DNA of 64,000 bases from an uncultured SAR86 cluster bacterium (GCA_902579195.1 CACHFV010000001.1:9089-73088); one strand, 5' to 3'. Shown: positions 1 to 64,000, numbered from the stretch's first letter. Notes: generated by a model from the sequence alone, not told the origin. Translations and numbers: made by a program.

Positions 1-177
1 TTGGTGCCCAAGAGGGTTGTGGGGCTTGCTGTAGAGAGAAATAATTTAAGAAGAAGAGTAAAAGAAATGTTTAGAAAAAATATTTCTCGGCCTCATGGTG
101 GTAATTTTTTGGTAAAATTTAACAGCGTTCCAGCTTCTTTTGATGTTGAGTTGGAGAAATATTTTAAAAATGTTTAA
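1..177 (+). CDS. rnpA: RNase P protein component, C-terminal fragment (start lies upstream of window)
   Basis: Frame 1 is open from base 1 to TAA 175-177. Translation LVPKRVVGLAVERNNLRRRVKEMFRKN... fits the conserved RnpA basic core (AV-x-RN-x-x-(K/R)R-x-x-(K/R)E-x-FR). It immediately precedes yidC as in most bacteria. Absent from the ORF track because it has no start. Confidence 0.7.
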   Translation: MVPKRVVGLAVERNNLRRRVKEMFRKNISRPHGGNFLVKFNSVPASFDVELEKYFKNV

Positions 178-1678
178 TCCGAGACTATTTTTTGCAGGCA
201 GCACTTTGTTGTTGTTGTTGTTTTTAATATTTGAGTGGAATACCGAAGACAAAAAACAAAAACTGGAGAGATCTGTTGAGCTTCAATCAGACTTTATACC
301 CACTGACACGGTAAACATTAAAAACAAGAACCTTGATCTCTATATTGACCTTAATGATGGTTCTCTAAGAAAGGCGTATGTTTTAGAAAAACAAGAAAGA
401 GGTGGTCTTTTTAAAACAAGGTTGATGTCAGATGACGAATCTTTAAGGTTTTATTTTAAAAGCTCTGTGTCGGGTTTTGCCAATAACTCACCTTTTGTTG
501 TAGAAAATTTTTCAGATGACTATTTAAAAATCTCAGCAGATGACGCATCTGGAAACACGCTTACAAAAACCTATTATTTTGAAGACAAGCACATCTTGTT
601 TGTGGAAGATAGGCTTGATTTAAGCACTGCCACTTTTGGCACTGTGCCTTTTTTTAAAACCTTTTATAGAGAAAATAAAAAATCAATCGATTATGGGGTG
701 TCATTTTCAAGAGACCACCTTGCATACAGCACATCAGAGGATGTGTTTAATGATGAACAACTATCGTCTGTAAGCAAAAGAGAGGATTATCTTGGTCATT
801 GGGTTGGATATTCTCAGAAACATTTTGTAGTTGCTGTTTTTAATGATGAGGAGCAACAAAAATTATCCCTCTACCCAGTGGATAGAAATGGGTTGTATCG
901 GTTTGGGCTTACAGAAGACCCTGTAATTGAAAACGGGCAACTAGTTTCTCAAACAAAAATTTACATCGGACCAAAACAAAAAGATATTTTAGAGGTGGTA
1001 GCTCCTCATTTTAAATATAACTTAGATTTGGGTTTTGTTTATGGTATTGGAGAGTGGTTTATTGTTCTTTTAAACTTCTTTTATGGTTGGGTTGGCAATT
1101 GGGGTGTAGCGATAATTTTATTAACCGTTCTTTTTAAGGCTGTTTTGTCTCCTCTTCAAATCATGCAAATAAACTCAATGGTTAAGATGAGAAGGCTGCA
1201 ACCAAAACTACAAGAAATTCAAGAAAGACACAAAAACGATAGACAGAAACTTAGTATGGAAATGATGCAGCTCTATTCGAAAGAAAAATTTAATCCATTT
1301 GCTGGGTGTTTTCCAATGATCCCCCAAATACCAATCTTTTTAGCTATGTTTTGGGTAACAAGGGAGGCTTTTGAGTTTAGGGGTGAATCGTTTTTATGGA
1401 TCCCTGATCTTGCAGAGTCAGACCCTTTCCTTATCACCCCTATTTTAATGGGTGTGATGATGTATTTGTCACAGAAAATGATGCCGAAACCCCCACAGTC
1501 TTCTCAAGGGATGCAGGCGCAAATTGCACAACAAATGATGGTGGTTTTCCCGCCTATGATCACACTTATATTTTTGTTTATGCCGGCTGGTGTGGTGATT
1601 TATTCTGTTATAAATATGGCGCTATCAATCATTCCCCAAGTCTTAATACTTGGGCGCGCAGAAAATACAAGTGGCTGA
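170..1678 (+). CDS. yidC: membrane protein insertase YidC
   Basis: Track ORF 140-1678. ATG 170 gives the MFNPRLFFAGSTLLLLLF signal-anchor and overlaps the rnpA stop. The C-terminal insertase core (VLSPLQIMQINSMVKMRRLQPKLQEIQERHKNDRQKLSMEMMQLY, GCFPMIPQIPIF) is typical of YidC. Confidence 0.93.
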   Translation: MFNPRLFFAGSTLLLLLFLIFEWNTEDKKQKLERSVELQSDFIPTDTVNIKNKNLDLYIDLNDGSLRKAYVLEKQERGGLFKTRLMSDDESLRFYFKSSVSGFANNSPFVVENFSDDYLKISADDASGNTLTKTYYFEDKHILFVEDRLDLSTATFGTVPFFKTFYRENKKSIDYGVSFSRDHLAYSTSEDVFNDEQLSSVSKREDYLGHWVGYSQKHFVVAVFNDEEQQKLSLYPVDRNGLYRFGLTEDPVIENGQLVSQTKIYIGPKQKDILEVVAPHFKYNLDLGFVYGIGEWFIVLLNFFYGWVGNWGVAIILLTVLFKAVLSPLQIMQINSMVKMRRLQPKLQEIQERHKNDRQKLSMEMMQLYSKEKFNPFAGCFPMIPQIPIFLAMFWVTREAFEFRGESFLWIPDLAESDPFLITPILMGVMMYLSQKMMPKPPQSSQGMQAQIAQQMMVVFPPMITLIFLFMPAGVVIYSVINMALSIIPQVLILGRAENTSG

Positions 1679-2942
1679 TTCAATATACGCTCTAGGAACC
1701 CCTATTGGCCGTTCTGCTGTAGCTGTAATAAGGGTCTCTGGCAGTGGTTTTTCAAAAGATTTTATAAAATTTTTAAACATCCCTGTTGGGAAAAAGGGGT
1801 CTTGGTTGCGGTCTTTAGATCTTGGTGATTTTTCTGATCATTGTCTAGTTTTAAACTTTCCTGGTTCAAATTCATACACAGGCGAACATGTTGTAGAAAT
1901 TCATTGTCACGGAAATCCATTAATAGTGTCTCGGTTGTTGTTGGTTTTAAATAAGTTGGGTCTTAGGGAGGCTGAAAAAGGAGAGTTCACAAGAAGAGCA
2001 TTTGTTAATAATAAAATGTCGTTGACAGATGCTGAGTCTGTTATGACTGGTATTCAGGCTGGATCCGTTCAGGAGCTTGCTGCTCTTGAAGATTTTAGAA
2101 GCGGTCTTCTGGGCAAAAAGCTGTCTGACTTAACAGAAAAAATTACAGAGGTTCTTGCAACGATAGAGTCCCAGTTAGATTTTTCAGATGAAGAAGATGT
2201 GAGCGACCTTTCAATTGATAAATCTAAGAAAATGGTTGGATCTTTAAGTGCTTCCGTTGAAAGTTTGTTGAAAAACTACCATCCTTATAGCGCTGAATCT
2301 AAAAAGAAAACTGTTGTTTTGTACGGTGAACCCAATGTAGGAAAGTCGTCTCTTTTTAATGCTCTTTTGGGTGAGGGTGTGGCAATTGTTTCATCAACAC
2401 CAGGAACAACAAGAGATGTGGTTAGAAAAAGGGTGTTTATTGATGGTATAGATATTGAACTGGAAGATACCGCCGGCTTAAGATCTCAAACATCTTCTGA
2501 TATAGAAGATATGGGGATTGAAATGGCAAAGAGTGCGGTTAGAGATGCAGATCTGGTTGTTTATGTTTTTGATAACCCCGAAAAGGTTAGCAACAAGACT
2601 GACGGGGTGGTTGTTTTAAACAAGACAGACAGACATAAAAGTAAATTAAAGGGTGTTTATTGTGTGTCTGCCAAAACAGGTGAAGGCATTGAAGATCTTT
2701 CAAACGCTATTGGAAAAGCGGTTAGAGATGATTTTGACAGTGCTCTTATATCTGAAAGGATTTATAGGGGTTTATCGGGTGTTGTGGTTTTGCTTAAAAA
2801 CTCTGGAGTTGCATCAGATTATTACGAACAAACATCACAAAACCTTAGAGATAGCCTTGTTTTATTGGAAGAGATTAACGGTACTTTTGATAATGAGGAT
2901 GTTTTGGACCAAATATTTAATAAGTTCTGTATAGGGAAATAG
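1671..2942 (+). CDS. mnmE: tRNA modification GTPase MnmE
   Basis: Track ORF 1650-2942. The likely start is GTG 1671 (VADSIYALGTP...), overlapping the yidC stop. G1 motif GEPNVGKSSLFNAL, DTAG, NKTD, and the family-typical C-terminal CIGK. Confidence 0.93.
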   Translation: MADSIYALGTPIGRSAVAVIRVSGSGFSKDFIKFLNIPVGKKGSWLRSLDLGDFSDHCLVLNFPGSNSYTGEHVVEIHCHGNPLIVSRLLLVLNKLGLREAEKGEFTRRAFVNNKMSLTDAESVMTGIQAGSVQELAALEDFRSGLLGKKLSDLTEKITEVLATIESQLDFSDEEDVSDLSIDKSKKMVGSLSASVESLLKNYHPYSAESKKKTVVLYGEPNVGKSSLFNALLGEGVAIVSSTPGTTRDVVRKRVFIDGIDIELEDTAGLRSQTSSDIEDMGIEMAKSAVRDADLVVYVFDNPEKVSNKTDGVVVLNKTDRHKSKLKGVYCVSAKTGEGIEDLSNAIGKAVRDDFDSALISERIYRGLSGVVVLLKNSGVASDYYEQTSQNLRDSLVLLEEINGTFDNEDVLDQIFNKFCIGK

Positions 2943-3045
2943 TTTTGCTGTTTATTAAGTGTTGATAAATATTTATTAACATCTTGTGAACATTAAAAAC
3001 ATTGTAAATCAAAAGGATACCAACAATGATTACTCATGGTTTTGT

Positions 3046-3075
3046 TTGGCTGAGGCCCTTATAAAACGCTATAAT
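3046..3075 (+). promoter_or_regulatory. candidate sigma70 promoter for mnmG
   Basis: TTGGCT (3046-3051), an 18-nt spacer, then a perfect TATAAT (3070-3075), ~50 nt upstream of the mnmG ATG. Pattern match by eye only. Confidence 0.3.
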
Positions 3076-3126
3076 CACGACTTATTAACAGAAAACTAAA
3101 CACTTAATAAAAACAATAAAAAAAAG

Positions 3127-4941
3127 ATGACATATATATATGATTTAATAGTAATAGGGGGTGGGCATGCAGGTGTTGAAGCAACTTTGGTTGGAAAACG
3201 CTTTGGTTTAGATGTTGCCTTAATTACTTTAGACAAAGACAAATCAGGAAGGATGTCTTGCAACCCGGCCATTGGAGGGATTGGGAAAACGCACTTAGCT
3301 AAAGAGATTGATGCTTTGGGTGGGTATATGGCAGAAGCAACAGATTTAGCAGGCATACAGTTCAAAACACTCAATAAGAAAAAAGGGCCCGCTGTTCAAG
3401 CAACCAGAGCACAAACTGACAAAGAAATATACGAAAAAACGGTACAAAGCAAACTGACAAAAGAAGGAATTACTGTAATAGAGGATGAAATTAAAGATTT
3501 TTTATTTGAAAAAGGCCAAATCCTTTCAGCGGTTGGAGCTAAAGAAGAGTACAAAGCAAAAGCATACGTGTTAACAACAGGCACCTTTTTAAATGGCTCG
3601 ATCTTAATAGGTGACAATAAACAGGAAGGTGGCAGAATTGATGAAGACAAATCAGCAGGACTGGAAAAGTTTTTTACAAACCTAAACATCACTACTGGTA
3701 GGCTCAAAACAGGCACCCCTCCAAGACTTTCGAGCAAAACAATCAATTATGACAAACTTGAAATTCAACCAGGGGATGAAAAAGAAACCTACATGTCGTA
3801 TTTGGGGCAAAAAAACCAACACCCAAGACAAGTCTCATGTCACATCACAAAAACAAACCCAACAACACACAAAATTATTGAAAACAACATAAAAAGATCA
3901 GCCATGTATTCAGGCCTGATCAGCGGAGTTGGGCCCAGATATTGCCCCTCAATAGAGGATAAAATAACCAGGTTTTCCGGCAAAGAGAGCCACCAAATAT
4001 TTGTTGAACCTGAAGGCCTTAACACAGACTGGGTATACCCAAACGGGATATCCACAAGCCTGCCAAAAGATACACAGGAAGAATACATAAGATCAATAAT
4101 AGGTTTTGAGCAGGCGAAAATTCATCAATACGGATACGCCGTGGAGTACGACTACATCGACCCAAGAAATTTAGACAAAACCCTGCTACTAAAAAACACA
4201 AAAAACCTTTTTTTGGCGGGGCAAATAAACGGCACCACAGGCTATGAGGAGGCAGGAGCTCAGGGCATTGTTGCGGGGATTAATGCAGCCCTTTTTACAA
4301 AGCACGAAGCCCCGTGGATTCCCCAAAGACAAACAAGCTACTTAGGTGTGTTGGTAGATGATCTCACCAGGTTTGGTGTTAGCGAGCCCTATAGAATGTT
4401 CACATCAAGAGCAGAGCACCGATTAATATTGCGCCAAGACAACGCTGACCAAAGAATGTTCGAGACAGCGACTAAATACAACATCATATCTGAGGAAAGG
4501 AAAGAAATATTTTTAGAAAAAGAAGCACAAAAGAAAAAAATAAAGAAAACACTAGACACCACCAAGATAAAAATTGGAGACAAAACTAAAACAGCAACAG
4601 ATCTTTGCAAAAGAAACGACTATAGCGAAAAAGATGTCGGAGAGATTGTAAAACTTTCCGGCCAAAAGTTTCTCGAAACATATTACGACATAAGGTATTC
4701 AGGATATGTTGTAAAACAACAAAGGGAGCTTGAAAAAATGAAAAACCTAGAAGAGTTTGAGTTAGGGTTAATATTTGATTATAAAGAGGTGGTGGGCTTA
4801 TCTGGAGAGCTTCAAGAAAAGCTAAACAAAAACAAACCCAAAAACTTACACGAAGCATCATTGCTTGAGGGCATAACACCAGCGGCCCTGAATGTTTTAA
4901 CAATCCATTTGAAAAAAATCGATGCAATTAGAGCTAACTAA
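3127..4941 (+). CDS. mnmG: tRNA uridine 5-carboxymethylaminomethyl modification enzyme MnmG (GidA)
   Basis: 604 aa. N-terminal FAD fold YDLIVIGGGHAGVEA; conserved CNPAIGG, GPRYCPSIEDK and GQINGTTGYEEAGAQG blocks. Confidence 0.97.
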   Translation: MTYIYDLIVIGGGHAGVEATLVGKRFGLDVALITLDKDKSGRMSCNPAIGGIGKTHLAKEIDALGGYMAEATDLAGIQFKTLNKKKGPAVQATRAQTDKEIYEKTVQSKLTKEGITVIEDEIKDFLFEKGQILSAVGAKEEYKAKAYVLTTGTFLNGSILIGDNKQEGGRIDEDKSAGLEKFFTNLNITTGRLKTGTPPRLSSKTINYDKLEIQPGDEKETYMSYLGQKNQHPRQVSCHITKTNPTTHKIIENNIKRSAMYSGLISGVGPRYCPSIEDKITRFSGKESHQIFVEPEGLNTDWVYPNGISTSLPKDTQEEYIRSIIGFEQAKIHQYGYAVEYDYIDPRNLDKTLLLKNTKNLFLAGQINGTTGYEEAGAQGIVAGINAALFTKHEAPWIPQRQTSYLGVLVDDLTRFGVSEPYRMFTSRAEHRLILRQDNADQRMFETATKYNIISEERKEIFLEKEAQKKKIKKTLDTTKIKIGDKTKTATDLCKRNDYSEKDVGEIVKLSGQKFLETYYDIRYSGYVVKQQRELEKMKNLEEFELGLIFDYKEVVGLSGELQEKLNKNKPKNLHEASLLEGITPAALNVLTIHLKKIDAIRAN

Positions 4942-5509
4942 AACACAAGAAAAAAACCTTAAAGCGCTCGCGCAACAAATAATCGACCGCAATACCCAAC
5001 ACAACCTTACTGGATATAAAAATATAGAGAAGCTATACAAAGAACAGATCGTCGACTGCGTCAAAGCGCTTCATGCTTGCAAAACAGGGCTAGAAAAAAC
5101 AGTGGTTGATTGCGGCTCGGGTGCAGGCCTTCCAGGGTTGGTGTGGGGGGTGTTGGATAGTTCTCTAAACATAGTGACCATTGATAACAACCTTAAAAAA
5201 ATAAATTTCCAAAAAAAAGCAATAAAAACCCTACAACTAAACAACATAAAACCAATTCATACTAGAACCGAAGATCACTCAGAGCAAAAGAAACACACCA
5301 TCGTGACCAAAGCATTTAGCTCAGTTAAAAAAACAATAGAGGCCAACAAAAACAAAAAAAACAAAAAAAACCTAATGTTAATTAAAAAGGACAACGAAAA
5401 AACACACCAAGAGTTATTGGACGCAGCCCCTTTGATATATGATTACAAGAGACACACCTATTCTCACAACAAAGAAAGTATGGTGGTCTTAGAAATTTAT
5501 GACAGTTAA
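4922..5509 (+). CDS. rsmG: 16S rRNA (guanine527-N7)-methyltransferase RsmG (GidB)
   Basis: 195 aa. SAM-binding [13 protein letters not shown] motif and the position after mnmG. Carries a Lys/Asn-rich insertion (NKNKKNKKN). Confidence 0.85.
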
Positions 5510-6281
5510 AATTGCCATTACAAACCAAAAAGGAGGTGTTGGAAAAACCACAACAGCAGTTAATCTTGCTGCCTCTCTCGCAAAAGCAAAAAGAAAAGTT
5601 CTGCTTATTGATATAGATCCACAAGGTAACGCAACATCTGCAGCCGGAGCTGACAAACACTCCGAAGCATCTTTATATGAGTATTTCGAAAATAAAGACG
5701 ATATTAAAGAATACATTCTGGAAGCCACAGGAGATTATAAAATAATTCCATCCAACACCAACCTAGTTGCAACAGAAAAAATTATTGAAAAAACCCCAAA
5801 CAGAGAAAAATTCTTCTCTAATAATTTAAAAAAAATTGAGAAAGGGTTTGATTATATAATCATTGATTGTCCGCCAGCCTTAAACCTGCTAACAATTAAT
5901 GCTATGGAGTATTGTAAAAACGTAATGGTTCCTGTTCAGTGTGAGTATTACGCCCTCGAAGGACTGGTGACCTTAAAACAAACAATTAAAGAGCTCAACC
6001 ACGCCCTCAAACTAAACATCAAAATAGTTGCCATTCTCAGAACAATGGCTGATTGGAGAAACAGGCTTACTAGAGAGGTATCAGACCAACTTGAAATACA
6101 CTTTAAAAAAGAAGTTTTAAATACAATTATTCCAAGAAACGTAAGGCTTGCCGAAGCACCAAGTTATGGCCAATCTATAGTTGATTATGATATAAAGTCT
6201 ATTGGAGCAGAAGCATTCCTAAGTCTCTCAGGTGAATTTATAAGGAAATTTGAAAATGCCAAAAAAAACATCTCTAAATAA
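5499..6281 (+). CDS. parA: chromosome partitioning ATPase ParA/Soj
   Basis: Deviant Walker [17 protein letters not shown] and the IIDCPP block; followed by parB. Confidence 0.94.
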
Positions 6282-7131
6282 AGGTCTTCAAGCACTTTTG
6301 GGTGACGTTGCTTCTCCAAAAACAACAAAAACAAAAACAAAAACAACAACAAAAAAGCCAACAACAGAAGCAAAAGACAAAAACGAAATTGCCCTCAACC
6401 AAATTAAAACAAACCAATACCAACCACGGCTTTCGTTTGATGAGAAAAAGCTGCAAGAGCTTGCAGAATCTATAAAAAAACACGGCGTGGTACAACCTAT
6501 ATTGGTTAGGGAGGCCGATAAAGGATACGAACTAATAGCTGGTGAAAGAAGAATGAGAGCGTCTAAGCTTGCAGGCCTAAAAAAAATACCAGCAGTTATT
6601 GCAAAAGTTTCAAACACCCAGTCTCTTGAAATAGCAATTTTAGAAAACGTACAAAGAGAAGACCTAAACCCATTAGAAGTTTCAAAAGGCTACCAAAGGC
6701 TAAAGAATGAGTTTGGTTACACCCAAGAACAGGTTGCAAAAAGCGTTGGAAAACCAAGAAGCTCTATTGCCAACTCATTAAGACTACTTTCTTTATCACC
6801 AAAAGCTCAAACGGAACTTGAAAGGGGAACAATTTCTGAGGGACATGCAAAAGTTCTTCTAGGAACCGATCCAGCCAAAGCAGAAGCGCTACTTCAAAGA
6901 ATACTTGCTGAAAAGCTTTCTGTAAGGGATTTAGAGAAACTGTCCCAACCCACCAAAACCACTTATAACAAAACCCAAAAAACACGAGACGAGCTTAATT
7001 TAGAATCAGCATTGAGCTCAAAATTGGGATCAAAAGTTACAATTGAAGACCAGGAAGGCAAAGGTAAAATGGTCATCAAATATTATTCTTATGATGAGTT
7101 GGATGGAATCATTGAGAAATTTTCCAACTAA
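6256..7131 (+). CDS. parB: chromosome partitioning protein ParB/Spo0J
   Basis: Track ORF 6250 (TTG); ATG 6256 is more likely. ParB box [12 protein letters not shown] and an HTH ([24 protein letters not shown]). Low-complexity K/T-rich N-terminal linker. Confidence 0.93.
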
Positions 7132-7173
7132 GACTACAAAGAAAGCTAAAATTAAATTAAAATACCCGCACCT

Positions 7174-8172
7174 ATGGCATCTGAGAGTTCAGGACGTACA
7201 TTTCAAGAATATTTAGAACACCACTTACAAAATTTGGTGTTTGGGCCCCTGCCTGAAGGGCATGAAAGAAAGTTTTATTCCAAAGGTGAAACTGCTTCTG
7301 AAAAAGAAATTTACTGTCAAGATAAAAATATGGATTATGACGGTGAAAAGTACTGCAAAGAGACACTATCACAAGATGGTTGGTACTTAGCCAACAACAA
7401 AACAGACATTGAAGCAATGGGTTTTTGGGCGTTCCACATTGACACACTCTTCTTCTCAGTTCTTTTGGGTGGAATTTTTCTATTTATATTTGCCGGAGCT
7501 GCCAAAAACTTTTCACTATACAAACCAGGCAAATTACAACTATTCATCGAGATGATGATTGATTTTATTAATGGGGTTGTAAAAGGAACCTTTAAAGCAG
7601 CAACAAATACCCTTATCGCACCAATGGCTCTAACAATATTTTTCTGGGTACTGTTAATGAATGTTATGGATCTGGTTCCTGTTGACCTAATACCATATCC
7701 AGCTGAAATGCTTGGCATACCTTATTTAAAAGTAGTGCCAACAACAGACCTTAATCTAACAGCAGCACTAGCACTATCAGTCTTTATTTTATATTTAATC
7801 TTCAGCATCAAATCAAAAGGGTTTGTAGGGTTTATAAAATCTATATCTCTACATCCGTTTGGGCCATGGATGTTGCCTGCAAATTTGTTTATCGAAATAA
7901 TAGACCTAATTGCCAAACCGCTTTCATTGGCACTTCGGCTATATGGAAACTTATATGCGGGAGAGATGATATTCTTGTTAATTGCTGGAATGGTTTCAAT
8001 TAATCTTGCAGAATTAACATTTACAGGCATAGGTTTAAATCTAGCGGGGATAACGCTAAGTTTAATTTGGGCAATATTTCATATTCTTATAGTTGTGCTG
8101 CAAGCATTTATCTTTATGATGCTTACAGTCGTTTATATGAATATGGCACACGAAAAATTCGAACAACATTAA
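7174..8172 (+). CDS. atpB: F0F1 ATP synthase subunit a
   Basis: N-terminal MASE...HHLQNL and C-terminal LRLYGNLYAGE...FHILIVVLQAFIFMMLTVVY blocks match subunit a. 332 aa, about 60 aa longer than the E. coli protein as I recall it. Confidence 0.95.
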   Translation: MASESSGRTFQEYLEHHLQNLVFGPLPEGHERKFYSKGETASEKEIYCQDKNMDYDGEKYCKETLSQDGWYLANNKTDIEAMGFWAFHIDTLFFSVLLGGIFLFIFAGAAKNFSLYKPGKLQLFIEMMIDFINGVVKGTFKAATNTLIAPMALTIFFWVLLMNVMDLVPVDLIPYPAEMLGIPYLKVVPTTDLNLTAALALSVFILYLIFSIKSKGFVGFIKSISLHPFGPWMLPANLFIEIIDLIAKPLSLALRLYGNLYAGEMIFLLIAGMVSINLAELTFTGIGLNLAGITLSLIWAIFHILIVVLQAFIFMMLTVVYMNMAHEKFEQH

Positions 8173-8185
8173 GGAGGTTGTGAAT

Positions 8186-8416
8186 ATGGAAGTAGAAGCT
8201 GCAAAATTTATCGGAGCAGGATTAATGTTTGGTCTGGCTGCAATTGGTGCTGGTGTGGGTGCAGGAGTACTCAGTTCAAAGCTTATTGAATCAATTGCTA
8301 GACAACCAGAACTTGAAGATCAACTTAGGCCTACGTACTTTTTGGGTATTGGTCTTGTCGACGCGGTACCAATGATTTCTGTTGGTTTAGCGTTCTATGT
8401 ATTGTTTGTTGCGTAA
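8186..8416 (+). CDS. atpE: F0F1 ATP synthase subunit c
   Basis: Track ORF 8180 (GTG). ATG 8186 is better spaced from AAGGAGG (8171-8177). Hairpin proteolipid with ARQPE loop and GLVDAVPMI proton-binding helix. Confidence 0.93.
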   Translation: MEVEAAKFIGAGLMFGLAAIGAGVGAGVLSSKLIESIARQPELEDQLRPTYFLGIGLVDAVPMISVGLAFYVLFVA

Positions 8417-8419
8417 CTA

Positions 8420-8896
8420 ATGAATTTAAATGCTACTTTACTAGGACAAATGATAGCTTTCGGGCTATTTGTTTGGTTTTGTTGGAAGTTTGTATGGCCA
8501 CCTCTTTTGGCTGCTATGGAAGAAAGAGCACAAAAAATTGAACAGGGCCTAAAAGACTCTGAAGATAGTGCAAAAAAAATTCTAGAAGCTGAAGAAGAAA
8601 GCAAAAAAATGCTTATCAAGGCTAAAAACGAAGCAAAGAAAATAATGGATAACGCAAAAAGTCAGTCTGAAAAAATGGTTGAAGAGGCAAAAACCAAAGC
8701 CAGCGACGAAAAAGAAAGAATTGTTGGTTCTGCACAATCTGAGATTGAAAAAGAGGTTGTTAATGCCAAGAAAAACCTTGAAATAGACTTTGCTACAAGC
8801 GTTATGGCAGCAGTTAAGAAAATCGTTGCTAAAGAAGTATCTCTTAGCAATCACCAAGATACAGTCGATAAAAGTTTGGACGATTTTAGGAAATGA
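8420..8896 (+). CDS. atpF: F0F1 ATP synthase subunit b
   Basis: Single N-terminal TM ([22 protein letters not shown]) followed by a long charged coiled coil; operon position. Confidence 0.92.
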
Positions 8897-9411
8897 ATAA
8901 ATTGCTTGAGGTTTACTCTAAAGGTTTGTTTAACTCACTAACAAATGAGCAGGTTGGTGATGTTGTAGATCTTTTTCAAAACATAACTCTTTCAGACTCA
9001 AAAAAGGAACTGGGAGAGATGTTTAAAAATAGAACTATAAAAAAAGATGACAAAATTGCCGCAGCTTTAGAGCTTGTTGGTGAGGACACGAACTTACAAG
9101 CATTTATAAAAACACTCGCAACCAATGGCAGGTTAGACCTTATCCCAGAAGTTTTTGGGTTTTTTGTAGACTATGCCTCAAGAAGACAAAACAATGTGCC
9201 AGTGAAAGTAACAGTAAATGAAGAACCATCTGAAGAAGTAAAACAAAGGGTGTCATCCTTTGTGGCAACAAACATAAGCGGTTCTACACCAATCAAGTAC
9301 GAAATAAACAAATCCATGATGGGTGGGGTTGTTTTAAAGTACAAAGATAATGAAATAGACCTAAGTGTCGATAACAAATTAAACGGATTGAATTCAGTTT
9401 TAGTAAATTAA
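8893..9411 (+). CDS. atpH: F0F1 ATP synthase subunit delta
   Basis: 172 aa between atpF and atpA with an ATGA start/stop overlap. C-terminal [16 protein letters not shown] resembles the OSCP/delta signature. Confidence 0.88.
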
Positions 9412-9421
9412 AGGAGAAAAA

Positions 9422-10969
9422 ATGACAACAAAAATTAACCCTTCAGAAATATCCAGCATCGTAAAGAAAAAAATTGATGGATATAAAGGAGCTGCTACAG
9501 AAGCAAATGTGGGAGAAGTTCTCTCAACTGCTGATGGTATTGTGCAGATTTATGGGCTAGAAGATGCAATGTACGGCGAGCTTCTCGATTTTGGCGAAGG
9601 AACTTTAGGTATGGCTCTTAACCTTGAGACCGACTCGGTTGGAGCTGTGGTTCTTGGGGATGCTGCACACATCAAAGAGGGCCAGAAAGTCAAAACAACA
9701 GGAAGAATTCTTGAAGTTCCTGTTGGTGAGGGTTTAAAGGGTCGAGTAATTGACGCTTTGGGCAGGCCTATTGATGGCAAGGGCGAGGTAGTAGCTGAGA
9801 TGAATTCTCCGATTGAGGTTGTTGCTCCTGGTGTTATTGATAGACAATCAGTTGATCAGCCAGTTCAAACTGGTATCAAATCAATTGACGTTATGGTGCC
9901 TATTGGTAGAGGTCAAAGGGAGCTGATTATTGGAGACCGCCAAACAGGTAAAACCGCTATTGCAGTCGATGCAATTATCAGGCAGAAAGACTCAGGCATA
10001 ACTTGTGTTTATGTGGCAATTGGTCAAAAACAATCTACTGTTGCAACTGTTGTTAGGCAGCTTGAAGAAGCTGATGCTTTAAAGAACACAATAGTTGTTT
10101 CAGCAAGTGCCGCTGAAAGCGCGTCGCTACAATTTATTGCACCATATTCTGGTTGCACAATGGGCGAGTATTTTAGAGATAGAGGAGAAGATGCTCTAAT
10201 CATCTATGATGATCTCTCTAAACATGCGGTGGCTTATAGACAAATTTCATTACTTCTAAAAAGACCTCCAGGACGAGAGGCTTTTCCGGGAGATATTTTC
10301 TATCTGCACTCAAGATTGCTTGAGCGAGCAGCTAGGGTCAACCCTGATTATGTTGAAAGGTTTACAAACGGCAAAGTAAAAGGCAAAACAGGCTCACTTA
10401 CAGCTCTACCTATAATTGAAACTCAGGCAAGTGATGTTTCTGCCTTCATTCCAACAAATGTTATTTCAATTACAGATGGCCAAATCTTCCTTGAAACTGA
10501 TTTGTTCAACTCAGGCATTAGACCAGCTATTAACGTAGGTATTTCGGTATCAAGGGTTGGTGGTGCAGCTCAGACCAAAATAATCAAAAAACTTGGTGGT
10601 GGTGTTAAGTTAGCACTGGCCCAGTTTAGAGAGCTTGAGTCATTCTCACAATTTGCCTCTGATCTTGATGATGCAACAAAAGAGCAGCTAGAAAATGGTC
10701 AGCGCATTACAGAGCTATTTAAACAGACACAATTCTCACCGAGATCTGTTGCTTGTATTTCAATTGTTCTTTATGCCATTGAAAACAAGTACCTATCAAA
10801 CGTTGAGAAAGAAAAAATGCAGTCATTTGAAGAAAACTTAAGAACCCACCTAAAATCCAATTACGGAGATGTTTGGGAAGAAGTAAACAAAACAGGCGAC
10901 TGGAATGATGATCTTGATAAAAAATACAAAGAAATATTAGACACATTCATGAAGGAAGGTTCTTGGTAG
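9422..10969 (+). CDS. atpA: F0F1 ATP synthase subunit alpha
   Basis: Walker [10 protein letters not shown], plus the [32 protein letters not shown] block. Confidence 0.98.
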
Positions 10970-13648
<2,679 letters not shown>

Positions 13649-13682
13649 TTTAAGTCCAAGAAAAAAACATTAAAATCTCTTA

Positions 13683-15041
13683 ATGGGATTAAGTATCGTA
13701 ATTCTTGCTGCCGGCGAAGGCAGAAGAATGAAAACAGACAAACCAAAACCTTTGGTCAATTTAGCTGACCTCCCGCTTGTACAATACCCACTAAATACAG
13801 CAAAAGCGCTCAAACCAGAACGCATAGTGCTAGTAACAGGTTATAAAAAAGATGAAGTAAAAAAATATGTGCTTGAAAACAATGCAGGTGATTTTATTTT
13901 TTGCGAACAAAAAGAAAGGCTTGGTACTGGACATGCTGTTAAACAAGCAGCACCCTATTTGCCCGATACCGGGAAAACTCTAGTCCTGTATGCAGATGTG
14001 CCTTTAATTACTACTGCCAGTCTTAACAAGCTTATTAAATCAGCACAGCGCAAGAAAATCTCAATTCTTACATCAAAAATAACTAAACCAAAAGGCTACG
14101 GCAGGATCATTAGAGACGAAAAAATGAACCCAACAAATATCAGAGAGGAAGCTGATGCATCAACGCAAGAAAAAACAATCAATGAAATTTTCACTGGCAT
14201 CATGATTGCTGAAAATGAATTTTTAAAGAATGGTTTGAAAGGGTTGGTTAGAAATAACAAAGCAGGAGAATACTATCTTACTGATCTAGTAGAGTATGCC
14301 AGTAAACGAAAGCTTCCAATTAGCTCAACAGAAGCAAAAGAACTTGAGGTATTTGGAGCAAATAATAAAAAAGAACTTGAAGGTCTTTACAGCGCTATGG
14401 TTGCATTGAATATAGATGCAGCAAAGAAAAAAGGAACATTTTTTAAAGATACATCGACCTGTTATGTGGAAGGCAACCTAAAAGTTGGAAAGGATGTCTC
14501 AATTGGCAACAATGTCACAATTAAGGGCAATGTGGTGCTTGGCAATGATGTCTCAATTGGCTCAAATGTAATTCTCTCCAACACAAAGATTGGATCTAAC
14601 TCTACCATCAAAGAATTTTGCTCAATTGAAGACTCAAAAATATCTGAAAATGTTGAGGTTGGACCATTTGCCAGACTTAGAAATGGTGCAGTGCTTGATA
14701 ATTCAGCAAAGATTGGAAATTTTGTTGAAGTGAAAAAGTCGCGTATAGGACAAAATGCAAAAGCCAACCATCATGCTTATATAGGAGACGCTGACATAGG
14801 TAAAAAGAGCAACATTGGAGCCGGCACTATCACTTGCAACTATGACGGCGAGAATAAACACAAAACTAAAATTGGTGACTCAGTCTTTATTGGCTCAAAC
14901 TCATCATTGGTTGCACCACTAAAAGTAGGCAAGAAGTCATATGTGGCAGCCGGCTCGGTTGTTACTTCTGATGTGCCTGCTGGGTCGTTAGCTTTTGGGC
15001 GCGCAAAGCAAAAAAATAAAATCAACTGGAAGAAAAAATAA
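13683..15041 (+). CDS. glmU: bifunctional UDP-GlcNAc pyrophosphorylase / GlcN-1-P acetyltransferase GlmU
   Basis: N-terminal ILAAGEGRRMK nucleotidyltransferase motif and C-terminal left-handed hexapeptide repeats (IGNNVTIKGNVVLGNDVSIGSNV...). Confidence 0.96.
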   Translation: MGLSIVILAAGEGRRMKTDKPKPLVNLADLPLVQYPLNTAKALKPERIVLVTGYKKDEVKKYVLENNAGDFIFCEQKERLGTGHAVKQAAPYLPDTGKTLVLYADVPLITTASLNKLIKSAQRKKISILTSKITKPKGYGRIIRDEKMNPTNIREEADASTQEKTINEIFTGIMIAENEFLKNGLKGLVRNNKAGEYYLTDLVEYASKRKLPISSTEAKELEVFGANNKKELEGLYSAMVALNIDAAKKKGTFFKDTSTCYVEGNLKVGKDVSIGNNVTIKGNVVLGNDVSIGSNVILSNTKIGSNSTIKEFCSIEDSKISENVEVGPFARLRNGAVLDNSAKIGNFVEVKKSRIGQNAKANHHAYIGDADIGKKSNIGAGTITCNYDGENKHKTKIGDSVFIGSNSSLVAPLKVGKKSYVAAGSVVTSDVPAGSLAFGRAKQKNKINWKKK

Positions 15042-16864
15042 TGTGTGGCATAGTTGGCGGCGTTACAGAAAGAAACATAGTGCCCATTCTCTTAGAAGGT
15101 CTTCATAGGCTTGAGTATCGTGGTTATGATTCTGCAGGCATAGCATACAGAGCAGAAGAAAACGTTTCATTGGTAAAAAGTCTTGGCAGAGTTCACGACC
15201 TAGAAAAGAAACTCGACAAAAAAGCTACAAGCAATATTGGAATTGCTCATACTAGATGGGCAACACATGGCATACCGTCAGAAAAAAATGCACACCCACA
15301 CGTATCGAACAAAAACATTTATGTTGCGCACAACGGCATTATTGAAAATCATGAAGATTTAAAATCTGAGTTGAAAAGTGAAGGATTTAAACTCTACTCA
15401 CAAACCGACACAGAAGTGATTGGCCACCTTATAGAGTTCTACAAACAACGTGGTATGGATTTTGATTCAAGCGTTATGAGAGCAATCTCTCGGCTAAAAG
15501 GAGCTTATGCTCTCGCTGTCATAGATAAAAACGAGCCTGAGACACTTATAGGCGTTCGCCAAAGCAGTCCTTTGGTTATTGGTGAGGGTTTTGATGAGAA
15601 CTTTCTGGCATCCGACATTATGGCGCTATCCCCAGTTACAAATAAATTCAAATTCTTAGATGATGGTCAGGTTGTTTTCGTTACAAAAAACAAAATAAGT
15701 ATTAGCAGCAAAGACGGCAGAGCTGCTAAAGTCCCCACAAAAGAAGTTGACTCCACTGCTTATACCAATGACCTGAATGGCTATAGCCATTTTATGGAAA
15801 AAGAAATATTTGAGCAACCAGAGTCTGTCCAAAAAGCTTTAGAAGGTAGAGTAACAAAAGACGGCACAAGAGAAGGCATTTTCGGTGCAGGTTTTGAAAA
15901 GAAATTAAAAAATATTGAAAATATTCAAATCGTAGCTTGTGGCACCAGTTATCACGCAGGCAGAATCTTTGAATATTGGTCACACAAATTTTTGGGCATT
16001 AACTGCCGGGTCGATTATGGTAGTGAATATCAGTATCAAGTACCTGTTAAAACAAAAAAAACATTACTAGTAACAATCTCACAATCAGGTGAAACAGCAG
16101 ATACCTTGGCTTCATTAAAATTTGCCAAAAAAACTGATGATCCCCTAACCCTTACTATCTGCAATGTAGCCAATAGCTCTCTTTGCCGAGAATCAGAATA
16201 TACGCTATTAACCAATGCTGGACCAGAGATAGGCGTTGCATCAACCAAAGCATTTGTCACCCAGCTAGCATGCTTAAACCTCTTGCTGTTAACACTAATG
16301 GGAGCTAAAGAAGCAAAACCAAGAGGCAGAAAAAATATTGCTGCGGCATTGCTTGAGCTGCCTAGCCAATTAGAAAAAACCCTAAAAATGACAGATACAT
16401 ACAAAGAAGCTGCCAAATTATTATTCAAAAGGCATAGCACGTTGTTCTTGGGCAGGGGCCTATATTTTCCAATTGCTCGAGAAGGTGCGCTGAAGCTCAA
16501 AGAAATTTCTTACATTCATGCTGAGGCCTATCCAGGCGGTGAGCTTAAGCATGGCCCCTTGGCATTAATCGATAAAAACATGCCAGTCATTGCTCTGGTT
16601 CCCGACAATGAGCACCTTGATAAGATCACATCAAACATTGCAGAAGTGGCAGCAAGAAAAGGCAAAGTCATCACTATTGGCCCTTTAAAGAAAACAACCC
16701 TAAATAAAGATGGTGGGCATATAAAGATCCCAAAAACACTTGATTTATTGAATCCAATTATTTGTGTGGTGCCGCTGCAGTTAATTTCTTATTATACAGC
16801 CCTATTGAAAGGCACCGATGTGGATAAACCTCGCAACCTGGCGAAAAGTGTGACTGTTGAATGA
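15041..16864 (+). CDS. glmS: glutamine--fructose-6-phosphate aminotransferase GlmS
   Basis: N-terminal nucleophile MCGIVG, two SIS domains (ISQSGETADT), and the family-typical C-terminus KSVTVE. Confidence 0.98.
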   Translation: MCGIVGGVTERNIVPILLEGLHRLEYRGYDSAGIAYRAEENVSLVKSLGRVHDLEKKLDKKATSNIGIAHTRWATHGIPSEKNAHPHVSNKNIYVAHNGIIENHEDLKSELKSEGFKLYSQTDTEVIGHLIEFYKQRGMDFDSSVMRAISRLKGAYALAVIDKNEPETLIGVRQSSPLVIGEGFDENFLASDIMALSPVTNKFKFLDDGQVVFVTKNKISISSKDGRAAKVPTKEVDSTAYTNDLNGYSHFMEKEIFEQPESVQKALEGRVTKDGTREGIFGAGFEKKLKNIENIQIVACGTSYHAGRIFEYWSHKFLGINCRVDYGSEYQYQVPVKTKKTLLVTISQSGETADTLASLKFAKKTDDPLTLTICNVANSSLCRESEYTLLTNAGPEIGVASTKAFVTQLACLNLLLLTLMGAKEAKPRGRKNIAAALLELPSQLEKTLKMTDTYKEAAKLLFKRHSTLFLGRGLYFPIAREGALKLKEISYIHAEAYPGGELKHGPLALIDKNMPVIALVPDNEHLDKITSNIAEVAARKGKVITIGPLKKTTLNKDGGHIKIPKTLDLLNPIICVVPLQLISYYTALLKGTDVDKPRNLAKSVTVE

Positions 16865-17304
16865 GAACTGCTAAACAACAACTTGGAGACTTTGGGGAAG
16901 AGTTAATTAGAAAAAAATTTAATTGTCCTAAATGCAAAAGAGCGAAAACTTTAAAAAAACTTCCACCAAACTTTAAGTGTGCTGACCTTGTATGTGATTT
17001 TTGTGGTTACTTAGCACAAGTTAAAACTCACAACGTAAAAGACATAAATAAATTCCCTAAAATGATTCTTGGAGCAGCATGGGGACCACAAAAGGAGAGA
17101 ATGGATGCTGGTATTTATTTCCCTCTTTATGTTGTTTTAAAGAGCGAAAAAAAATATTCAGTTTTTTATCTTTCATCAGACCTACAAACAGAGGAAATGT
17201 TCATTAAAAGAAAACCATTGTCTAGTTCTGCAAAAAGAGCAGGATGGCAGGGTTACTACTTTGACGGAGAAATGATGAAGGATTTAATTACTAGGTTAAT
17301 ATGA
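16861..17304 (+). CDS. DpnI-like PD-(D/E)XK nuclease homolog, catalytic domain only (no winged-helix domain)
   Basis: 147 aa; its ATG overlaps the glmS stop (ATGA). CPKC...CADLVCDFCGYLAQVK and IKRKPLSSSAKRAGWQGYYF align with my recollection of DpnI (CPNC...VADFYCNHCSEEFELK and QRKPLAPTARRAGWIGCNI). Only ~60% of DpnI length. Confidence 0.6.
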   Translation: MRTAKQQLGDFGEELIRKKFNCPKCKRAKTLKKLPPNFKCADLVCDFCGYLAQVKTHNVKDINKFPKMILGAAWGPQKERMDAGIYFPLYVVLKSEKKYSVFYLSSDLQTEEMFIKRKPLSSSAKRAGWQGYYFDGEMMKDLITRLI

Positions 17305-17349
17305 ATATAGGTTGGGATAAGAACACTCTGTTACCGTAGAATGAATAAA
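17301..17349 (+). repeat. glmS-flank junction element, copy 1
   Basis: ATGAATATAGGTTGGGATAAGAACACTCTGTTACCGTAGAATGAATAAA. The TGA of the leading ATGA is the stop of the DpnI-like ORF. The core ACACTCTGTTACCGTAGAAT is shared with copies 2-5. Confidence 0.75.
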
Positions 17350-17499
17350 TTAATACAAATTATTAACTCGCCATTTTGGGCAGCAGGAATATTAACAGTA
17401 ATTTTGTTAACAACGGGTGACTATAAATGGTGGTTATTCGGACTGTATGTTTTGTTTGCCTTTTTTTGCAAACTTTATATTAAAAACAATGAACAATGA
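17341..17499 (+). CDS. small membrane protein (52 aa), hypothetical
   Basis: Below the track cut-off. MNKLIQIINSPFWAAGILTVILLTTGDYKWWLFGLYVLFAFFCKLYIKNNEQ has two hydrophobic helices. Its N-terminus resembles the 48-aa ORF at 20633. Its stop is the ATGA that opens junction copy 2. Confidence 0.4.
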   Translation: MNKLIQIINSPFWAAGILTVILLTTGDYKWWLFGLYVLFAFFCKLYIKNNEQ

Positions 17500-17541
17500 G
17501 AAACCTTGCTACGGACACTCCGTTACTGTAGAGTAGATTTG
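17496..17541 (+). repeat. glmS-flank junction element, copy 2
   Basis: ATGAGAAACCTTGCTACGGACACTCCGTTACTGTAGAGTAGATTTG. Contains TTGCTA-N17-TAGAGT (promoter-like) and ends ~27 nt before the ATG of the serine hydrolase gene. Confidence 0.75.
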
Positions 17542-17567
17542 AACAAAGAATTAGATTGCCAGCGTCA

Positions 17568-18746
17568 ATGAATTTTAAGTTATTTATCATACCGTTAACG
17601 GTTATTTTCTTGATCAGTATTTTTTATGGCGACAAGAATTCCAAGATAAATTCTCTTCTTGGTTTGAGTCTTACACCTGACCAAATCGATCAGTTCCTTG
17701 ATAAAGAAATGACCACTTTAAAAATACCAGGATTATCTATTGCCATTATTAATGATAATGAAATTGTTTATCACAGAGTGAAAGGTTTTTCTGATGTAGA
17801 GAAAGAAGTTCCTGTTGATAATAAGTCAATATTTGAAGGCGCATCTATTTCTAAATCTGTCTTTGGATTCTTTGTGATGACTTTTGTTGAAGATGGTCTG
17901 ATTGAATTAGACAAACCGCTTTATGAGTATTTGCCTAATCCTGATATTGAGTACGATAAAAGGTATGAAAAAATAACGGCAAGAATGGTTCTTTCGCATC
18001 GATCTGGATTTCCAAATTGGCGTGATGATTATCCTGAGAAAAAGTTGTTTATCCAGTTTGAACCAGGTACTGAGTACCACTATTCAGGAGAGGCATACCA
18101 ATACTTAGCAGAAGTATTGAAGGAAATTCTAGGTACTAATTGGTTGGGTTTAGAAGAGGAGTTTCAGAAGAGAGTTGCTATACCTTTTGCTATGAAAAAT
18201 ACGAAATTTATTCAAGATGACTATATGAGGAGTCACAAAGTTCAACCTTATGATAATGAGGGAAACTGGATTAATAAGGATGAGATGCAATGGTGGAAAA
18301 GTCGAGAGTCCGTATTTGTTGCTCCAACAACCATTCATTCAGAAGCAATTGATTTTTCGAAGTGGATGTTAGCAATGATGAGTAATAGAGGATTATCAGA
18401 AAATTTATTCAATGAACTATTTAAATCACACTCTTTGGTTACGGACGGATTTTTAAAGGAAGAATATACATTAGGTTTTGCTAAACTTTCTGCTTTTGGT
18501 GTAGGCGAACTGTATGCTCATAGTGGAAACAACACGGGGTTTTCTTCATATTTTGCTTTTGATAAAGATAAGAAGTGGGGGTTGGTCTTTTTCACGAATT
18601 CTGAGTCTGGAACTCAATTAGCATTAAGTCTTATCTATGGTTTGCTGTTATTTGGTACTACACTAACTTCGATTTTTATTGGTTTTGCAGTTCTAATTAC
18701 TGTTATCTTATTTCTCGCGCTCAAGCACCAATTATTGAAAAATTAG
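17568..18746 (+). CDS. serine hydrolase, class C beta-lactamase/PBP-like, with C-terminal membrane anchor
   Basis: Track ORF 17556 (TTG); ATG 17568 gives the MNFKLFIIPLTVIFLISIF signal. S-x-x-K active site (GASISKSV), YSGEAY, HSGNNTG, and C-terminal TM segments. Confidence 0.75.
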   Translation: MNFKLFIIPLTVIFLISIFYGDKNSKINSLLGLSLTPDQIDQFLDKEMTTLKIPGLSIAIINDNEIVYHRVKGFSDVEKEVPVDNKSIFEGASISKSVFGFFVMTFVEDGLIELDKPLYEYLPNPDIEYDKRYEKITARMVLSHRSGFPNWRDDYPEKKLFIQFEPGTEYHYSGEAYQYLAEVLKEILGTNWLGLEEEFQKRVAIPFAMKNTKFIQDDYMRSHKVQPYDNEGNWINKDEMQWWKSRESVFVAPTTIHSEAIDFSKWMLAMMSNRGLSENLFNELFKSHSLVTDGFLKEEYTLGFAKLSAFGVGELYAHSGNNTGFSSYFAFDKDKKWGLVFFTNSESGTQLALSLIYGLLLFGTTLTSIFIGFAVLITVILFLALKHQLLKN

Positions 18747-18798
18747 ATGGAACAAAAATACATTAAGTTTTACAAAACTTTTCATAAAAAGTATAAAA

Positions 18799-18850
18799 AT
18801 GACGAAAATCTTATTCTCTGTTCAAATACACTCTGTAACTGTCGAATAAA
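18799..18850 (+). repeat. glmS-flank junction element, copy 3 (with internal insertion)
   Basis: ATGACGAAAATCTTATTCTCTGTTCAAATACACTCTGTAACTGTCGAATAAA. Same 5' ATGA-GAAA and same core ACACTCTGTAACTGTCGAAT, but an extra ~10 nt and no TTGCTA. Confidence 0.6.
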
Positions 18851-18911
18851 CAATGATAGAAGCAATAAAAAAGTTTATTAAAAATGATTATTTGGTGTCT
18901 CGGTCATTCCC

Positions 18912-19076
18912 TTGGACAGTGAACTTAACTACCTTCTTTTTTTATTTTTAGTTTTTATAGTTCCACTTTTTTTTCAAGACCAAACAACAAAACAAACACT
19001 ACCATGGGTGTTTTTAATAATATGGGGAACATATTATTTTTTCTTAAGGAAAAAACTTTTAAGCAAAATTAAATGA
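18912..19076 (+). CDS. possible small membrane protein (54 aa, TTG start) or remnant of a frameshifted gene
   Basis: Open frame ...LNYLLFLFLVFIVPLFFQDQTTKQTLPWVFLIIWGTYYFFLRKKLLSKIK with two hydrophobic helices. Its TGA (19074-19076) lies in the ATGA that opens junction copy 4. A 32-aa ATG ORF (18853-18951) in another frame ends in a T-run, so a frameshift is possible. Confidence 0.3.
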   Translation: MDSELNYLLFLFLVFIVPLFFQDQTTKQTLPWVFLIIWGTYYFFLRKKLLSKIK

Positions 19077-19114
19077 TTAATGTTGCTACTGATACTCGGT
19101 TACTGTTGAATAAA
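19073..19114 (+). repeat. glmS-flank junction element, copy 4
   Basis: ATGATTAATGTTGCTACTGATACTCGGTTACTGTTGAATAAA. About 32/42 identical to copy 2. Contains TTGCTA-N17-TTGAAT. Confidence 0.75.
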
Positions 19115-19240
19115 TCTGAATGCCAATGTGTAGAGAACTTCAAAAAAATGATACCTTATGACAACCTGATATTGATATAGTTGAATCTACCTTTAGATAT
19201 ATAAAGGATAAAGTAATCCTCAAAGCAGAAGTAAATAATA

Positions 19241-19363
19241 ATGGTACAAGAAATGATTGAATTGTTGTTCTGGAGCTTAATGGCGGTAACATGGATGGCC
19301 GTCGGCATGCATGTAGCAAAAGAATTTGTCAGGTTTGCTAATAGAGAAGATAATCAAAATTGA
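19241..19363 (+). CDS. possible small membrane peptide (40 aa)
   Basis: MVQEMIELLFWSLMAVTWMAVGMHVAKEFVRFANREDNQN has one hydrophobic helix. The stop lies 1 nt before the ATG of the next ORF. No homology recognised. Confidence 0.25.
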   Translation: MVQEMIELLFWSLMAVTWMAVGMHVAKEFVRFANREDNQN

Positions 19364-19364
19364 T

Positions 19365-19763
19365 ATGAAAAAACCCAGCCTATTCAGAAGGACAGTGATG
19401 ACAATTGTAAGTGCATGGAGAAGGGTGATGGATGTTAAATATAATCCATTAAAGTACGTGCCAGATCCAAGTTTACAAGCTTATTTCATGTTGGTGTTGT
19501 TTGTTATGTGGAGCGTATTCTTTGGTTTTCTAGCAGCAAATTACCTAGGGTGGTTTGGGTACAATACACTTGCTAGTCTAATCATACATATTGGCATATT
19601 AGTGCCACTTGCATTTACCAATGCAGTCTTTGTAGATGCAGAAAGAGATGGTGCCCAATGGCTTAAGGAATGGAAAGAAGAACAATCAAGATATAAGCTG
19701 GTGGCCAATAGACTAAAAGCCAAAAACTTTGTTATTTGGAATCCAAACAAGAAATCAAAATAG
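19365..19763 (+). CDS. hypothetical membrane protein (132 aa)
   Basis: Track ORF 19326 (TTG); ATG 19365 (MKKPSLFRR...) is preferred. Two or three hydrophobic helices (YFMLVLFVMWSVFFGFLAANYL, LASLIIHIGILVPLAF). No family recognised. Confidence 0.5.
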   Translation: MKKPSLFRRTVMTIVSAWRRVMDVKYNPLKYVPDPSLQAYFMLVLFVMWSVFFGFLAANYLGWFGYNTLASLIIHIGILVPLAFTNAVFVDAERDGAQWLKEWKEEQSRYKLVANRLKAKNFVIWNPNKKSK

Positions 19764-19800
19764 AAACATTGCTATAGATACTCTGCAAATGTAAAAATTA
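19760..19800 (+). repeat. glmS-flank junction element, copy 5 (divergent)
   Basis: ATAGAAACATTGCTATAGATACTCTGCAAATGTAAAAATTA. The TAG of the leading ATAG is the stop of the preceding ORF. Keeps GAAAC-TTGCTA-GATACTCTG; the 3' half is degenerate. Confidence 0.6.
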
Positions 19801-19816
19801 GTCTTAGGACTTATTA

Positions 19817-20104
19817 ATGGAAATAAATTGGGTTATTTTAGGCTGGCTAATCGACATGCTGCTTAATGGCTTTGTGTGGCTTATCATCGCAGTACTTGGC
19901 CTGTCATTAATTGATGTGACTGATAAGTGGACAAGAAAAGCTCTTAAATTAATGGATAAAGCTGATATATGGATAAGAAAATTTGTAGAAAGCTTATTTG
20001 AATGGGTTCAAAAGAAGAATCTTAAAATAATCGCTAGCATTATTTTGTTAATGATCCTTGGTATTCTTGCTCAACTAGAAATAATACCTAAGCTGATAAC
20101 TTAA
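19817..20104 (+). CDS. hypothetical membrane protein (95 aa)
   Basis: ATG start with N- and C-terminal hydrophobic helices (WVILGWLIDMLLNGFVWLIIAVLGLSLI; IIASIILLMILGILA). No family recognised. Confidence 0.5.
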   Translation: MEINWVILGWLIDMLLNGFVWLIIAVLGLSLIDVTDKWTRKALKLMDKADIWIRKFVESLFEWVQKKNLKIIASIILLMILGILAQLEIIPKLIT

Positions 20105-20123
20105 TATAAAAGGACATAAAAAA

Positions 20124-20591
20124 ATGAACAATAAACTTATAACACTACTTCTTCTTTTAATAGTGCCCTCCATAATTGCTGATGATCAACAAACAGAAAT
20201 AGATGCTTTGCTTGATGGTCTTCACCAGGATGCACACGATGCTAATTTTAAGACTTACTTTGCTCGTTACACTTCGGATGCCATTTTTCTTGGCACAGAT
20301 AAGACAGAGCGCTGGACTATTGAAGAATTTAAAGCTTATGCTCAGCCTGCATTTGCGGATGGCAATGGCTGGACCTACTCAGTTGTTGAAAGGAACTGGG
20401 AGGGAAAAGGAGATATCCGTTGGTTTGATGAAATCCTTTTCAATGAACGACTTGGACATTGTCGGGGAACTGGTGTTGTGAAGAAAATTAATAACGAGTG
20501 GAAAATACTGCACTACGCTTTGACTATGCTAGTACCAAATGAAATAGCTGAAGAGGTTGGTGCTCAAACTAAAGAAGCTGACAAAGAGTAA
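20124..20591 (+). CDS. secreted NTF2-like (SnoaL/DUF4440-type) protein
   Basis: Signal peptide MNNKLITLLLLLIVPSIIA. Cone-fold-like pattern (LHQDAHDANFKTYFARYTSDAIFLGTDKTERW ... RGTGVVKKINNEWKILHYAL). Family call from recollection only. Confidence 0.5.
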   Translation: MNNKLITLLLLLIVPSIIADDQQTEIDALLDGLHQDAHDANFKTYFARYTSDAIFLGTDKTERWTIEEFKAYAQPAFADGNGWTYSVVERNWEGKGDIRWFDEILFNERLGHCRGTGVVKKINNEWKILHYALTMLVPNEIAEEVGAQTKEADKE

Positions 20592-20632
20592 GAGATTTAA
20601 TACAGTAATGAATATTAAATTTGGAGAAAAAA

Positions 20633-20779
20633 ATGAATAAAAAACTTATAGTTTTTCAATCTTTTATGTGGGCAGCTGCAATGCTTATTGTTGCAATCGT
20701 CGAGGAGAAACAATTTATTGTTTCATTGCTTGTTTTGTTAGCAACAGTCTCATCAATCAATCTTAAGAGGGCAAATTAA
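20633..20779 (+). CDS. small membrane protein (48 aa), paralog-like of the 17341 ORF
   Basis: GGAG 7 nt upstream of the ATG. MNKKLIVFQSFMWAAAMLIVAIVEEKQFIVSLLVLLATVSSINLKRAN shares MNK-LI...S..WAA..L.V with the ORF at 17341. Below the track cut-off. Confidence 0.45.
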   Translation: MNKKLIVFQSFMWAAAMLIVAIVEEKQFIVSLLVLLATVSSINLKRAN

Positions 20780-20780
20780 A

Positions 20781-21158
20781 ATGAAATTACATCAAGACAG
20801 TGGCGAAGTCACAGTAGTAATAGATGTTTCTTATTCAGATCCAATTGATGAGGTAAAAGATTTCATCCTGAACGAACAATGCCCATTCATTGAGAGCCAA
20901 ACAGATCAAGGCCTCATAAAATTTGAATGGTTTTTTGATGAGGCAACAAATACAGCCACTCTGCTAGAGGTATTTTCTAACGCAGAAGCTTGGGAAGAGC
21001 TTGCTAATAAAGTAATTGGCACTCCAGTTAACATTAAATTTGGCCAATTATTCAAAATCGAAAAAATGACAGTGCTCGGTGAAGCTACGGATAATCTTAA
21101 AGAGAAACTCCAAGCCATGAATCCAGTCTTGAAGCTTTATTCAGGTGGCATTAATTAA
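20781..21158 (+). CDS. hypothetical protein, possibly ABM/ferredoxin-like fold
   Basis: 125 aa, soluble. FEWFFDEATNTATLLEVFSNAEAWEEL resembles antibiotic-biosynthesis-monooxygenase-like domains. Weak, by-eye call. Confidence 0.45.
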   Translation: MKLHQDSGEVTVVIDVSYSDPIDEVKDFILNEQCPFIESQTDQGLIKFEWFFDEATNTATLLEVFSNAEAWEELANKVIGTPVNIKFGQLFKIEKMTVLGEATDNLKEKLQAMNPVLKLYSGGIN

Positions 21159-21192
21159 ATCAACATTTTTCTAGGCGCCAATTTTTACAAGA

Positions 21193-21417
21193 ATGAGAAA
21201 AATTTTAGGGTGGTCCTTATTAATAATCTCAATTATTTTAACTTTTGTAAGTATTGTAGTTGCATCCATGGGCGAGTTTCTTTATGGGGGCGGCATCTAT
21301 GTGGCCAGCCAAGTGACCTGGTACCCTGGTCTTGCATTACTAGGCCCAGAAATAATCCAAAAAAGCAAAGACCTATGGAATAATTTTGTAGAGAGATTTC
21401 GGTTTAATAAGAAATAA
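21193..21417 (+). CDS. hypothetical membrane protein (74 aa)
   Basis: N-terminal TM WSLLIISIILTFVSIVVA; no family recognised. Confidence 0.45.
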   Translation: MRKILGWSLLIISIILTFVSIVVASMGEFLYGGGIYVASQVTWYPGLALLGPEIIQKSKDLWNNFVERFRFNKK

Positions 21418-21659
21418 TGATTTGCATCAAAACACAAATACCAAAAGAAATATGCGACATAGATGATGAGTTGAAAGCAATCTATCACTCATAAGACACT
21501 GTGTGTATTTGAGTTTTCAGATACCGAGAAGACAGAAATGATTTTCTTGATGAAACAGTAGGGATGAAAAAAGAAGAAAGAGAAGCATATTATTTTGACA
21601 ACTATAATTAACTAAACTTCTAGATATTGGCGTACAATATTTTTGATTATTATGGGCTT

Positions 21660-22784
21660 ATGAAAAACACAATTTCCTTACTATTTTTTTTAACAACATC
21701 AATTTTGGCATTCAGTAATCCGCAATCTGAGACTCATGACTCAATGGAAAATATGCAGCATGACGAGCATATGATGCCCGAAGAGCACGGCATGGATCAT
21801 GCTGATCATATGATGATGCATGACCCATACCCAGTTGGTGTTATGGGCAGCTTACACCATGAAGGGTTTATGTTTTCTATTAAGCATGGGCGCATGACTA
21901 TGGAGGGCAATATATTTGATGGTGACAACATATCCACCGCAGATATTTTGCAAATGCCAAACCCATTGGGGAGCATGCCAGCAAATCTCTCAGTGGTTCC
22001 TGAGTCCATGGATATGAGCATGACTATGGTTGAGGGTATGTATGCTTTTTCTAAGAATATTACCTTTATGTTGATGGGTACATTTATGTCGAAAGATATG
22101 ACGCTTAATACATATGCACCGATGATGAATAGAGATCTGCTTGGTCAATTCAACACATCATCTTCAGACTTATCTGAATTAACATTTAGCACTCTGTTTA
22201 GAATTGCACAGCATGGGTCATCACAATGGCACGGTGAAGTTGCTTATCAAAAATCAGTGGGAGCAAATGACCAAAAAGATACCGTCTTAACACCTATGAA
22301 TATGATGATGGAAATGGTGTTGCCGTATGGCATGCAAAGCGGTGATGGTTCCTCTAGATTAATTCTTGGTATAACCAACACAAGAAAAATAAATAAAAAA
22401 CTTAGCTGGGGCAATCAGTTAAAAAGAAATGCTGTATTGAGCGAAAAAGACTGGTCGTATGGAAATCGTACAGAGCTGAACTCATGGCTTCAATATCCTC
22501 TTAACGAGACAGTCAGCCTGTCTTCAAGGCTTAAGTTTGTAAGCCAAGATGCAATTTCTGGTAATAGCCCATTAATTAGCGCTCCCGTCCAAACAGCAAA
22601 CCCAGCAAACTATGGTGGAGAAGAACTGCATCTGGGTTTTGGGGCAAACTTCAAATTCAATATTTTTCCAGGCGGCAATGATGTGCTGGGTATTGAAATC
22701 TTAACGCCGATGATACAAGACAAAAATAACCTGCAAATGAAAACAGACTACCAAGTAATTGTTGGGTACCAAAAAAGCTTTTAG
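21660..22784 (+). CDS. outer-membrane beta-barrel protein with Met/His-rich N-terminal tract
   Basis: Track ORF 21627; ATG 21660 gives the MKNTISLLFFLTTSILAFS signal. Mature N-terminus HDSMENMQHDEHMMPEEHGMDHADHMMMHD, alternating beta-strand pattern, C-terminal ...VGYQKSF (terminal Phe, typical of OMPs). Confidence 0.65.
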   Translation: MKNTISLLFFLTTSILAFSNPQSETHDSMENMQHDEHMMPEEHGMDHADHMMMHDPYPVGVMGSLHHEGFMFSIKHGRMTMEGNIFDGDNISTADILQMPNPLGSMPANLSVVPESMDMSMTMVEGMYAFSKNITFMLMGTFMSKDMTLNTYAPMMNRDLLGQFNTSSSDLSELTFSTLFRIAQHGSSQWHGEVAYQKSVGANDQKDTVLTPMNMMMEMVLPYGMQSGDGSSRLILGITNTRKINKKLSWGNQLKRNAVLSEKDWSYGNRTELNSWLQYPLNETVSLSSRLKFVSQDAISGNSPLISAPVQTANPANYGGEELHLGFGANFKFNIFPGGNDVLGIEILTPMIQDKNNLQMKTDYQVIVGYQKSF

Positions 22785-22792
22785 AGTTTCGA

Positions 22793-23152
22793 TTGAAAAA
22801 AATTAACCTTAAATCTAAATTTTCCAAGTTTAACGACCTCTGGTCACCAAAAGTTATTGCTGAGATGAATGATTATCAATTCAAGCTCGTTAAAATTAAA
22901 AATGATTTTACATGGCATGCACATGAAGACACAGATGAGGTATTTATTGTCATTGAGGGGAGTATGCAGATAGAGTTTGAAGATGAAACTATTGTGCTTA
23001 ATAAGGGTGAAATGTATGTCGTGCCGGCAGGCAAGCGCCATAAACCTTTCGCTCCCGAAGAAGCTAAAATCATGCTAGTTGAGCCAAAAGGAGTTGTTAA
23101 TACCGGCAATGAGATTAATGAGCTAACAGCTGAAAACGATCAGTGGATCTAA
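22793..23152 (+). CDS. cupin domain protein
   Basis: Cupin motifs WHAHEDTDEVFIVIEGSMQIEF and YVVPAGKRHKP; 119 aa; TTG start per the track. Confidence 0.7.
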   Translation: MKKINLKSKFSKFNDLWSPKVIAEMNDYQFKLVKIKNDFTWHAHEDTDEVFIVIEGSMQIEFEDETIVLNKGEMYVVPAGKRHKPFAPEEAKIMLVEPKGVVNTGNEINELTAENDQWI

Positions 23153-23158
23153 TGAGTG

Positions 23159-23374
23159 CTATTCTGGCAGAACAAACAAGTCTTCAACAGAGCATTTAAG
23201 CGTCTTGGCAATCTTTAATGCCAAAACCGTTGATGGCACATAAACACCATTTTCAATTGAGTTAATGCTTACCCTAGAAACCCCAGCTTTTTCGGAGAGT
23301 GCCTGCTGGGTTAAACCAGCAGACATACGGATAGTTTCTAAATTATTAAGCAGCTTCCTGTGATCTTTACCCAA
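23159..23374 (-). CDS. short XRE-family HTH transcriptional regulator
   Basis: LTQQALSEKAGVSRVSINSIENGVYVPSTVLALKIAKTLKCSVEDLF is a canonical Cro/C1-type HTH. 71 aa, second gene of a two-gene minus-strand operon. Confidence 0.85.
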   Translation of the reverse strand: MGKDHRKLLNNLETIRMSAGLTQQALSEKAGVSRVSINSIENGVYVPSTVLALKIAKTLKCSVEDLFVLPE

Positions 23375-23385
23375 AGAATACCTTC

Positions 23386-23916
23386 TTATCCTTTCTCAAA
23401 ATCTTCGACTGCTTTGTTAATCTCTTCACTTTCTCTTGGGTAAAGATAACCTGCAACAAGAAGTCCTACACCTATAGTGAAAACAAGGGCACCAACACCC
23501 ATTAAGATATCACCAAGAAAAAATATTCCAAAGAGAAACAAGCCTATTCCTGTAAATGCTGTGGTCACACCATCTTTTCTATAATCACGAGGGCTCTTTT
23601 TACCCTCTTTAAAGCTAGCCAATAAATCTTCAACAGCAGCAGGGTCCTCAACATTCTTGCTAACTTCAATCATGGCATCGTATCTGTCTTTCTTTTCCTT
23701 TGCTGAGAAGTATAAAGCTATGAAAACAATAATTATTGGCAGAAGCATGCCCATATACGGAATACCAACTCCTAAAATGCTTATGAGCGAGTCACCTGCG
23801 TGTGCTTGATTTATGCTGCTTTCAATTTCAACAGCTAAACCATCATCGGTGTTGATGTCTATGCTGAAATTTACAATAAACTCTTTGATTTCTTCTATTT
23901 GTTTTTTTAGATTCAT
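23386..23916 (-). CDS. hypothetical membrane protein co-transcribed with the XRE regulator
   Basis: 176 aa with three hydrophobic helices (GIPYMGMLLPIIIVFIALYF; AFTGIGLFLFGIFFLGDILM; GALVFTIGVGLLVAGYL). Its stop is 11 nt before the XRE start. Confidence 0.6.
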   Translation of the reverse strand: MNLKKQIEEIKEFIVNFSIDINTDDGLAVEIESSINQAHAGDSLISILGVGIPYMGMLLPIIIVFIALYFSAKEKKDRYDAMIEVSKNVEDPAAVEDLLASFKEGKKSPRDYRKDGVTTAFTGIGLFLFGIFFLGDILMGVGALVFTIGVGLLVAGYLYPRESEEINKAVEDFEKG

Positions 23917-23935
23917 CTCAACTCCTTATAAGAAT

Positions 23936-23982
23936 GTGTAAAGTATACCTTACATGTAATGAATGTAAAGTATACCTTACAT
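23936..23982. promoter_or_regulatory. tandem palindromic operator pair in the divergent intergenic region
   Basis: GTGTAAAGTATACCTTACAT (23936-23955) and ATGTAAAGTATACCTTACAT (23963-23982) are 19/20 identical. Each holds an 18-bp near-palindrome TGTAAAGTATACCTTACA (16/18 symmetric). They lie 20-66 nt upstream of the minus-strand ATG at 23916. Confidence 0.6.
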
Positions 23983-24055
23983 TAATATATTGGCACGCAA
24001 GCTATTTCGCAATAAAATTAAACCGTGGTACGTATAAAATCTTATTTGGGATATT

Positions 24056-24742
24056 ATGATTGAACAGTTTTTTGATCAAACCAGCTCTTCGTTTACTTAT
24101 TTGGTGTCTTCCAGCAAGCACAATGCTTGCATCATTGATCCTGTTAAAGAAAATAACGAGATCTACATTCAATATCTTGCCCAACACCAACTCAAGCTCA
24201 ACTTCATTCTAGAAACCCACACTCACGCTGATCATGTCACCGGCTCAGGTGCACTAATTGATATGTTTGGCTGCAAAACTTTTTGTGGCATGGTCTCTAA
24301 TAACACCAACATTGAAACACTTCATGATGGCCAGGAAATATGGTTAGATGATTTAAACATCCAGGCCATATACACACCTGGCCACACCGATGATTCTTAT
24401 TCATACCTGCTCAAGTCTTCTGAAAACACTTATTTGTTTTCTGGTGACACCCTGCTTATTAATGGCTGCGGGAGAACAGACTTTCAGAATGGGAATCCTG
24501 AACAGCTTTATGACTCTATCACGCAGAAACTATTTTCATTAGACGCTGATACCATTGTTTTCCCAGGGCATGACTACAACAATGCAACAAGCACGACAAT
24601 TGCAGACCAAAAAAAGAACAACCCAAGATTGGCCAACAAATCCAAAGGTCAATTTATTGACATAATGAATAATCTGAACCTGCCAACGCCTAAGCTCATG
24701 GATGTAGCCGTGCCATTGAATTCAAAGTTGGGAAAAGAGTAG
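24056..24742 (+). CDS. MBL-fold metallo-hydrolase, ETHE1/persulfide-dioxygenase-like
   Basis: H-x-H-x-D-H motif (ETHTHADHVTGS), plus the N-terminal FFDQTSSSFTYLV...IIDPV pattern I recall as typical of ETHE1-type enzymes; PGHTDDS. Confidence 0.65.
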   Translation: MIEQFFDQTSSSFTYLVSSSKHNACIIDPVKENNEIYIQYLAQHQLKLNFILETHTHADHVTGSGALIDMFGCKTFCGMVSNNTNIETLHDGQEIWLDDLNIQAIYTPGHTDDSYSYLLKSSENTYLFSGDTLLINGCGRTDFQNGNPEQLYDSITQKLFSLDADTIVFPGHDYNNATSTTIADQKKNNPRLANKSKGQFIDIMNNLNLPTPKLMDVAVPLNSKLGKE

Positions 24743-24948
24743 TGTCAAAATTTAATTTTCTTTTAGTTTGGGTCTTTGGTTTCTTCGCGCTATTATCATT
24801 TGATCTCTTTGTTGAGGCATTTGTGTTTGAGTGGCTTGCATGGAATGGCACTGACAAGAATGATTGGTTCTTTGTTCTGTGGTGGGGTTGCGTTGTTGTT
24901 TGGTTCACTTATGGAATCAAACGGATATTTTTTAAAAATAGTTTATGA
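24742..24948 (+). CDS. hypothetical membrane protein (68 aa)
   Basis: GTG start overlapping the preceding stop. Two hydrophobic helices (FLLVWVFGFFALLSFDLFV; FFVLWWGCVVVWFTY). Confidence 0.4.
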   Translation: MSKFNFLLVWVFGFFALLSFDLFVEAFVFEWLAWNGTDKNDWFFVLWWGCVVVWFTYGIKRIFFKNSL

Positions 24949-24955
24949 TTGACCT

Positions 24956-25252
24956 ATGAAAAAATTCATAACTATAGCACTAAGTTTTTTAATTTCTTCC
25001 TGCGCGGTATCTCTTGGAAATACAGACAATATGCAAAGAACAGTTGTCTCAAACCTTACACCTGAATACGCATGCATCATTAACCATCACTATTCCCATC
25101 ATGGGGAAGAAGTGCCAACAGACATTAGAGTGTATCTTGAAGTAACAGATACCAATTGCGAGACTATAGGCAAGCACTCAGCAAAAAAACCAAAAAAAGT
25201 TGAGAAGCCAGAAGAGGAAGAAGAGTTAATTAAGAAAAAAAGGTTTTATTAG
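24956..25252 (+). CDS. hypothetical lipoprotein
   Basis: Lipobox-like signal MKKFITIALSFLISSC. K/E-rich tail. 98 aa. Confidence 0.5.
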   Translation: MKKFITIALSFLISSCAVSLGNTDNMQRTVVSNLTPEYACIINHHYSHHGEEVPTDIRVYLEVTDTNCETIGKHSAKKPKKVEKPEEEEELIKKKRFY

Positions 25253-25533
25253 GTCAGCCTATAACACTCAATAGATTCCGCCTGTTCTTTATACAAAAAT
25301 TTTTCTGTTTGTCTTGTATCGTTGTCCCATTTGAGGGTGGCAGAAGCTTGCCATACGTTCTGTTTGAGTCTTTTTACATCGATGCGATATTTGTAATTTG
25401 GTTCATTAGCATATTTCGCTAATCTTCTTTCACAGTCCCGCTTTATGCTGGCTTTGGAAAAAAAATCATGTACCAAAATCTCGTCTTCTTTTGTGACCCC
25501 TATGCCTAAATTAAATCTGAGCAGCTCGAACAT
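25249..25533 (-). CDS. hypothetical protein (94 aa)
   Basis: ATG-initiated ORF convergent with the lipoprotein gene (4-nt overlap). Soluble, with no motif recognised. Confidence 0.4.
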   Translation of the reverse strand: MFELLRFNLGIGVTKEDEILVHDFFSKASIKRDCERRLAKYANEPNYKYRIDVKRLKQNVWQASATLKWDNDTRQTEKFLYKEQAESIECYRLT

Positions 25534-25635
25534 TTTATGTAAATATTAAAAACACATTATATGATCATTTATTGCACATATCTACAGCTTTTTATGAGTG
25601 CTTAACAATCCGCTATGTGGTAAATTAAGCATGTG

Positions 25636-26724
25636 ATGAGAATTGGGGTTCCTGCCGAAATAAAAAATAATGAATACAGAGTTGGGTTAACGCCTGAATC
25701 AGTGCATGAGCTTTGTTCTGTGGGTCTCGAAGTCAACATTCAGTCACAGGCTGGTAGCGCTATTGGTTTCACAGATCAGGATTATCAACAGTCTGGAGCA
25801 ACAATCTTATTCTCTGCATCAGATGTTTATGAGTCATCAGATCTAATCGTTAAAGTAAAGGAACCTCTGCCAGAAGAATTTAAGTTTTTATCACCAGACA
25901 AAACGCTTTTTACATACCTACACTTAGCTGGCAACAAATCACAAGCAGTGGAACTAATGAATACCGGAGTAACAGGTATCGCTTATGAAACCGTCACTTC
26001 TTCAGACGGATCATTGCCACTTTTGGCTCCAATGAGCAAAATAGCAGGCCAAATTAGTGTTGTGGTTGGACAATATTTCCTACTCAAACCCAATGGAGGT
26101 ATTGGAACTATTCTTGGTTCAGTTGACAGCATTGAGCGACGAGTTGTTACTGTGATTGGGGCAGGCGTTGCTGGCATGGAAGCAATTAAAAAAGCAATTG
26201 CAAATGACGCACACTTAAAAATATTAGATCTCTCACCAAAAAGATTGGACGAACTCAAAGAACAATTCGGCACCAACAACATTGAGTATATTTTATCGGA
26301 TAGCAGCTCAATATCTTCTGCTCTGGAGGCATCAGATTTAGTGATTGGCTCTGTGTACGTTCTGGGCAAAGAAGCGCCTAAAGTTATTACCGAAGAAATG
26401 ATTAAAAAGATGAAATCAGGCAGCGTGTTGGTTGATATTTCAATTGATCAAGGGGGGTGTATTGAGAGCAGCAAGCCGACTACGCACGACGCTCCTGTCT
26501 TTAATAAACATGGTGTTGTGCACTATTGTGTAACCAATATGCCCGGCGCAGTACCACTCACAGCAACCCTTGCTTTAAATAACGCAACACTACCCTATGT
26601 AAAAGCATTGGCCACTCAAGGTGTTGATGAGGCTCTTAAAAATGATAGCCACCTATTTAATGGGTTAAATATTAAAAATGGTGAAGTTGTTAACCCTGCT
26701 GTAAAAGAAGCACTTGAATCATGA
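25636..26724 (+). CDS. ald: alanine dehydrogenase
   Basis: MRIGVPAEIKNNEYRVGLTPESV N-terminus and Rossmann GAGVAGMEA. Length ~362 aa. Track start 25633 is GTG; ATG at 25636. Confidence 0.93.
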   Translation: MRIGVPAEIKNNEYRVGLTPESVHELCSVGLEVNIQSQAGSAIGFTDQDYQQSGATILFSASDVYESSDLIVKVKEPLPEEFKFLSPDKTLFTYLHLAGNKSQAVELMNTGVTGIAYETVTSSDGSLPLLAPMSKIAGQISVVVGQYFLLKPNGGIGTILGSVDSIERRVVTVIGAGVAGMEAIKKAIANDAHLKILDLSPKRLDELKEQFGTNNIEYILSDSSSISSALEASDLVIGSVYVLGKEAPKVITEEMIKKMKSGSVLVDISIDQGGCIESSKPTTHDAPVFNKHGVVHYCVTNMPGAVPLTATLALNNATLPYVKALATQGVDEALKNDSHLFNGLNIKNGEVVNPAVKEALES

Positions 26725-27662
26725 ATAGACTTTTATTTTATGCACCATTGGGCTTGTCATTTTTATTTTTCATTGTCTATATATTGCTAGCTGCGAATAC
26801 CAACTTCATCTCTGTTGAGGCTGGATACGCAATTGGCGAGGTCTCTAGGTGGTGTGAAAGAATTAGTGATAGCTATTTTAGAGAACAGTCAAACGCATTA
26901 AGCAATATAGGCTTTATGACTACTGGATTAATCATGTTCTGGATACTAGCACGTGAAACAAGAATTAGTGGAAGTAGATTTCATGGTAGCGCCCCCACAG
27001 CCATTCTTTATGCAGCAACAGCATGGTTTTTAGGTCCAGGATCACTTTTAATGCATGGGACACATACAACATGGGGCCAATGGGCAGATTGGTTAAGTAT
27101 GATTATGTATATTTCTATTCCCTGGCTAGTAAATTTATTCACAACTAAAAACTGGAGAGAAAGCTTGTTCATTAAGACTTACTTGATCATAGTTGGGCTC
27201 TATGGTTTTCTTAGTTGGCACCTAGGAACAGGTTTGGGAATAAATTTTAACTTCTGGTTTTTATCCATAGCTTTGTGGATCATCACAGAAGTTCTGCAAA
27301 GTCTCTACACCCCAATCTTAAGAATTTTATCGGGTTTTGTCGGCATAGGTGTTATGTCAGTATTTGGTGTCTTTCCAAATGAGATCTTTACAAATCTAGA
27401 TCAATATTGGTGGATTGCTCTTTTTTGGATACCTGCAATTTTTATTAATAAAAAAAGCGATTATTCAAAAAGATATACCCCTTGGTTTTGGCTAGGTGTT
27501 TTCTTTTATGTATCCGCATTTATTATTTGGCTGCAAGGCTACCCAGAGCAACCACTTTGCAATCCTGATTCAATTTTTCAGCCACATGCAATGTGGCATT
27601 TACTATCTGCGTGCGCAACATTCTCATTTTTCTTTTTCTTTAGAACAACAAAATTGAGGTAG
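26721..27662 (+). CDS. ceramidase-family (alkaline ceramidase-like) integral membrane hydrolase
   Basis: 7-TM protein. WCE...SNALSNIGFM, LMHGTHTTWGQWADWLSM and QPHAMWHLLSA parallel the WCE..N..SN, FH.T...D.L.M and FHAWWH motifs of alkaline ceramidases as I recall them. Confidence 0.6.
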   Translation: MNRLLFYAPLGLSFLFFIVYILLAANTNFISVEAGYAIGEVSRWCERISDSYFREQSNALSNIGFMTTGLIMFWILARETRISGSRFHGSAPTAILYAATAWFLGPGSLLMHGTHTTWGQWADWLSMIMYISIPWLVNLFTTKNWRESLFIKTYLIIVGLYGFLSWHLGTGLGINFNFWFLSIALWIITEVLQSLYTPILRILSGFVGIGVMSVFGVFPNEIFTNLDQYWWIALFWIPAIFINKKSDYSKRYTPWFWLGVFFYVSAFIIWLQGYPEQPLCNPDSIFQPHAMWHLLSACATFSFFFFFRTTKLR

Positions 27663-27674
27663 TATCATATAAAG

Positions 27675-27971
27675 ATGAGAAGTTTAGGTTTAGGTTTTGC
27701 TTATTTGTGCATTTATACGACCCCAATTCAGGTTGGTTTTATCATCTGGCAATTATTTATCATCTTTACAACTGATTACACTTTTTTAAACATGTCCACC
27801 AAAGAGTTCTTGGTTGATAATCTTAAATTTCTTCATGACTGGATTTACTCATGGTTTTGGAATGCTTTCCTTGATTTTTTTTATCAATTCCCAGCTGTTG
27901 TAATGAGCACCCTTAAAACTGTCGTTAATTATTATTTGGGCTTTTGGTTATTAGGAAAATTTAAAACATAG
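27675..27971 (+). CDS. hypothetical membrane protein (98 aa)
   Basis: Multiple hydrophobic, Trp/Phe-rich helices; no family recognised. Confidence 0.4.
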   Translation: MRSLGLGFAYLCIYTTPIQVGFIIWQLFIIFTTDYTFLNMSTKEFLVDNLKFLHDWIYSWFWNAFLDFFYQFPAVVMSTLKTVVNYYLGFWLLGKFKT

Positions 27972-27976
27972 TTTCA

Positions 27977-28678
27977 ATGAGAAGTGCTACCTTTCTATTA
28001 TTTTTAATCTGTTCCTTTGTACAAAGTGAGTTGATGGATGAACTGACAGCAGAAGAAGATGTATTTAAAGCAGGCCTTAAGCTAGTTGGTCTTGAGAAGG
28101 GTCTTCACTTGCTAGAAGACCATCCAGCAGAGAAAGATGAAGCTGTTATAGCAATACATGGTGTTGCAACACTTGGCTATGAGTGGGTGTATCCTCTTAG
28201 TAAGCTCGATACAGAAACAAATATAGTTGCTTTTTACCGATGGGCTCCAGTTTCTACATCTTGTTCTACAGACGAGGCAGAAGAGTTAATCAAAGCTATT
28301 AATAATGATTTCAATCAATATTCTAAAATTAAACTAATAGGCCATAGCGCAGGTGGTTTTCTTGTTTCAAGCATACTTGATTCAATCGAAACAGACCGAA
28401 AGATAGAAGCGCATATTATTGCTTCACCACTGAAAGGCACTAAGCCACTCAATGAGCTTTGTGGTTACTCACCAATAGAAAATCTCAAAGATAATGTTGT
28501 CTTATATGAATGGCGAACCCAAAAAAAACTAGATGCTATTTATAAGTTGATGCCTTTCGACCCTCAGATAGTAGAAATTGAGGGGAGCATAGTTACACGC
28601 TTGCCTGATAAATATAAAAACAATAGACTAGGTCATAACTGGTCAATCAGTTGGGTTGTTGACCACATTTCAAAATAA
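27977..28678 (+). CDS. secreted alpha/beta hydrolase (lipase/esterase-like)
   Basis: Signal peptide MRSATFLLFLICSFVQS and nucleophile elbow GHSAGG. Confidence 0.65.
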   Translation: MRSATFLLFLICSFVQSELMDELTAEEDVFKAGLKLVGLEKGLHLLEDHPAEKDEAVIAIHGVATLGYEWVYPLSKLDTETNIVAFYRWAPVSTSCSTDEAEELIKAINNDFNQYSKIKLIGHSAGGFLVSSILDSIETDRKIEAHIIASPLKGTKPLNELCGYSPIENLKDNVVLYEWRTQKKLDAIYKLMPFDPQIVEIEGSIVTRLPDKYKNNRLGHNWSISWVVDHISK

Positions 28679-28684
28679 TAATTT

Positions 28685-29659
28685 ATGCTTCCAGAAATTT
28701 TAAAAAATAATCTCTCTGTTCCTGTTGTAGGTGCGCCTTTATTTATCATTTCAAGACCAGGTCTTGTTATTGCACAGTGTAAAGCTGGCGTTGTTGGCTC
28801 CTTTCCAGCCTTGAATGCTAGGCCTCAGGAGGTTCTTTCAGACTGGATAAAGGAAATCAAAGATGAACTGGGTCAATACAAAGAAGACAATCCTGAAAAA
28901 CCTGTAGCACCATTTGCAGTTAATCAAATATGCCACTTGAGCAACGATAGGCTCTTTCAGGATGTTGAAACTTGTGTAAAGCATGAAGCACCAATAATTA
29001 TTACATCTCTTAGGCCGCCTGAAGATCTGGTTAAAGCAATTCACAGTTATGGAGGACTAGTCTTTCATGATGTTATAAGCACTCGCCATGCCCAAAAGGC
29101 AGTTGAACAAGGCGTTGATGGATTAATCTTAGTTTGTGCGGGAGCTGGTGGACATGCTGGAGCTTTATCACCATTTGCGCTCTTAAGAGAAACACGAGAA
29201 TGGTACGATGGAACAATACTTTTATCTGGCGCAATTTCAGATGGCTACTCTGTTGCTAGTGCTCTAGCTATGGGAGCAGACCTTGCATATATGGGCACAA
29301 GGTTTATTGCAACCGAAGAATCAGAAGCCGATGATGATTATAAAAAAATGCTTATCGACTCAGCTGCAAAGGATGTTGTTTATACAAACTATTTCAGTGG
29401 CGTGCATGGCAACTACCTATCACCATCTGTTGAAAAAGCAGGCATGGATCCATTAAACCTGCCAGATGCTGACAAATCAAAAATGAATTTTAATTCTGGG
29501 GGGAATGCTGAAAAGAAAGTTTGGAAAGATATCAAAGGTTCTGGCCAAGGCATCAATTCAATCAAAAGTTCGCCAAAAGTGGTTGATCTTGTTGAGCAAA
29601 TCACGGGTGAATTTCGTTCAGCTAACCAGGAATTCAAAAATAAAGCGGACAACTATTAA
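28685..29659 (+). CDS. nitronate monooxygenase / NPD-family FMN oxidoreductase
   Basis: PVVGAPLFIIS, LILVCAGAGGHAG and ALAMGADLAYMGTRF are typical NMO TIM-barrel blocks. Confidence 0.8.
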   Translation: MLPEILKNNLSVPVVGAPLFIISRPGLVIAQCKAGVVGSFPALNARPQEVLSDWIKEIKDELGQYKEDNPEKPVAPFAVNQICHLSNDRLFQDVETCVKHEAPIIITSLRPPEDLVKAIHSYGGLVFHDVISTRHAQKAVEQGVDGLILVCAGAGGHAGALSPFALLRETREWYDGTILLSGAISDGYSVASALAMGADLAYMGTRFIATEESEADDDYKKMLIDSAAKDVVYTNYFSGVHGNYLSPSVEKAGMDPLNLPDADKSKMNFNSGGNAEKKVWKDIKGSGQGINSIKSSPKVVDLVEQITGEFRSANQEFKNKADNY

Positions 29660-29711
29660 AAATACAAGTTGAGCCAATTTATTAGTAATAAGATTCAAGT
29701 ATAATAACTCT

Positions 29712-30500
29712 GTGGAAGTAGCTGCATTTGTCATTTCTATCTTTGCTTTAGTTTTTGCCCTTATCGGCATGGGTTTAGCTATGCGAGCTTTATATATACT
29801 GGGTGTGAATGCTGGTTTAGATAAACAGTTTGAAGAAAAACCCAACCCAACCCAAGCAGCTGTAAAAATTAAAAAAGAATTTAAAAAACCACTAAGAGTC
29901 GAGGGAGATAAAATTATCTATAACGAAGATCCTTTGATTTATGTCATCGAAGATTTTATTTCATCTGATGAGTGCGATCACTTTGTTGAGGCGTCAGATT
30001 CTAAATTAGAAAGAGCTAAAACTATCGGAGGCAAAGATGGCATCTATCATGAAAATAGAACAGGAAGTAATTGTTGGATACCGCACAGCCATTCCAATAC
30101 TACAAGAGAAGTGGGTCAGAGAATTGCTGATCTTATTGGCTTCCCTCTACGCAATGCCGAATCATATCAAATTGTTTATTACACTGGTGGCACACAATAC
30201 AACGATCACCATGATGCATTCAATGATGAAACTGATGAAGGCAGAAAGCATCTTAAAAGAGGCGGCCAAAGAATATATACAGCAATTGCTTATCTAAATG
30301 ATGTTGAAGAAGGCGGCGCCACAGAATTTAGAGACCTAAATATATCTGTCAAACCAAAGAAAGGATCAATATTGGTTTGGAAAAATGTCCTTCCCGGAAC
30401 AACAAAAGTTCACCCGCTTTCACTGCATGCAGGCAGACCTGTTACAGGCGGTGAAAAGTATGCATTCAATCTTTGGTTCAGAGAGAATAAGTTCGTCTAG
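29712..30500 (+). CDS. membrane-anchored prolyl 4-hydroxylase-like 2OG-Fe(II) oxygenase
   Basis: N-terminal TM (AAFVISIFALVFALIGMGLA). H-x-D (NDHHDAF), distal His (LSLHAGRPV) and KYAFNLWF, as in the P4H alpha-subunit catalytic domain. GTG start. Confidence 0.75.
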   Translation: MEVAAFVISIFALVFALIGMGLAMRALYILGVNAGLDKQFEEKPNPTQAAVKIKKEFKKPLRVEGDKIIYNEDPLIYVIEDFISSDECDHFVEASDSKLERAKTIGGKDGIYHENRTGSNCWIPHSHSNTTREVGQRIADLIGFPLRNAESYQIVYYTGGTQYNDHHDAFNDETDEGRKHLKRGGQRIYTAIAYLNDVEEGGATEFRDLNISVKPKKGSILVWKNVLPGTTKVHPLSLHAGRPVTGGEKYAFNLWFRENKFV

Positions 30501-30503
30501 TCA

Positions 30504-32675
30504 ATGGACGTATCCAATATCTTAAATGATCTTAATGACGCTCAGCGTCAAGCAGTTACATCTGAATCTCAAAAACTTCTTGTTCTGGCTGGAGCTGGCT
30601 CTGGCAAAACTAAAGTACTTGTTCACAGGATAGCTTGGCTCATTGAGGCATTATCTAATTCAACACACAGCATTCTTGCAGTTACTTTTACTAATAAAGC
30701 AGCAAGTGAAATGACAGGTAGAATTGAATCTATTCTCAATCAACCAATCCCTGAAATGTGGTGCGGCACCTTTCATTCAATCTCAAACAAGCTACTGAGA
30801 CGTCACTATGCTGAGGCTGGTCTTGAAAAAGACTTCAGCATTTTAGATAGCGATGATCAGTTAAGAGTGATTAAAAGAATTCTAAAAGAGCTAGAGTTAG
30901 ATGATGACCAATGGCAGCCTGAGAAGGTTAGATGGCAAATTAATAATTGGAAAGATGATGCGCTTCGACCTAAAGACATTGATGACAAGGGTGATTTTAA
31001 TCTTGAAATGTTAAAACGCATATATACCCACTATGAAGCCTATATGAAGAGAGAAAACCTATTAGATTTTGCAGAACTTATCCTAAGGTCTTATGAGCTA
31101 ATAAGGGACAATGCTGACATAAGAAAGCTTTATCAAAATAAGTTTAGAAATGTGTTGATCGATGAGTTTCAAGACACAAATGCCATTCAATTTAAATGGA
31201 TTAAAAATCTTGTAGGAGAAAAATCAACACTAACCGCTGTTGGAGATGATGATCAATCTATTTATGGGTGGCGGGGAGCAAAGATTGAAAATATTAATAA
31301 GTTTGCCAAAGAAAAAGAAACAGAAATTGTAAGACTAGAACAGAATTATCGATCAACTGGGAATATTCTTAATGCAGCCAATGCTGTTATTGGCAAAAAC
31401 TCTAACCGATTAGGCAAAAAGCTCTGGACAGAGGGCAACGACGGCGACAAGATCGATATTTATGAGGCATATAATGAGCAAGAAGAAGCCAACTTTGTTG
31501 CTGAAAATATCCATAAAATATTTGATGGAGGCGATCAATACAAAGATACAGCTGTTTTATACAGATCCAATGCGCAGTCCAGAACCATAGAAGAATTTCT
31601 TCTAAGACAAGACATACCTTATGTCATATATGGTGGGGTAAGGTTCTACGAAAGAATGGAGATTAAAAATGTCGTTAGCTACTTAAGACTGATAGTAAAT
31701 AGAAATGACAATACCGCTTTTGAAAGAGCCATCAGCGTTCCACCACGAGGCATCGGTGAGAAAACTATTGGCAATATCAGGGCAAGCTCTCAAGAACAAG
31801 AAATATCATTGTTCCAGGCATCCAAAAACATGTTGAAAGACGGCTCTTTGAAGGGAAAAGCTTCAGCTTCAATGGAGCAGTTTACTAATTTTATTGAAAC
31901 ATCTGCAGAACAAATTAATGAGTTTAGTTCTGAAGAATTTGTGGAGATGGTGATTTCAAAAAGTGGGCTAATTGACCACCACATGAAAGAAGCTGGAGAA
32001 AAGGGAAGAATTAGAGTTGAGAATATTAATGAATTAATATCAGCAGTTAAGTCCTTTGAGTCCGCTAATAAAGACGAAGACATGTCGGATTATGATAGCT
32101 TCATTGCCGCGTTTCTTAGTTCTGTTTCTTTAGATATGGGTGAAACACAAGCCTCAAAGTCTGATGACGCTGTGCAACTAATGACCATACATTCCGCTAA
32201 AGGACTGGAATTTAAATATGTCTTTCTGGTTGGCATGGAGGAATCATTATTTCCTCATTCCAGATCAATGGATAATCTTAATGAACTCGAGGAAGAGAGA
32301 CGATTGTGCTACGTTGGCATAACTCGTGCTCGTTTCAAGTTATTTTTAACTTACACTGAATTTAGGAGACTTTATGGTCATGAATCATACAACCCTCCCT
32401 CCCGCTTTATCAATGAGATCCCTAATGAACATATTGAGTTTCTAAGACCAAAACAAACATACAAAAACAGCTACTTTGCAACAGCTTCATCTGTTACCCC
32501 AAACGATGAAAGTGCACCTTATAATCTTGGTGAATCTGTGCATCACAAAGTGTTTGGCGATGGTGTTGTTTTGAGCGTTGAAGGCAATGGTGATGCAGCA
32601 AGGATACAGGTAAGCTTTTCTCAGGTTGGAACAAAATGGCTGGTTGCATCATATGCTAACTTGGAAAAAATATGA
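30504..32675 (+). CDS. uvrD: ATP-dependent DNA helicase II (UvrD/Rep family)
   Basis: Walker A AGAGSGKTKVL, DEFQDTN, VGDDDQSIYGWRGA, QNYRST, MTIHSAKGLEF, VGITRAR. Confidence 0.93.
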   Translation: MDVSNILNDLNDAQRQAVTSESQKLLVLAGAGSGKTKVLVHRIAWLIEALSNSTHSILAVTFTNKAASEMTGRIESILNQPIPEMWCGTFHSISNKLLRRHYAEAGLEKDFSILDSDDQLRVIKRILKELELDDDQWQPEKVRWQINNWKDDALRPKDIDDKGDFNLEMLKRIYTHYEAYMKRENLLDFAELILRSYELIRDNADIRKLYQNKFRNVLIDEFQDTNAIQFKWIKNLVGEKSTLTAVGDDDQSIYGWRGAKIENINKFAKEKETEIVRLEQNYRSTGNILNAANAVIGKNSNRLGKKLWTEGNDGDKIDIYEAYNEQEEANFVAENIHKIFDGGDQYKDTAVLYRSNAQSRTIEEFLLRQDIPYVIYGGVRFYERMEIKNVVSYLRLIVNRNDNTAFERAISVPPRGIGEKTIGNIRASSQEQEISLFQASKNMLKDGSLKGKASASMEQFTNFIETSAEQINEFSSEEFVEMVISKSGLIDHHMKEAGEKGRIRVENINELISAVKSFESANKDEDMSDYDSFIAAFLSSVSLDMGETQASKSDDAVQLMTIHSAKGLEFKYVFLVGMEESLFPHSRSMDNLNELEEERRLCYVGITRARFKLFLTYTEFRRLYGHESYNPPSRFINEIPNEHIEFLRPKQTYKNSYFATASSVTPNDESAPYNLGESVHHKVFGDGVVLSVEGNGDAARIQVSFSQVGTKWLVASYANLEKI

Positions 32676-33271
32676 TCAAAGTAGAATTACGTGAGCTTGG
32701 AACTATTAAATATCAAGCTTGCTACAACCAGATGATTGAGCTCATTAATGAAAGTCCAAAATTTCATTCTATTTGGGTTCTGGAGCATGAGCCAGTCTTT
32801 ACCCTGGGTATCAGTGAAAAAGAAATACAGGAAAATCTCGATCACAGTCCTCCGATCGTCAAGACGGATAGAGGCGGAAAGATCACTTACCATGGTCCTG
32901 GCCAGCAAGTTTTTTACTTTATTTTTAATTTGAAACAATTGCCTTTTAAACCATCTGAGCTAACAAAAAAAATCCTAGAAACCACCAATCAGTGCTTTCA
33001 TGATATTGGTTTGGATTCAACCATAAATGAAAAAGACCCCGGAATTTACGTAAATGGTGAAAAGGCAGCATCTATTGGCATGAGAATTAAGAAAAACTAC
33101 TCATACCATGGAATTAGCATTAACTTTGAAACAGATACAGCAACATTTAACACTTTCAACCCATGCGGCCTAGATGTTAAGGCTTGTAATTTGGTAGATT
33201 ACATAAATATAGATAAAAAAGAGCTTATTAATAAACTAAAAACAAGATATGTAGAGCTCACACAAACATGA
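32672..33271 (+). CDS. lipB: octanoyltransferase LipB
   Basis: [12 protein letters not shown] motif, a conserved Lys region ([10 protein letters not shown]) and C169-like PCG. Precedes lipA. Confidence 0.9.
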
Positions 33272-34236
33272 AAGATATTATTCCAACAGTAAAGATCATT
33301 AACCATGCTGGTGTCCAGTCAGTTAAAGATGGCATGAAGGCCAATGCGTACTCACTTGTTGAAAGAGAGAAGAAACCAAGTTGGATAAGAATGACAGCAA
33401 ATCAGGCAAATAGAAATTACACACTCATAAAAGACAAAGTGAAGGATTTGCAATTGAGCACAGTATGTGAGGAAGCAAAATGCCCTAACTTATCCGAGTG
33501 TTGGTCTAGGGGTACAGCCACTTTCATGTTGATGGGCGATACATGCACCAGAGCGTGCCAATTTTGCTCAGTGAATACTGGGAACCCGAAAGGTTGGCTA
33601 GACAAGGAAGAGCCTAATAAGGTGGCGAATACAATAACCCAGATGGACCTGAAATACATTGTTCTCACTTGTGTGAACAGAGATGATATTGCGGATGGAG
33701 GGGCTCGACATTTTGCCGACACTGTTAATGCAATCAAAAATAAAAGCCCTAAAACAGAAGTTGAAGTTTTAACCTCTGATTTTAATGGTTCACGAGATGC
33801 TATCCGCACCGTTGTTGAATCGCCAATTAAAGTATTTGCACAAAACGTTGAAACAGTTGAACGGCTAACACATCCAATCAGGGACCCAAGAGCAGGCTAC
33901 AAAAAAACACTTGAGGTTTTGAAAGCTGCAAAAGAAATAAACCCAAACATAATTACTAAGACAAGCATTATTCTTGGTTTGGGCGAAACAGATGTAGAAA
34001 TATATCAGACATATGAAGATCTAAGAGCACATGATGTTGATATTGTTACCCTTGGACAATACCTAAGACCAACACTAAATCACCATCCAATTGATCGATG
34101 GGTAACGCCTGAAGAATTTGAGCAGTATCGTCTCGAAGGCTTAAAGCATAACTTCCTTGAAGTTATCTCAGGACCTATGGTAAGGTCTAGCTATAGGGCA
34201 GAGAGGGCACTTGATTTTAATAATGCAGGATTATAA
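33268..34236 (+). CDS. lipA: lipoyl synthase LipA
   Basis: N-terminal cluster [12 protein letters not shown], radical-SAM CTRACQFC, and C-terminal RSSY. Confidence 0.96.
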
Positions 34237-34238
34237 AA

Positions 34239-34982
34239 ATGATTGTTATTTCACCAGCAAAACGACTAGATAATAAAAAAGCAGATTCTAGCCTGTCAGT
34301 AACAGAACCAATTTTTAAGAATGAGGCTAAAACACTAGCCTCTGAATTATCCAAACTAAACTCAAACCAGTTGGGAGAGCTCATGGGGGTGAGCGAGGCT
34401 ATTGCAGAGCTTAATGTGGAGAGATATAAAAACTGGGGCAAAGCACAAAGCCCTGAGACAAGAGCAATATTTCAATTTGAAGGCGATGTTTTTAAAAATC
34501 TAAATGCCAGAGAGTTAACTGCTGATGACGAAAACTATATGAATGATAATTTAAGAATTTTATCTGGCATATATGGCGTTCTTAAACCATCGGATGCAAT
34601 GAACCCCTACAGATTAGAAATGGGAACAAGACATCAGTTTGGAAATGATCATAGCTTATATGAGTTTTGGGGAGCAAAAATTGCCGATGCGCTAAATACA
34701 GATATTGGCGATGGATTGTTATTTAATTTGGCTTCTGAAGAGTACTTTTCCTCAGTTAAAAAATACATAGATAGCGATAAAGTAATAAACTTTAAGTTTT
34801 TATCAAATGTAGCTGGTAAAGAAAGAGTTGTTGGTGTTATTGCAAAACGTGCACGTGGAGCAATGGCAAGATTTTTGATTACAAACCGCGTCAAAGACAC
34901 AGAATCTATAAGCAATTTCTCTGAATTAGGTTTTAAGTTCAAAGACTTTGAAAAGAACTGCTTTACCTTTATTAGCTCTTAG
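34239..34982 (+). CDS. yaaA: peroxide stress protein YaaA (UPF0246)
   Basis: MIVISPAK N-terminus, YKNW, ILSGIYGVLKPSDAMNPYRLEM, and AKRARGAMARF. Confidence 0.88.
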   Translation: MIVISPAKRLDNKKADSSLSVTEPIFKNEAKTLASELSKLNSNQLGELMGVSEAIAELNVERYKNWGKAQSPETRAIFQFEGDVFKNLNARELTADDENYMNDNLRILSGIYGVLKPSDAMNPYRLEMGTRHQFGNDHSLYEFWGAKIADALNTDIGDGLLFNLASEEYFSSVKKYIDSDKVINFKFLSNVAGKERVVGVIAKRARGAMARFLITNRVKDTESISNFSELGFKFKDFEKNCFTFISS

Positions 34983-35127
34983 CTTCTTTTTCAATTAAAT
35001 CGTCAACAATTTCCATAAGCTCATCAACTAACTGAAATGTTTCATGAAAAGAGAACACTACTTCTCTATCTCTACTTAGTAAATGTAGACCGTCTTTAAG
35101 TTTTTTAAGTTGTTCTTGGTTAGACAT
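34972..35127 (-). CDS. possible small acidic protein (51 aa)
   Basis: MSNQEQLKKLKDGLHLLSRDREVVFSFHETFQLVDELMEIVDDLIEKEAKS. ATG start; its 3' end overlaps the yaaA 3' end by 11 nt. Below the track cut-off, no homology recognised. Confidence 0.25.
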   Translation of the reverse strand: MSNQEQLKKLKDGLHLLSRDREVVFSFHETFQLVDELMEIVDDLIEKEAKS

Positions 35128-35176
35128 ATTGCTGATATTCTAATGAACTTTCAAGGCAAAGCAATGTCAAAATTTG

Positions 35177-35206
35177 TTGAAAAAGGTGAAAAAATAGTGG
35201 TACTAT
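35177..35206 (+). promoter_or_regulatory. candidate sigma70 promoter for rpoH
   Basis: TTGAAA (35177-35182), an 18-nt spacer ending in TGG (extended -10 TGn), then TACTAT (35201-35206), ~55 nt upstream of the rpoH ATG. By-eye match only. Confidence 0.3.
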
Positions 35207-35262
35207 ACTCTTCCACTGATTTGATAATAAACAATATTTATATTATATTATAAAAATCTATT

Positions 35263-36111
35263 ATGAGTTATGCTTTAGCGCTAGCAAATCCTGGGTCAGA
35301 TCTTGATAGATATTTGTCTCAGGTATATTCAATACCTGTTCTCACTAGAGAAGAGGAGCTTGAGCTCACCCAAGAATTCTTTAAAACTGAAGATGTTCAG
35401 ATCGCCCACAAGCTTGTAATCTCCCATTTACGCTTTGTTGTACACATTGCAAAGTCATATGCAGGTTATGGTTTGCCATTGGCAGATATTATTCAGGAAG
35501 GAAACTTAGGACTCTTAAAAGCAGTGAAAAAATTTGATCCTGAAAAAGGTGTAAGACTTGTATCTTTCGCAGTGCATTGGATTAAAGCTGAAATACATGA
35601 ATTTATTCTGAAGAATTGGAGAGTAGTCAAGATTGCGACAACAAAAGCACAACGAAAACTGTTTTTTAATCTAAGAAGTAAGAAAAAAAGCACAGGCTGG
35701 CTCACTGATAAAGAAGCAAGAAAAATAGCTGAAGATCTAGATGTCTCTTACAAAGAAGTGATGCACATGGAGAACAGACTTAATTCAACTGATACGCCTT
35801 TTGATTTGCCATCGGATGAAGAGGATGATGAAAAAGCATTCTCCCCAAGCCAATACTTGGAAGACCACTCATTCAACCCAGAACATATTGCTGAAAAAGA
35901 TAACTGGGAAGAAGTTAATCATGGTGCTTTACTAAAAAACATCGCGGCCTTAGACAAAAGATCACAAGACATCATCAGAGCGAGGTGGTTAGATGACGTT
36001 AAGCTCACACTTAATGAGTTAGCTGAAAAGTATTCCGTATCAGCAGAAAGAATTAGGCAGATTGAGGCTACTGCATTCAAAAAGCTTAAAACTTCATTAG
36101 TGAATATTTAA
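35263..36111 (+). CDS. rpoH: RNA polymerase sigma-32 factor RpoH
   Basis: Region 2 IQEGNLGLLKAVKKFDPEKGVRLVSFAVHWIKAEI and the diagnostic RpoH box QRKLFFNLR. Confidence 0.96.
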   Translation: MSYALALANPGSDLDRYLSQVYSIPVLTREEELELTQEFFKTEDVQIAHKLVISHLRFVVHIAKSYAGYGLPLADIIQEGNLGLLKAVKKFDPEKGVRLVSFAVHWIKAEIHEFILKNWRVVKIATTKAQRKLFFNLRSKKKSTGWLTDKEARKIAEDLDVSYKEVMHMENRLNSTDTPFDLPSDEEDDEKAFSPSQYLEDHSFNPEHIAEKDNWEEVNHGALLKNIAALDKRSQDIIRARWLDDVKLTLNELAEKYSVSAERIRQIEATAFKKLKTSLVNI

Positions 36112-36152
36112 ATAAATATTCTCCAAACTTCGAATACCATATAATCACTTCA

Positions 36153-36791
36153 ATGATTAAGACTTTTAGTTCACGGGCTGGCCGACTATCTCCAAAAAAC
36201 AAGAAATTTCTGTCAACAGAATCAGAGTGCTTATTAAATGCTGGAGAAAAACCAATCACTCAAAACCCAATTGCATTAGACATAGGGTTTGGGGATGCTC
36301 AATCATTTTCAGAAGATGTTGCTGCAAACGAAACTGTGACTTTTATTGGCATTGAGCCCTATAAGAAGGGTTTTGCTCGTGCGGTAGAATTCTTTGAGGA
36401 AACAGAGCCTACAAACCTATATCTCTTTAATGGTGACGCTCGTGAGTTCATTGAGCTCATGAATTTTTCAGTAAACTTTATTCGGATCCACTTCCCTGAT
36501 CCATGGCCAAAGAAGAGACACACGAAAAGAAGGCTGATTTCTAAGCAATTTTTAAATACACTTAGCAGAATACTTTGCTCAGATGGTTTGGTACAAATAG
36601 TGACTGATTCAAAGATTTATCAGATGCATATCGATGAAGTGCTTGAGTATCAACAATTATTTGAAGCCACAAACTCTTTCCCAATTTCATACCAAGTTTC
36701 CACTTTTCACAAAAAGGGCCTAAACAAAGGCCACACAATAAAAGAATATAATTTGAAACTGATTACCCCATGTAATCAAACATCAGAATAG
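36153..36791 (+). CDS. trmB: tRNA (guanine46-N7)-methyltransferase TrmB
   Basis: IHFPDPWPKKRHTKRRL motif and the SAM fold ALDIGFGDA. Confidence 0.9.
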   Translation: MIKTFSSRAGRLSPKNKKFLSTESECLLNAGEKPITQNPIALDIGFGDAQSFSEDVAANETVTFIGIEPYKKGFARAVEFFEETEPTNLYLFNGDAREFIELMNFSVNFIRIHFPDPWPKKRHTKRRLISKQFLNTLSRILCSDGLVQIVTDSKIYQMHIDEVLEYQQLFEATNSFPISYQVSTFHKKGLNKGHTIKEYNLKLITPCNQTSE

Positions 36792-37314
36792 TTAAAATCC
36801 TTTCGGTTAATTGCAAAACAAAAAAGGCAACAAGTGGACTCAAATCAAAACCTCCAGTTGGCGGAATAATATTCCTAAAAATAGAGACGGTTGACTCATA
36901 AAGTTCTTGCAATAGCGTGGTAAAAGAGTTGTAGAAGCTTGCCCCAAAGCTATATAGCCAGCTTAAAATCACGCCAGCGATAATTACAAACTTCAATATC
37001 CCAATAAGCACTCGAGCAGTTTCAAAAAAAGTGAAATTAACGATGGTACCAAGACTCAGGCCCGGCAATATAAAATAAAAAGTCACACCATTGATAAGCA
37101 GGGCGGCAAAAAGCAGGCCAATATTAAATTTTTTGTAATAAATATTCATTATTAGCAAAATGGGATACAGAATTATCTTTAATATGCGAGCTATTTTGTT
37201 GTAAGAGTCAGCTTTTGCCAGATCTATCAAAAATAACAGCAATATTAGGTAGACCACAATAGTTTTTATATTGAGTAAAAGAGCTAAAAAAGTGGTTACT
37301 TCTAAAAAATTCAT
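36763..37314 (-). CDS. yggT: YggT family membrane protein
   Basis: RNIIPPTGGFDLSPLVAFFVLQL matches the YggT repeat signature. Directly downstream of yggS as in many bacteria. Its 3' end overlaps the trmB 3' end by 29 nt. Confidence 0.8.
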   Translation of the reverse strand: MNFLEVTTFLALLLNIKTIVVYLILLLFLIDLAKADSYNKIARILKIILYPILLIMNIYYKKFNIGLLFAALLINGVTFYFILPGLSLGTIVNFTFFETARVLIGILKFVIIAGVILSWLYSFGASFYNSFTTLLQELYESTVSIFRNIIPPTGGFDLSPLVAFFVLQLTERILTILMFDYMG

Positions 37315-37949
37315 TATTTTCTTTCTCCAAAAATTTTTGTGCCAATTCTAATCATTGTTGACCCATGCTTAACAGCGTCTTCCCAATCATTAGACATGCC
37401 CAAAGACAAAATTTCAATATTTTTATTCATCACACGAATTTGGTTATATAAATTATTGCATCGGTCAAACTGCTCTGCTCGTTCTGTTTCAGAGATATTG
37501 TTTTCAGTGATCCCCATTAAACCGCATACTTTTACATTTGAATCTTCAGCGTGGTGTTCAATGATGTTAATTATTTCTTTTTCTGTAAGACCACTTTTTG
37601 TATCCTCTTGCCCTAATTTTAATTGCAGCAGAATGCTAATCTCTTTTTCTAATCCTGTTTTAAGCAAATGGTTATAAACTTTTGTGCGCCCAACAGATTG
37701 AATTAATGATGAATGTTGGGCAATGAGTTTTATTTTGTTTGTTTGAATATTGCCTAAAAAATGCCAATTAATATCTTTGGGCAGTTGTTTCCTCTTTTCA
37801 ACTAGTTCTTGAATAAAGTTCTCGCCAAAATCTCTGTGCCCCTCATTGTAGAGAGCCATAATTTTTTCGACACTATGTTTTTTTGAAACAGCAACCAAAC
37901 AGGTGCCGTTGAGATTACTCCTTATGGATTTGTAGATTTCAAGATTCAT
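37314..37949 (-). CDS. yggS: PLP-binding homeostasis protein YggS (alanine racemase N-domain fold)
   Basis: LVAVSKKHSVEKI (PLP Lys), HFLGNIQTNK, LSLGMSNDWEDAVKHGSTMIRIGTKIFG. Confidence 0.9.
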   Translation of the reverse strand: MNLEIYKSIRSNLNGTCLVAVSKKHSVEKIMALYNEGHRDFGENFIQELVEKRKQLPKDINWHFLGNIQTNKIKLIAQHSSLIQSVGRTKVYNHLLKTGLEKEISILLQLKLGQEDTKSGLTEKEIINIIEHHAEDSNVKVCGLMGITENNISETERAEQFDRCNNLYNQIRVMNKNIEILSLGMSNDWEDAVKHGSTMIRIGTKIFGERK

Positions 37950-38430
37950 TGTTTATCTTGATGCAAGACCTGATCTCAAGAGAGTCCATGTTAAAGCGAC
38001 GCAATACTTCTCGTGCGTTATTGGTTTGGGATCTATTTTCAAAAGGACCCACTATAACTTTGTAGTTGAACCCATTTGCACTACTAACATTTTCAACTTC
38101 AGCAATGTAATCAATATTTTGCAGTTGTTTGACTTGGCTCATGGCAGCTTCATAGGACCGAAAACTACCTGATTGAGCAAAATACCTACACTCCTCTTCT
38201 AGCACAACCTCAACGATATCTAAATTATTAAAAGAGTCCTCTTCAAGAATTGTTTGGAACTCGTATTCAATTTCTTGCACCTCAAATTCACTCAAATCTA
38301 AAAAATTCTCATCGTCGTCAAGAAAATACATCACTGAAATGGAAGAAATTGCTGCGACTATGAAAGCTAGTGATATTGTTGGGACAGCTTTAAGAGGAAA
38401 TTTTTTGTTCTTATAGGAAATATCAGCCAT
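37939..38430 (-). CDS. SPOR domain-containing membrane protein (septal peptidoglycan binding)
   Basis: N-terminal TM (AVPTISLAFIVAAISSISVMYF) and a C-terminal SPOR-like pattern (YFAQSGSFRSYEAAMSQVKQL...YKVIVGPFENRSQTNNAREVL). Downstream of argS. Confidence 0.7.
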   Translation of the reverse strand: MADISYKNKKFPLKAVPTISLAFIVAAISSISVMYFLDDDENFLDLSEFEVQEIEYEFQTILEEDSFNNLDIVEVVLEEECRYFAQSGSFRSYEAAMSQVKQLQNIDYIAEVENVSSANGFNYKVIVGPFENRSQTNNAREVLRRFNMDSLEIRSCIKINNES

Positions 38431-38431
38431 A

Positions 38432-40141
38432 TCACATCTTTTCTAGCGGCTTTACATTAAGCAGCCTGAAGCTTTTCTCAATAACTAGTTTAGTAGTTTC
38501 AGTAATCAATAATCTTGCATTGGAGACAGCCTCATCATCACAAATAACTGGGCTTGTTTCGTAAAATGAATGAAAAGAAGCAGCAAGCTCTTTAACAAAA
38601 TGCACTAATGAGTGAGGCGATCTTTCCTCGGTGTACTCTTTGAGGTGTTTCGGAAAATTTAGCACCTTAACTAGCAAGTCAAAGTTTGCATCAATTTCTT
38701 GATCAGATATTCTTTCTTGTGAATTAAATCTTTTTTTACGAAGAATTGAATTGCAGCGAACATAAGCATACTGGCTGTAGAAGTATGGGTTATTTTTGCT
38801 TTCCTCTTTTGCCAGGTTGATATCAAAATCCATTGTGTGGTCAGATTTTTTTTCTAGGAAAAAGAATTTTATTACATCAGGCCCCAATTCTTTTCTCAGG
38901 TCTTCTAATGAATAGAACTCACCTCGTCGAGTTGACATACTTCGCTTATTGCCATCCTCAAATAAATTAACAAGCTGATAAAGCATAAACTCGATATCTT
39001 GTTTTTCATTTTTCATGACATCAAAAGCAGCTGTAAGCCTTGGTATATAACCATGATGATCGGCACCAAAGACATTGATGCATAAATCATACTCACGATC
39101 AATTTTATTTTTATGGTAGCCAACATCTGTCATGTAGTAAGTCGGCTCACCATTCTCTCTGACTAGCACTCTGTCTTTATCGTCAGCAAAATCTGTTGAT
39201 TTAAACCAACTAGCACCATCTTTTTTATATGTGTGTCCTTTGTTTTCTATGTCGATGAAAGATTTAGCTAAATCAGATTCGCTTTCATTGATTGAGCCCA
39301 ATGAGCTCTCATGAAACCATGTGTCATGGTTAATGCCAAACTGCTCAAGCTCCTCTTTTATGATCTGCAGAATATTGGTCACTGCAAACTCTCTTGCTGC
39401 ATTCCATAATTCAGGTGAAGTATTTTTTAAATGGGCTGAGATTTGATCAAGCCTTTCATCTTTATCATCAGAAAGACTGCTAAAGCTTAAGGTTAAATCA
39501 TTATCTGTTTGAGTTTTTTTAAATTGCTGTGCTAATGCATGTATATATTCACCTTCGTAGGTTCCATCGGCATCAAAATCATCGCAATAAGCATTTAGGA
39601 CCAGGCTGTTTGTTAGGATAGCTATTTGTCTGCCAGCATCATTAACATAATATTCTTTTGTTACTTGGTAGCCAGAATTTTCTAACAAGTTAGAGAGCAC
39701 CATGCCCAAAATAGCACCTCTACCATGCCCAACATGAAGTGGGCCAGTAGGATTTGAAGAAACAAATTCGACAAGAACACTGCCTTTATGTGTATCAAGC
39801 TTGCCCCAATCTAGTCCTTGGGCAAGAATATTTTGCAAAGCATTTACCTTGTCCTCAGTCTTTATAAACACATTAATGAACCCTGGTCCTTCAATGCTTA
39901 TTTTTTCAATTGATGCATTGTTGAGTTGTTGAACTATTTGATCTGCTAATTCCCGAGGGGATAATTTAAATTGTTTTGATAGTTTTAATGCGCAACTTGT
40001 CGCATAGTCCCCATGATCTTTCTCAGTGCTAATATCAAAAAAAACCAATCCATCTATTTCTTTGCTAAGGGATAGGTTTACTTTTTTTGCAAGTCCAGCA
40101 ACTATATTTTTTAGATCAGCATCAAGACTACCTAGTATCAT
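38432..40141 (-). CDS. argS: arginine--tRNA ligase
   Basis: Class I HIGH motif (SSNPTGPLHVGHGRGA), N-terminal Arg-tRNA synthetase add-on domain, C-terminal DALR-type anticodon-binding domain ending in M. Confidence 0.96.
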   Translation of the reverse strand: MILGSLDADLKNIVAGLAKKVNLSLSKEIDGLVFFDISTEKDHGDYATSCALKLSKQFKLSPRELADQIVQQLNNASIEKISIEGPGFINVFIKTEDKVNALQNILAQGLDWGKLDTHKGSVLVEFVSSNPTGPLHVGHGRGAILGMVLSNLLENSGYQVTKEYYVNDAGRQIAILTNSLVLNAYCDDFDADGTYEGEYIHALAQQFKKTQTDNDLTLSFSSLSDDKDERLDQISAHLKNTSPELWNAAREFAVTNILQIIKEELEQFGINHDTWFHESSLGSINESESDLAKSFIDIENKGHTYKKDGASWFKSTDFADDKDRVLVRENGEPTYYMTDVGYHKNKIDREYDLCINVFGADHHGYIPRLTAAFDVMKNEKQDIEFMLYQLVNLFEDGNKRSMSTRRGEFYSLEDLRKELGPDVIKFFFLEKKSDHTMDFDINLAKEESKNNPYFYSQYAYVRCNSILRKKRFNSQERISDQEIDANFDLLVKVLNFPKHLKEYTEERSPHSLVHFVKELAASFHSFYETSPVICDDEAVSNARLLITETTKLVIEKSFRLLNVKPLEKM

Positions 40142-40704
40142 TCCTTCACTCTGCCTACATATGAACCGTCTCGGGTATCTATTTTGACGGTATCCTTCTC
40201 ATTAATAAATAAAGGGACCTGAACCTCGATACCAGATGATAGTTTTGCTGGTTTAAGGGCATTAGAAACAGTGTCACCTTTAAGGCCGGGTTCGGTGCTC
40301 ACAACTTTTTTTTCAACAAAAGTCGGAGGCTCAATATTTAAGACAGCGCCATCCCAAAAAAGAATTTTGCACTCCTCCTCCCCATCAAGCCAATGCTTAA
40401 TTTCACCAAGTTGCTCACTGTTAACCTCAACTTGTTCGTAAGTTGATTGATCCATGAACACGTAATTTTCACCTTCGCTGTAAAGAAATTGAAAATCTTT
40501 TTCAATAATATCAGCGCTTTCAACGCTCTCCCCAGACTTGAAAGTTCTCTCCCAAACCTTTTGGGTACGCAGGTTATAAAGCTTGGTTCTCATAACTGCT
40601 TGCCCCTTTCCTGGCTTATGGAACTCATATGAAAGAACAGAACATGGCTCTCCTTCAATAAGTAGCTTCATGCCTTGTTTGAACTGGTTGGTTGAATACT
40701 TCAT
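40138..40704 (-). CDS. efp: elongation factor P
   Basis: 188 aa with the KPGKGQA loop carrying the modifiable Lys; C-terminal OB domains. Confidence 0.95.
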   Translation of the reverse strand: MKYSTNQFKQGMKLLIEGEPCSVLSYEFHKPGKGQAVMRTKLYNLRTQKVWERTFKSGESVESADIIEKDFQFLYSEGENYVFMDQSTYEQVEVNSEQLGEIKHWLDGEEECKILFWDGAVLNIEPPTFVEKKVVSTEPGLKGDTVSNALKPAKLSSGIEVQVPLFINEKDTVKIDTRDGSYVGRVKE

Positions 40705-40745
40705 TTTTGCTGATTATTGTCTCATAATTTCTTTAGGAAAAAATT

Positions 40746-41633
40746 ATGGCAAAATCTATTTTACAACCTTTAACGTTTCTTTCTATTACGGTTTTTACAT
40801 TTTTAATCTGTTGGTTGCTTGGGGCAACTGTCAGCGAAAATACATTATCGATAAATGGCACTTCTTTAATTATGAAAGCTATGTGCATCTCTTTTCTAAT
40901 TCATGGAGTTCTTTTTATACCTTCATACCTTTTTCAATCAGAAAAATTTTATGACCTCACAGGGTCTGTGACCTACGTTACTACTCTTGGCTACGTTGTC
41001 TATGAGGCTTATCAACTCACTGGAGGCCTAGATATAAGAACCTTAGTTATCGCAGCCTGCATAATGATTTGGACATTAAGGTTAGGAAGTTTTCTTTTTT
41101 GGAGAGTATTAAAAGATGGGGAGGACAAAAGGTTTAGATCTATTCTGCCAAGTTTTACACAGCTTTTAATGACCTGGGCGCTTTCAGCAGCCTGGGTGTT
41201 CATACAATCTCTTTCAGCCCTAGTTGCGATTACTGCACTGACTCGCGTTGAGTTTGGTGTTTTAGGTTATATTGGGCTAGCTTTATGGATCTTTGGCTTT
41301 CTGTTTGAAGTGTTGGCTGATCATCAGAAAACACAGTTTAAGGCTAACCCTGCAAACGAAGGCAAATTCATAAACGAAGGGCTATGGACCAAATCACGAC
41401 ACCCAAATTATTTTGGAGAGATTGTTCTTTGGCTTGGCATATCAGTAATGTCTGTTTCAGTAATGTCTGGAATGCAGTACGTTTCATTAATATCGCCTGT
41501 CTTTAGTTTTATGCTCATTTACTATGTCAGTGGTGTAAGAATGCTTGAAGCTAGGTCGGACAAAAAGTGGGGAAATTCAGCAGAATACCAAGACTACAAA
41601 AAGAATGTACCCATCTTCGTACCCAAACTTTAA
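40746..41633 (+). CDS. DUF1295 / steroid 5-alpha-reductase-like membrane protein
   Basis: Multi-TM protein with the GLWTKSRHPNYFGEIVLW signature of the DUF1295/ICMT-like superfamily. Confidence 0.75.
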   Translation: MAKSILQPLTFLSITVFTFLICWLLGATVSENTLSINGTSLIMKAMCISFLIHGVLFIPSYLFQSEKFYDLTGSVTYVTTLGYVVYEAYQLTGGLDIRTLVIAACIMIWTLRLGSFLFWRVLKDGEDKRFRSILPSFTQLLMTWALSAAWVFIQSLSALVAITALTRVEFGVLGYIGLALWIFGFLFEVLADHQKTQFKANPANEGKFINEGLWTKSRHPNYFGEIVLWLGISVMSVSVMSGMQYVSLISPVFSFMLIYYVSGVRMLEARSDKKWGNSAEYQDYKKNVPIFVPKL

Positions 41634-41736
41634 AAACGTGTATTTTATACATCTAAAAAAAGCCGCAAAAAGGGTGTAAAATCTAAAGAATTTGATATAT
41701 TTAAGCACCAAGTTTAAAAAAAAGGGTAAAAAAATC

Positions 41737-42486
41737 ATGAAATCGTACGTATATTTATTATCCCTATTGGCGTTTTTTGCATTAAGTGATGGCGCTGATA
41801 TTGACCAGATTCTGGAAGTGAATGATAGCAATATTATTCAATCAGAATCATCTCAAGAAAAGGTTGATAACCTTGCCGACGAAAAAGATTCACTCCTAGC
41901 CGAATGGAAGGTTGTGGTAAAACAAGTCGAAGGATTAAAAATCTATAATGCTCAAAAGAGACAACAGATCAAAGCCCAGGAAGAAAGGCTTGTAACCCTA
42001 GCTGAACAAACAAGACAAGTTGTCGTTATTCAAAGACAGATTCCGCCACTAATGCAAAGAATGGCAGATAGTCTTGAACAGTTTGTTAATCTAGATGCTC
42101 CATTCTCACTTAACGAAAGAGTTAAGAGAGTTAACCAGGTTAGAAATACATTATCTGACCCTAAGGTGACAGCATCTGAGCAAGTTAGACAAGTTCTAGA
42201 AGCTTATAACATCGAAAGAGAATACGGCAGAACAATTGAAACATATGAAGATGCTATTGTCCTTGACGGCGAAGAAAAGGTTGTAAACATTCTAAGAATC
42301 GGAAGGCTTGCACTTTTGTATCAATTAAAAGATCAAAGCGAAGCTGGAATCTGGGATACAGAAACAAACCAGTGGGTAAAAGTTGATGGGTACAGAATTC
42401 CTGTCAGAGACGGTATTAGAATGGCAAATAAAGTTGCTCCTTTAGATCTGCTTTCTGTGCCTGTTAAATTTGAAGGAGGTGAATAA
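41737..42486 (+). CDS. DUF3450-type periplasmic coiled-coil protein of a TonB2-type cluster
   Basis: Track ORF 41692; ATG 41737 gives the signal MKSYVYLLSLLAFFALS. Coiled-coil region. First gene of a cluster whose order matches Vibrio TonB2-type systems as I recall them. Confidence 0.65.
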   Translation: MKSYVYLLSLLAFFALSDGADIDQILEVNDSNIIQSESSQEKVDNLADEKDSLLAEWKVVVKQVEGLKIYNAQKRQQIKAQEERLVTLAEQTRQVVVIQRQIPPLMQRMADSLEQFVNLDAPFSLNERVKRVNQVRNTLSDPKVTASEQVRQVLEAYNIEREYGRTIETYEDAIVLDGEEKVVNILRIGRLALLYQLKDQSEAGIWDTETNQWVKVDGYRIPVRDGIRMANKVAPLDLLSVPVKFEGGE

Positions 42487-43865
42487 TGAGAGCTATTAAG
42501 ATCCTATTAATCTCCTCACTATTATTCTCTGCAAATCTTTTTGCACAAGAAGCTGAAACAGCACCTGCACCAACTAACTTGGATAAGTTGCTTGAGCTTG
42601 TAAAGGAAGGTAGAACCCAAGAACAGTCTGATAATGATAAGCGAGAAGCTGAATTTAAAGCTTCAAGAGACAAGCAAAACGAAATTTTAAAAGCTGAGCA
42701 AAGAGAGCTTGCAAGACAAGAAAGAATTGCTGATCAATTAGAAGAAGAGTTTAGAAAGAACCAAGAAAAATTAAGAGTTGCTGAAGAAGCATACTTGAAA
42801 CAACTAGGTTCTCTAAACGAGCTATTTGGACATATGCAAAGTATTAGTACTGATTCAAGAGTAACTTTTGAGTCATCTCTTACTGCTGCTGAGTTTGGTA
42901 AAGACAGGGAAGACTTCCTTAAAAACCTAACTCAAAAAATGGGCGAATCTACAGAGCTTCCAACTATAGTAGAAATTGAGCGTGTTTGGTACGAGATCAT
43001 GCGTGAAATGAAAGCTACAGGGGAAGTTAGCAGATTTAGTGCTCAAGTCATTAATGTTGATGGCACACAAACGAATTGTGACGTTGTAAGAATAGGTGTG
43101 TATAACGCAGTTTGTGGTAACAAATACTTAGAGTATGTTCCATCAAAAGGCCAATATCAGTTCTTAGCAAGACAGCCTGCGGGCAGATACACAAGCTCAG
43201 CAGGAAGAGTTTCTGATGCTGATGCGTCAAGCGGTTATGTAGGTTTCTCAGTGGATCCAAGTGGCCCATCAGGTGGAGCATTACTTGCTAACTTAGTACA
43301 AAACCCATCTTTGATTGAGAGAATAAACCAAGGTGGATTAATTGGTTACATCATTCTAGCCATTGGTGCGATAACTATGCTTTTCGCAATTTATAAGTAC
43401 ACAATGCTATGGATGACAAGCAGAGCTGTTCAAGAACAACTAGCTAATGACAAACCAGATGATTCAAATCCTCTTGGAAGAGTTCTCAATGTTGGTAAAA
43501 CACATATGAAAGACGAGATAGACAGGCTTGAGTTAAAACTTGCTGAAGCAATTATGGGTGAAAGGCCTGCAATTGAAAGAGGTATTAGTTTTGTGAAGAT
43601 TGTCTCAGTTGTTGCACCATTAGCTGGTCTATTAGGAACAGTTACAGGTATGATTATCACATTCCAACAAATTACATTGTTTGGTACAGGTGATCCAAAA
43701 ATCATGGCTGGTGGTATATCACAAGCACTTGTTACTACAGTTCTTGGTCTTGTGGTCGCTATTCCAACAACACTTGCACACTCATTCTTGCAGTCTTCTG
43801 CAAGGTCTGTTGTGGATGTTTTAGAAGAACAAGCAACTGGTATTGTTGCTGAGAAAGCTAAATAA
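42486..43865 (+). CDS. large MotA/TolQ/ExbB proton-channel family protein (TtpC-like)
   Basis: 459 aa: signal, long periplasmic/coiled-coil N-domain, then a C-terminal 3-TM MotA/ExbB core (APLAGLLGTVTGMIITF...ALVTTVLGLVVAIP). Confidence 0.8.
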   Translation: MRAIKILLISSLLFSANLFAQEAETAPAPTNLDKLLELVKEGRTQEQSDNDKREAEFKASRDKQNEILKAEQRELARQERIADQLEEEFRKNQEKLRVAEEAYLKQLGSLNELFGHMQSISTDSRVTFESSLTAAEFGKDREDFLKNLTQKMGESTELPTIVEIERVWYEIMREMKATGEVSRFSAQVINVDGTQTNCDVVRIGVYNAVCGNKYLEYVPSKGQYQFLARQPAGRYTSSAGRVSDADASSGYVGFSVDPSGPSGGALLANLVQNPSLIERINQGGLIGYIILAIGAITMLFAIYKYTMLWMTSRAVQEQLANDKPDDSNPLGRVLNVGKTHMKDEIDRLELKLAEAIMGERPAIERGISFVKIVSVVAPLAGLLGTVTGMIITFQQITLFGTGDPKIMAGGISQALVTTVLGLVVAIPTTLAHSFLQSSARSVVDVLEEQATGIVAEKAK

Positions 43866-43867
43866 CA

Positions 43868-44410
43868 ATGTACTGGCTTACTGAGCTTTATATTTCTCTT
43901 AGAGACTTTATGGAACAGGGTGGGCCAGTATTATGGTATATAGCATTTCTAGTTACATTCATGTGGGCTTTAATTTTTGAAAGAGTTTACTACTTCCTTT
44001 TCGTTCATGACGATTTTGCCCAAAACATAAAAAGTAAATATCTTTCAATGAAATTTAAATCCCCATGGCACAAAAACCAAACCAAAACCAGATTTATATC
44101 TGAAGGAAAAATATCAATTAACAGAAACGTTCAACTCATACAGGTATGTATTGCATTATGTCCACTTTTTGGATTGATGGGTACAGTTACTGGTATGATC
44201 GAAGTTTTCCAAGTTATGGCTTTTACTGGTGGTGGTGACGCAAGGTCTATGGCTGGAGGTGTGTCAAAAGCAACTCTTCCAACAATGGCTGGTATGGTAT
44301 CATCATTATCAGGAGTATTAGCTATGATTTGGGTAAAAAACCAAGTTGAATCAAATGAATTGATGATGGTTGATTACGTAACTGGATCAAGCAAACAAGG
44401 AGCAAAATAA
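43868..44410 (+). CDS. exbB: biopolymer transport protein ExbB
   Basis: 180 aa with the MotA/TolQ/ExbB core CPLFGLMGTVTGMIEVF...ATLPTMAGMVSSL. Confidence 0.85.
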   Translation: MYWLTELYISLRDFMEQGGPVLWYIAFLVTFMWALIFERVYYFLFVHDDFAQNIKSKYLSMKFKSPWHKNQTKTRFISEGKISINRNVQLIQVCIALCPLFGLMGTVTGMIEVFQVMAFTGGGDARSMAGGVSKATLPTMAGMVSSLSGVLAMIWVKNQVESNELMMVDYVTGSSKQGAK

Positions 44411-44820
44411 TGAGAAGAAATGCAATAAGTGCAGCTGCTCGAGAAGAAGAAAGTGAAATTAATTTAACACCTATGCTTGATGTTGTTTTCATCATGCTTA
44501 TTTTCTTCATTGTTACAGCTAACTTCATTAAAGAACCTGGCTTAGAAGTAAATAGACCAGATTCTGATACATCTGAAATACAAGAAAATGCTGCAATTTT
44601 GATAGCCATTGGTGGAAATGATGAAATTTACATGGATGGAAGAAGAATTGATGTGAGACAAGTAAAAGCTAATGTGCTGAAACTTTTAGCTGATAATCCA
44701 CAAGGCACTGTGGTTATTCAGGCTGATGAGACTGCAAGTGCTGATGCCATTATTCAGGTAATGGATGGTGCTAGAGATGCAGGAGTTTTTGATATTTCTT
44801 TAGCTGCTGAACCAGATTAA
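44410..44820 (+). CDS. exbD: biopolymer transport protein ExbD
   Basis: EINLTPMLDVVFIMLIFFIV N-terminal TM signature; 136 aa. Confidence 0.88.
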   Translation: MRRNAISAAAREEESEINLTPMLDVVFIMLIFFIVTANFIKEPGLEVNRPDSDTSEIQENAAILIAIGGNDEIYMDGRRIDVRQVKANVLKLLADNPQGTVVIQADETASADAIIQVMDGARDAGVFDISLAAEPD

Positions 44821-44823
44821 TTT

Positions 44824-45453
44824 ATGACTACTGATACAAAACGTTATACATTTGTAGCGATGGCCCCTCTGGTGGCCTTTCTGCTATTTGTGTTTATGGT
44901 TTTGTTGGTCAGTACAGGAGACCAAGGCGATGTTGTTAAAGGTCGAAAGATTGGTGATGTCATCATGCCAGATAGAGAAATTGAAACTATTCTAAATGAA
45001 GAAGTTGAGCCGCCTGAAGAGCCAGAAGTAGCTCCGCCAGATATAGCTCCTCCTCAGCTAGATGTCACTCCAATTGCTGTTTCTGCATCAGGAGCAAAGC
45101 CTGATATAAGTTTTAATCAAGGCTCTGGATCTCTTTTTAGAGATGGGGATTACATTCCTTTATTTAAAGTGCAGCCAGTCTACCCACGTAGAGCACAAGA
45201 AAGAGGCATCGAGGGCTATGTCATTGTTGCATTCACAATTACAGAATCAGGCACTATTGAAGATCCATATGTAATTGAGGGTAAGTGCAGGTCGCAAAAT
45301 AACAGAGATAGCGATTATAATGATTGTACTATGTTTAATTCAGCAACTATGAGAGCAGCACTGAAGCTTAAGTACAAACCGACTGTTCGAGATGGTAAGA
45401 CAGTCGCTGTTGAGGATGTGCCGCATAAATATACTTTTGAGTTGGAGTCATAA
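44824..45453 (+). CDS. tonB: energy transducer TonB
   Basis: N-terminal TM, Pro/Glu-rich spacer (EEVEPPEEPEVAPPDIAPPQL), and a C-terminal TonB domain (PVYPRRAQERGIEGYVIVAFTITESGTI). Confidence 0.85.
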   Translation: MTTDTKRYTFVAMAPLVAFLLFVFMVLLVSTGDQGDVVKGRKIGDVIMPDREIETILNEEVEPPEEPEVAPPDIAPPQLDVTPIAVSASGAKPDISFNQGSGSLFRDGDYIPLFKVQPVYPRRAQERGIEGYVIVAFTITESGTIEDPYVIEGKCRSQNNRDSDYNDCTMFNSATMRAALKLKYKPTVRDGKTVAVEDVPHKYTFELES

Positions 45454-47039
45454 TGAGATTTTTATTTTTGTTAATAACATTAGTGCTTTCTTTCGAAGCT
45501 ATCCCGACAACTGGGGTTGTTGCCATAGGGACGGAAGGACTGCCTGAGTTAATTTCTGAAGAAGACCAAAGACTGTCAGAGAGAAGACGTTCAAAAGTAT
45601 TAACCCAATCGGTTGCAAGAAAAGTTCAAACCATTGTTGAGGCCTTAGATGAAGCTGGTTTAATAGAAGATGAAAAGACTCTTCTTATCAAAGCAAAAAA
45701 ACCTGAGGAAGCAGCAGCAAAAGACATTGAAATAAAAAGAGTTATAGCAAAAGGCCAAAAAGAGCTTAATGATCTTAAAGGACGATTAGATAGTATTAAA
45801 AGTTATGACAGATCTATGGTTTGGTACTATCAAGCATATATAAATCTTGCCTATGCAGACAATATTAAAGGAGCAAGAGATAACTATTTGAGACTTATTA
45901 ATGAAGAGGATGCAACACCACAAATCAAGCTAGCAGCTTATTACACATTGTCACAGCTTTATTTATCAGAAGAAGATTTTAATAATGGTGTTAAATACCT
46001 TCTTCTATGGTTTAAAAAGACACCAGAGGTAACTCCACAAGCCTATGTCTTGCTTGGTCAAGCATATTATCTTCTCAATGAATATACCAAGGCATTTAAC
46101 AATATTGTAGAAGCAAAGAATTTATCAGATGAGAGAGGTCTTTCATTCAGAGAAAATTGGTACTCTCTTCTATTGGGCTGCATGGATGAGCTAGATCTGA
46201 AAAATGAACAGGTACCAGTTTATGAAGAAGTTCTAGAAAAATTTCCTAAGAAGAAATACTTTGTTAACTTAGCAGGACTTTACAGTGAGCTAGAAAGGCC
46301 ACGAGACTATACAGGCCTGCTTAAAACAGCATACACCAAACAATTACTCGACAAGCCAAGTGAGTTTCAATCATTATCACAAATGCTACTAGCATCTGGC
46401 AATCCATATTGGGCAGCAGAAGTTATGCTAACAGGCATGTCCAGAGTCCCAGGCTTGGTTGTTGTTGATCAAATGTGTGAAATGAGTAAAGTATTAGATG
46501 AGGACGGCAATCTCAAAACTGACCGTGACGGTGTTGTTGAAGAGCTTGTTTGTACAGATGTATATGGGCCTGCATTTGTCACACCTGGTTCCCCGCAAGC
46601 CTTAGAGGCAGATGCAGAGCCAATATTAGAGGAAGATAAGAGAAATCTCACCATTCTTGCTGAATCATTAAGAGCAGCCAAAGAAAGAGAAGCTGCTATC
46701 GAAATATTTCAAAAATTAGCAAAAGTTACCGATGACGGAGAAGCTTATATAGCTATAGGCAATCTTTATTATCAAGAAGATGAAATTGATCAAGCTATTG
46801 CGGCCATAGATAAAGGGCTAAAAAAAGGCAATCTTAAGAATCCAGGTTTTGCACAACTAACATTAGGTCAAGCCCTCTTTGAAAAAGAGAGATTTGATGA
46901 AGCTAGAGAAGTATTTAATAAGGCAACTCAAAGCAAGAGTGATTCTGTTAAGAAAACAGCAAGGTCTTGGTTGAAATATACAGACAGCGAACAAGAAAGA
47001 GTTAAAAATCTTAACCTAAGAAGAGAATCTATTTCTTAA
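45453..47039 (+). CDS. TPR-repeat protein of the TonB2-type cluster (TtpD-like)
   Basis: Signal peptide and several TPR-like A/Y/L-patterned repeats (AYIAIGNLYYQEDEIDQAIAAIDKGLK, LTLGQALFEKERFDEAREVFNKA). ATGA overlap with tonB. Confidence 0.7.
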   Translation: MRFLFLLITLVLSFEAIPTTGVVAIGTEGLPELISEEDQRLSERRRSKVLTQSVARKVQTIVEALDEAGLIEDEKTLLIKAKKPEEAAAKDIEIKRVIAKGQKELNDLKGRLDSIKSYDRSMVWYYQAYINLAYADNIKGARDNYLRLINEEDATPQIKLAAYYTLSQLYLSEEDFNNGVKYLLLWFKKTPEVTPQAYVLLGQAYYLLNEYTKAFNNIVEAKNLSDERGLSFRENWYSLLLGCMDELDLKNEQVPVYEEVLEKFPKKKYFVNLAGLYSELERPRDYTGLLKTAYTKQLLDKPSEFQSLSQMLLASGNPYWAAEVMLTGMSRVPGLVVVDQMCEMSKVLDEDGNLKTDRDGVVEELVCTDVYGPAFVTPGSPQALEADAEPILEEDKRNLTILAESLRAAKEREAAIEIFQKLAKVTDDGEAYIAIGNLYYQEDEIDQAIAAIDKGLKKGNLKNPGFAQLTLGQALFEKERFDEAREVFNKATQSKSDSVKKTARSWLKYTDSEQERVKNLNLRRESIS

Positions 47040-47532
47040 GATACTCAACCACTTCAAAAGAAAATTCATTTACATCAGATTTTGCAAAATGCTCTGATTT
47101 GTCTTGATCCCATTCTGAAAGATTAAAGCTAGGAAAATAAACATCACCCTTAATGTTTGGAGCATCTACCCAAGAAATAACTAGTTTGTTGACGTACTTC
47201 ATGCCTTCGTCAAAAATTCTAGCGCCACCTATGAGTACAAGCTCATCTTGGTCTGCTGAGATAGAGTAATTGGTTGCTAATTCTATGGCATCAGTAAGAT
47301 TTCGAGCTATTGTTAAGCCTTCAGCTTCAGCCATTGTGCTTGAAACGACAATGTTGAATCGATTAGGCAAAGGCCTGCCTATTGAGTCATAAGTATTTCT
47401 TCCCATTATGATGGCTTTATTCATTGAGTAGTTTTTGAAATGCTGGAGGTCGTCTTTTAACTTCCAAGGCAGGTCATTATTAACACCAATAAGATTATCG
47501 GCATTCATTGCGACTAAAGATGAGATGATCAT
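47029..47532 (-). CDS. folA: dihydrofolate reductase
   Basis: [44 protein letters not shown]. Confidence 0.93.
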
Positions 47533-48317
47533 ACTGCTACTTTAGCAGGGATATGTGGATGAAATTGATAATTAACAAGCTCAAAGTCTTCAAATTCAAA
47601 CTCATCAATTGATTTTTTAGGCTGTACTATTATTTGTGGTGGTTCAAGTGGTTTTCTGCTTAGCTGTTCTTCCGCTTGCTCAAGATGGTTTAAATATAAA
47701 TGGGCATCACCTAATGTATGAACAAAGTCTCCAACCTCTAAATCACACACTTTAGCTATCATGTGTGTTAGCAAAGCATACGAAGCAATATTAAAAGGCA
47801 CACCTAAGAAGATGTCAGCACTTCTTTGATAAAGCTGGCATGAAAGTTTGCCATCCACAACATAAAATTGAAACAGTATATGACATGGAGCTAAGGCCAT
47901 GCTCGGTATATCAGCTACATTCCAAGCGCTTACAATATGTCTTCTGCTATCAGGGTTATTTTTAATCTGATCTATGACACCTGTAACCTGATCATGGATG
48001 CCATTGGCCCCTTCCCATTTGCGCCACTGTTTACCATAAACTGGGCCAAGGTCACCGTTATCGTCCGCCCACTCATCCCAAATGGACACTCCATTCTCTT
48101 TCAAGTACTTAATATTGGTATCCCCTTTTAGAAACCATAAAAGTTCATACGCAACAGATTTAAAATGAATTTTTTTAGTTGTGACTAATGGAAAAGACGC
48201 TTCTAAATTGAAGCGCATTTGGTGGCCAAAAACAGATAAGGTTCCTGTTCCTGTTCGGTCTCCTTTTTGCTTGCCAGTGTCTCTAACTCTTTGAAGTAAA
48301 TCTAGGTATTCTTGCAT
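47529..48317 (-). CDS. thyA: thymidylate synthase
   Basis: [12 protein letters not shown], active-site [13 protein letters not shown], and DAHLY. Confidence 0.97.
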
Positions 48318-49117
48318 TATTTTCGGTTAAGAATGATTACTCCTAATATTATCATAGGTATAGACAATATCTGTCCCTGAGTTAAAAAACTAAACAATAA
48401 AAAGTCATTTCCCCACACCAGATCAGGTGTTCTGAATATTTCAGCTATTGAACGTGTAACACCGTAACCTATAAGAAAAATAGCGGTAAGTTTTCCTGCA
48501 TTGCCAGAAGGCTTAAAAAAATAATTTAATAAAACATACAAAACCACTCCCTCTAAAAAAGCCTCATATAATTGTGATGGGTGTCGCACCAAGCCCTCAG
48601 GATCAGTAGGAAAAATCATACCCCAAGAGACATCAGTTGGACGACCATATAGTTCAGCATTGATAAAGTTGGCTATTCTGCCAAGAAACAAAGCGATAGG
48701 CACTTGCGGGACAAGCCAATCTGTCAGTTGGAAAAACTTATAACCTTTTCTATAGGCAAAAATCCAGACACCGACCATTACACCGATGACACCACCATGA
48801 AAGGCCATGCCGCCCTCATATATTTTTAAAAAATATAAAGGATCTTGAAGTTGTAGATGAAAATCGTAAAAAAGCACGCTGCCTAATCTTCCACCAATAA
48901 CAGCACAAAGCAATCCATATACAATCACCAGATCCTCAGCATCATTTTTTTCCATTTGAATATTAAATTTGCTTCTTGTTTGCAGCATTCGTAGGTAAAT
49001 CAGATAAGCCCCAACTACATATGCCAGCCCATACCAATAGATATTTATTGATTCACCCCAAAAACCAGAAATAGGAATTGAAATTGCTACTGGGTCTATA
49101 TTTGGATATTCAATCAT
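48317..49117 (-). CDS. lgt: prolipoprotein diacylglyceryl transferase
   Basis: Track ORF starts at TTG 49132; ATG 49117 ([14 protein letters not shown]...) is preferred. [45 protein letters not shown]. Confidence 0.93.
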
Positions 49118-49905
49118 TATGCAAAAAACCAATACAAAAAGATTGGTACCAATTGAAGAGCGTACAGCGTCTGAAAAACTTTCTCGTTAACTTTTTGTGT
49201 CATGTATGCCCCAAATCTTGAAGAAAATGAACTAAAGATCACTATACATAATAATGAAAGATAGTTTACATATCCAATTGAGTAGTCAGGTAGGCCTTGA
49301 GTATTCAAACCTAAAAAAATATAAGTTCCAGCACCAATTAATCCTACTGGAAGAGTGCATGTAACAGAGGTTCCAGCAGCTCTTCTCATATTCTCACCCA
49401 TAAATTTTAGGAAAGGACCTATAAAAATTCCCCCTCCAAGGCCAAAGGTTGTGGAAACTGTACCAACTAGCCCACCAAATGGTACGGCCTGAATTATGGG
49501 GATATCCACAAAGCTATCTTTGTTCTGCATTTTAAAAAACATACGCAGTGATACCAGTAATATAAAAATAGCAAAAATTTTCTTGAACAATTCTTTTTCT
49601 GCACCAACAGAAATAAATGCACCCAAAATAGCTCCAAATGCAATGCCAGCAAAAAGCTTATAGAAATTTGTCCAGGATATATTTTTATTTCTATGATGCA
49701 CTGGTATTGCTGACAACGAATTAATCACGATACACGCTAGAGCAGTTCCAAGAGCTATAGGGATGCTAATCTCATCAGAATACCCCATCTGTGTATACAA
49801 GAAATGAAGTGCTGGTACTAATACAATCCCTCCGCCTACTCCAAAGAAACCTGCTAAAAAACCTGAAAGAATGCCTACTAGAGGATAAATGAGCAGCTCA
49901 ATCAT
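49117..49905 (-). CDS. TauE/SafE (DUF81) family anion exporter
   Basis: Eight hydrophobic helices with duplicated GFFGVGGGI / GLGGGIFIGP motifs. Confidence 0.8.
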   Translation of the reverse strand: MIELLIYPLVGILSGFLAGFFGVGGGIVLVPALHFLYTQMGYSDEISIPIALGTALACIVINSLSAIPVHHRNKNISWTNFYKLFAGIAFGAILGAFISVGAEKELFKKIFAIFILLVSLRMFFKMQNKDSFVDIPIIQAVPFGGLVGTVSTTFGLGGGIFIGPFLKFMGENMRRAAGTSVTCTLPVGLIGAGTYIFLGLNTQGLPDYSIGYVNYLSLLCIVIFSSFSSRFGAYMTQKVNEKVFQTLYALQLVPIFLYWFFA

Positions 49906-51007
49906 CTGATAATTTTTTTGCCTCCTTTGAGCCTAGTGATACAAGTCCTTGTATTCTTGATGATACTGAGCCCTTGCCATCTATTAATTTATTTCGCGCA
50001 TCGTCATATTTTTTTTGCGACTGTGCTATGGAATTGCCTAAACTATCCATAACTTCTGTGAATCCACCAAGCTTATCAACTAATTTTTGAGCTTCATCAT
50101 AAACCTTAATAACACTCTCTCTTTGACCATCAAGCCTCCACAGGTTTTCAACCATTTTAATAGATATATGAAGTATGGAGGGGCTGATTAAAGCGATGCG
50201 TTTCTTGTCAGCATAAGCAACTAAATCTGGGTCAAACTTTAAAGCTACACTTAAAGAATCATCTATTCCAAGAAACATGAAAATTAAATCCGGTGTGTTT
50301 AATTCTTCAATTTGATGATATTTGGTATTGCTAAGATCATTGATCCTGTCTCTGATGTTTTTAGTTAGTAATTTACCAAGTTTTTGCTTTTCTTCAGCAG
50401 AATCAGTATTGCAATATTGGTTATATACAGTGAATGAGAACTTTGAATCAATAATAATATTTCTATTTTGTGGCAAATAGATAACAGCATCAGGTATCTC
50501 CCTGCTGACATCACCATCAGATTTAACTGTGAACCCTTTTTGTAAAAGATAGTGAGTATTTTCTTCAAGTCCAGAACTCTCAAGAAGCATTTCTAACTTC
50601 AGCTCGCCATAATCACCTTGAGTTTTGCTGTCTCCTGATAATGCTTTAGTTAATTTATTGGCATCTGAGGTAATCTGGTTGGTTTGTTCAATAAGGTTAT
50701 CGATTGTGAGCTTAGTCTTGGCATGAAACTCATGTTGTTGACTAGTGTTCTTTCTAACTTCTTCTTCAAATTCTTTTATTCTTTTCTTAAAGGGCTCAAT
50801 AATATTTTCAATATTTTCTTTTGAAGATTTTTTGAAATCTTCTTCCCTTTTTGCATAAACAGATTCTATTGAGTTTGAAATTTTTTCTTCTAGTTGCACA
50901 GACAAAACTGAAGAATCTGATTTTTTCTTGGCATCATTGATTAAAAAAACAATTGTTCCTAAAGCAATGAGCAAAAATATTGTTAAAATTGTGACTACTA
51001 GATCCAT
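49898..51007 (-). CDS. rmuC: DNA recombination protein RmuC
   Basis: N-terminal TM, long coiled coil, and C-terminal RmuC nuclease-like domain (GDYGELKLEMLLESSGL...PDAVIYLP...IIDSKFS...FMFLG). Confidence 0.85.
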   Translation of the reverse strand: MDLVVTILTIFLLIALGTIVFLINDAKKKSDSSVLSVQLEEKISNSIESVYAKREEDFKKSSKENIENIIEPFKKRIKEFEEEVRKNTSQQHEFHAKTKLTIDNLIEQTNQITSDANKLTKALSGDSKTQGDYGELKLEMLLESSGLEENTHYLLQKGFTVKSDGDVSREIPDAVIYLPQNRNIIIDSKFSFTVYNQYCNTDSAEEKQKLGKLLTKNIRDRINDLSNTKYHQIEELNTPDLIFMFLGIDDSLSVALKFDPDLVAYADKKRIALISPSILHISIKMVENLWRLDGQRESVIKVYDEAQKLVDKLGGFTEVMDSLGNSIAQSQKKYDDARNKLIDGKGSVSSRIQGLVSLGSKEAKKLSDD

Positions 51008-51009
51008 AG

Positions 51010-52206
51010 ATGAATATTTTAGAACAAATTAGTAAAGAACTCCCCTGGCTTGAAGATAAAGTCTCATATGATCTGACCAGAGGAAAACCATCAAGCGATC
51101 AATTAGATATTTCACAGCAATATTTAGAGGAAATAAATCAGCCTTATCAGATGGATGGAGTGGATATACGAAATTATGGCCTGCCTGAAGGGTTGCCATC
51201 GGCAAAAGCTTTGGGTGCAGATATAATGGGCACTTTAGCAGAAGAGACGCTGGCATTGGATAATTCGTCTTTATCATTAATGCAGCAGATTTTGTCATGC
51301 GGTTATTTCCTGGGGTTCGATAAAGCAAAACTTGACCAAAGCAGCAAATTTATTTGTCCTGTGCCAGGCTATGATAGGCATTTTAAGCTGTTAGAAAATT
51401 TTGGTTTTGAAATGATATCCATACCTTTTGCGGATGATGGTCCTGATCTACAAGCGTTAGCTCAGGTTCTTGAGCAAGAAGCTAATGCTGCCGGCATAGT
51501 TTGTGTGCCTAGACATTCAAATCCTACAGGGCACTCATATTCCGATGCCAATGTAACTGAAATGTTCAATCTGATTTCACAAAAGAAAGATAATTTTATG
51601 ATTCTTTGGGACAATGCGTACGCATGTCATGACCTAAAACCTACAATCAAACAGAGCAGCGCTAATGAGATTGCAAAAAACTGTGGAGTCTGGGATAACT
51701 TGTTTCATTTAAGCTCAACTTCAAAGATAACCCTTGCTGGTTCTGGCATTGCATTTTTATCAATGTCTTCTCCAAATATAAATCAATTCATTGATTATAG
51801 AAACTCTGTGACTCCCGGACCAAATAAAATGAATCAAGGCCTGCATGTCGAATATTTCAAAACTATCAGTATTGAAGAGCAGATGAATAAGCTTAAAGAA
51901 GTTATTTTGCCTAAATTTGAACTTACTGAGCAATACCTTAGCGAGCTTCAGCAAGAAGGGCTTTGTGAATACAAAAGCCCGACAGGCGGATATTTCTTCA
52001 CCTTTGATTCTACTTCTGGGAAAGCAGAAGAAATTATTGATCATTGTGACCAGCTAGGTTTGAAACTTCTACCTCTAGGCTCATGCCACCCAAATGGAAT
52101 AGACAGCGCTAATAGAACAATACGGATAGCGCCTACCTTCCCTGATTTACAATCTCTTGAAAGATGCATGCAAATCTTCTCAAAAGTTGTTAAATATTTG
52201 AACTAA
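51010..52206 (+). CDS. PLP-dependent aminotransferase (class I/II fold), specificity unknown
   Basis: 398 aa. CVPRHSNPTGHSY, WDNAYA, and LSSTSKITLAGSGIAF (candidate PLP Lys). Confidence 0.65.
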   Translation: MNILEQISKELPWLEDKVSYDLTRGKPSSDQLDISQQYLEEINQPYQMDGVDIRNYGLPEGLPSAKALGADIMGTLAEETLALDNSSLSLMQQILSCGYFLGFDKAKLDQSSKFICPVPGYDRHFKLLENFGFEMISIPFADDGPDLQALAQVLEQEANAAGIVCVPRHSNPTGHSYSDANVTEMFNLISQKKDNFMILWDNAYACHDLKPTIKQSSANEIAKNCGVWDNLFHLSSTSKITLAGSGIAFLSMSSPNINQFIDYRNSVTPGPNKMNQGLHVEYFKTISIEEQMNKLKEVILPKFELTEQYLSELQQEGLCEYKSPTGGYFFTFDSTSGKAEEIIDHCDQLGLKLLPLGSCHPNGIDSANRTIRIAPTFPDLQSLERCMQIFSKVVKYLN

Positions 52207-52232
52207 TTTTCTTTGACCATATCAAAGTAAGT

Positions 52233-52688
52233 ATGATGAAAAACTTACTTTATATTCTTTTATTTGCTGCTACATTTGCAATCTTCGCAGATGACCACAG
52301 GATGGGGCCTGAGATGAAACAGAAAATGTGGATGGCAAAAATTAAGCTTGATCTAGCAGAAATGAAGGGACCACGCTCTGTTGCAGAGGTAAAAGAGATG
52401 CGAGAAAACAGACTTGCTGATCTAGATTTGTTAATTAACTCTGGGAAATACAAAGCAGAACAACTTACAAGACTTGAAGGTGCTCGAGAAAGATTAATGA
52501 GCATGGAGCTTCCAACACAAGAAATGCTGAATGAACGTCATCAAACTCGTATTAAAAGAGTTAAACAGATGATGAAAAATAAAGCTCAGATGAGAAACGG
52601 CATGGACCGAGAAAGACAAAAAAGATGGATGCGTCAACGCGAACTTAGGGAGGACAGAGTTTTAAAGAATAAAAGACGTAAGTACTAG
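52233..52688 (+). CDS. secreted, highly basic helical protein, hypothetical
   Basis: Signal MMKNLLYILLFAATFAIFA, then a Met/Arg/Lys/Glu-rich helical sequence. No confident family. Confidence 0.45.
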   Translation: MMKNLLYILLFAATFAIFADDHRMGPEMKQKMWMAKIKLDLAEMKGPRSVAEVKEMRENRLADLDLLINSGKYKAEQLTRLEGARERLMSMELPTQEMLNERHQTRIKRVKQMMKNKAQMRNGMDRERQKRWMRQRELREDRVLKNKRRKY

Positions 52689-52691
52689 TTT

Positions 52692-53291
52692 TTAGTCGTC
52701 GTAATCTGCCCATAACAGATTAGCGGCCACTGACCTGAAAGGACGCCAGTCTCTTGCTAAGAAAGTCATATCCTCAATGCTTGGACGTTCTTTCAGGTTT
52801 TTTAATCGCCTAACCCCTTCTTGCAAACCTATATCGCCAACCGGCCAAATATCTTGCCTACCTAGACATGCCATTAAATAACAATCTGCTGTCCAAGCTC
52901 CAATGCCTTTTAACTGGCACATATATTTTTGTGCTACGACATCTTCCATTTTCTCCAAATCTTTAAAATCAAATTTTCCCGACAATTCTTGATCTGCTAC
53001 ACCTTTAAGATAATTAATCTTTGGTCTGCTCAAACCAGCTTTTCTTAAATCATTGTCAGAGAGATTAAGGAAATCTTTTGCGCAAACCTCATTCATTAAC
53101 AAAAAAACCTTTGTTTTGATTGAATTGGCAGCTGCAACGGATATTTGTTGTTCAATAATTAAAGCACATATGCCTGCAAAACCATCTGGCCTCAAAAAAA
53201 AGTCAATGTCATGATCGGGAACAAACCTTTTAAATTCTGGCTCAACTGTTAAAAGATGTTTTATACCATCCTGGAAGATATTTTGATTCAT
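52692..53291 (-). CDS. HhH-GPD DNA glycosylase (3-methyladenine glycosylase II/AlkA-like)
   Basis: Helix-hairpin-helix LKGIGAWTADCYLMACLGRQDIWPVGDIGL with the catalytic Asp position. Confidence 0.78.
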   Translation of the reverse strand: MNQNIFQDGIKHLLTVEPEFKRFVPDHDIDFFLRPDGFAGICALIIEQQISVAAANSIKTKVFLLMNEVCAKDFLNLSDNDLRKAGLSRPKINYLKGVADQELSGKFDFKDLEKMEDVVAQKYMCQLKGIGAWTADCYLMACLGRQDIWPVGDIGLQEGVRRLKNLKERPSIEDMTFLARDWRPFRSVAANLLWADYDD

Positions 53292-53932
53292 CCTTTAAGC
53301 AAACCATCTTGAATAAGCAATTTTTTGAAATCATCGAATCTATCTTGGCCAAAAAAAGTTTGGTTTTTATAAACAAGTAGCGGAACACCATGATGGCCTG
53401 CCAATTTTTGATCCTCCTGATTATTTTCAATCTGCTTTATTAGCTCATTTGTATTAGATTCAGTCTCTGCTTTAAGCGAATGATAATCTAAACCAATATT
53501 GCTGCATGCTTTTTCTAAGTTTGAAGTTTCATTCCAGCCTTTTTTGGTCCCAAAAACTAAACGTGATAGCTCATATGCAAGCTCTAGTCCCACACCCATA
53601 TTATGTGCCTGCTGGCCTAAGTGACATAAATCAAAAATATAAGGTTGATGAGCATAAATTTTACCTGTTAGGTAGCTTTGTTGTATGGGGTCTGGTTTTG
53701 GCGTATAGAATGGCATTTCAAGTCTCTTTGCTACTCTTCGCATGTCAATCATTTTATGACTAAAAAATGTTAAGAAATTTTTTCCTTTAAAAAACTCTGG
53801 TTGACGAATTGCCAGTGGATAAACAAGTTTAAACTCAATATCAATATTATGGTTTTGCTTCAAATCTATAACCCGAGGCAAAATAAGATAAGAATATGGA
53901 CTCCTATAAGAAAAATAAAAATCTACCCTCAT
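53288..53932 (-). CDS. DsbA-fold 2-hydroxychromene-2-carboxylate isomerase family protein
   Basis: N-terminal VDFYFSYRSPYSYL signature of the HCCA isomerase/DsbA-like family. Confidence 0.7.
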   Translation of the reverse strand: MRVDFYFSYRSPYSYLILPRVIDLKQNHNIDIEFKLVYPLAIRQPEFFKGKNFLTFFSHKMIDMRRVAKRLEMPFYTPKPDPIQQSYLTGKIYAHQPYIFDLCHLGQQAHNMGVGLELAYELSRLVFGTKKGWNETSNLEKACSNIGLDYHSLKAETESNTNELIKQIENNQEDQKLAGHHGVPLLVYKNQTFFGQDRFDDFKKLLIQDGLLKG

Positions 53933-53936
53933 AAGC

Positions 53937-55556
53937 TTAATTTGTAACCCAAACTGATTCTTCGTCTTCGCTATAGCCTTCTTCTACTGCTTCTTTTAAA
54001 TTTCTATCTACATCAACATTGGCAAGTAAAGGCGGTTTATAAATGAAGTTTTTAGCTCCTTCAGAGTGTTGGTTTATGAGCGCCATTAGCTCGTATACTT
54101 TTTCAGGATGTTTATCAGAAAGTTCAAGTTGTTCAGTGGGGTCATCTGCCAAGTTGAATAACCATTTTTTCTGTGAGTATTCTTCTACTTGAAGTTTCCA
54201 GTTATCTTTGATTGCCACTTTGTTATGTCCAGTTTTCCAAAAAATTGGCCTTTGATTAAGATCATACTCATCGGCAAACAGATCAATCCCATCAACACTA
54301 TGTGTTAACTCTTGATTAATTAGCCCATGGATTGTTGGCATAATATCAATATGCATTGCTCTTTGAGCAACTTCTTGTGATGCAATGCCATCCTTCCAAA
54401 ATATAAGTGGCACTTTGATTCCACCTTCAAATAATGTCAGCTTCCAACCACGATAAGGAGAATTAATGTATCTAAGACCAATATAGTTAGCACCACCATT
54501 ATCGCTTGTAAATATAATCCAAGTATTCTTGCTTAACCCATTGGCTTCTAACGATTCAACAATGCGGCCTACGCTTCTGTCTAGTGACATGATCATTGCT
54601 GCGTAAACTCTTTCAATGTGGTTATCAATATGTGTCAGTTTGTCATAGTCAGATTTTAGTGCTTGAAGAGGAGTGTGTACTCCCCAATGCGCAAGGTACA
54701 AGAAAAATGGTCTGTTTTTGTTTGCCTCAATAACCTTGAGTGCTTCATCAGTATAGTAATCTGTTAAATAGCCTTTAGGCTCAAACCAATTATCTCTCTC
54801 AGAGCTTTCGTTAAATGAAGCTGCGTAATCTAAAATAGCCCATAAAAATTTATCAATCGGATCCCATGGCAGATAAGCATTTACCACATTAGGGTCATCT
54901 TCTGGAAGAAATAAACCACTTGCCATCATTAAGCTTTCATCGAAGCCTTGCGAAAGTGGCGCAAAATTTGGGCCCCGTCCAAGATGCCATTTGCCTATAT
55001 GAGCGGTATAGTACCCTGCATCTTTTAGCGTTTCCGCAAATGTAATTTCCTCTGCAGGCAAGCCCTGATTATCAAATAGAGGATTGCTCTCAACGCTTTC
55101 AGCCATATATCTTGTCTCTTCTGGGTTAAAAAGGTTAATAGCTCTCGCCATGCCATCGGGCACAGGAGTGAACTCATATCCAGTTGATGTTGCATATCTG
55201 CCAGTCACAATCATCCCTCTTGATGGGGCACAAGTTGCACTGCCAGAATAGGCATTCTTAAATTTGATTCCTGAATTTGCAATAAAATCTATATTCGGCG
55301 TATGCATTGTGCCTGATGGATCAAGGTCATCATAATCAGTCATATCATTGATCCCCAAATCATCAGCCACAATCACAATAACATTGGGCCTATCATCTGA
55401 TCTTGTATCTGGTCCTTGTTGCCAAACAATTTCTTGGTTAGGGCCAACATTATCCTTTGGAGCTGCTGTTTGAACTAATAACCAAAAAAGCATGTCTTTC
55501 CAGAAGATAAGACCTAGCCCAAGAAAAGCCAAAGCAACTATTAGTATTTTTTTCAT
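53937..55556 (-). CDS. formylglycine-dependent sulfatase (N-terminally anchored)
   Basis: PNVIVIVADDLG and the C-x-P-x-R motif (SATCAPSRGMIVTGR); GKWHLG; N-terminal hydrophobic anchor. Confidence 0.88.
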   Translation of the reverse strand: MKKILIVALAFLGLGLIFWKDMLFWLLVQTAAPKDNVGPNQEIVWQQGPDTRSDDRPNVIVIVADDLGINDMTDYDDLDPSGTMHTPNIDFIANSGIKFKNAYSGSATCAPSRGMIVTGRYATSTGYEFTPVPDGMARAINLFNPEETRYMAESVESNPLFDNQGLPAEEITFAETLKDAGYYTAHIGKWHLGRGPNFAPLSQGFDESLMMASGLFLPEDDPNVVNAYLPWDPIDKFLWAILDYAASFNESSERDNWFEPKGYLTDYYTDEALKVIEANKNRPFFLYLAHWGVHTPLQALKSDYDKLTHIDNHIERVYAAMIMSLDRSVGRIVESLEANGLSKNTWIIFTSDNGGANYIGLRYINSPYRGWKLTLFEGGIKVPLIFWKDGIASQEVAQRAMHIDIMPTIHGLINQELTHSVDGIDLFADEYDLNQRPIFWKTGHNKVAIKDNWKLQVEEYSQKKWLFNLADDPTEQLELSDKHPEKVYELMALINQHSEGAKNFIYKPPLLANVDVDRNLKEAVEEGYSEDEESVWVTN

Positions 55557-57271
55557 CGTCTTCTAAAAATAATAACAGCAATAACTGTCAGTATTAAAAA
55601 TATTAAAAAGGCCAGTCGATAAATTGCACCAGCATTTCTTTTAAGGGTATTAGTTAGCATTTCATCTGCCCAGTTATAATCTGGTGGCAGCTCAATAACA
55701 CCATTGGTTTCAACATATTTATCATATGCAGTTATGAGTTCCATTAGTTTTTCTGGCATATCATGGGCCAGATTATTTGTTTCTCCAGGATCATCTGAAA
55801 TATTAAATAGTTCCCACTTGTTTGTGCCATTTGGTGGTCGATTTCTGACAATCTTAAAGTCTCCTTTAAAAAGTGCAGAATTACCAGTCACTTCAAGACC
55901 GACTGCTTCAGAATCTGAGTAAATCTTCTTAGTTGATCCGGCAAGAGCATCACGAAGTGACTTTCCAATTATTCGCTCGTCTACAGTTCCAAAGACTATA
56001 TCGTTAAGAGTTGCTGCGATGTCAGTAACAAAAGTGAAATTTTCATTAAGACCGCTTTTTACACCTGGGCCACTAATAATTAGAGGTACTCTTAATCCAC
56101 CCTCTGACATATGGAACTTAAAAAGATGGCTTGGGCTTGCCATGGCTTGGGCAAATTCGGTTCCAATAAACACATAACTATCTTCACCACCCAAAGTTTC
56201 ATAATCGCGATTATAGCTTGTAGTTTTAAGCCAGTTGCGCCAAGCTTCATGTTCACTTGGGTCGTTACCTTCTGGACCATTATCAGCAGTGACAATGAAG
56301 ATAGTATTTTCATAGAGCCCTTGTTCTTTCAAATAAGCTATAAGCCTGCCAATATGAAAATCCATGGCATCGAGCATGCCTGCAAAAACTGCCATGCTTT
56401 TGACTAAAATCTTTTTATCTTCATCGCTAATCTCAGACCAGCTATCAAAGGATGATAAAGAATCAACTATCTCTTTATCTGATGGGAAAATACCATTCTC
56501 TACAGCTTGCTTCTTTCTCTTTTCCCTTAAATCGTGCCATCCAGATTTGTATGTGTCTAAGTACTTATTAATAAATTCTTGGGGAGCTTGCAAAGGAATG
56601 TGCTGAGCTTGAAAAGATACATATGAAAAGAAAGGAGCATCATCCGTTATATCTTCATCAATGAATTCAATCATTTGATCAACAAAGAATTCACTGGAAT
56701 AGAAATCTTCGGGCAATTCTGTTTCTTGTCCGTTTTTGAACCAAGGCGATTCTGAATAATAAGGCAAATATGAGTGGTGATTAAAATTATTGCCACCAGT
56801 AGCATCCAAAATGAATGTTTTATCAAAACCACGATTGTGCGGTAACGCTGCTGTTTCACGCCCACCAAAGGCTAAATGCCATTTACCAGTCATATAGGTC
56901 TTGTAGCCAGCAGGCTTTAACATCTCAGCAATAGTCAGAGCATCATCCCGCAAATAACCTTCATATCCAGGTGTGTCATGATATTTCCAAGGCAAAACTT
57001 CTGGAATCATTGGCAGCCCGGTATTGTGATTGTCCATACCAGTCAACAACATAGCTCTAGACGGCGCACACTCAGATGTGGTGTGATAATTGGTAAACAT
57101 CATCCCCCCATTTGCTAAGGCATCCATATTGGGAGTGTCTATTTCACCACCAAATGCTTGTAGATCTGTGAGACCAAGGTCGTCTATCAGAATCAAAACA
57201 ATATTTGGTTTTTTGCTTTCCCCATGAATCCCCATAGCAAGCAAAAGCGCTGCTAATAGAAACAATCTCAT
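55553..57271 (-). CDS. formylglycine-dependent sulfatase (signal peptide plus C-terminal TM anchor)
   Basis: PNIVLILIDDLG, SECAPSRAMLLTGM (C-x-P-x-R), GKWHLA. C-terminal LAFLIFLILTVIAVIIFRRR. Confidence 0.88.
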   Translation of the reverse strand: MRLFLLAALLLAMGIHGESKKPNIVLILIDDLGLTDLQAFGGEIDTPNMDALANGGMMFTNYHTTSECAPSRAMLLTGMDNHNTGLPMIPEVLPWKYHDTPGYEGYLRDDALTIAEMLKPAGYKTYMTGKWHLAFGGRETAALPHNRGFDKTFILDATGGNNFNHHSYLPYYSESPWFKNGQETELPEDFYSSEFFVDQMIEFIDEDITDDAPFFSYVSFQAQHIPLQAPQEFINKYLDTYKSGWHDLREKRKKQAVENGIFPSDKEIVDSLSSFDSWSEISDEDKKILVKSMAVFAGMLDAMDFHIGRLIAYLKEQGLYENTIFIVTADNGPEGNDPSEHEAWRNWLKTTSYNRDYETLGGEDSYVFIGTEFAQAMASPSHLFKFHMSEGGLRVPLIISGPGVKSGLNENFTFVTDIAATLNDIVFGTVDERIIGKSLRDALAGSTKKIYSDSEAVGLEVTGNSALFKGDFKIVRNRPPNGTNKWELFNISDDPGETNNLAHDMPEKLMELITAYDKYVETNGVIELPPDYNWADEMLTNTLKRNAGAIYRLAFLIFLILTVIAVIIFRRR

Positions 57272-57315
57272 CTTAGTATGGTAAAGTTTTTAGATTATTT
57301 GTAAAACTGCCAAAG

Positions 57316-58344
57316 ATGGAAATAAAAAGATTTGAGCACATCTCTGAGAGACACAAAACCTCATACTTGTCATGTGGGCCTGTCGATGCTCAACCCATCA
57401 TAATGCTTCATGGCTGGCCAGATTTATCGATTGGGTGGGAAGAGCAACTAAAATTTTTTGGCGCTCAAGGTTATCATGCTATTGCGCCTGATATGAGGGG
57501 CTACGGTTCATCATCAATCCCAGAAAATCACAGTGACTATTGTATGAGAGAGATAGTTGAAGATATGATCGAACTGCTTTCCTCCTTAGGGCACAAAGAG
57601 GCAATCTGGGTAGGGCATGATTGGGGCTCTCCTGTCGTCTGGAATATTGCGCTTCACCATCCAGAAGTAGTTAAAGGCTTAGTAAGTTTATGCGTTTCTT
57701 TTGGCTGGGGAGGTCACCCAAACAGCTACTTATCAACAGTTAATAGAGCTACATATCCTATAGATGAATACCCCTACGGCCAATGGGATTACATGTTTTT
57801 CTACTTAGATAATTTTGAACTGGTGCTTGAACAAATGGAGGAAGACTTAGAAAAATTTTTAGCAATCACATTTAGAAGACCATCAGACGAAACCATTAGC
57901 ATGTTCAACACAGCTGAAGGCTATAAATCGCCAACAGCCTTAATTACAAAAAATGGTGGCTGGTTTAGGCAAGATGGTTATCAGGGATTAAACTCCATGC
58001 CAGAGATTGCATTTGATAGACAAATCTTATCGGATGAGAAAGCACAATTTTATATAGACACATTTAAAAACAACGGATTGCGAGGCCCAAACTCATGGTA
58101 TATGAATGGCTCAAAGAATGACGATTATGCAAAAGAGCTTGGGGGATTTACCGCAATAACTAAACCTGTGCTTTTCATTGCAGGCGAAAATGATTCTGTG
58201 CTTACCCCGGAAACTAATTCACACAATGCGATGGCCTGCACTAACCTAACTGAAAAAAGTTTGCCAACTGGTCACTGGATGGCCATGGAAAAACCTCTTG
58301 AAACAAATAAGCTAATTGATGACTGGTTTAATTCAAATTTTTAA
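57316..58344 (+). CDS. alpha/beta hydrolase, epoxide hydrolase-like
   Basis: HGWPD oxyanion motif, nucleophile elbow GHDWGSPVVW, and C-terminal GHWM. Confidence 0.8.
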   Translation: MEIKRFEHISERHKTSYLSCGPVDAQPIIMLHGWPDLSIGWEEQLKFFGAQGYHAIAPDMRGYGSSSIPENHSDYCMREIVEDMIELLSSLGHKEAIWVGHDWGSPVVWNIALHHPEVVKGLVSLCVSFGWGGHPNSYLSTVNRATYPIDEYPYGQWDYMFFYLDNFELVLEQMEEDLEKFLAITFRRPSDETISMFNTAEGYKSPTALITKNGGWFRQDGYQGLNSMPEIAFDRQILSDEKAQFYIDTFKNNGLRGPNSWYMNGSKNDDYAKELGGFTAITKPVLFIAGENDSVLTPETNSHNAMACTNLTEKSLPTGHWMAMEKPLETNKLIDDWFNSNF

Positions 58345-58392
58345 TTGAACTTATTCATAATTTCTTTATCTTAAATAAAGGGGAAAATTGAT

Positions 58393-58878
58393 ATGAATGA
58401 AAAATATGTACAAGCACTAATAGTAGGGAGCCTAATAGGTGGAGCAATCCTGTTAAATGGCCATCTTAATAAACCAAAACTTCCGCCAATGCCTGGAAAA
58501 GCAATGGTGATTGCCCAAAATAAAGAAATGTCATGGAATGATGCAGATGGTAATGTTCATGTCATGGTCAAGAAGATGCCTGTAGACGAGCAAGCAATTG
58601 TGATGGAACAAAAAGGCAACATCAAAATATTAAAACTAAATGACGATGGCGATGAATTGGATATTAACATTGCTTTTGATGGTGATTTATCAGATTTATC
58701 AGATCTAGATGTACTTGAAGACTTAGAAAGCTTAGATAATATTGAGATTGATCTTGAAAATATCGATGAGATTGTTCAGGCTGCCGTCGGCTCGGTGACA
58801 GAAGCTTTGAAAGAAGTTAGTGAAAACGTTAAGGTTGAAGTCAAAGTTAAGAAGAAAGAATTTAAAGAAGAAGACTAG
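58393..58878 (+). CDS. hypothetical membrane-anchored acidic protein
   Basis: N-terminal TM (ALIVGSLIGGAILL) and an acidic D/E/L-rich repeat-like tail (DLSDLSDLDVLEDLESLDNIEIDLENIDEI). Confidence 0.5.
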   Translation: MNEKYVQALIVGSLIGGAILLNGHLNKPKLPPMPGKAMVIAQNKEMSWNDADGNVHVMVKKMPVDEQAIVMEQKGNIKILKLNDDGDELDINIAFDGDLSDLSDLDVLEDLESLDNIEIDLENIDEIVQAAVGSVTEALKEVSENVKVEVKVKKKEFKEED

Positions 58879-58909
58879 GTGCAGCTAATTTTTATTAAAA
58901 CCCAAAGAA

Positions 58910-59566
58910 ATGAAATTTGCAGTTCGTAAGATTCATAAATACTTAAGTTTTTTTATTTCTATTCAGCTGTTGTTATGGACAGTTTCTGGCATTTATTTTG
59001 CTTTTAATAAGATTGAGCAGATCAGAGGCGAGCAATATCGTGATCAAGAAAATATTTTTGTTGATTTAGCAGAATTTAATTTTCCCCTGCCTGCTTCGGC
59101 AGCTACAAAGTTTTTCAATAGAAATGGGGAAACCATAATGATTGTATCAACTGGTCTTGGCACTAGATATCTAGATAAGAAAGGTGCTGATGTTAGCATG
59201 CTAACAGATGATCAAGCCTTACAAATCGTGAAGGCCAATACAAATTTAATGCCAAAGTCTGCAGAAATTATAGATGAAGAAAAAGCTGGCTCAGAATACA
59301 GAGGCAGAGCATTACCTATCTATAAAGTGATTACTGATAATGATAAAGGTCATGAAATTAATGTTTACATTAATGTCTACTCAGGAGAAGTTTTGGCAAT
59401 CCGCTCGGCAGCATGGCGTATTTGGGATTTAATGTGGGGCTTTCATATCATGGATTGGCAAGAGCGCGATAATATTGACAATATCCTTCTCAAGGTTTTC
59501 TCAATACTTGCCTTAATTAGTTCAATAACAGGTGTTTTATTGTTTTTTAGAGTCGACAACAAATAA
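58910..59566 (+). CDS. PepSY domain membrane protein
   Basis: Two terminal TM helices flank a PepSY-like segment (ALPIYKVITDNDKGHEINVYINVYSGEVLA). Confidence 0.6.
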   Translation: MKFAVRKIHKYLSFFISIQLLLWTVSGIYFAFNKIEQIRGEQYRDQENIFVDLAEFNFPLPASAATKFFNRNGETIMIVSTGLGTRYLDKKGADVSMLTDDQALQIVKANTNLMPKSAEIIDEEKAGSEYRGRALPIYKVITDNDKGHEINVYINVYSGEVLAIRSAAWRIWDLMWGFHIMDWQERDNIDNILLKVFSILALISSITGVLLFFRVDNK

Positions 59567-59573
59567 CTATCAT

Positions 59574-60587
59574 CTATATTTTGATTATTTGCTTTCCAAA
59601 GTTTTTGCCACTCAAGACATCTCTTAAAGCTTGCGGAGCATTTTCAAAACCATCTGTAATAGTCTCACGATATTTAATGTCCCCGTTTTTAAGATGATCA
59701 TGAAGCACCGATGTGGCTTCAACAAATTTATTCATCCACTCTGTAACAACAAAAAACCTATGTTCTGGCTTGGGGTTTAAAGCGCCCAGCACATGAAAGG
59801 GAGTTTCTTCAGAAGTTATGTTTGTAGAATTATATTTTGAAATAAATCCACACACTGGCACCCTGGCACCTTTATTTAAGTGCTTAGCTACACTTCTTGT
59901 AATATCTCCTCCGACATTCTCAAAATAAATATCAATGCCATTTGGGCAGTATTTTTGGAGTTTGTCAGCAACATTTTCATTTTTATAGTCAATGCACTGA
60001 TAAAACCCAAGCTCATTGGCAACATATTGTGATTTTTCCTGCCCCCCAGCAATACCAATCACTTTGCAGTTCATAAGTTTGCCTAGTTGACCAACCACAC
60101 TGCCTACTGCACCTGAGGCAGCAGAAACAACTAATGTTTCACCTGCTTTTGGTTTGCCTACATGCTTAAGACCAAAATAAGCTGTCCTTCCTGGCATGCC
60201 TAATGTCCCTAAAAAAACACTACTTGGTAAATTGCTTTTAGGAACCTTAATTATTGTAGGATCAGAGTCTTTAGCTTTTATATAAGTTTGCCAACCCTTA
60301 TGAACAGTTACTAAATCGCCAACATTATAATTTTTGGATTTAGATTCAACTACCCGTCCCACGCTTTCACCAACCATTACATCTCCTAGATTTAGGGGTG
60401 CTGCATATGAAAGCCCAGAATTCATGCGCCCTCGCATGTAAGGGTCAATAGACAAGTACTCAGCCTCAATTAAGATCTCATTATTCTTTAAATCAGTTAT
60501 GTTCTCTGTTTCTAATACCCAGCAGCTATCGCTTGGCATGCCTTGTGGCCTTTCGTTCAATAAAAATTTTGTATTTACGTAATTCAT
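59574..60587 (-). CDS. NADP-dependent oxidoreductase (MDR, alkenal/one reductase YncB/CurA-like)
   Basis: Cofactor motif VSAASGAVGSVVGQLGK; 337 aa; C-terminal GKNFGKQIIKI. Confidence 0.85.
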   Translation of the reverse strand: MNYVNTKFLLNERPQGMPSDSCWVLETENITDLKNNEILIEAEYLSIDPYMRGRMNSGLSYAAPLNLGDVMVGESVGRVVESKSKNYNVGDLVTVHKGWQTYIKAKDSDPTIIKVPKSNLPSSVFLGTLGMPGRTAYFGLKHVGKPKAGETLVVSAASGAVGSVVGQLGKLMNCKVIGIAGGQEKSQYVANELGFYQCIDYKNENVADKLQKYCPNGIDIYFENVGGDITRSVAKHLNKGARVPVCGFISKYNSTNITSEETPFHVLGALNPKPEHRFFVVTEWMNKFVEATSVLHDHLKNGDIKYRETITDGFENAPQALRDVLSGKNFGKQIIKI

Positions 60588-60704
60588 AGTTAGCTTTTCA
60601 GTTTCTTTCTAGCTTGAGATTTCATATAAATATTGAGAAGAAAGACCATCATTTTTGATGCGTAGGTGGCGAGGTGAATTTTTAAATTTTGCATTGCCCT
60701 AAAA

Positions 60705-60780
60705 TGGTGCCCAGAGGTGGAATCGAACCACCGACACAAGGATTTTCAGTCCTTTGCTCTACCAACTGAGCTATCTGGGC
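60705..60780 (-). tRNA. tRNA-Phe (anticodon GAA)
   Basis: The reverse complement reads GCCCAGATAGCTCAGTTGGTAGAGCAAAGGACTGAAAATCCTTGTGTCGGTGGTTCGATTCCACCTCTGGGCACCA. It folds as a cloverleaf with a 7-bp acceptor stem, a CT-GAA-AA anticodon loop, the T-loop GGTTCGATTCC, and an encoded CCA. Confidence 0.95.
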
Positions 60781-60795
60781 ACAAGAGTGAATATA

Positions 60796-62871
60796 TTACT
60801 GCTTAATATTTTTCAAAGCAAAGGATTGTTCGACAGAAAACAGCTCAATTCTCTTCCATTTTGGCATGGCCACACCATTGCCAGAACCATGTCCTGCTCT
60901 CAAAGCATCATAAAGCATTACTGGATTATTGCAGCCCTGATATTCTTGCTGTCTTGCAGTAAATTTGTATGAGTGTGATGGTACTACACGGTCATCTCGA
61001 CGAGCTGTTGTAGTTAAAGTTGGCGAATAACAAACTCCAATTTTTGTTTGGTGATACGGTGATATTTCTATGTTTCTATGGAAGTCTTCTTGGCTAAGAA
61101 TTGGGTAGCCATAATCGCCTCTCCAACCCCAACCCTCAGTAAATTCTGTAAACCTAATCATATCCATCACACCAACTGCTGGCAGTGCTGCGCCAAAGTA
61201 GTTTGGATTTTGGATTAGGGTAGCACCGACCAATAAACCGCCGTTTGATCTTCCGCTAATAACTGTCGACTTTCTATTGCCAATATCATTGCTCTCAAGA
61301 AATTTTGAGGCATATAAAAAATCATCAAACACATTTTGCTTCGTACCCAATCTTCCAGCATTGTGCCAAGCTTTACCAAATTCTCCACCTCCACGAATAT
61401 TCGCGACCGCTAACACTCCACCCATCTCAAGCCAAGCTACGTATTTTGGCGTAAATGATGGTCGAATAGAAATGTTGTAACCACCATAAGCATATAAAAA
61501 TATTGGAGTATCTTTATTCAGCTTAGTAGAGCTTTTATATGAGTAAGTAATTGGCACCATAGTGCCATCTTTGCTCTCATAATTAGTGCTAACTTCCGTG
61601 TAATCATTAGGATTAAATCTCGGAATGGCCTCCTCCCACAATAGTTCTAGTGAATTGTTGATGAAATCAAAAGAGAAATACTGAACGGGTTGAGTATAGC
61701 TTGTTACGATAAACATTATTGCGTCATCACCAACGCTCTGGAATCCACTAATAGTGCCGCTCAAATTATCTGGCAAAGTTACATCAAGCTGCTCACCTGA
61801 GTGATTGAAAAATACAATTGCGGAGCGCATGTCAGCATGATCAATATAATCGGCAATTAAATAATCATTTACAAAAGAAACGCCCTTTAATGCAAAGTTA
61901 TCTTGTGAAACTACTTCAACCATCTGGAAATCAGCAAATAATATTTTTACTAATCTGTAGTTATCAGCTTCTAGGTTGGTTATAAAAAATAAACCGTCAT
62001 CGTCCGCATGTACGTAATTAAAACTTGCTTGATTAATAGGTGTTATGGGCTCAAGAGTTTCTAAGGAGTTTCCAAAAAGATAAAAATTTTCTTCTTCTGA
62101 TCCGGTTATCACTTTAATTAATATTTTTTTGTCTTCACCAATAAACGATACGGTGTAATTTTGTTCTGGATTGATTTGCCCGTAGAAGAGTTTTTCCTCT
62201 CCCGTTCTTATATCAGCAAAATATATGGCAGCATCATAACTTTGCTGGCTTAGCCTATTTTCTGGTAATGGTTTTGGATATTTATTGTAGTAGAAGCCAG
62301 ATGAATCCTCTTTCCAAGTTATATCTGAAAATTTTACTTCGGTAATCTCAAGATCTAGCTTCTCATTGGTTTCTAGGTTCAAAATTTTTATTGTTCGCCA
62401 ATCAACGCCGCCATCTGTAACTGAGTACGCTAAATATTTTTTATTTGGTGAAATTGAGACCTTATCAAGATTAAGTGTTTGGTCATCTGACCATTTGTTT
62501 GGATCAAGAATGACTGTGTCTTCCTCGCCCTTTTTCATATACAAATGATGTTCTTCAGCACCAGAGTTGTAAAAATAGTACTCGCTTTCAGGATTAAAAT
62601 AGGCCAAAGAGTAGTATTCAGAGCTATAAGCCTCAGTTAGAATTTTTTGTATATTCTCTATTTCTGATTCAGCTAAATAGGACTCAACTAAAGCATTTTG
62701 TTGATCAGACCATTCGACAACATAAGGCGACTCAAAATCTTCCATGTATTTGTAGGGATCAATAACTGTAGTACCATGTAAGTTGTAATTTGATCGTTCT
62801 TTTTTTGGATTTGGGTAATCAAAATCAGCTGAACATGAAGCAAGCAAAAAAACTATTAGTAAATATCTCAT
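60796..62871 (-). CDS. prolyl oligopeptidase (S9A family), lipoprotein
   Basis: Lipobox LLASC. Beta-propeller N-domain. Catalytic GRSNGGLLVG, plus the Asp (RRDDRV) and His (AGHGSG) regions. Confidence 0.9.
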   Translation of the reverse strand: MRYLLIVFLLASCSADFDYPNPKKERSNYNLHGTTVIDPYKYMEDFESPYVVEWSDQQNALVESYLAESEIENIQKILTEAYSSEYYSLAYFNPESEYYFYNSGAEEHHLYMKKGEEDTVILDPNKWSDDQTLNLDKVSISPNKKYLAYSVTDGGVDWRTIKILNLETNEKLDLEITEVKFSDITWKEDSSGFYYNKYPKPLPENRLSQQSYDAAIYFADIRTGEEKLFYGQINPEQNYTVSFIGEDKKILIKVITGSEEENFYLFGNSLETLEPITPINQASFNYVHADDDGLFFITNLEADNYRLVKILFADFQMVEVVSQDNFALKGVSFVNDYLIADYIDHADMRSAIVFFNHSGEQLDVTLPDNLSGTISGFQSVGDDAIMFIVTSYTQPVQYFSFDFINNSLELLWEEAIPRFNPNDYTEVSTNYESKDGTMVPITYSYKSSTKLNKDTPIFLYAYGGYNISIRPSFTPKYVAWLEMGGVLAVANIRGGGEFGKAWHNAGRLGTKQNVFDDFLYASKFLESNDIGNRKSTVISGRSNGGLLVGATLIQNPNYFGAALPAVGVMDMIRFTEFTEGWGWRGDYGYPILSQEDFHRNIEISPYHQTKIGVCYSPTLTTTARRDDRVVPSHSYKFTARQQEYQGCNNPVMLYDALRAGHGSGNGVAMPKWKRIELFSVEQSFALKNIKQ

Positions 62872-62946
62872 ATTTGTCTCCTTAGCTGCATTGAAGAAAC
62901 TTCATAAATGCAGTATTTTCTATTTTTAAACCGGTAATCCATATTA

Positions 62947-64000
62947 ATGAATTTAGCTGAAAAAATAAAAGAATTGCATGCTTCAAAATATAAGTTTGTT
63001 ATTGTTTCAAGTGGTGGGGGAAGTAATGCCATAGCATCTTTGCTAAAGGTGCCAGGCGCAAGCAATACAGTACTAGAAGCATATATACCCTATGCAAAAG
63101 AATCATTGGATTTTTATTTAATGAAGAAGCCTGATTTTTATGCTTCAAAGGATACCTCATTAAGGATGGCTGCTCGTGCATATAGTGCTGCAAAAAAAAT
63201 TGACCAAGAATCATCGCTCAACCATCTGCTTGGAGTCTCAATAACTGCTTCATTAAGCACAACCTATGAAAAAAGAGGCGATCATAAATTTCATATTGCA
63301 TTACAGACTCGAGATTTTTCTAAAAGCATCTCCTGTAAGTTGGAAAAAGGTCAAAGAACAAGAGAGGAGGAGGAAGAACTTGTCACCGCTTTTGTAGTTA
63401 ACTTGCTTGCTGAGTGTAGTGAGCTTGAGTACGACTATCCCCAAATACCTGAAGAGGTGGTGTTTGATGAAGTAAAAGCCGAAAAAGGATGGGCAGAACT
63501 AATGAGCAACAAAATTAATTATGTTTTATCAGAAGATGCCTCTCCAGAATTAATTTTTCCAGGTGCTTTCTATCCGTATCATGATGGGCACAAAGCCATG
63601 AAAGACTTAGCAGAGCAAGAAACAGGTAAAAAAATATTTTTTGAAATTTGCATTCAAAATGTAGATAAGCCACCTATTAGTTACCACCAAATAAAAAAAA
63701 CAGTCATGCAGTTTAACAATTCTGAAAATTGGGTGCTAACTAAAGCAGGAAAATTTTCAGAAAAATCAAAAATGTTCCCAAACTCTACATTTATTATAGG
63801 AGCTGACACTTTAGTTAGGATTATGGATGAAAGGTTCTACGAAAGCAGAAAAGAGATGCTTAAAGAACTTGAGATCTTCAATGAAAATAATAACTACTTT
63901 TTAGTTTTTGGTAGAGAATATCAAGGAAAATTTACGACCTTATCCGATGTTCAATTGCCTGATGATATTAGTGCTAGGTTTAAAGGTTTTGATGAAGAAA
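62947..64000 (+). CDS. CinA-C-terminal-like domain fused to a NadD-like nucleotidyltransferase domain (3' end outside window)
   Basis: Open frame from ATG 62947 to the window end, verified codon by codon (>351 aa); missing from the ORF track because no stop is in the window. N-domain VSSGGGSNAIASLLKVPGASNTVLEAYIPY resembles CinA/PncC. C-domain FPGAFYPYHDGH (H-x-G-H-type) and IIGADTL resemble NadD-type adenylyltransferases. Confidence 0.6.
   Translation, partial: MNLAEKIKELHASKYKFVIVSSGGGSNAIASLLKVPGASNTVLEAYIPYAKESLDFYLMKKPDFYASKDTSLRMAARAYSAAKKIDQESSLNHLLGVSITASLSTTYEKRGDHKFHIALQTRDFSKSISCKLEKGQRTREEEEELVTAFVVNLLAECSELEYDYPQIPEEVVFDEVKAEKGWAELMSNKINYVLSEDASPELIFPGAFYPYHDGHKAMKDLAEQETGKKIFFEICIQNVDKPPISYHQIKKTVMQFNNSENWVLTKAGKFSEKSKMFPNSTFIIGADTLVRIMDERFYESRKEMLKELEIFNENNNYFLVFGREYQGKFTTLSDVQLPDDISARFKGFDEE

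Follow-up and report, generated by a model that had tools for sequence, protein, structure and literature searches.

The array of small genes behind glmS

The window analysed here, a 64,000-nucleotide (64-kb) stretch of DNA from an uncultured SAR86 cluster bacterium, carries glmU and glmS and, behind them, an array of small open reading frames (ORFs) punctuated by a short repeated element (Table 1). The repeat is genuine; all its copies are on the plus strand, and of these four are strong and the fifth is decayed; all five of the same-orientation copies listed in a preliminary description were recovered in place. The 13-mer ACTCYGTWACYGT occurs without mismatch at 17325, 17517 and 18830, with one mismatch at 19094 and with two at 19780, and copies 2 and 4 share 78% identity over an alignment of 49 nt. 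A 35-nt position weight matrix (PWM), made from all five copies and scanned over both strands of the window, scores these copies at 31–46 bits and finds nothing else there that reaches 12 bits. The earlier statement that the window holds no further copy therefore survives the scan but overlooks a sixth, the 3' end of glmS itself (16847-16864); the motif ACNGTNGARTRR has exactly five occurrences on the two strands of the 64 kb, namely the glmS end and copies 1–4. It had also been noted that three copies open with ATGA, and the TGA is indeed the stop codon of the DpnI-like ORF (17304), the 52-aa ORF (17499) and the 54-aa ORF (19076), while in copy 5 a TAG at this point closes the 132-aa ORF at 19763.

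Table 1. Features of the glmS-downstream array, in window coordinates.
Feature	Position	Strand	Content	Basis
glmS, anchor gene	15041..16864	+	607 aa	ORF list
attL-type junction	16830..16884	+	Central AC 16853-16854	Motif match at 16853
Cassette 1	16855..17334	+	480 bp; DpnI-like ORF 16861-17304	Central ACs; Pfam DpnI E = 1.8e-16
Junction 1 (copy 1)	17310..17364	+	Left arm type A (GGTTGGGATAAGAAC); central AC 17333-17334	
Cassette 2	17335..17526	+	192 bp; 52-aa hydrophobic ORF 17341-17499	ORF list, motif matches
Junction 2 (copy 2)	17502..17556	+	Left arm type B (CCTTGCTACGGAC); central AC 17525-17526	
Cassette 3	17527..18839	+	1313 bp; beta-lactamase-fold ORF 17568-18746	Pfam Beta-lactamase E = 3.7e-47
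Junction 3 (copy 3)	18815..18869	+	Left arm type D-like (TCTGTTCAAATAC); central AC 18838-18839	
Cassette 4	18840..19103	+	264 bp; small membrane ORF in two parts, 18853-18951 and 18912-19076	ORF list
Junction 4 (copy 4)	19079..19133	+	Left arm type B (TGTTGCTACTGAT); central AC 19102-19103	
Cassette 5	19104..19789	+	686 bp; 40-aa ORF 19241-19363 and 132-aa ORF 19365-19763	
Junction 5 (copy 5), decayed	19765..19819	+	Type-B left arm complete (CATTGCTATAGAT ACTC); AA at 19788-19789	
Remaining flexible island	19817..23916	.	No recognisable junctions	

Within the window, the true end of glmS is followed by four internal junctions that are intact and a fifth that is decayed, and these bound five small recombinase-less cassettes. 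The first junction is of the attL type. Its left arm is part of the genuine glmS coding sequence, and its right arm (TGTTGAATGA...) derives from cassette 1; this right arm provides the final codons of glmS as well as its stop and, overlapping it, the ATG that starts the DpnI-like ORF. Junction 1, with the core ACTC TGTT AC CGTAGAATGA, has the same arrangement, its pseudo-stop TGA overlapping the ATG of the next ORF, and the right arm of junction 2 (TAGATTTGAACAAAGAATTA) is of the main type. Parts of the array recur elsewhere: the approximately 100 nt upstream of junction 3 are common to loci L146, L176 and L197; cassette 4, the ORF of which is possibly split by a frameshift in a T run, has a copy of 90% identity in L008 (13974-14221); the cassette start to the right of junction 4 is common to L001 (4868-4930); and a unit homologous to cassette 5 is found in L165, L021, L008, L169, L005, L017, L138 and L004.

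Copy 5 survives as a decayed relic, in which AA stands in the place of the AC that is invariant in the other copies and the right half has lost the T-V-E-stop part of the S-V-T-V-E-stop reading; it was missed by an nhmmer profile and lacks the ACNGTNGARTRR motif, although the PWM nonetheless gives it 31 bits. Homology to other cassettes with the 95-aa ORF begins at this junction, at 19793-19794. The remaining island contains that 95-aa ORF, SnoaL_3, a 52-aa ORF, ORFs of 125, 74 and 385 aa and a cupin, together with a decayed small Cys-rich ORF (21417-21605) and minus-strand ORFs of 71 and 176 aa (23159-23916). Its genes recur in different orders in array-bearing contigs.

The repeat core as the end of glmS

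The core of the repeat, TCN GTN ACN GTN GAR TAR, is the end of glmS (S-V-T-V-E-stop), and for this reason the true glmS end is to be regarded as the sixth, founding copy. In the window glmS, which is uninterrupted at 607 aa, the last codons are AAA AGT GTG ACT GTT GAA TGA (K-S-V-T-V-E-stop), and junctions 1–4 each repeat S-V-T-V-E-stop. The protein is 95% identical to that of L001 and 71–76% identical to those of SAR86 genomes; its C-terminus is NLAKSVTVE* in every relative, SAR86 glmS genes all end AAR TCN/AGY GTN ACN GTN GAR TAR, and the variable positions of the element are third codon positions. The element profile matches the true glmS end in 13 loci. Conservation of the core is partly a matter of ascertainment, because the pattern that seeded the collection of instances fixed most core positions; neither the stop codon nor the arms nor the breakpoints were constrained by it. 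Among the 192 instances, 177 still have a stop codon where glmS has its own (approximately 22% would be expected from base composition) and 159 translate as SVTVE*.

The element lies on the plus strand downstream of glmS in eight other loci of the genome collection, mostly labelled SAR86, and is also present in more than 100 low-GC marine contigs from metagenomes. It was found in 131 loci, 51 of which have at least two elements and none of which has them in mixed orientation; in all 27 contigs that contain glmS the elements are downstream of the gene and co-oriented with it. The arrays have a median spacing of 756 nt, with one co-oriented ORF per unit in most.

The identity of the core bears directly on the suggestion that the element is a portable promoter, TTGCTA-N17-TNGART, driving each downstream ORF. 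In three window copies TTGCTA does stand 17 nt before TAGAGT, TTGAAT or TAAAAA, and the elements are located just upstream of ORFs. The supposed '-10' (TNGART), however, consists of the Val-Glu-stop codons of the glmS end, and its position 2 varies freely (G 70, C 43, T 30, A 23). In a sigma-70 -10 box, position 2, a conserved A, is the best-conserved one. Moreover, only one of the three types of left arm has the TTGCTA '-35', and in 20/192 copies, including window copy 1, the following ORF starts with an ATG inside the '-10' (GAATGA). A scan for promoters calls none of the five window copies, and no copy precedes any other gene in the 64 kb. A promoter family is hence very improbable.

Anatomy of the site

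The complete site is approximately 50 bp long and is an imperfect palindrome centred on an invariant, non-palindromic AC. From left to right it comprises a left arm of approximately 23 nt, of which there are three main types, then an inner motif ACTC, the central AC, a second inner motif GAGT or GAAT, and a right arm of approximately 30 nt; the right half, AC NGT NGA R TAR, codes for Thr-Val-Glu-stop. The consensus arms mirror each other at positions 5–8, 12–16 and 18–20 from the centre, and palindromic attP-like forms occur in L141 (18/24 arm matches) and L173 (20/24). Identity within the left-arm types (n = 60, 37 and 37) is down to background beyond about -25, and conservation of the main right arm (n = 67) ends at about +40. 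This right arm, when reverse-complemented, matches left-arm type D; types A and B/C are no mirror image of it. The arms are short portable modules carried by hundreds of unrelated cassettes. No covariation between left and right was detected within copies and no hairpin was detected on either strand, the z-scores for single-strand folding being -1.8 to +1.4. The partial dyad TACTC...GAATA, which had prompted the proposal of an operator for a shared regulator, is the inner inverted repeat of the two recombinase half-sites, and with neither covariation nor a hairpin the operator reading is not supported.

Cassette order and breakpoints

Cassette order varies from genome to genome, and homology switches at the central AC. 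Pairs of sites with homology on the upstream side only are alike up to +7 and near random at +10 to +13, pairs with homology on the downstream side only have the reverse pattern, and the breakpoint statistics reach their maximum between +7 and +10. The sole clean pair differing by the insertion or deletion of a single cassette is L134 and L110, in which flanks of 97.4% and 99.5% identity enclose a difference of one 276-bp cassette; the switch is exactly at the AC, with mismatches at the adjoining bases. Comparison of the window with L001 gives a similar picture at the anchor gene, where identity of 96–99% over most of the 3' two-thirds of glmS collapses right after GTGAC, and two different cassettes precede the cassette 5 homologue in L001. 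In L165, L169, L008, L005 and L017, the unit homologous to cassette 5 comes after rather than before the homologue of the 95-aa ORF, an order inverted with respect to the window. Thus, the idea that the copies are recombination or junction sites of a cassette-acquisition system is supported: units of ORF plus element behave as modules that are ordered differently from genome to genome and have their breakpoints within the element. From these alignments, strand exchange is predicted to occur at the 2-bp central dinucleotide.

A linked large serine recombinase

In other contigs the site adjoins a gene for a large serine recombinase (LSR), the ORFs having Resolvase and Recombinase domains and mostly also Zn_ribbon_recom (assigned by Pfam or from precomputed annotation). 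The LSR ORF ends 10–50 nt upstream of a same-strand site in L108, L141, L153, L166 and L173; in L127 there is a site directly behind the gene and a second copy 2.5 kb beyond; and sites behind the LSR, at distances of up to about 110 nt, are also present in L206, L224, L227, L231 and L235. The family comprises 776 proteins at E <= 1e-10. In L229 the order is glmS-attL, an 8-kb restriction-modification island with the LSR as its last gene, and attR; the attL is glmS...GTGTT AC AGTGGAGTAGGTTTCCTATAAC and the attR, 8 kb away, is GTTATAGGAAACTCATTCCGTT AC AGTGGAATAATTC, the P and P' arms being inverted repeats. The element had been said to resemble no known class, a view superseded by these observations, as its core is glmS C-terminal coding sequence and the site is of LSR type with an attL/attR pair.

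From the LSR-site linkage, the attL/attR pair of L229 and the breakpoints at the AC, it follows that the five elements are very probably attachment-site junctions of a tandem island, produced by serial conservative site-specific recombination by an LSR into the 3' end of glmS. A cassette would enter at the AC of glmS and, because the right half encodes Thr-Val-Glu-stop, would rebuild the end of the essential gene, leaving a pseudo-glmS end on its own far side. The enzyme would be an LSR of the clade that carries exactly such a site just behind its own gene.

The site-linked Resolvase, Recombinase and Zn-ribbon gene is seen in related loci rather than inside the window. Neither tblastn with the LSRs nor recombinase motif screens found a recombinase gene in the 64 kb, so that the reported absence of a recombinase is upheld for the window as far as these searches go but does not extend to related sites elsewhere; in the SAR86 genome loci the 10 kb that follow glmS likewise yielded no recombinase gene, and none of the LSR-bearing contigs was shown to be SAR86. 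Since no recombinase was found in the window, we infer that such an LSR mobilises the SAR86 cassettes in trans; new ones presumably join the array at its glmS-proximal end. Canonical LSRs accept no pairing other than attP with attB (PMC3783163); repeated entry beside an existing cassette would need a permissive enzyme or some other route.

This difficulty of serial entry under canonical LSR directionality, together with the lack of a recombinase in the window and the SAR86 flanks, would be removed if the repeats arose and were shuffled with no dedicated recombinase, short pseudo-glmS ends serving for homologous or microhomology-mediated recombination from one array to another or with the conserved end of glmS, and LSR elements having seeded the first copies only. 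The conserved core of 18–20 nt offers microhomology for such events. Nevertheless, L134 and L110 exchange at the 2-bp AC despite longer identical runs alongside (TACTC, GTGGA), the breakpoint statistics have their peak at +7 to +10, and hundreds of unrelated cassettes have conserved left arms of approximately 23 nt and right arms of approximately 30 nt that do not code for glmS, which speaks for selection by a protein recognising the arms. We therefore consider recombinase-free shuffling unlikely and retain the LSR as the probable agent.

Relation to known systems

The closest analogue is the SCCmec composite island at rlmH, to be understood as an analogue of the SAR86 array rather than a class to which it belongs. 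In staphylococci, the Ccr LSRs integrate SCC elements into the 3' end of rlmH (orfX) without destroying the gene, and the units build up in tandem between direct repeats that copy the gene end, including psi-SCC without a recombinase gene (PMC12648241). The units behind glmS likewise are inserted in the 3' end of a housekeeping gene with its reading frame kept and its end repeated at each boundary, and are tandem and in some cases recombinase-less. They differ in that the target is glmS rather than rlmH and the host a streamlined marine gammaproteobacterium, in size (median 756 bp and down to 192 bp, usually with one ORF, as against 20–60 kb), and in arms that recur as short portable modules across hundreds of unrelated cassettes. 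Nor is the LSR placed in the ccr family; it matches any solved or plasmid-borne LSR only distantly (less than 30% identity to the plasmid-borne enzymes, and E ~1e-10 at best for the solved ones).

In published LSR sites, attP is pseudo-palindromic, the half-sites measure 25 bp and a dinucleotide forms the centre, and integration gives hybrid attL and attR (PMC3783163). Like the phage sites (A118/LI, SPbeta SprA, phiC31, Bxb1), the glmS site is approximately 50 bp long with inner and outer half-site motifs and a non-palindromic central dinucleotide; unlike them, its right half-site also codes for the GlmS C-terminus and many such sites are on integrase-less cassettes. Moreover, the SAR86 arrays imply recombination at sites other than a plain attB, in contrast to canonical integrases.

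The arrays share with integrons (IntI, attI x attC) the small, co-oriented cassettes, most of them with one ORF and each closed by a portable recombination site, and a turnover that is greatest beside the anchor. It is this likeness that might suggest an attC cluster without its integrase, in which folded single-strand sites would be used by a tyrosine enzyme. However, the linked recombinase is a serine enzyme, a motif screen found no tyrosine-recombinase ORF in the window, and no ORF with a tyrosine-recombinase motif adjoins the SAR86 arrays. The site, moreover, is conserved in sequence rather than structure, a double-strand palindrome instead of a folded strand; its halves do not covary, and GTTACNG does not fit GTTRRRY. 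The preliminary description was right to see no attC R''/R' core or long hairpin, as no significant single-strand fold exists on either strand. The anchor, too, differs from attI, being the region around the glmS stop codon, and no integrase gene lies beside the array. An attC cluster is thus exceedingly improbable, and what the LSR reading describes is an integron-like cassette array in an abundant marine bacterium, SAR86, built by a serine recombinase at the end of glmS.

Tn7 uses the highly conserved glmS end as a safe landing site, TnsD reading the C-terminal coding region at attTn7, and the SAR86 cassettes use the same landing site. Given this identity of locus and of the sequence copied, the copies could be conceived of as decoys or duplicates of the TnsD target made by Tn7-family transposition. 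Yet TnsABC+D transposition takes place approximately 25 bp downstream of glmS with a 5-bp target duplication, and does not duplicate the glmS end, whereas the boundaries between SAR86 modules fall within the Thr codon of the core, with conservative recombination and a duplicated glmS end. A repeat search found no repeated end structure, bearing out the earlier remark that Tn7-type ends are absent, and no tns genes were seen in a search that did without dedicated tns profiles. We regard a Tn7-like origin as scarcely credible beside an LSR one.

In the tycheposon-type islands of marine picocyanobacteria, serial site-specific integration leaves arrays of partial tRNA ends in a hypervariable island. 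These differ from the SAR86 array in their tRNA target, tyrosine recombinases and kilobase units, many with an integrase of their own, but in both an abundant oligotroph has a hypervariable island with an array of partial copies of one conserved gene end.

Elements behind glmS and the end of the gene

The five elements behind glmS (copies 1–5, delimiting cassettes 1–5) are, to judge from their sequences, very probably the junctions of a tandem cassette island with serine-recombinase-type recombination at the AC of the last glmS threonine codon. The window belongs to a gammaproteobacterium of the SAR86 clade; it is origin-proximal (yidC...atp operon–glmU–glmS), and the closest relatives of its glmS are found in SAR86 genomes. 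All five elements, about 45 nt long and on one strand, were located where the preliminary description had placed them, and the ORF list bears out its statement that stop codons abut the element. The 13-mer ACTCYGTWACYGT occurs with 0–1 mismatch in the four strong copies and with 2 mismatches in the fifth (see the table of coordinates). A 35-nt weight matrix made from the five copies gives them scores of 31–46 bits, and the rest of the 64 kb, on both strands, stays below 12 bits.

In 13 related loci, the element profile also matches the true glmS 3' end. The SAR86 GlmS C-terminus is N-L-A-K-S-V-T-V-E-stop in all cases, encoded by AAR TCN/AGY GTN ACN GTN GAR TAR, and the core of the element reads (AYAC) TCN GTW ACN GTN GAR TAR, so that the variable positions of the core are exactly third codon positions. 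The motif ACNGTNGARTRR, searched on both strands, has five occurrences in the window, namely the real glmS end and copies 1–4, and the GAATGA geometry of the real glmS junction, in which the stop codon and the ATG of the following ORF overlap, recurs in copy 1. Copy 5, which has lost both the central AC and the coding pattern, is a relic. Among the matches listed from genomes and metagenomes, a stop codon occupies the glmS stop position in 177 of 192 instances, compared with about 22% expected from base composition, and SVTVE* is encoded by 159 of the 192; it should be noted that the search pattern itself fixes part of the core, the conservation of which is to that extent predetermined.

Cassettes as modules

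Genes of the window's array recur elsewhere in a changed order. In the window, the 132-aa ORF and its 40-aa partner (cassette 5) are followed by the 95-aa ORF and then by SnoaL; in L008, L005 and L169 (L numbers denote other loci and contigs compared with the window) the 95-aa ORF comes first, then the 132-aa pair and SnoaL, and in L017 and L165 it likewise precedes the pair. Breakpoints were examined by pairwise comparison among 214 junctions (E <= 0.01), with positions counted from the A of ACTC. Pairs with upstream-only homology are alike through +7 and near random from +10 to +13, those with downstream-only homology display the opposite pattern, and the pattern is sharper among pairs at least 88% identical. 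The change in homology between +7 and +10 thus places the switch at the invariant AC (+8/+9). L134 and L110 show 97.4% and 99.5% identity of the two sides, and a single 276-bp cassette without a recombinase gene distinguishes them; their identity switches exactly at AC, with the neighbouring bases mismatched, despite longer identical runs nearby. This shuffling of modules, together with the switches at AC inside the element, supports the earlier suggestion that the elements are junction sites for cassette acquisition. Within the lineage of the window itself, the window and L001 are 96–99% identical over most of the 3' two-thirds of glmS, and identity collapses right after GTGAC; L001 then carries two different cassettes, followed by a sequence homologous to the beginning of cassette 5, which argues that turnover is highest beside glmS.

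Within the array, ORFs of 32 aa and 54 aa overlap in different frames across a run of T. They look like one small membrane-protein gene, either frameshifted or affected by a sequencing error in the homopolymer; L008 has a copy of the unit at 90% identity.

Anatomy of the site

Two arms flank the central AC. Among the matches listed, the left arm is of type D (ACTGTTCAAAAAC, n = 60), A (GGTGGGTTAAGAAC, n = 37) or B/C (CTTGCTACGGAT, n = 37), and identity within each type drops to background beyond about −25, so that unrelated cassettes share the left arm as a portable module. The right arm is mainly TAGTTTTGAACAGTGAATTAA (n = 67 among the matches listed); conservation of this type extends only to about +40, and its reverse complement matches left-arm type D. 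The consensus halves mirror one another in inner ACTC/GAGT and outer ACTGTT/AACAGT motifs. Arm types combine freely across copies; neither left–right covariation within copies nor stem covariation was detected. As far as sequence can indicate, this anatomy is that of a double-stranded site bound by a protein, and it matches that published for the sites of large serine recombinases (LSRs), which are pseudo-palindromic, with 25-bp half-sites and a central dinucleotide (PMC3783163). We speculate that left-arm types A–C may carry the glmS N-L-A motif about 5 nt further out (offsets 4–6 nt, by eye), as in the attP/attB spacing rule.

An attC-like hairpin is rejected, as folding of the five copies as single-stranded DNA gave no significant fold. 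The portable promoter put forward in the preliminary description is also rejected, a promoter scan having called none of the five copies. An RNA element would conflict with the lack of stem covariation and has no Rfam match at E <= 1 over 16500–22000; a Shine–Dalgarno function for the GGAG of the right half is inconsistent with the variable distances to downstream start codons.

A second right-arm type, with a terminator-like hairpin (...TTTAAnCCCGCATTCTGCGGGGTTT), follows glmS in L003 and L021 and is found at several metagenome junctions; it thus occurs both right behind genuine glmS stop codons and behind internal junctions.

Distribution

The element is co-oriented downstream of glmS in eight loci, mostly labelled SAR86 (L003, L005, L006, L008, L009, L013, L021 and L037). 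A metagenome scan with the exact pattern returned at least 120 contigs; the matches listed are mostly low-GC marine contigs with an extended match, many with 2–6 copies. Among the matches listed, 131 loci carry elements, 51 of them two or more and none in mixed orientation; the median spacing is 756 nt, and in all 27 glmS-containing contigs the elements are co-oriented and downstream. The longest ORF of the inter-element unit is co-oriented with glmS in 77 of 83 cases and fills about 72% of the unit. A reading of the element as a phage attP was considered, and a scan of viral contigs gave 23 matches, just three related contigs scoring well; there a phage ORF of 541 aa, encoded on the opposite strand, contains the match, which is therefore taken as due to chance.

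Assemblies break at the glmS locus (L104–L223; L002, L003, L007, L012, L023). A contig end lies less than 150 nt from 29 of 176 elements, compared with about 7% expected, and several SAR86 genome contigs stop a few hundred bases past glmS.

Large serine recombinases linked to the site

In a motif screen, ORFs of 544–590 aa were found to end 10–50 nt before a same-strand element in L108, L141, L153, L166 and L173; in L127, a repeat containing the LSR attachment site (att, about 50 bp) lies directly behind the LSR gene, with a second copy 2.5 kb beyond. Pfam assigns Resolvase and Recombinase domains to all six of these LSRs and Zn_ribbon_recom to four. The family has 776 members (E <= 1e-10); its matches to solved LSRs (SPbeta, A118, TP901-1) reach only E ~1e-10, and its identity to plasmid-borne LSRs is below 30%. 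Homologues on longer contigs (GC 0.30–0.60) all have ...AC NGT NGA R TRA (T-V-E-stop) 12–110 nt behind the gene. In L229/L230, glmS is followed by an island of 8 kb that encodes an Eco57I/BsuBI-type restriction-modification system, then by the LSR and chromosomal genes; attL reads ...GTGTT AC AGTGGAGTAGGTTTCCTATAAC and attR reads GTTATAGGAAACTCATTCCGTT AC AGTGGAATAATTC. The two arms P and P' repeat each other in inverted orientation, and glmS now ends at a stop codon supplied by the island. A palindromic attP-like form occurs in L141 and L173. The two att-containing repeats of L127, and an LSR remnant 2 kb downstream of the LSR in L227, fit tandem accretion and decay. The contigs of four LSR proteins (P0007, P0011, P0013 and P0046) start or break within the island, without the glmS side.

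A search of the window and of the SAR86 genome loci with their flanks turned up neither an LSR nor a remnant of one, in agreement with the earlier statement that no recombinase is present. A search for DNA linking the LSR contigs to SAR86 gave nothing other than the att site, and these contigs may not be from SAR86.

Several further genes were seen in these islands or beside att sites. A small resolvase-type serine recombinase of 194–201 aa (Resolvase domain, with a helix-turn-helix in the two scanned with Pfam) shares the island of the LSR in L108, L166, L224 and L232, and is adjacent and divergent to the LSR in L108 and L166. On the P0098 contigs and L235, a Phage_integrase-family ORF of about 198 aa immediately precedes the LSR gene and overlaps it, and this ORF is present twice in tandem in P0098's contig; a similar-looking 199-aa ORF (by eye) lies about 2 kb downstream of the LSR in L141. 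A conserved ORF of about 100 aa (MTFTVCIKTS...GYGYKRISYILYEKGY), right beside the att site in L190, L143 and L145, has a helix-turn-helix-like stretch and may have an accessory or directionality role; the 98-aa and 112-aa ORFs located after the site in L141 and L153 contain a stretch that resembles it (by eye). At the end of the 6.3-kb contig L141, the first 35 residues of its LSR are encoded again with 97% identity, which implies either two related tandem elements or a circular element whose assembly ran beyond the starting point. Defence-type genes abound in the cargo of the glmS islands: Eco57I/BsuBI-type restriction-modification, TIR-SEFIR, AbiEii, ResIII with a methyltransferase, a Dam-type methylase-like ORF (by eye) and the DpnI-like ORF of cassette 1 in the window.

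Coordinates of the features in the window and in the loci compared with it
Feature	Locus	Position (nt)	Remark
glmS	window	15041-16864	
13-mer, copy 1	window	17325	
13-mer, copy 2	window	17517	
13-mer, copy 3	window	18830	
13-mer, copy 4	window	19094	
13-mer, copy 5	window	19780	
32-aa and 54-aa ORFs	window	18853-19076	T run ~18934-18951
Copy of this unit	L008	13974-14221	
Cys-rich ORF	window	21417-21605	
Cys-rich ORF homologue	L006	12216-12404	
Cys-rich ORF homologue	L221	1-177	
Small resolvase-type recombinase	L108	6755-7339	
Small resolvase-type recombinase	L166	1924-2529	
Small resolvase-type recombinase	L224	1388-1981	
Small resolvase-type recombinase	L232	4593-5192	
Phage_integrase-family ORF	L235	9412-10008	
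199-aa ORF	L141	3725-4324	
~100-aa ORF	L190	1886-2197	
~100-aa ORF	L143	1235-1531	
~100-aa ORF	L145	518-880	
98-aa ORF	L141	1884-2180	
112-aa ORF	L153	2140-2478	
LSR	L141	130-1791	
Recurring LSR start	L141	6238-6342	
Defence-type cargo	L229	4165-8617	
Defence-type cargo	L227	8071-12595	
Defence-type cargo	L235	1365-6033	
Defence-type cargo	L108	7384-8409	
Defence-type cargo	window	16861-17304	

Proposed mechanism and related systems

In the mechanism that we propose, hundreds of unrelated, mostly single-gene cassettes of 0.2–1.3 kb, without a recombinase, would each carry a portable attP-like site of about 50 bp, the right half of which encodes the GlmS C-terminus. Cassettes would be captured serially at the AC of the last glmS Thr codon. 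Read-through from glmS would express them, and glmS-specific LSRs borne on larger defence islands would excise and re-insert them in trans. Because the incoming right half becomes the end of the essential glmS, it must encode T-V-E-stop, and because the enzyme reads a palindrome, the left half mirrors the right. The precise 276-bp gain or loss and the kept non-coding arms support the inferred mobilisation of the small cassettes in trans. Capture, read-through and trans mobilisation jointly would constitute a serine-recombinase-based functional analogue of the integron in SAR86 and other marine bacteria, a possibility that we advance tentatively and rate a little short of even. The glmS-specific LSRs would need to accept hybrid sites, unlike canonical phage integrases; canonical LSRs recombine attP with attB only (PMC3783163).

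The closest known system is the composite SCC/SCCmec island, where LSR-mediated integration goes into the rlmH 3' end, each unit is delimited by direct repeats and some units lack a recombinase (PMC12648241). Integrons are alike in layout, with many tiny, co-oriented, single-ORF cassettes and a portable site, but tests for them fail in the glmS array, which has no hairpin and no IntI; the integron-like arrangement apparently arose independently, through another recombinase family. Tn7-type transposition at the glmS 3' locus, which is the landing site of Tn7, is excluded by the cassette boundaries and the duplicated gene end.

Among surface-ocean bacteria, SAR86 is one of the most abundant groups, and its genomes are streamlined. 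The cassette island would account for the hypervariable, assembly-breaking locus in SAR86, and would offer a concrete mechanism by which streamlined genomes sample small accessory genes. The 776 proteins form a large, apparently undescribed clade of serine integrases with the end of glmS as natural target; as this end is conserved across bacteria and valued as the Tn7 safe-harbour site, the enzymes may serve genome engineering. No description of an LSR linked to glmS, of a SAR86 cassette array or of a glmS att site was found in the full-text literature available without subscription.

The rest of the flexible island

Further into the window, a small Cys-rich ORF (MICIKTQIPKEICDIDDELKAIYHS...) is broken by in-frame stops. 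Its homologues in L006 and L221 have an att element directly after them, unlike the window's ORF, where the junction seems to have been lost. In L109 and L170, and in L127, att elements are followed downstream by homologues of the ORFs at 26721-27662 and 30504-32675 in the window, so that the right border of the island probably lies at about 24–26.7 kb.
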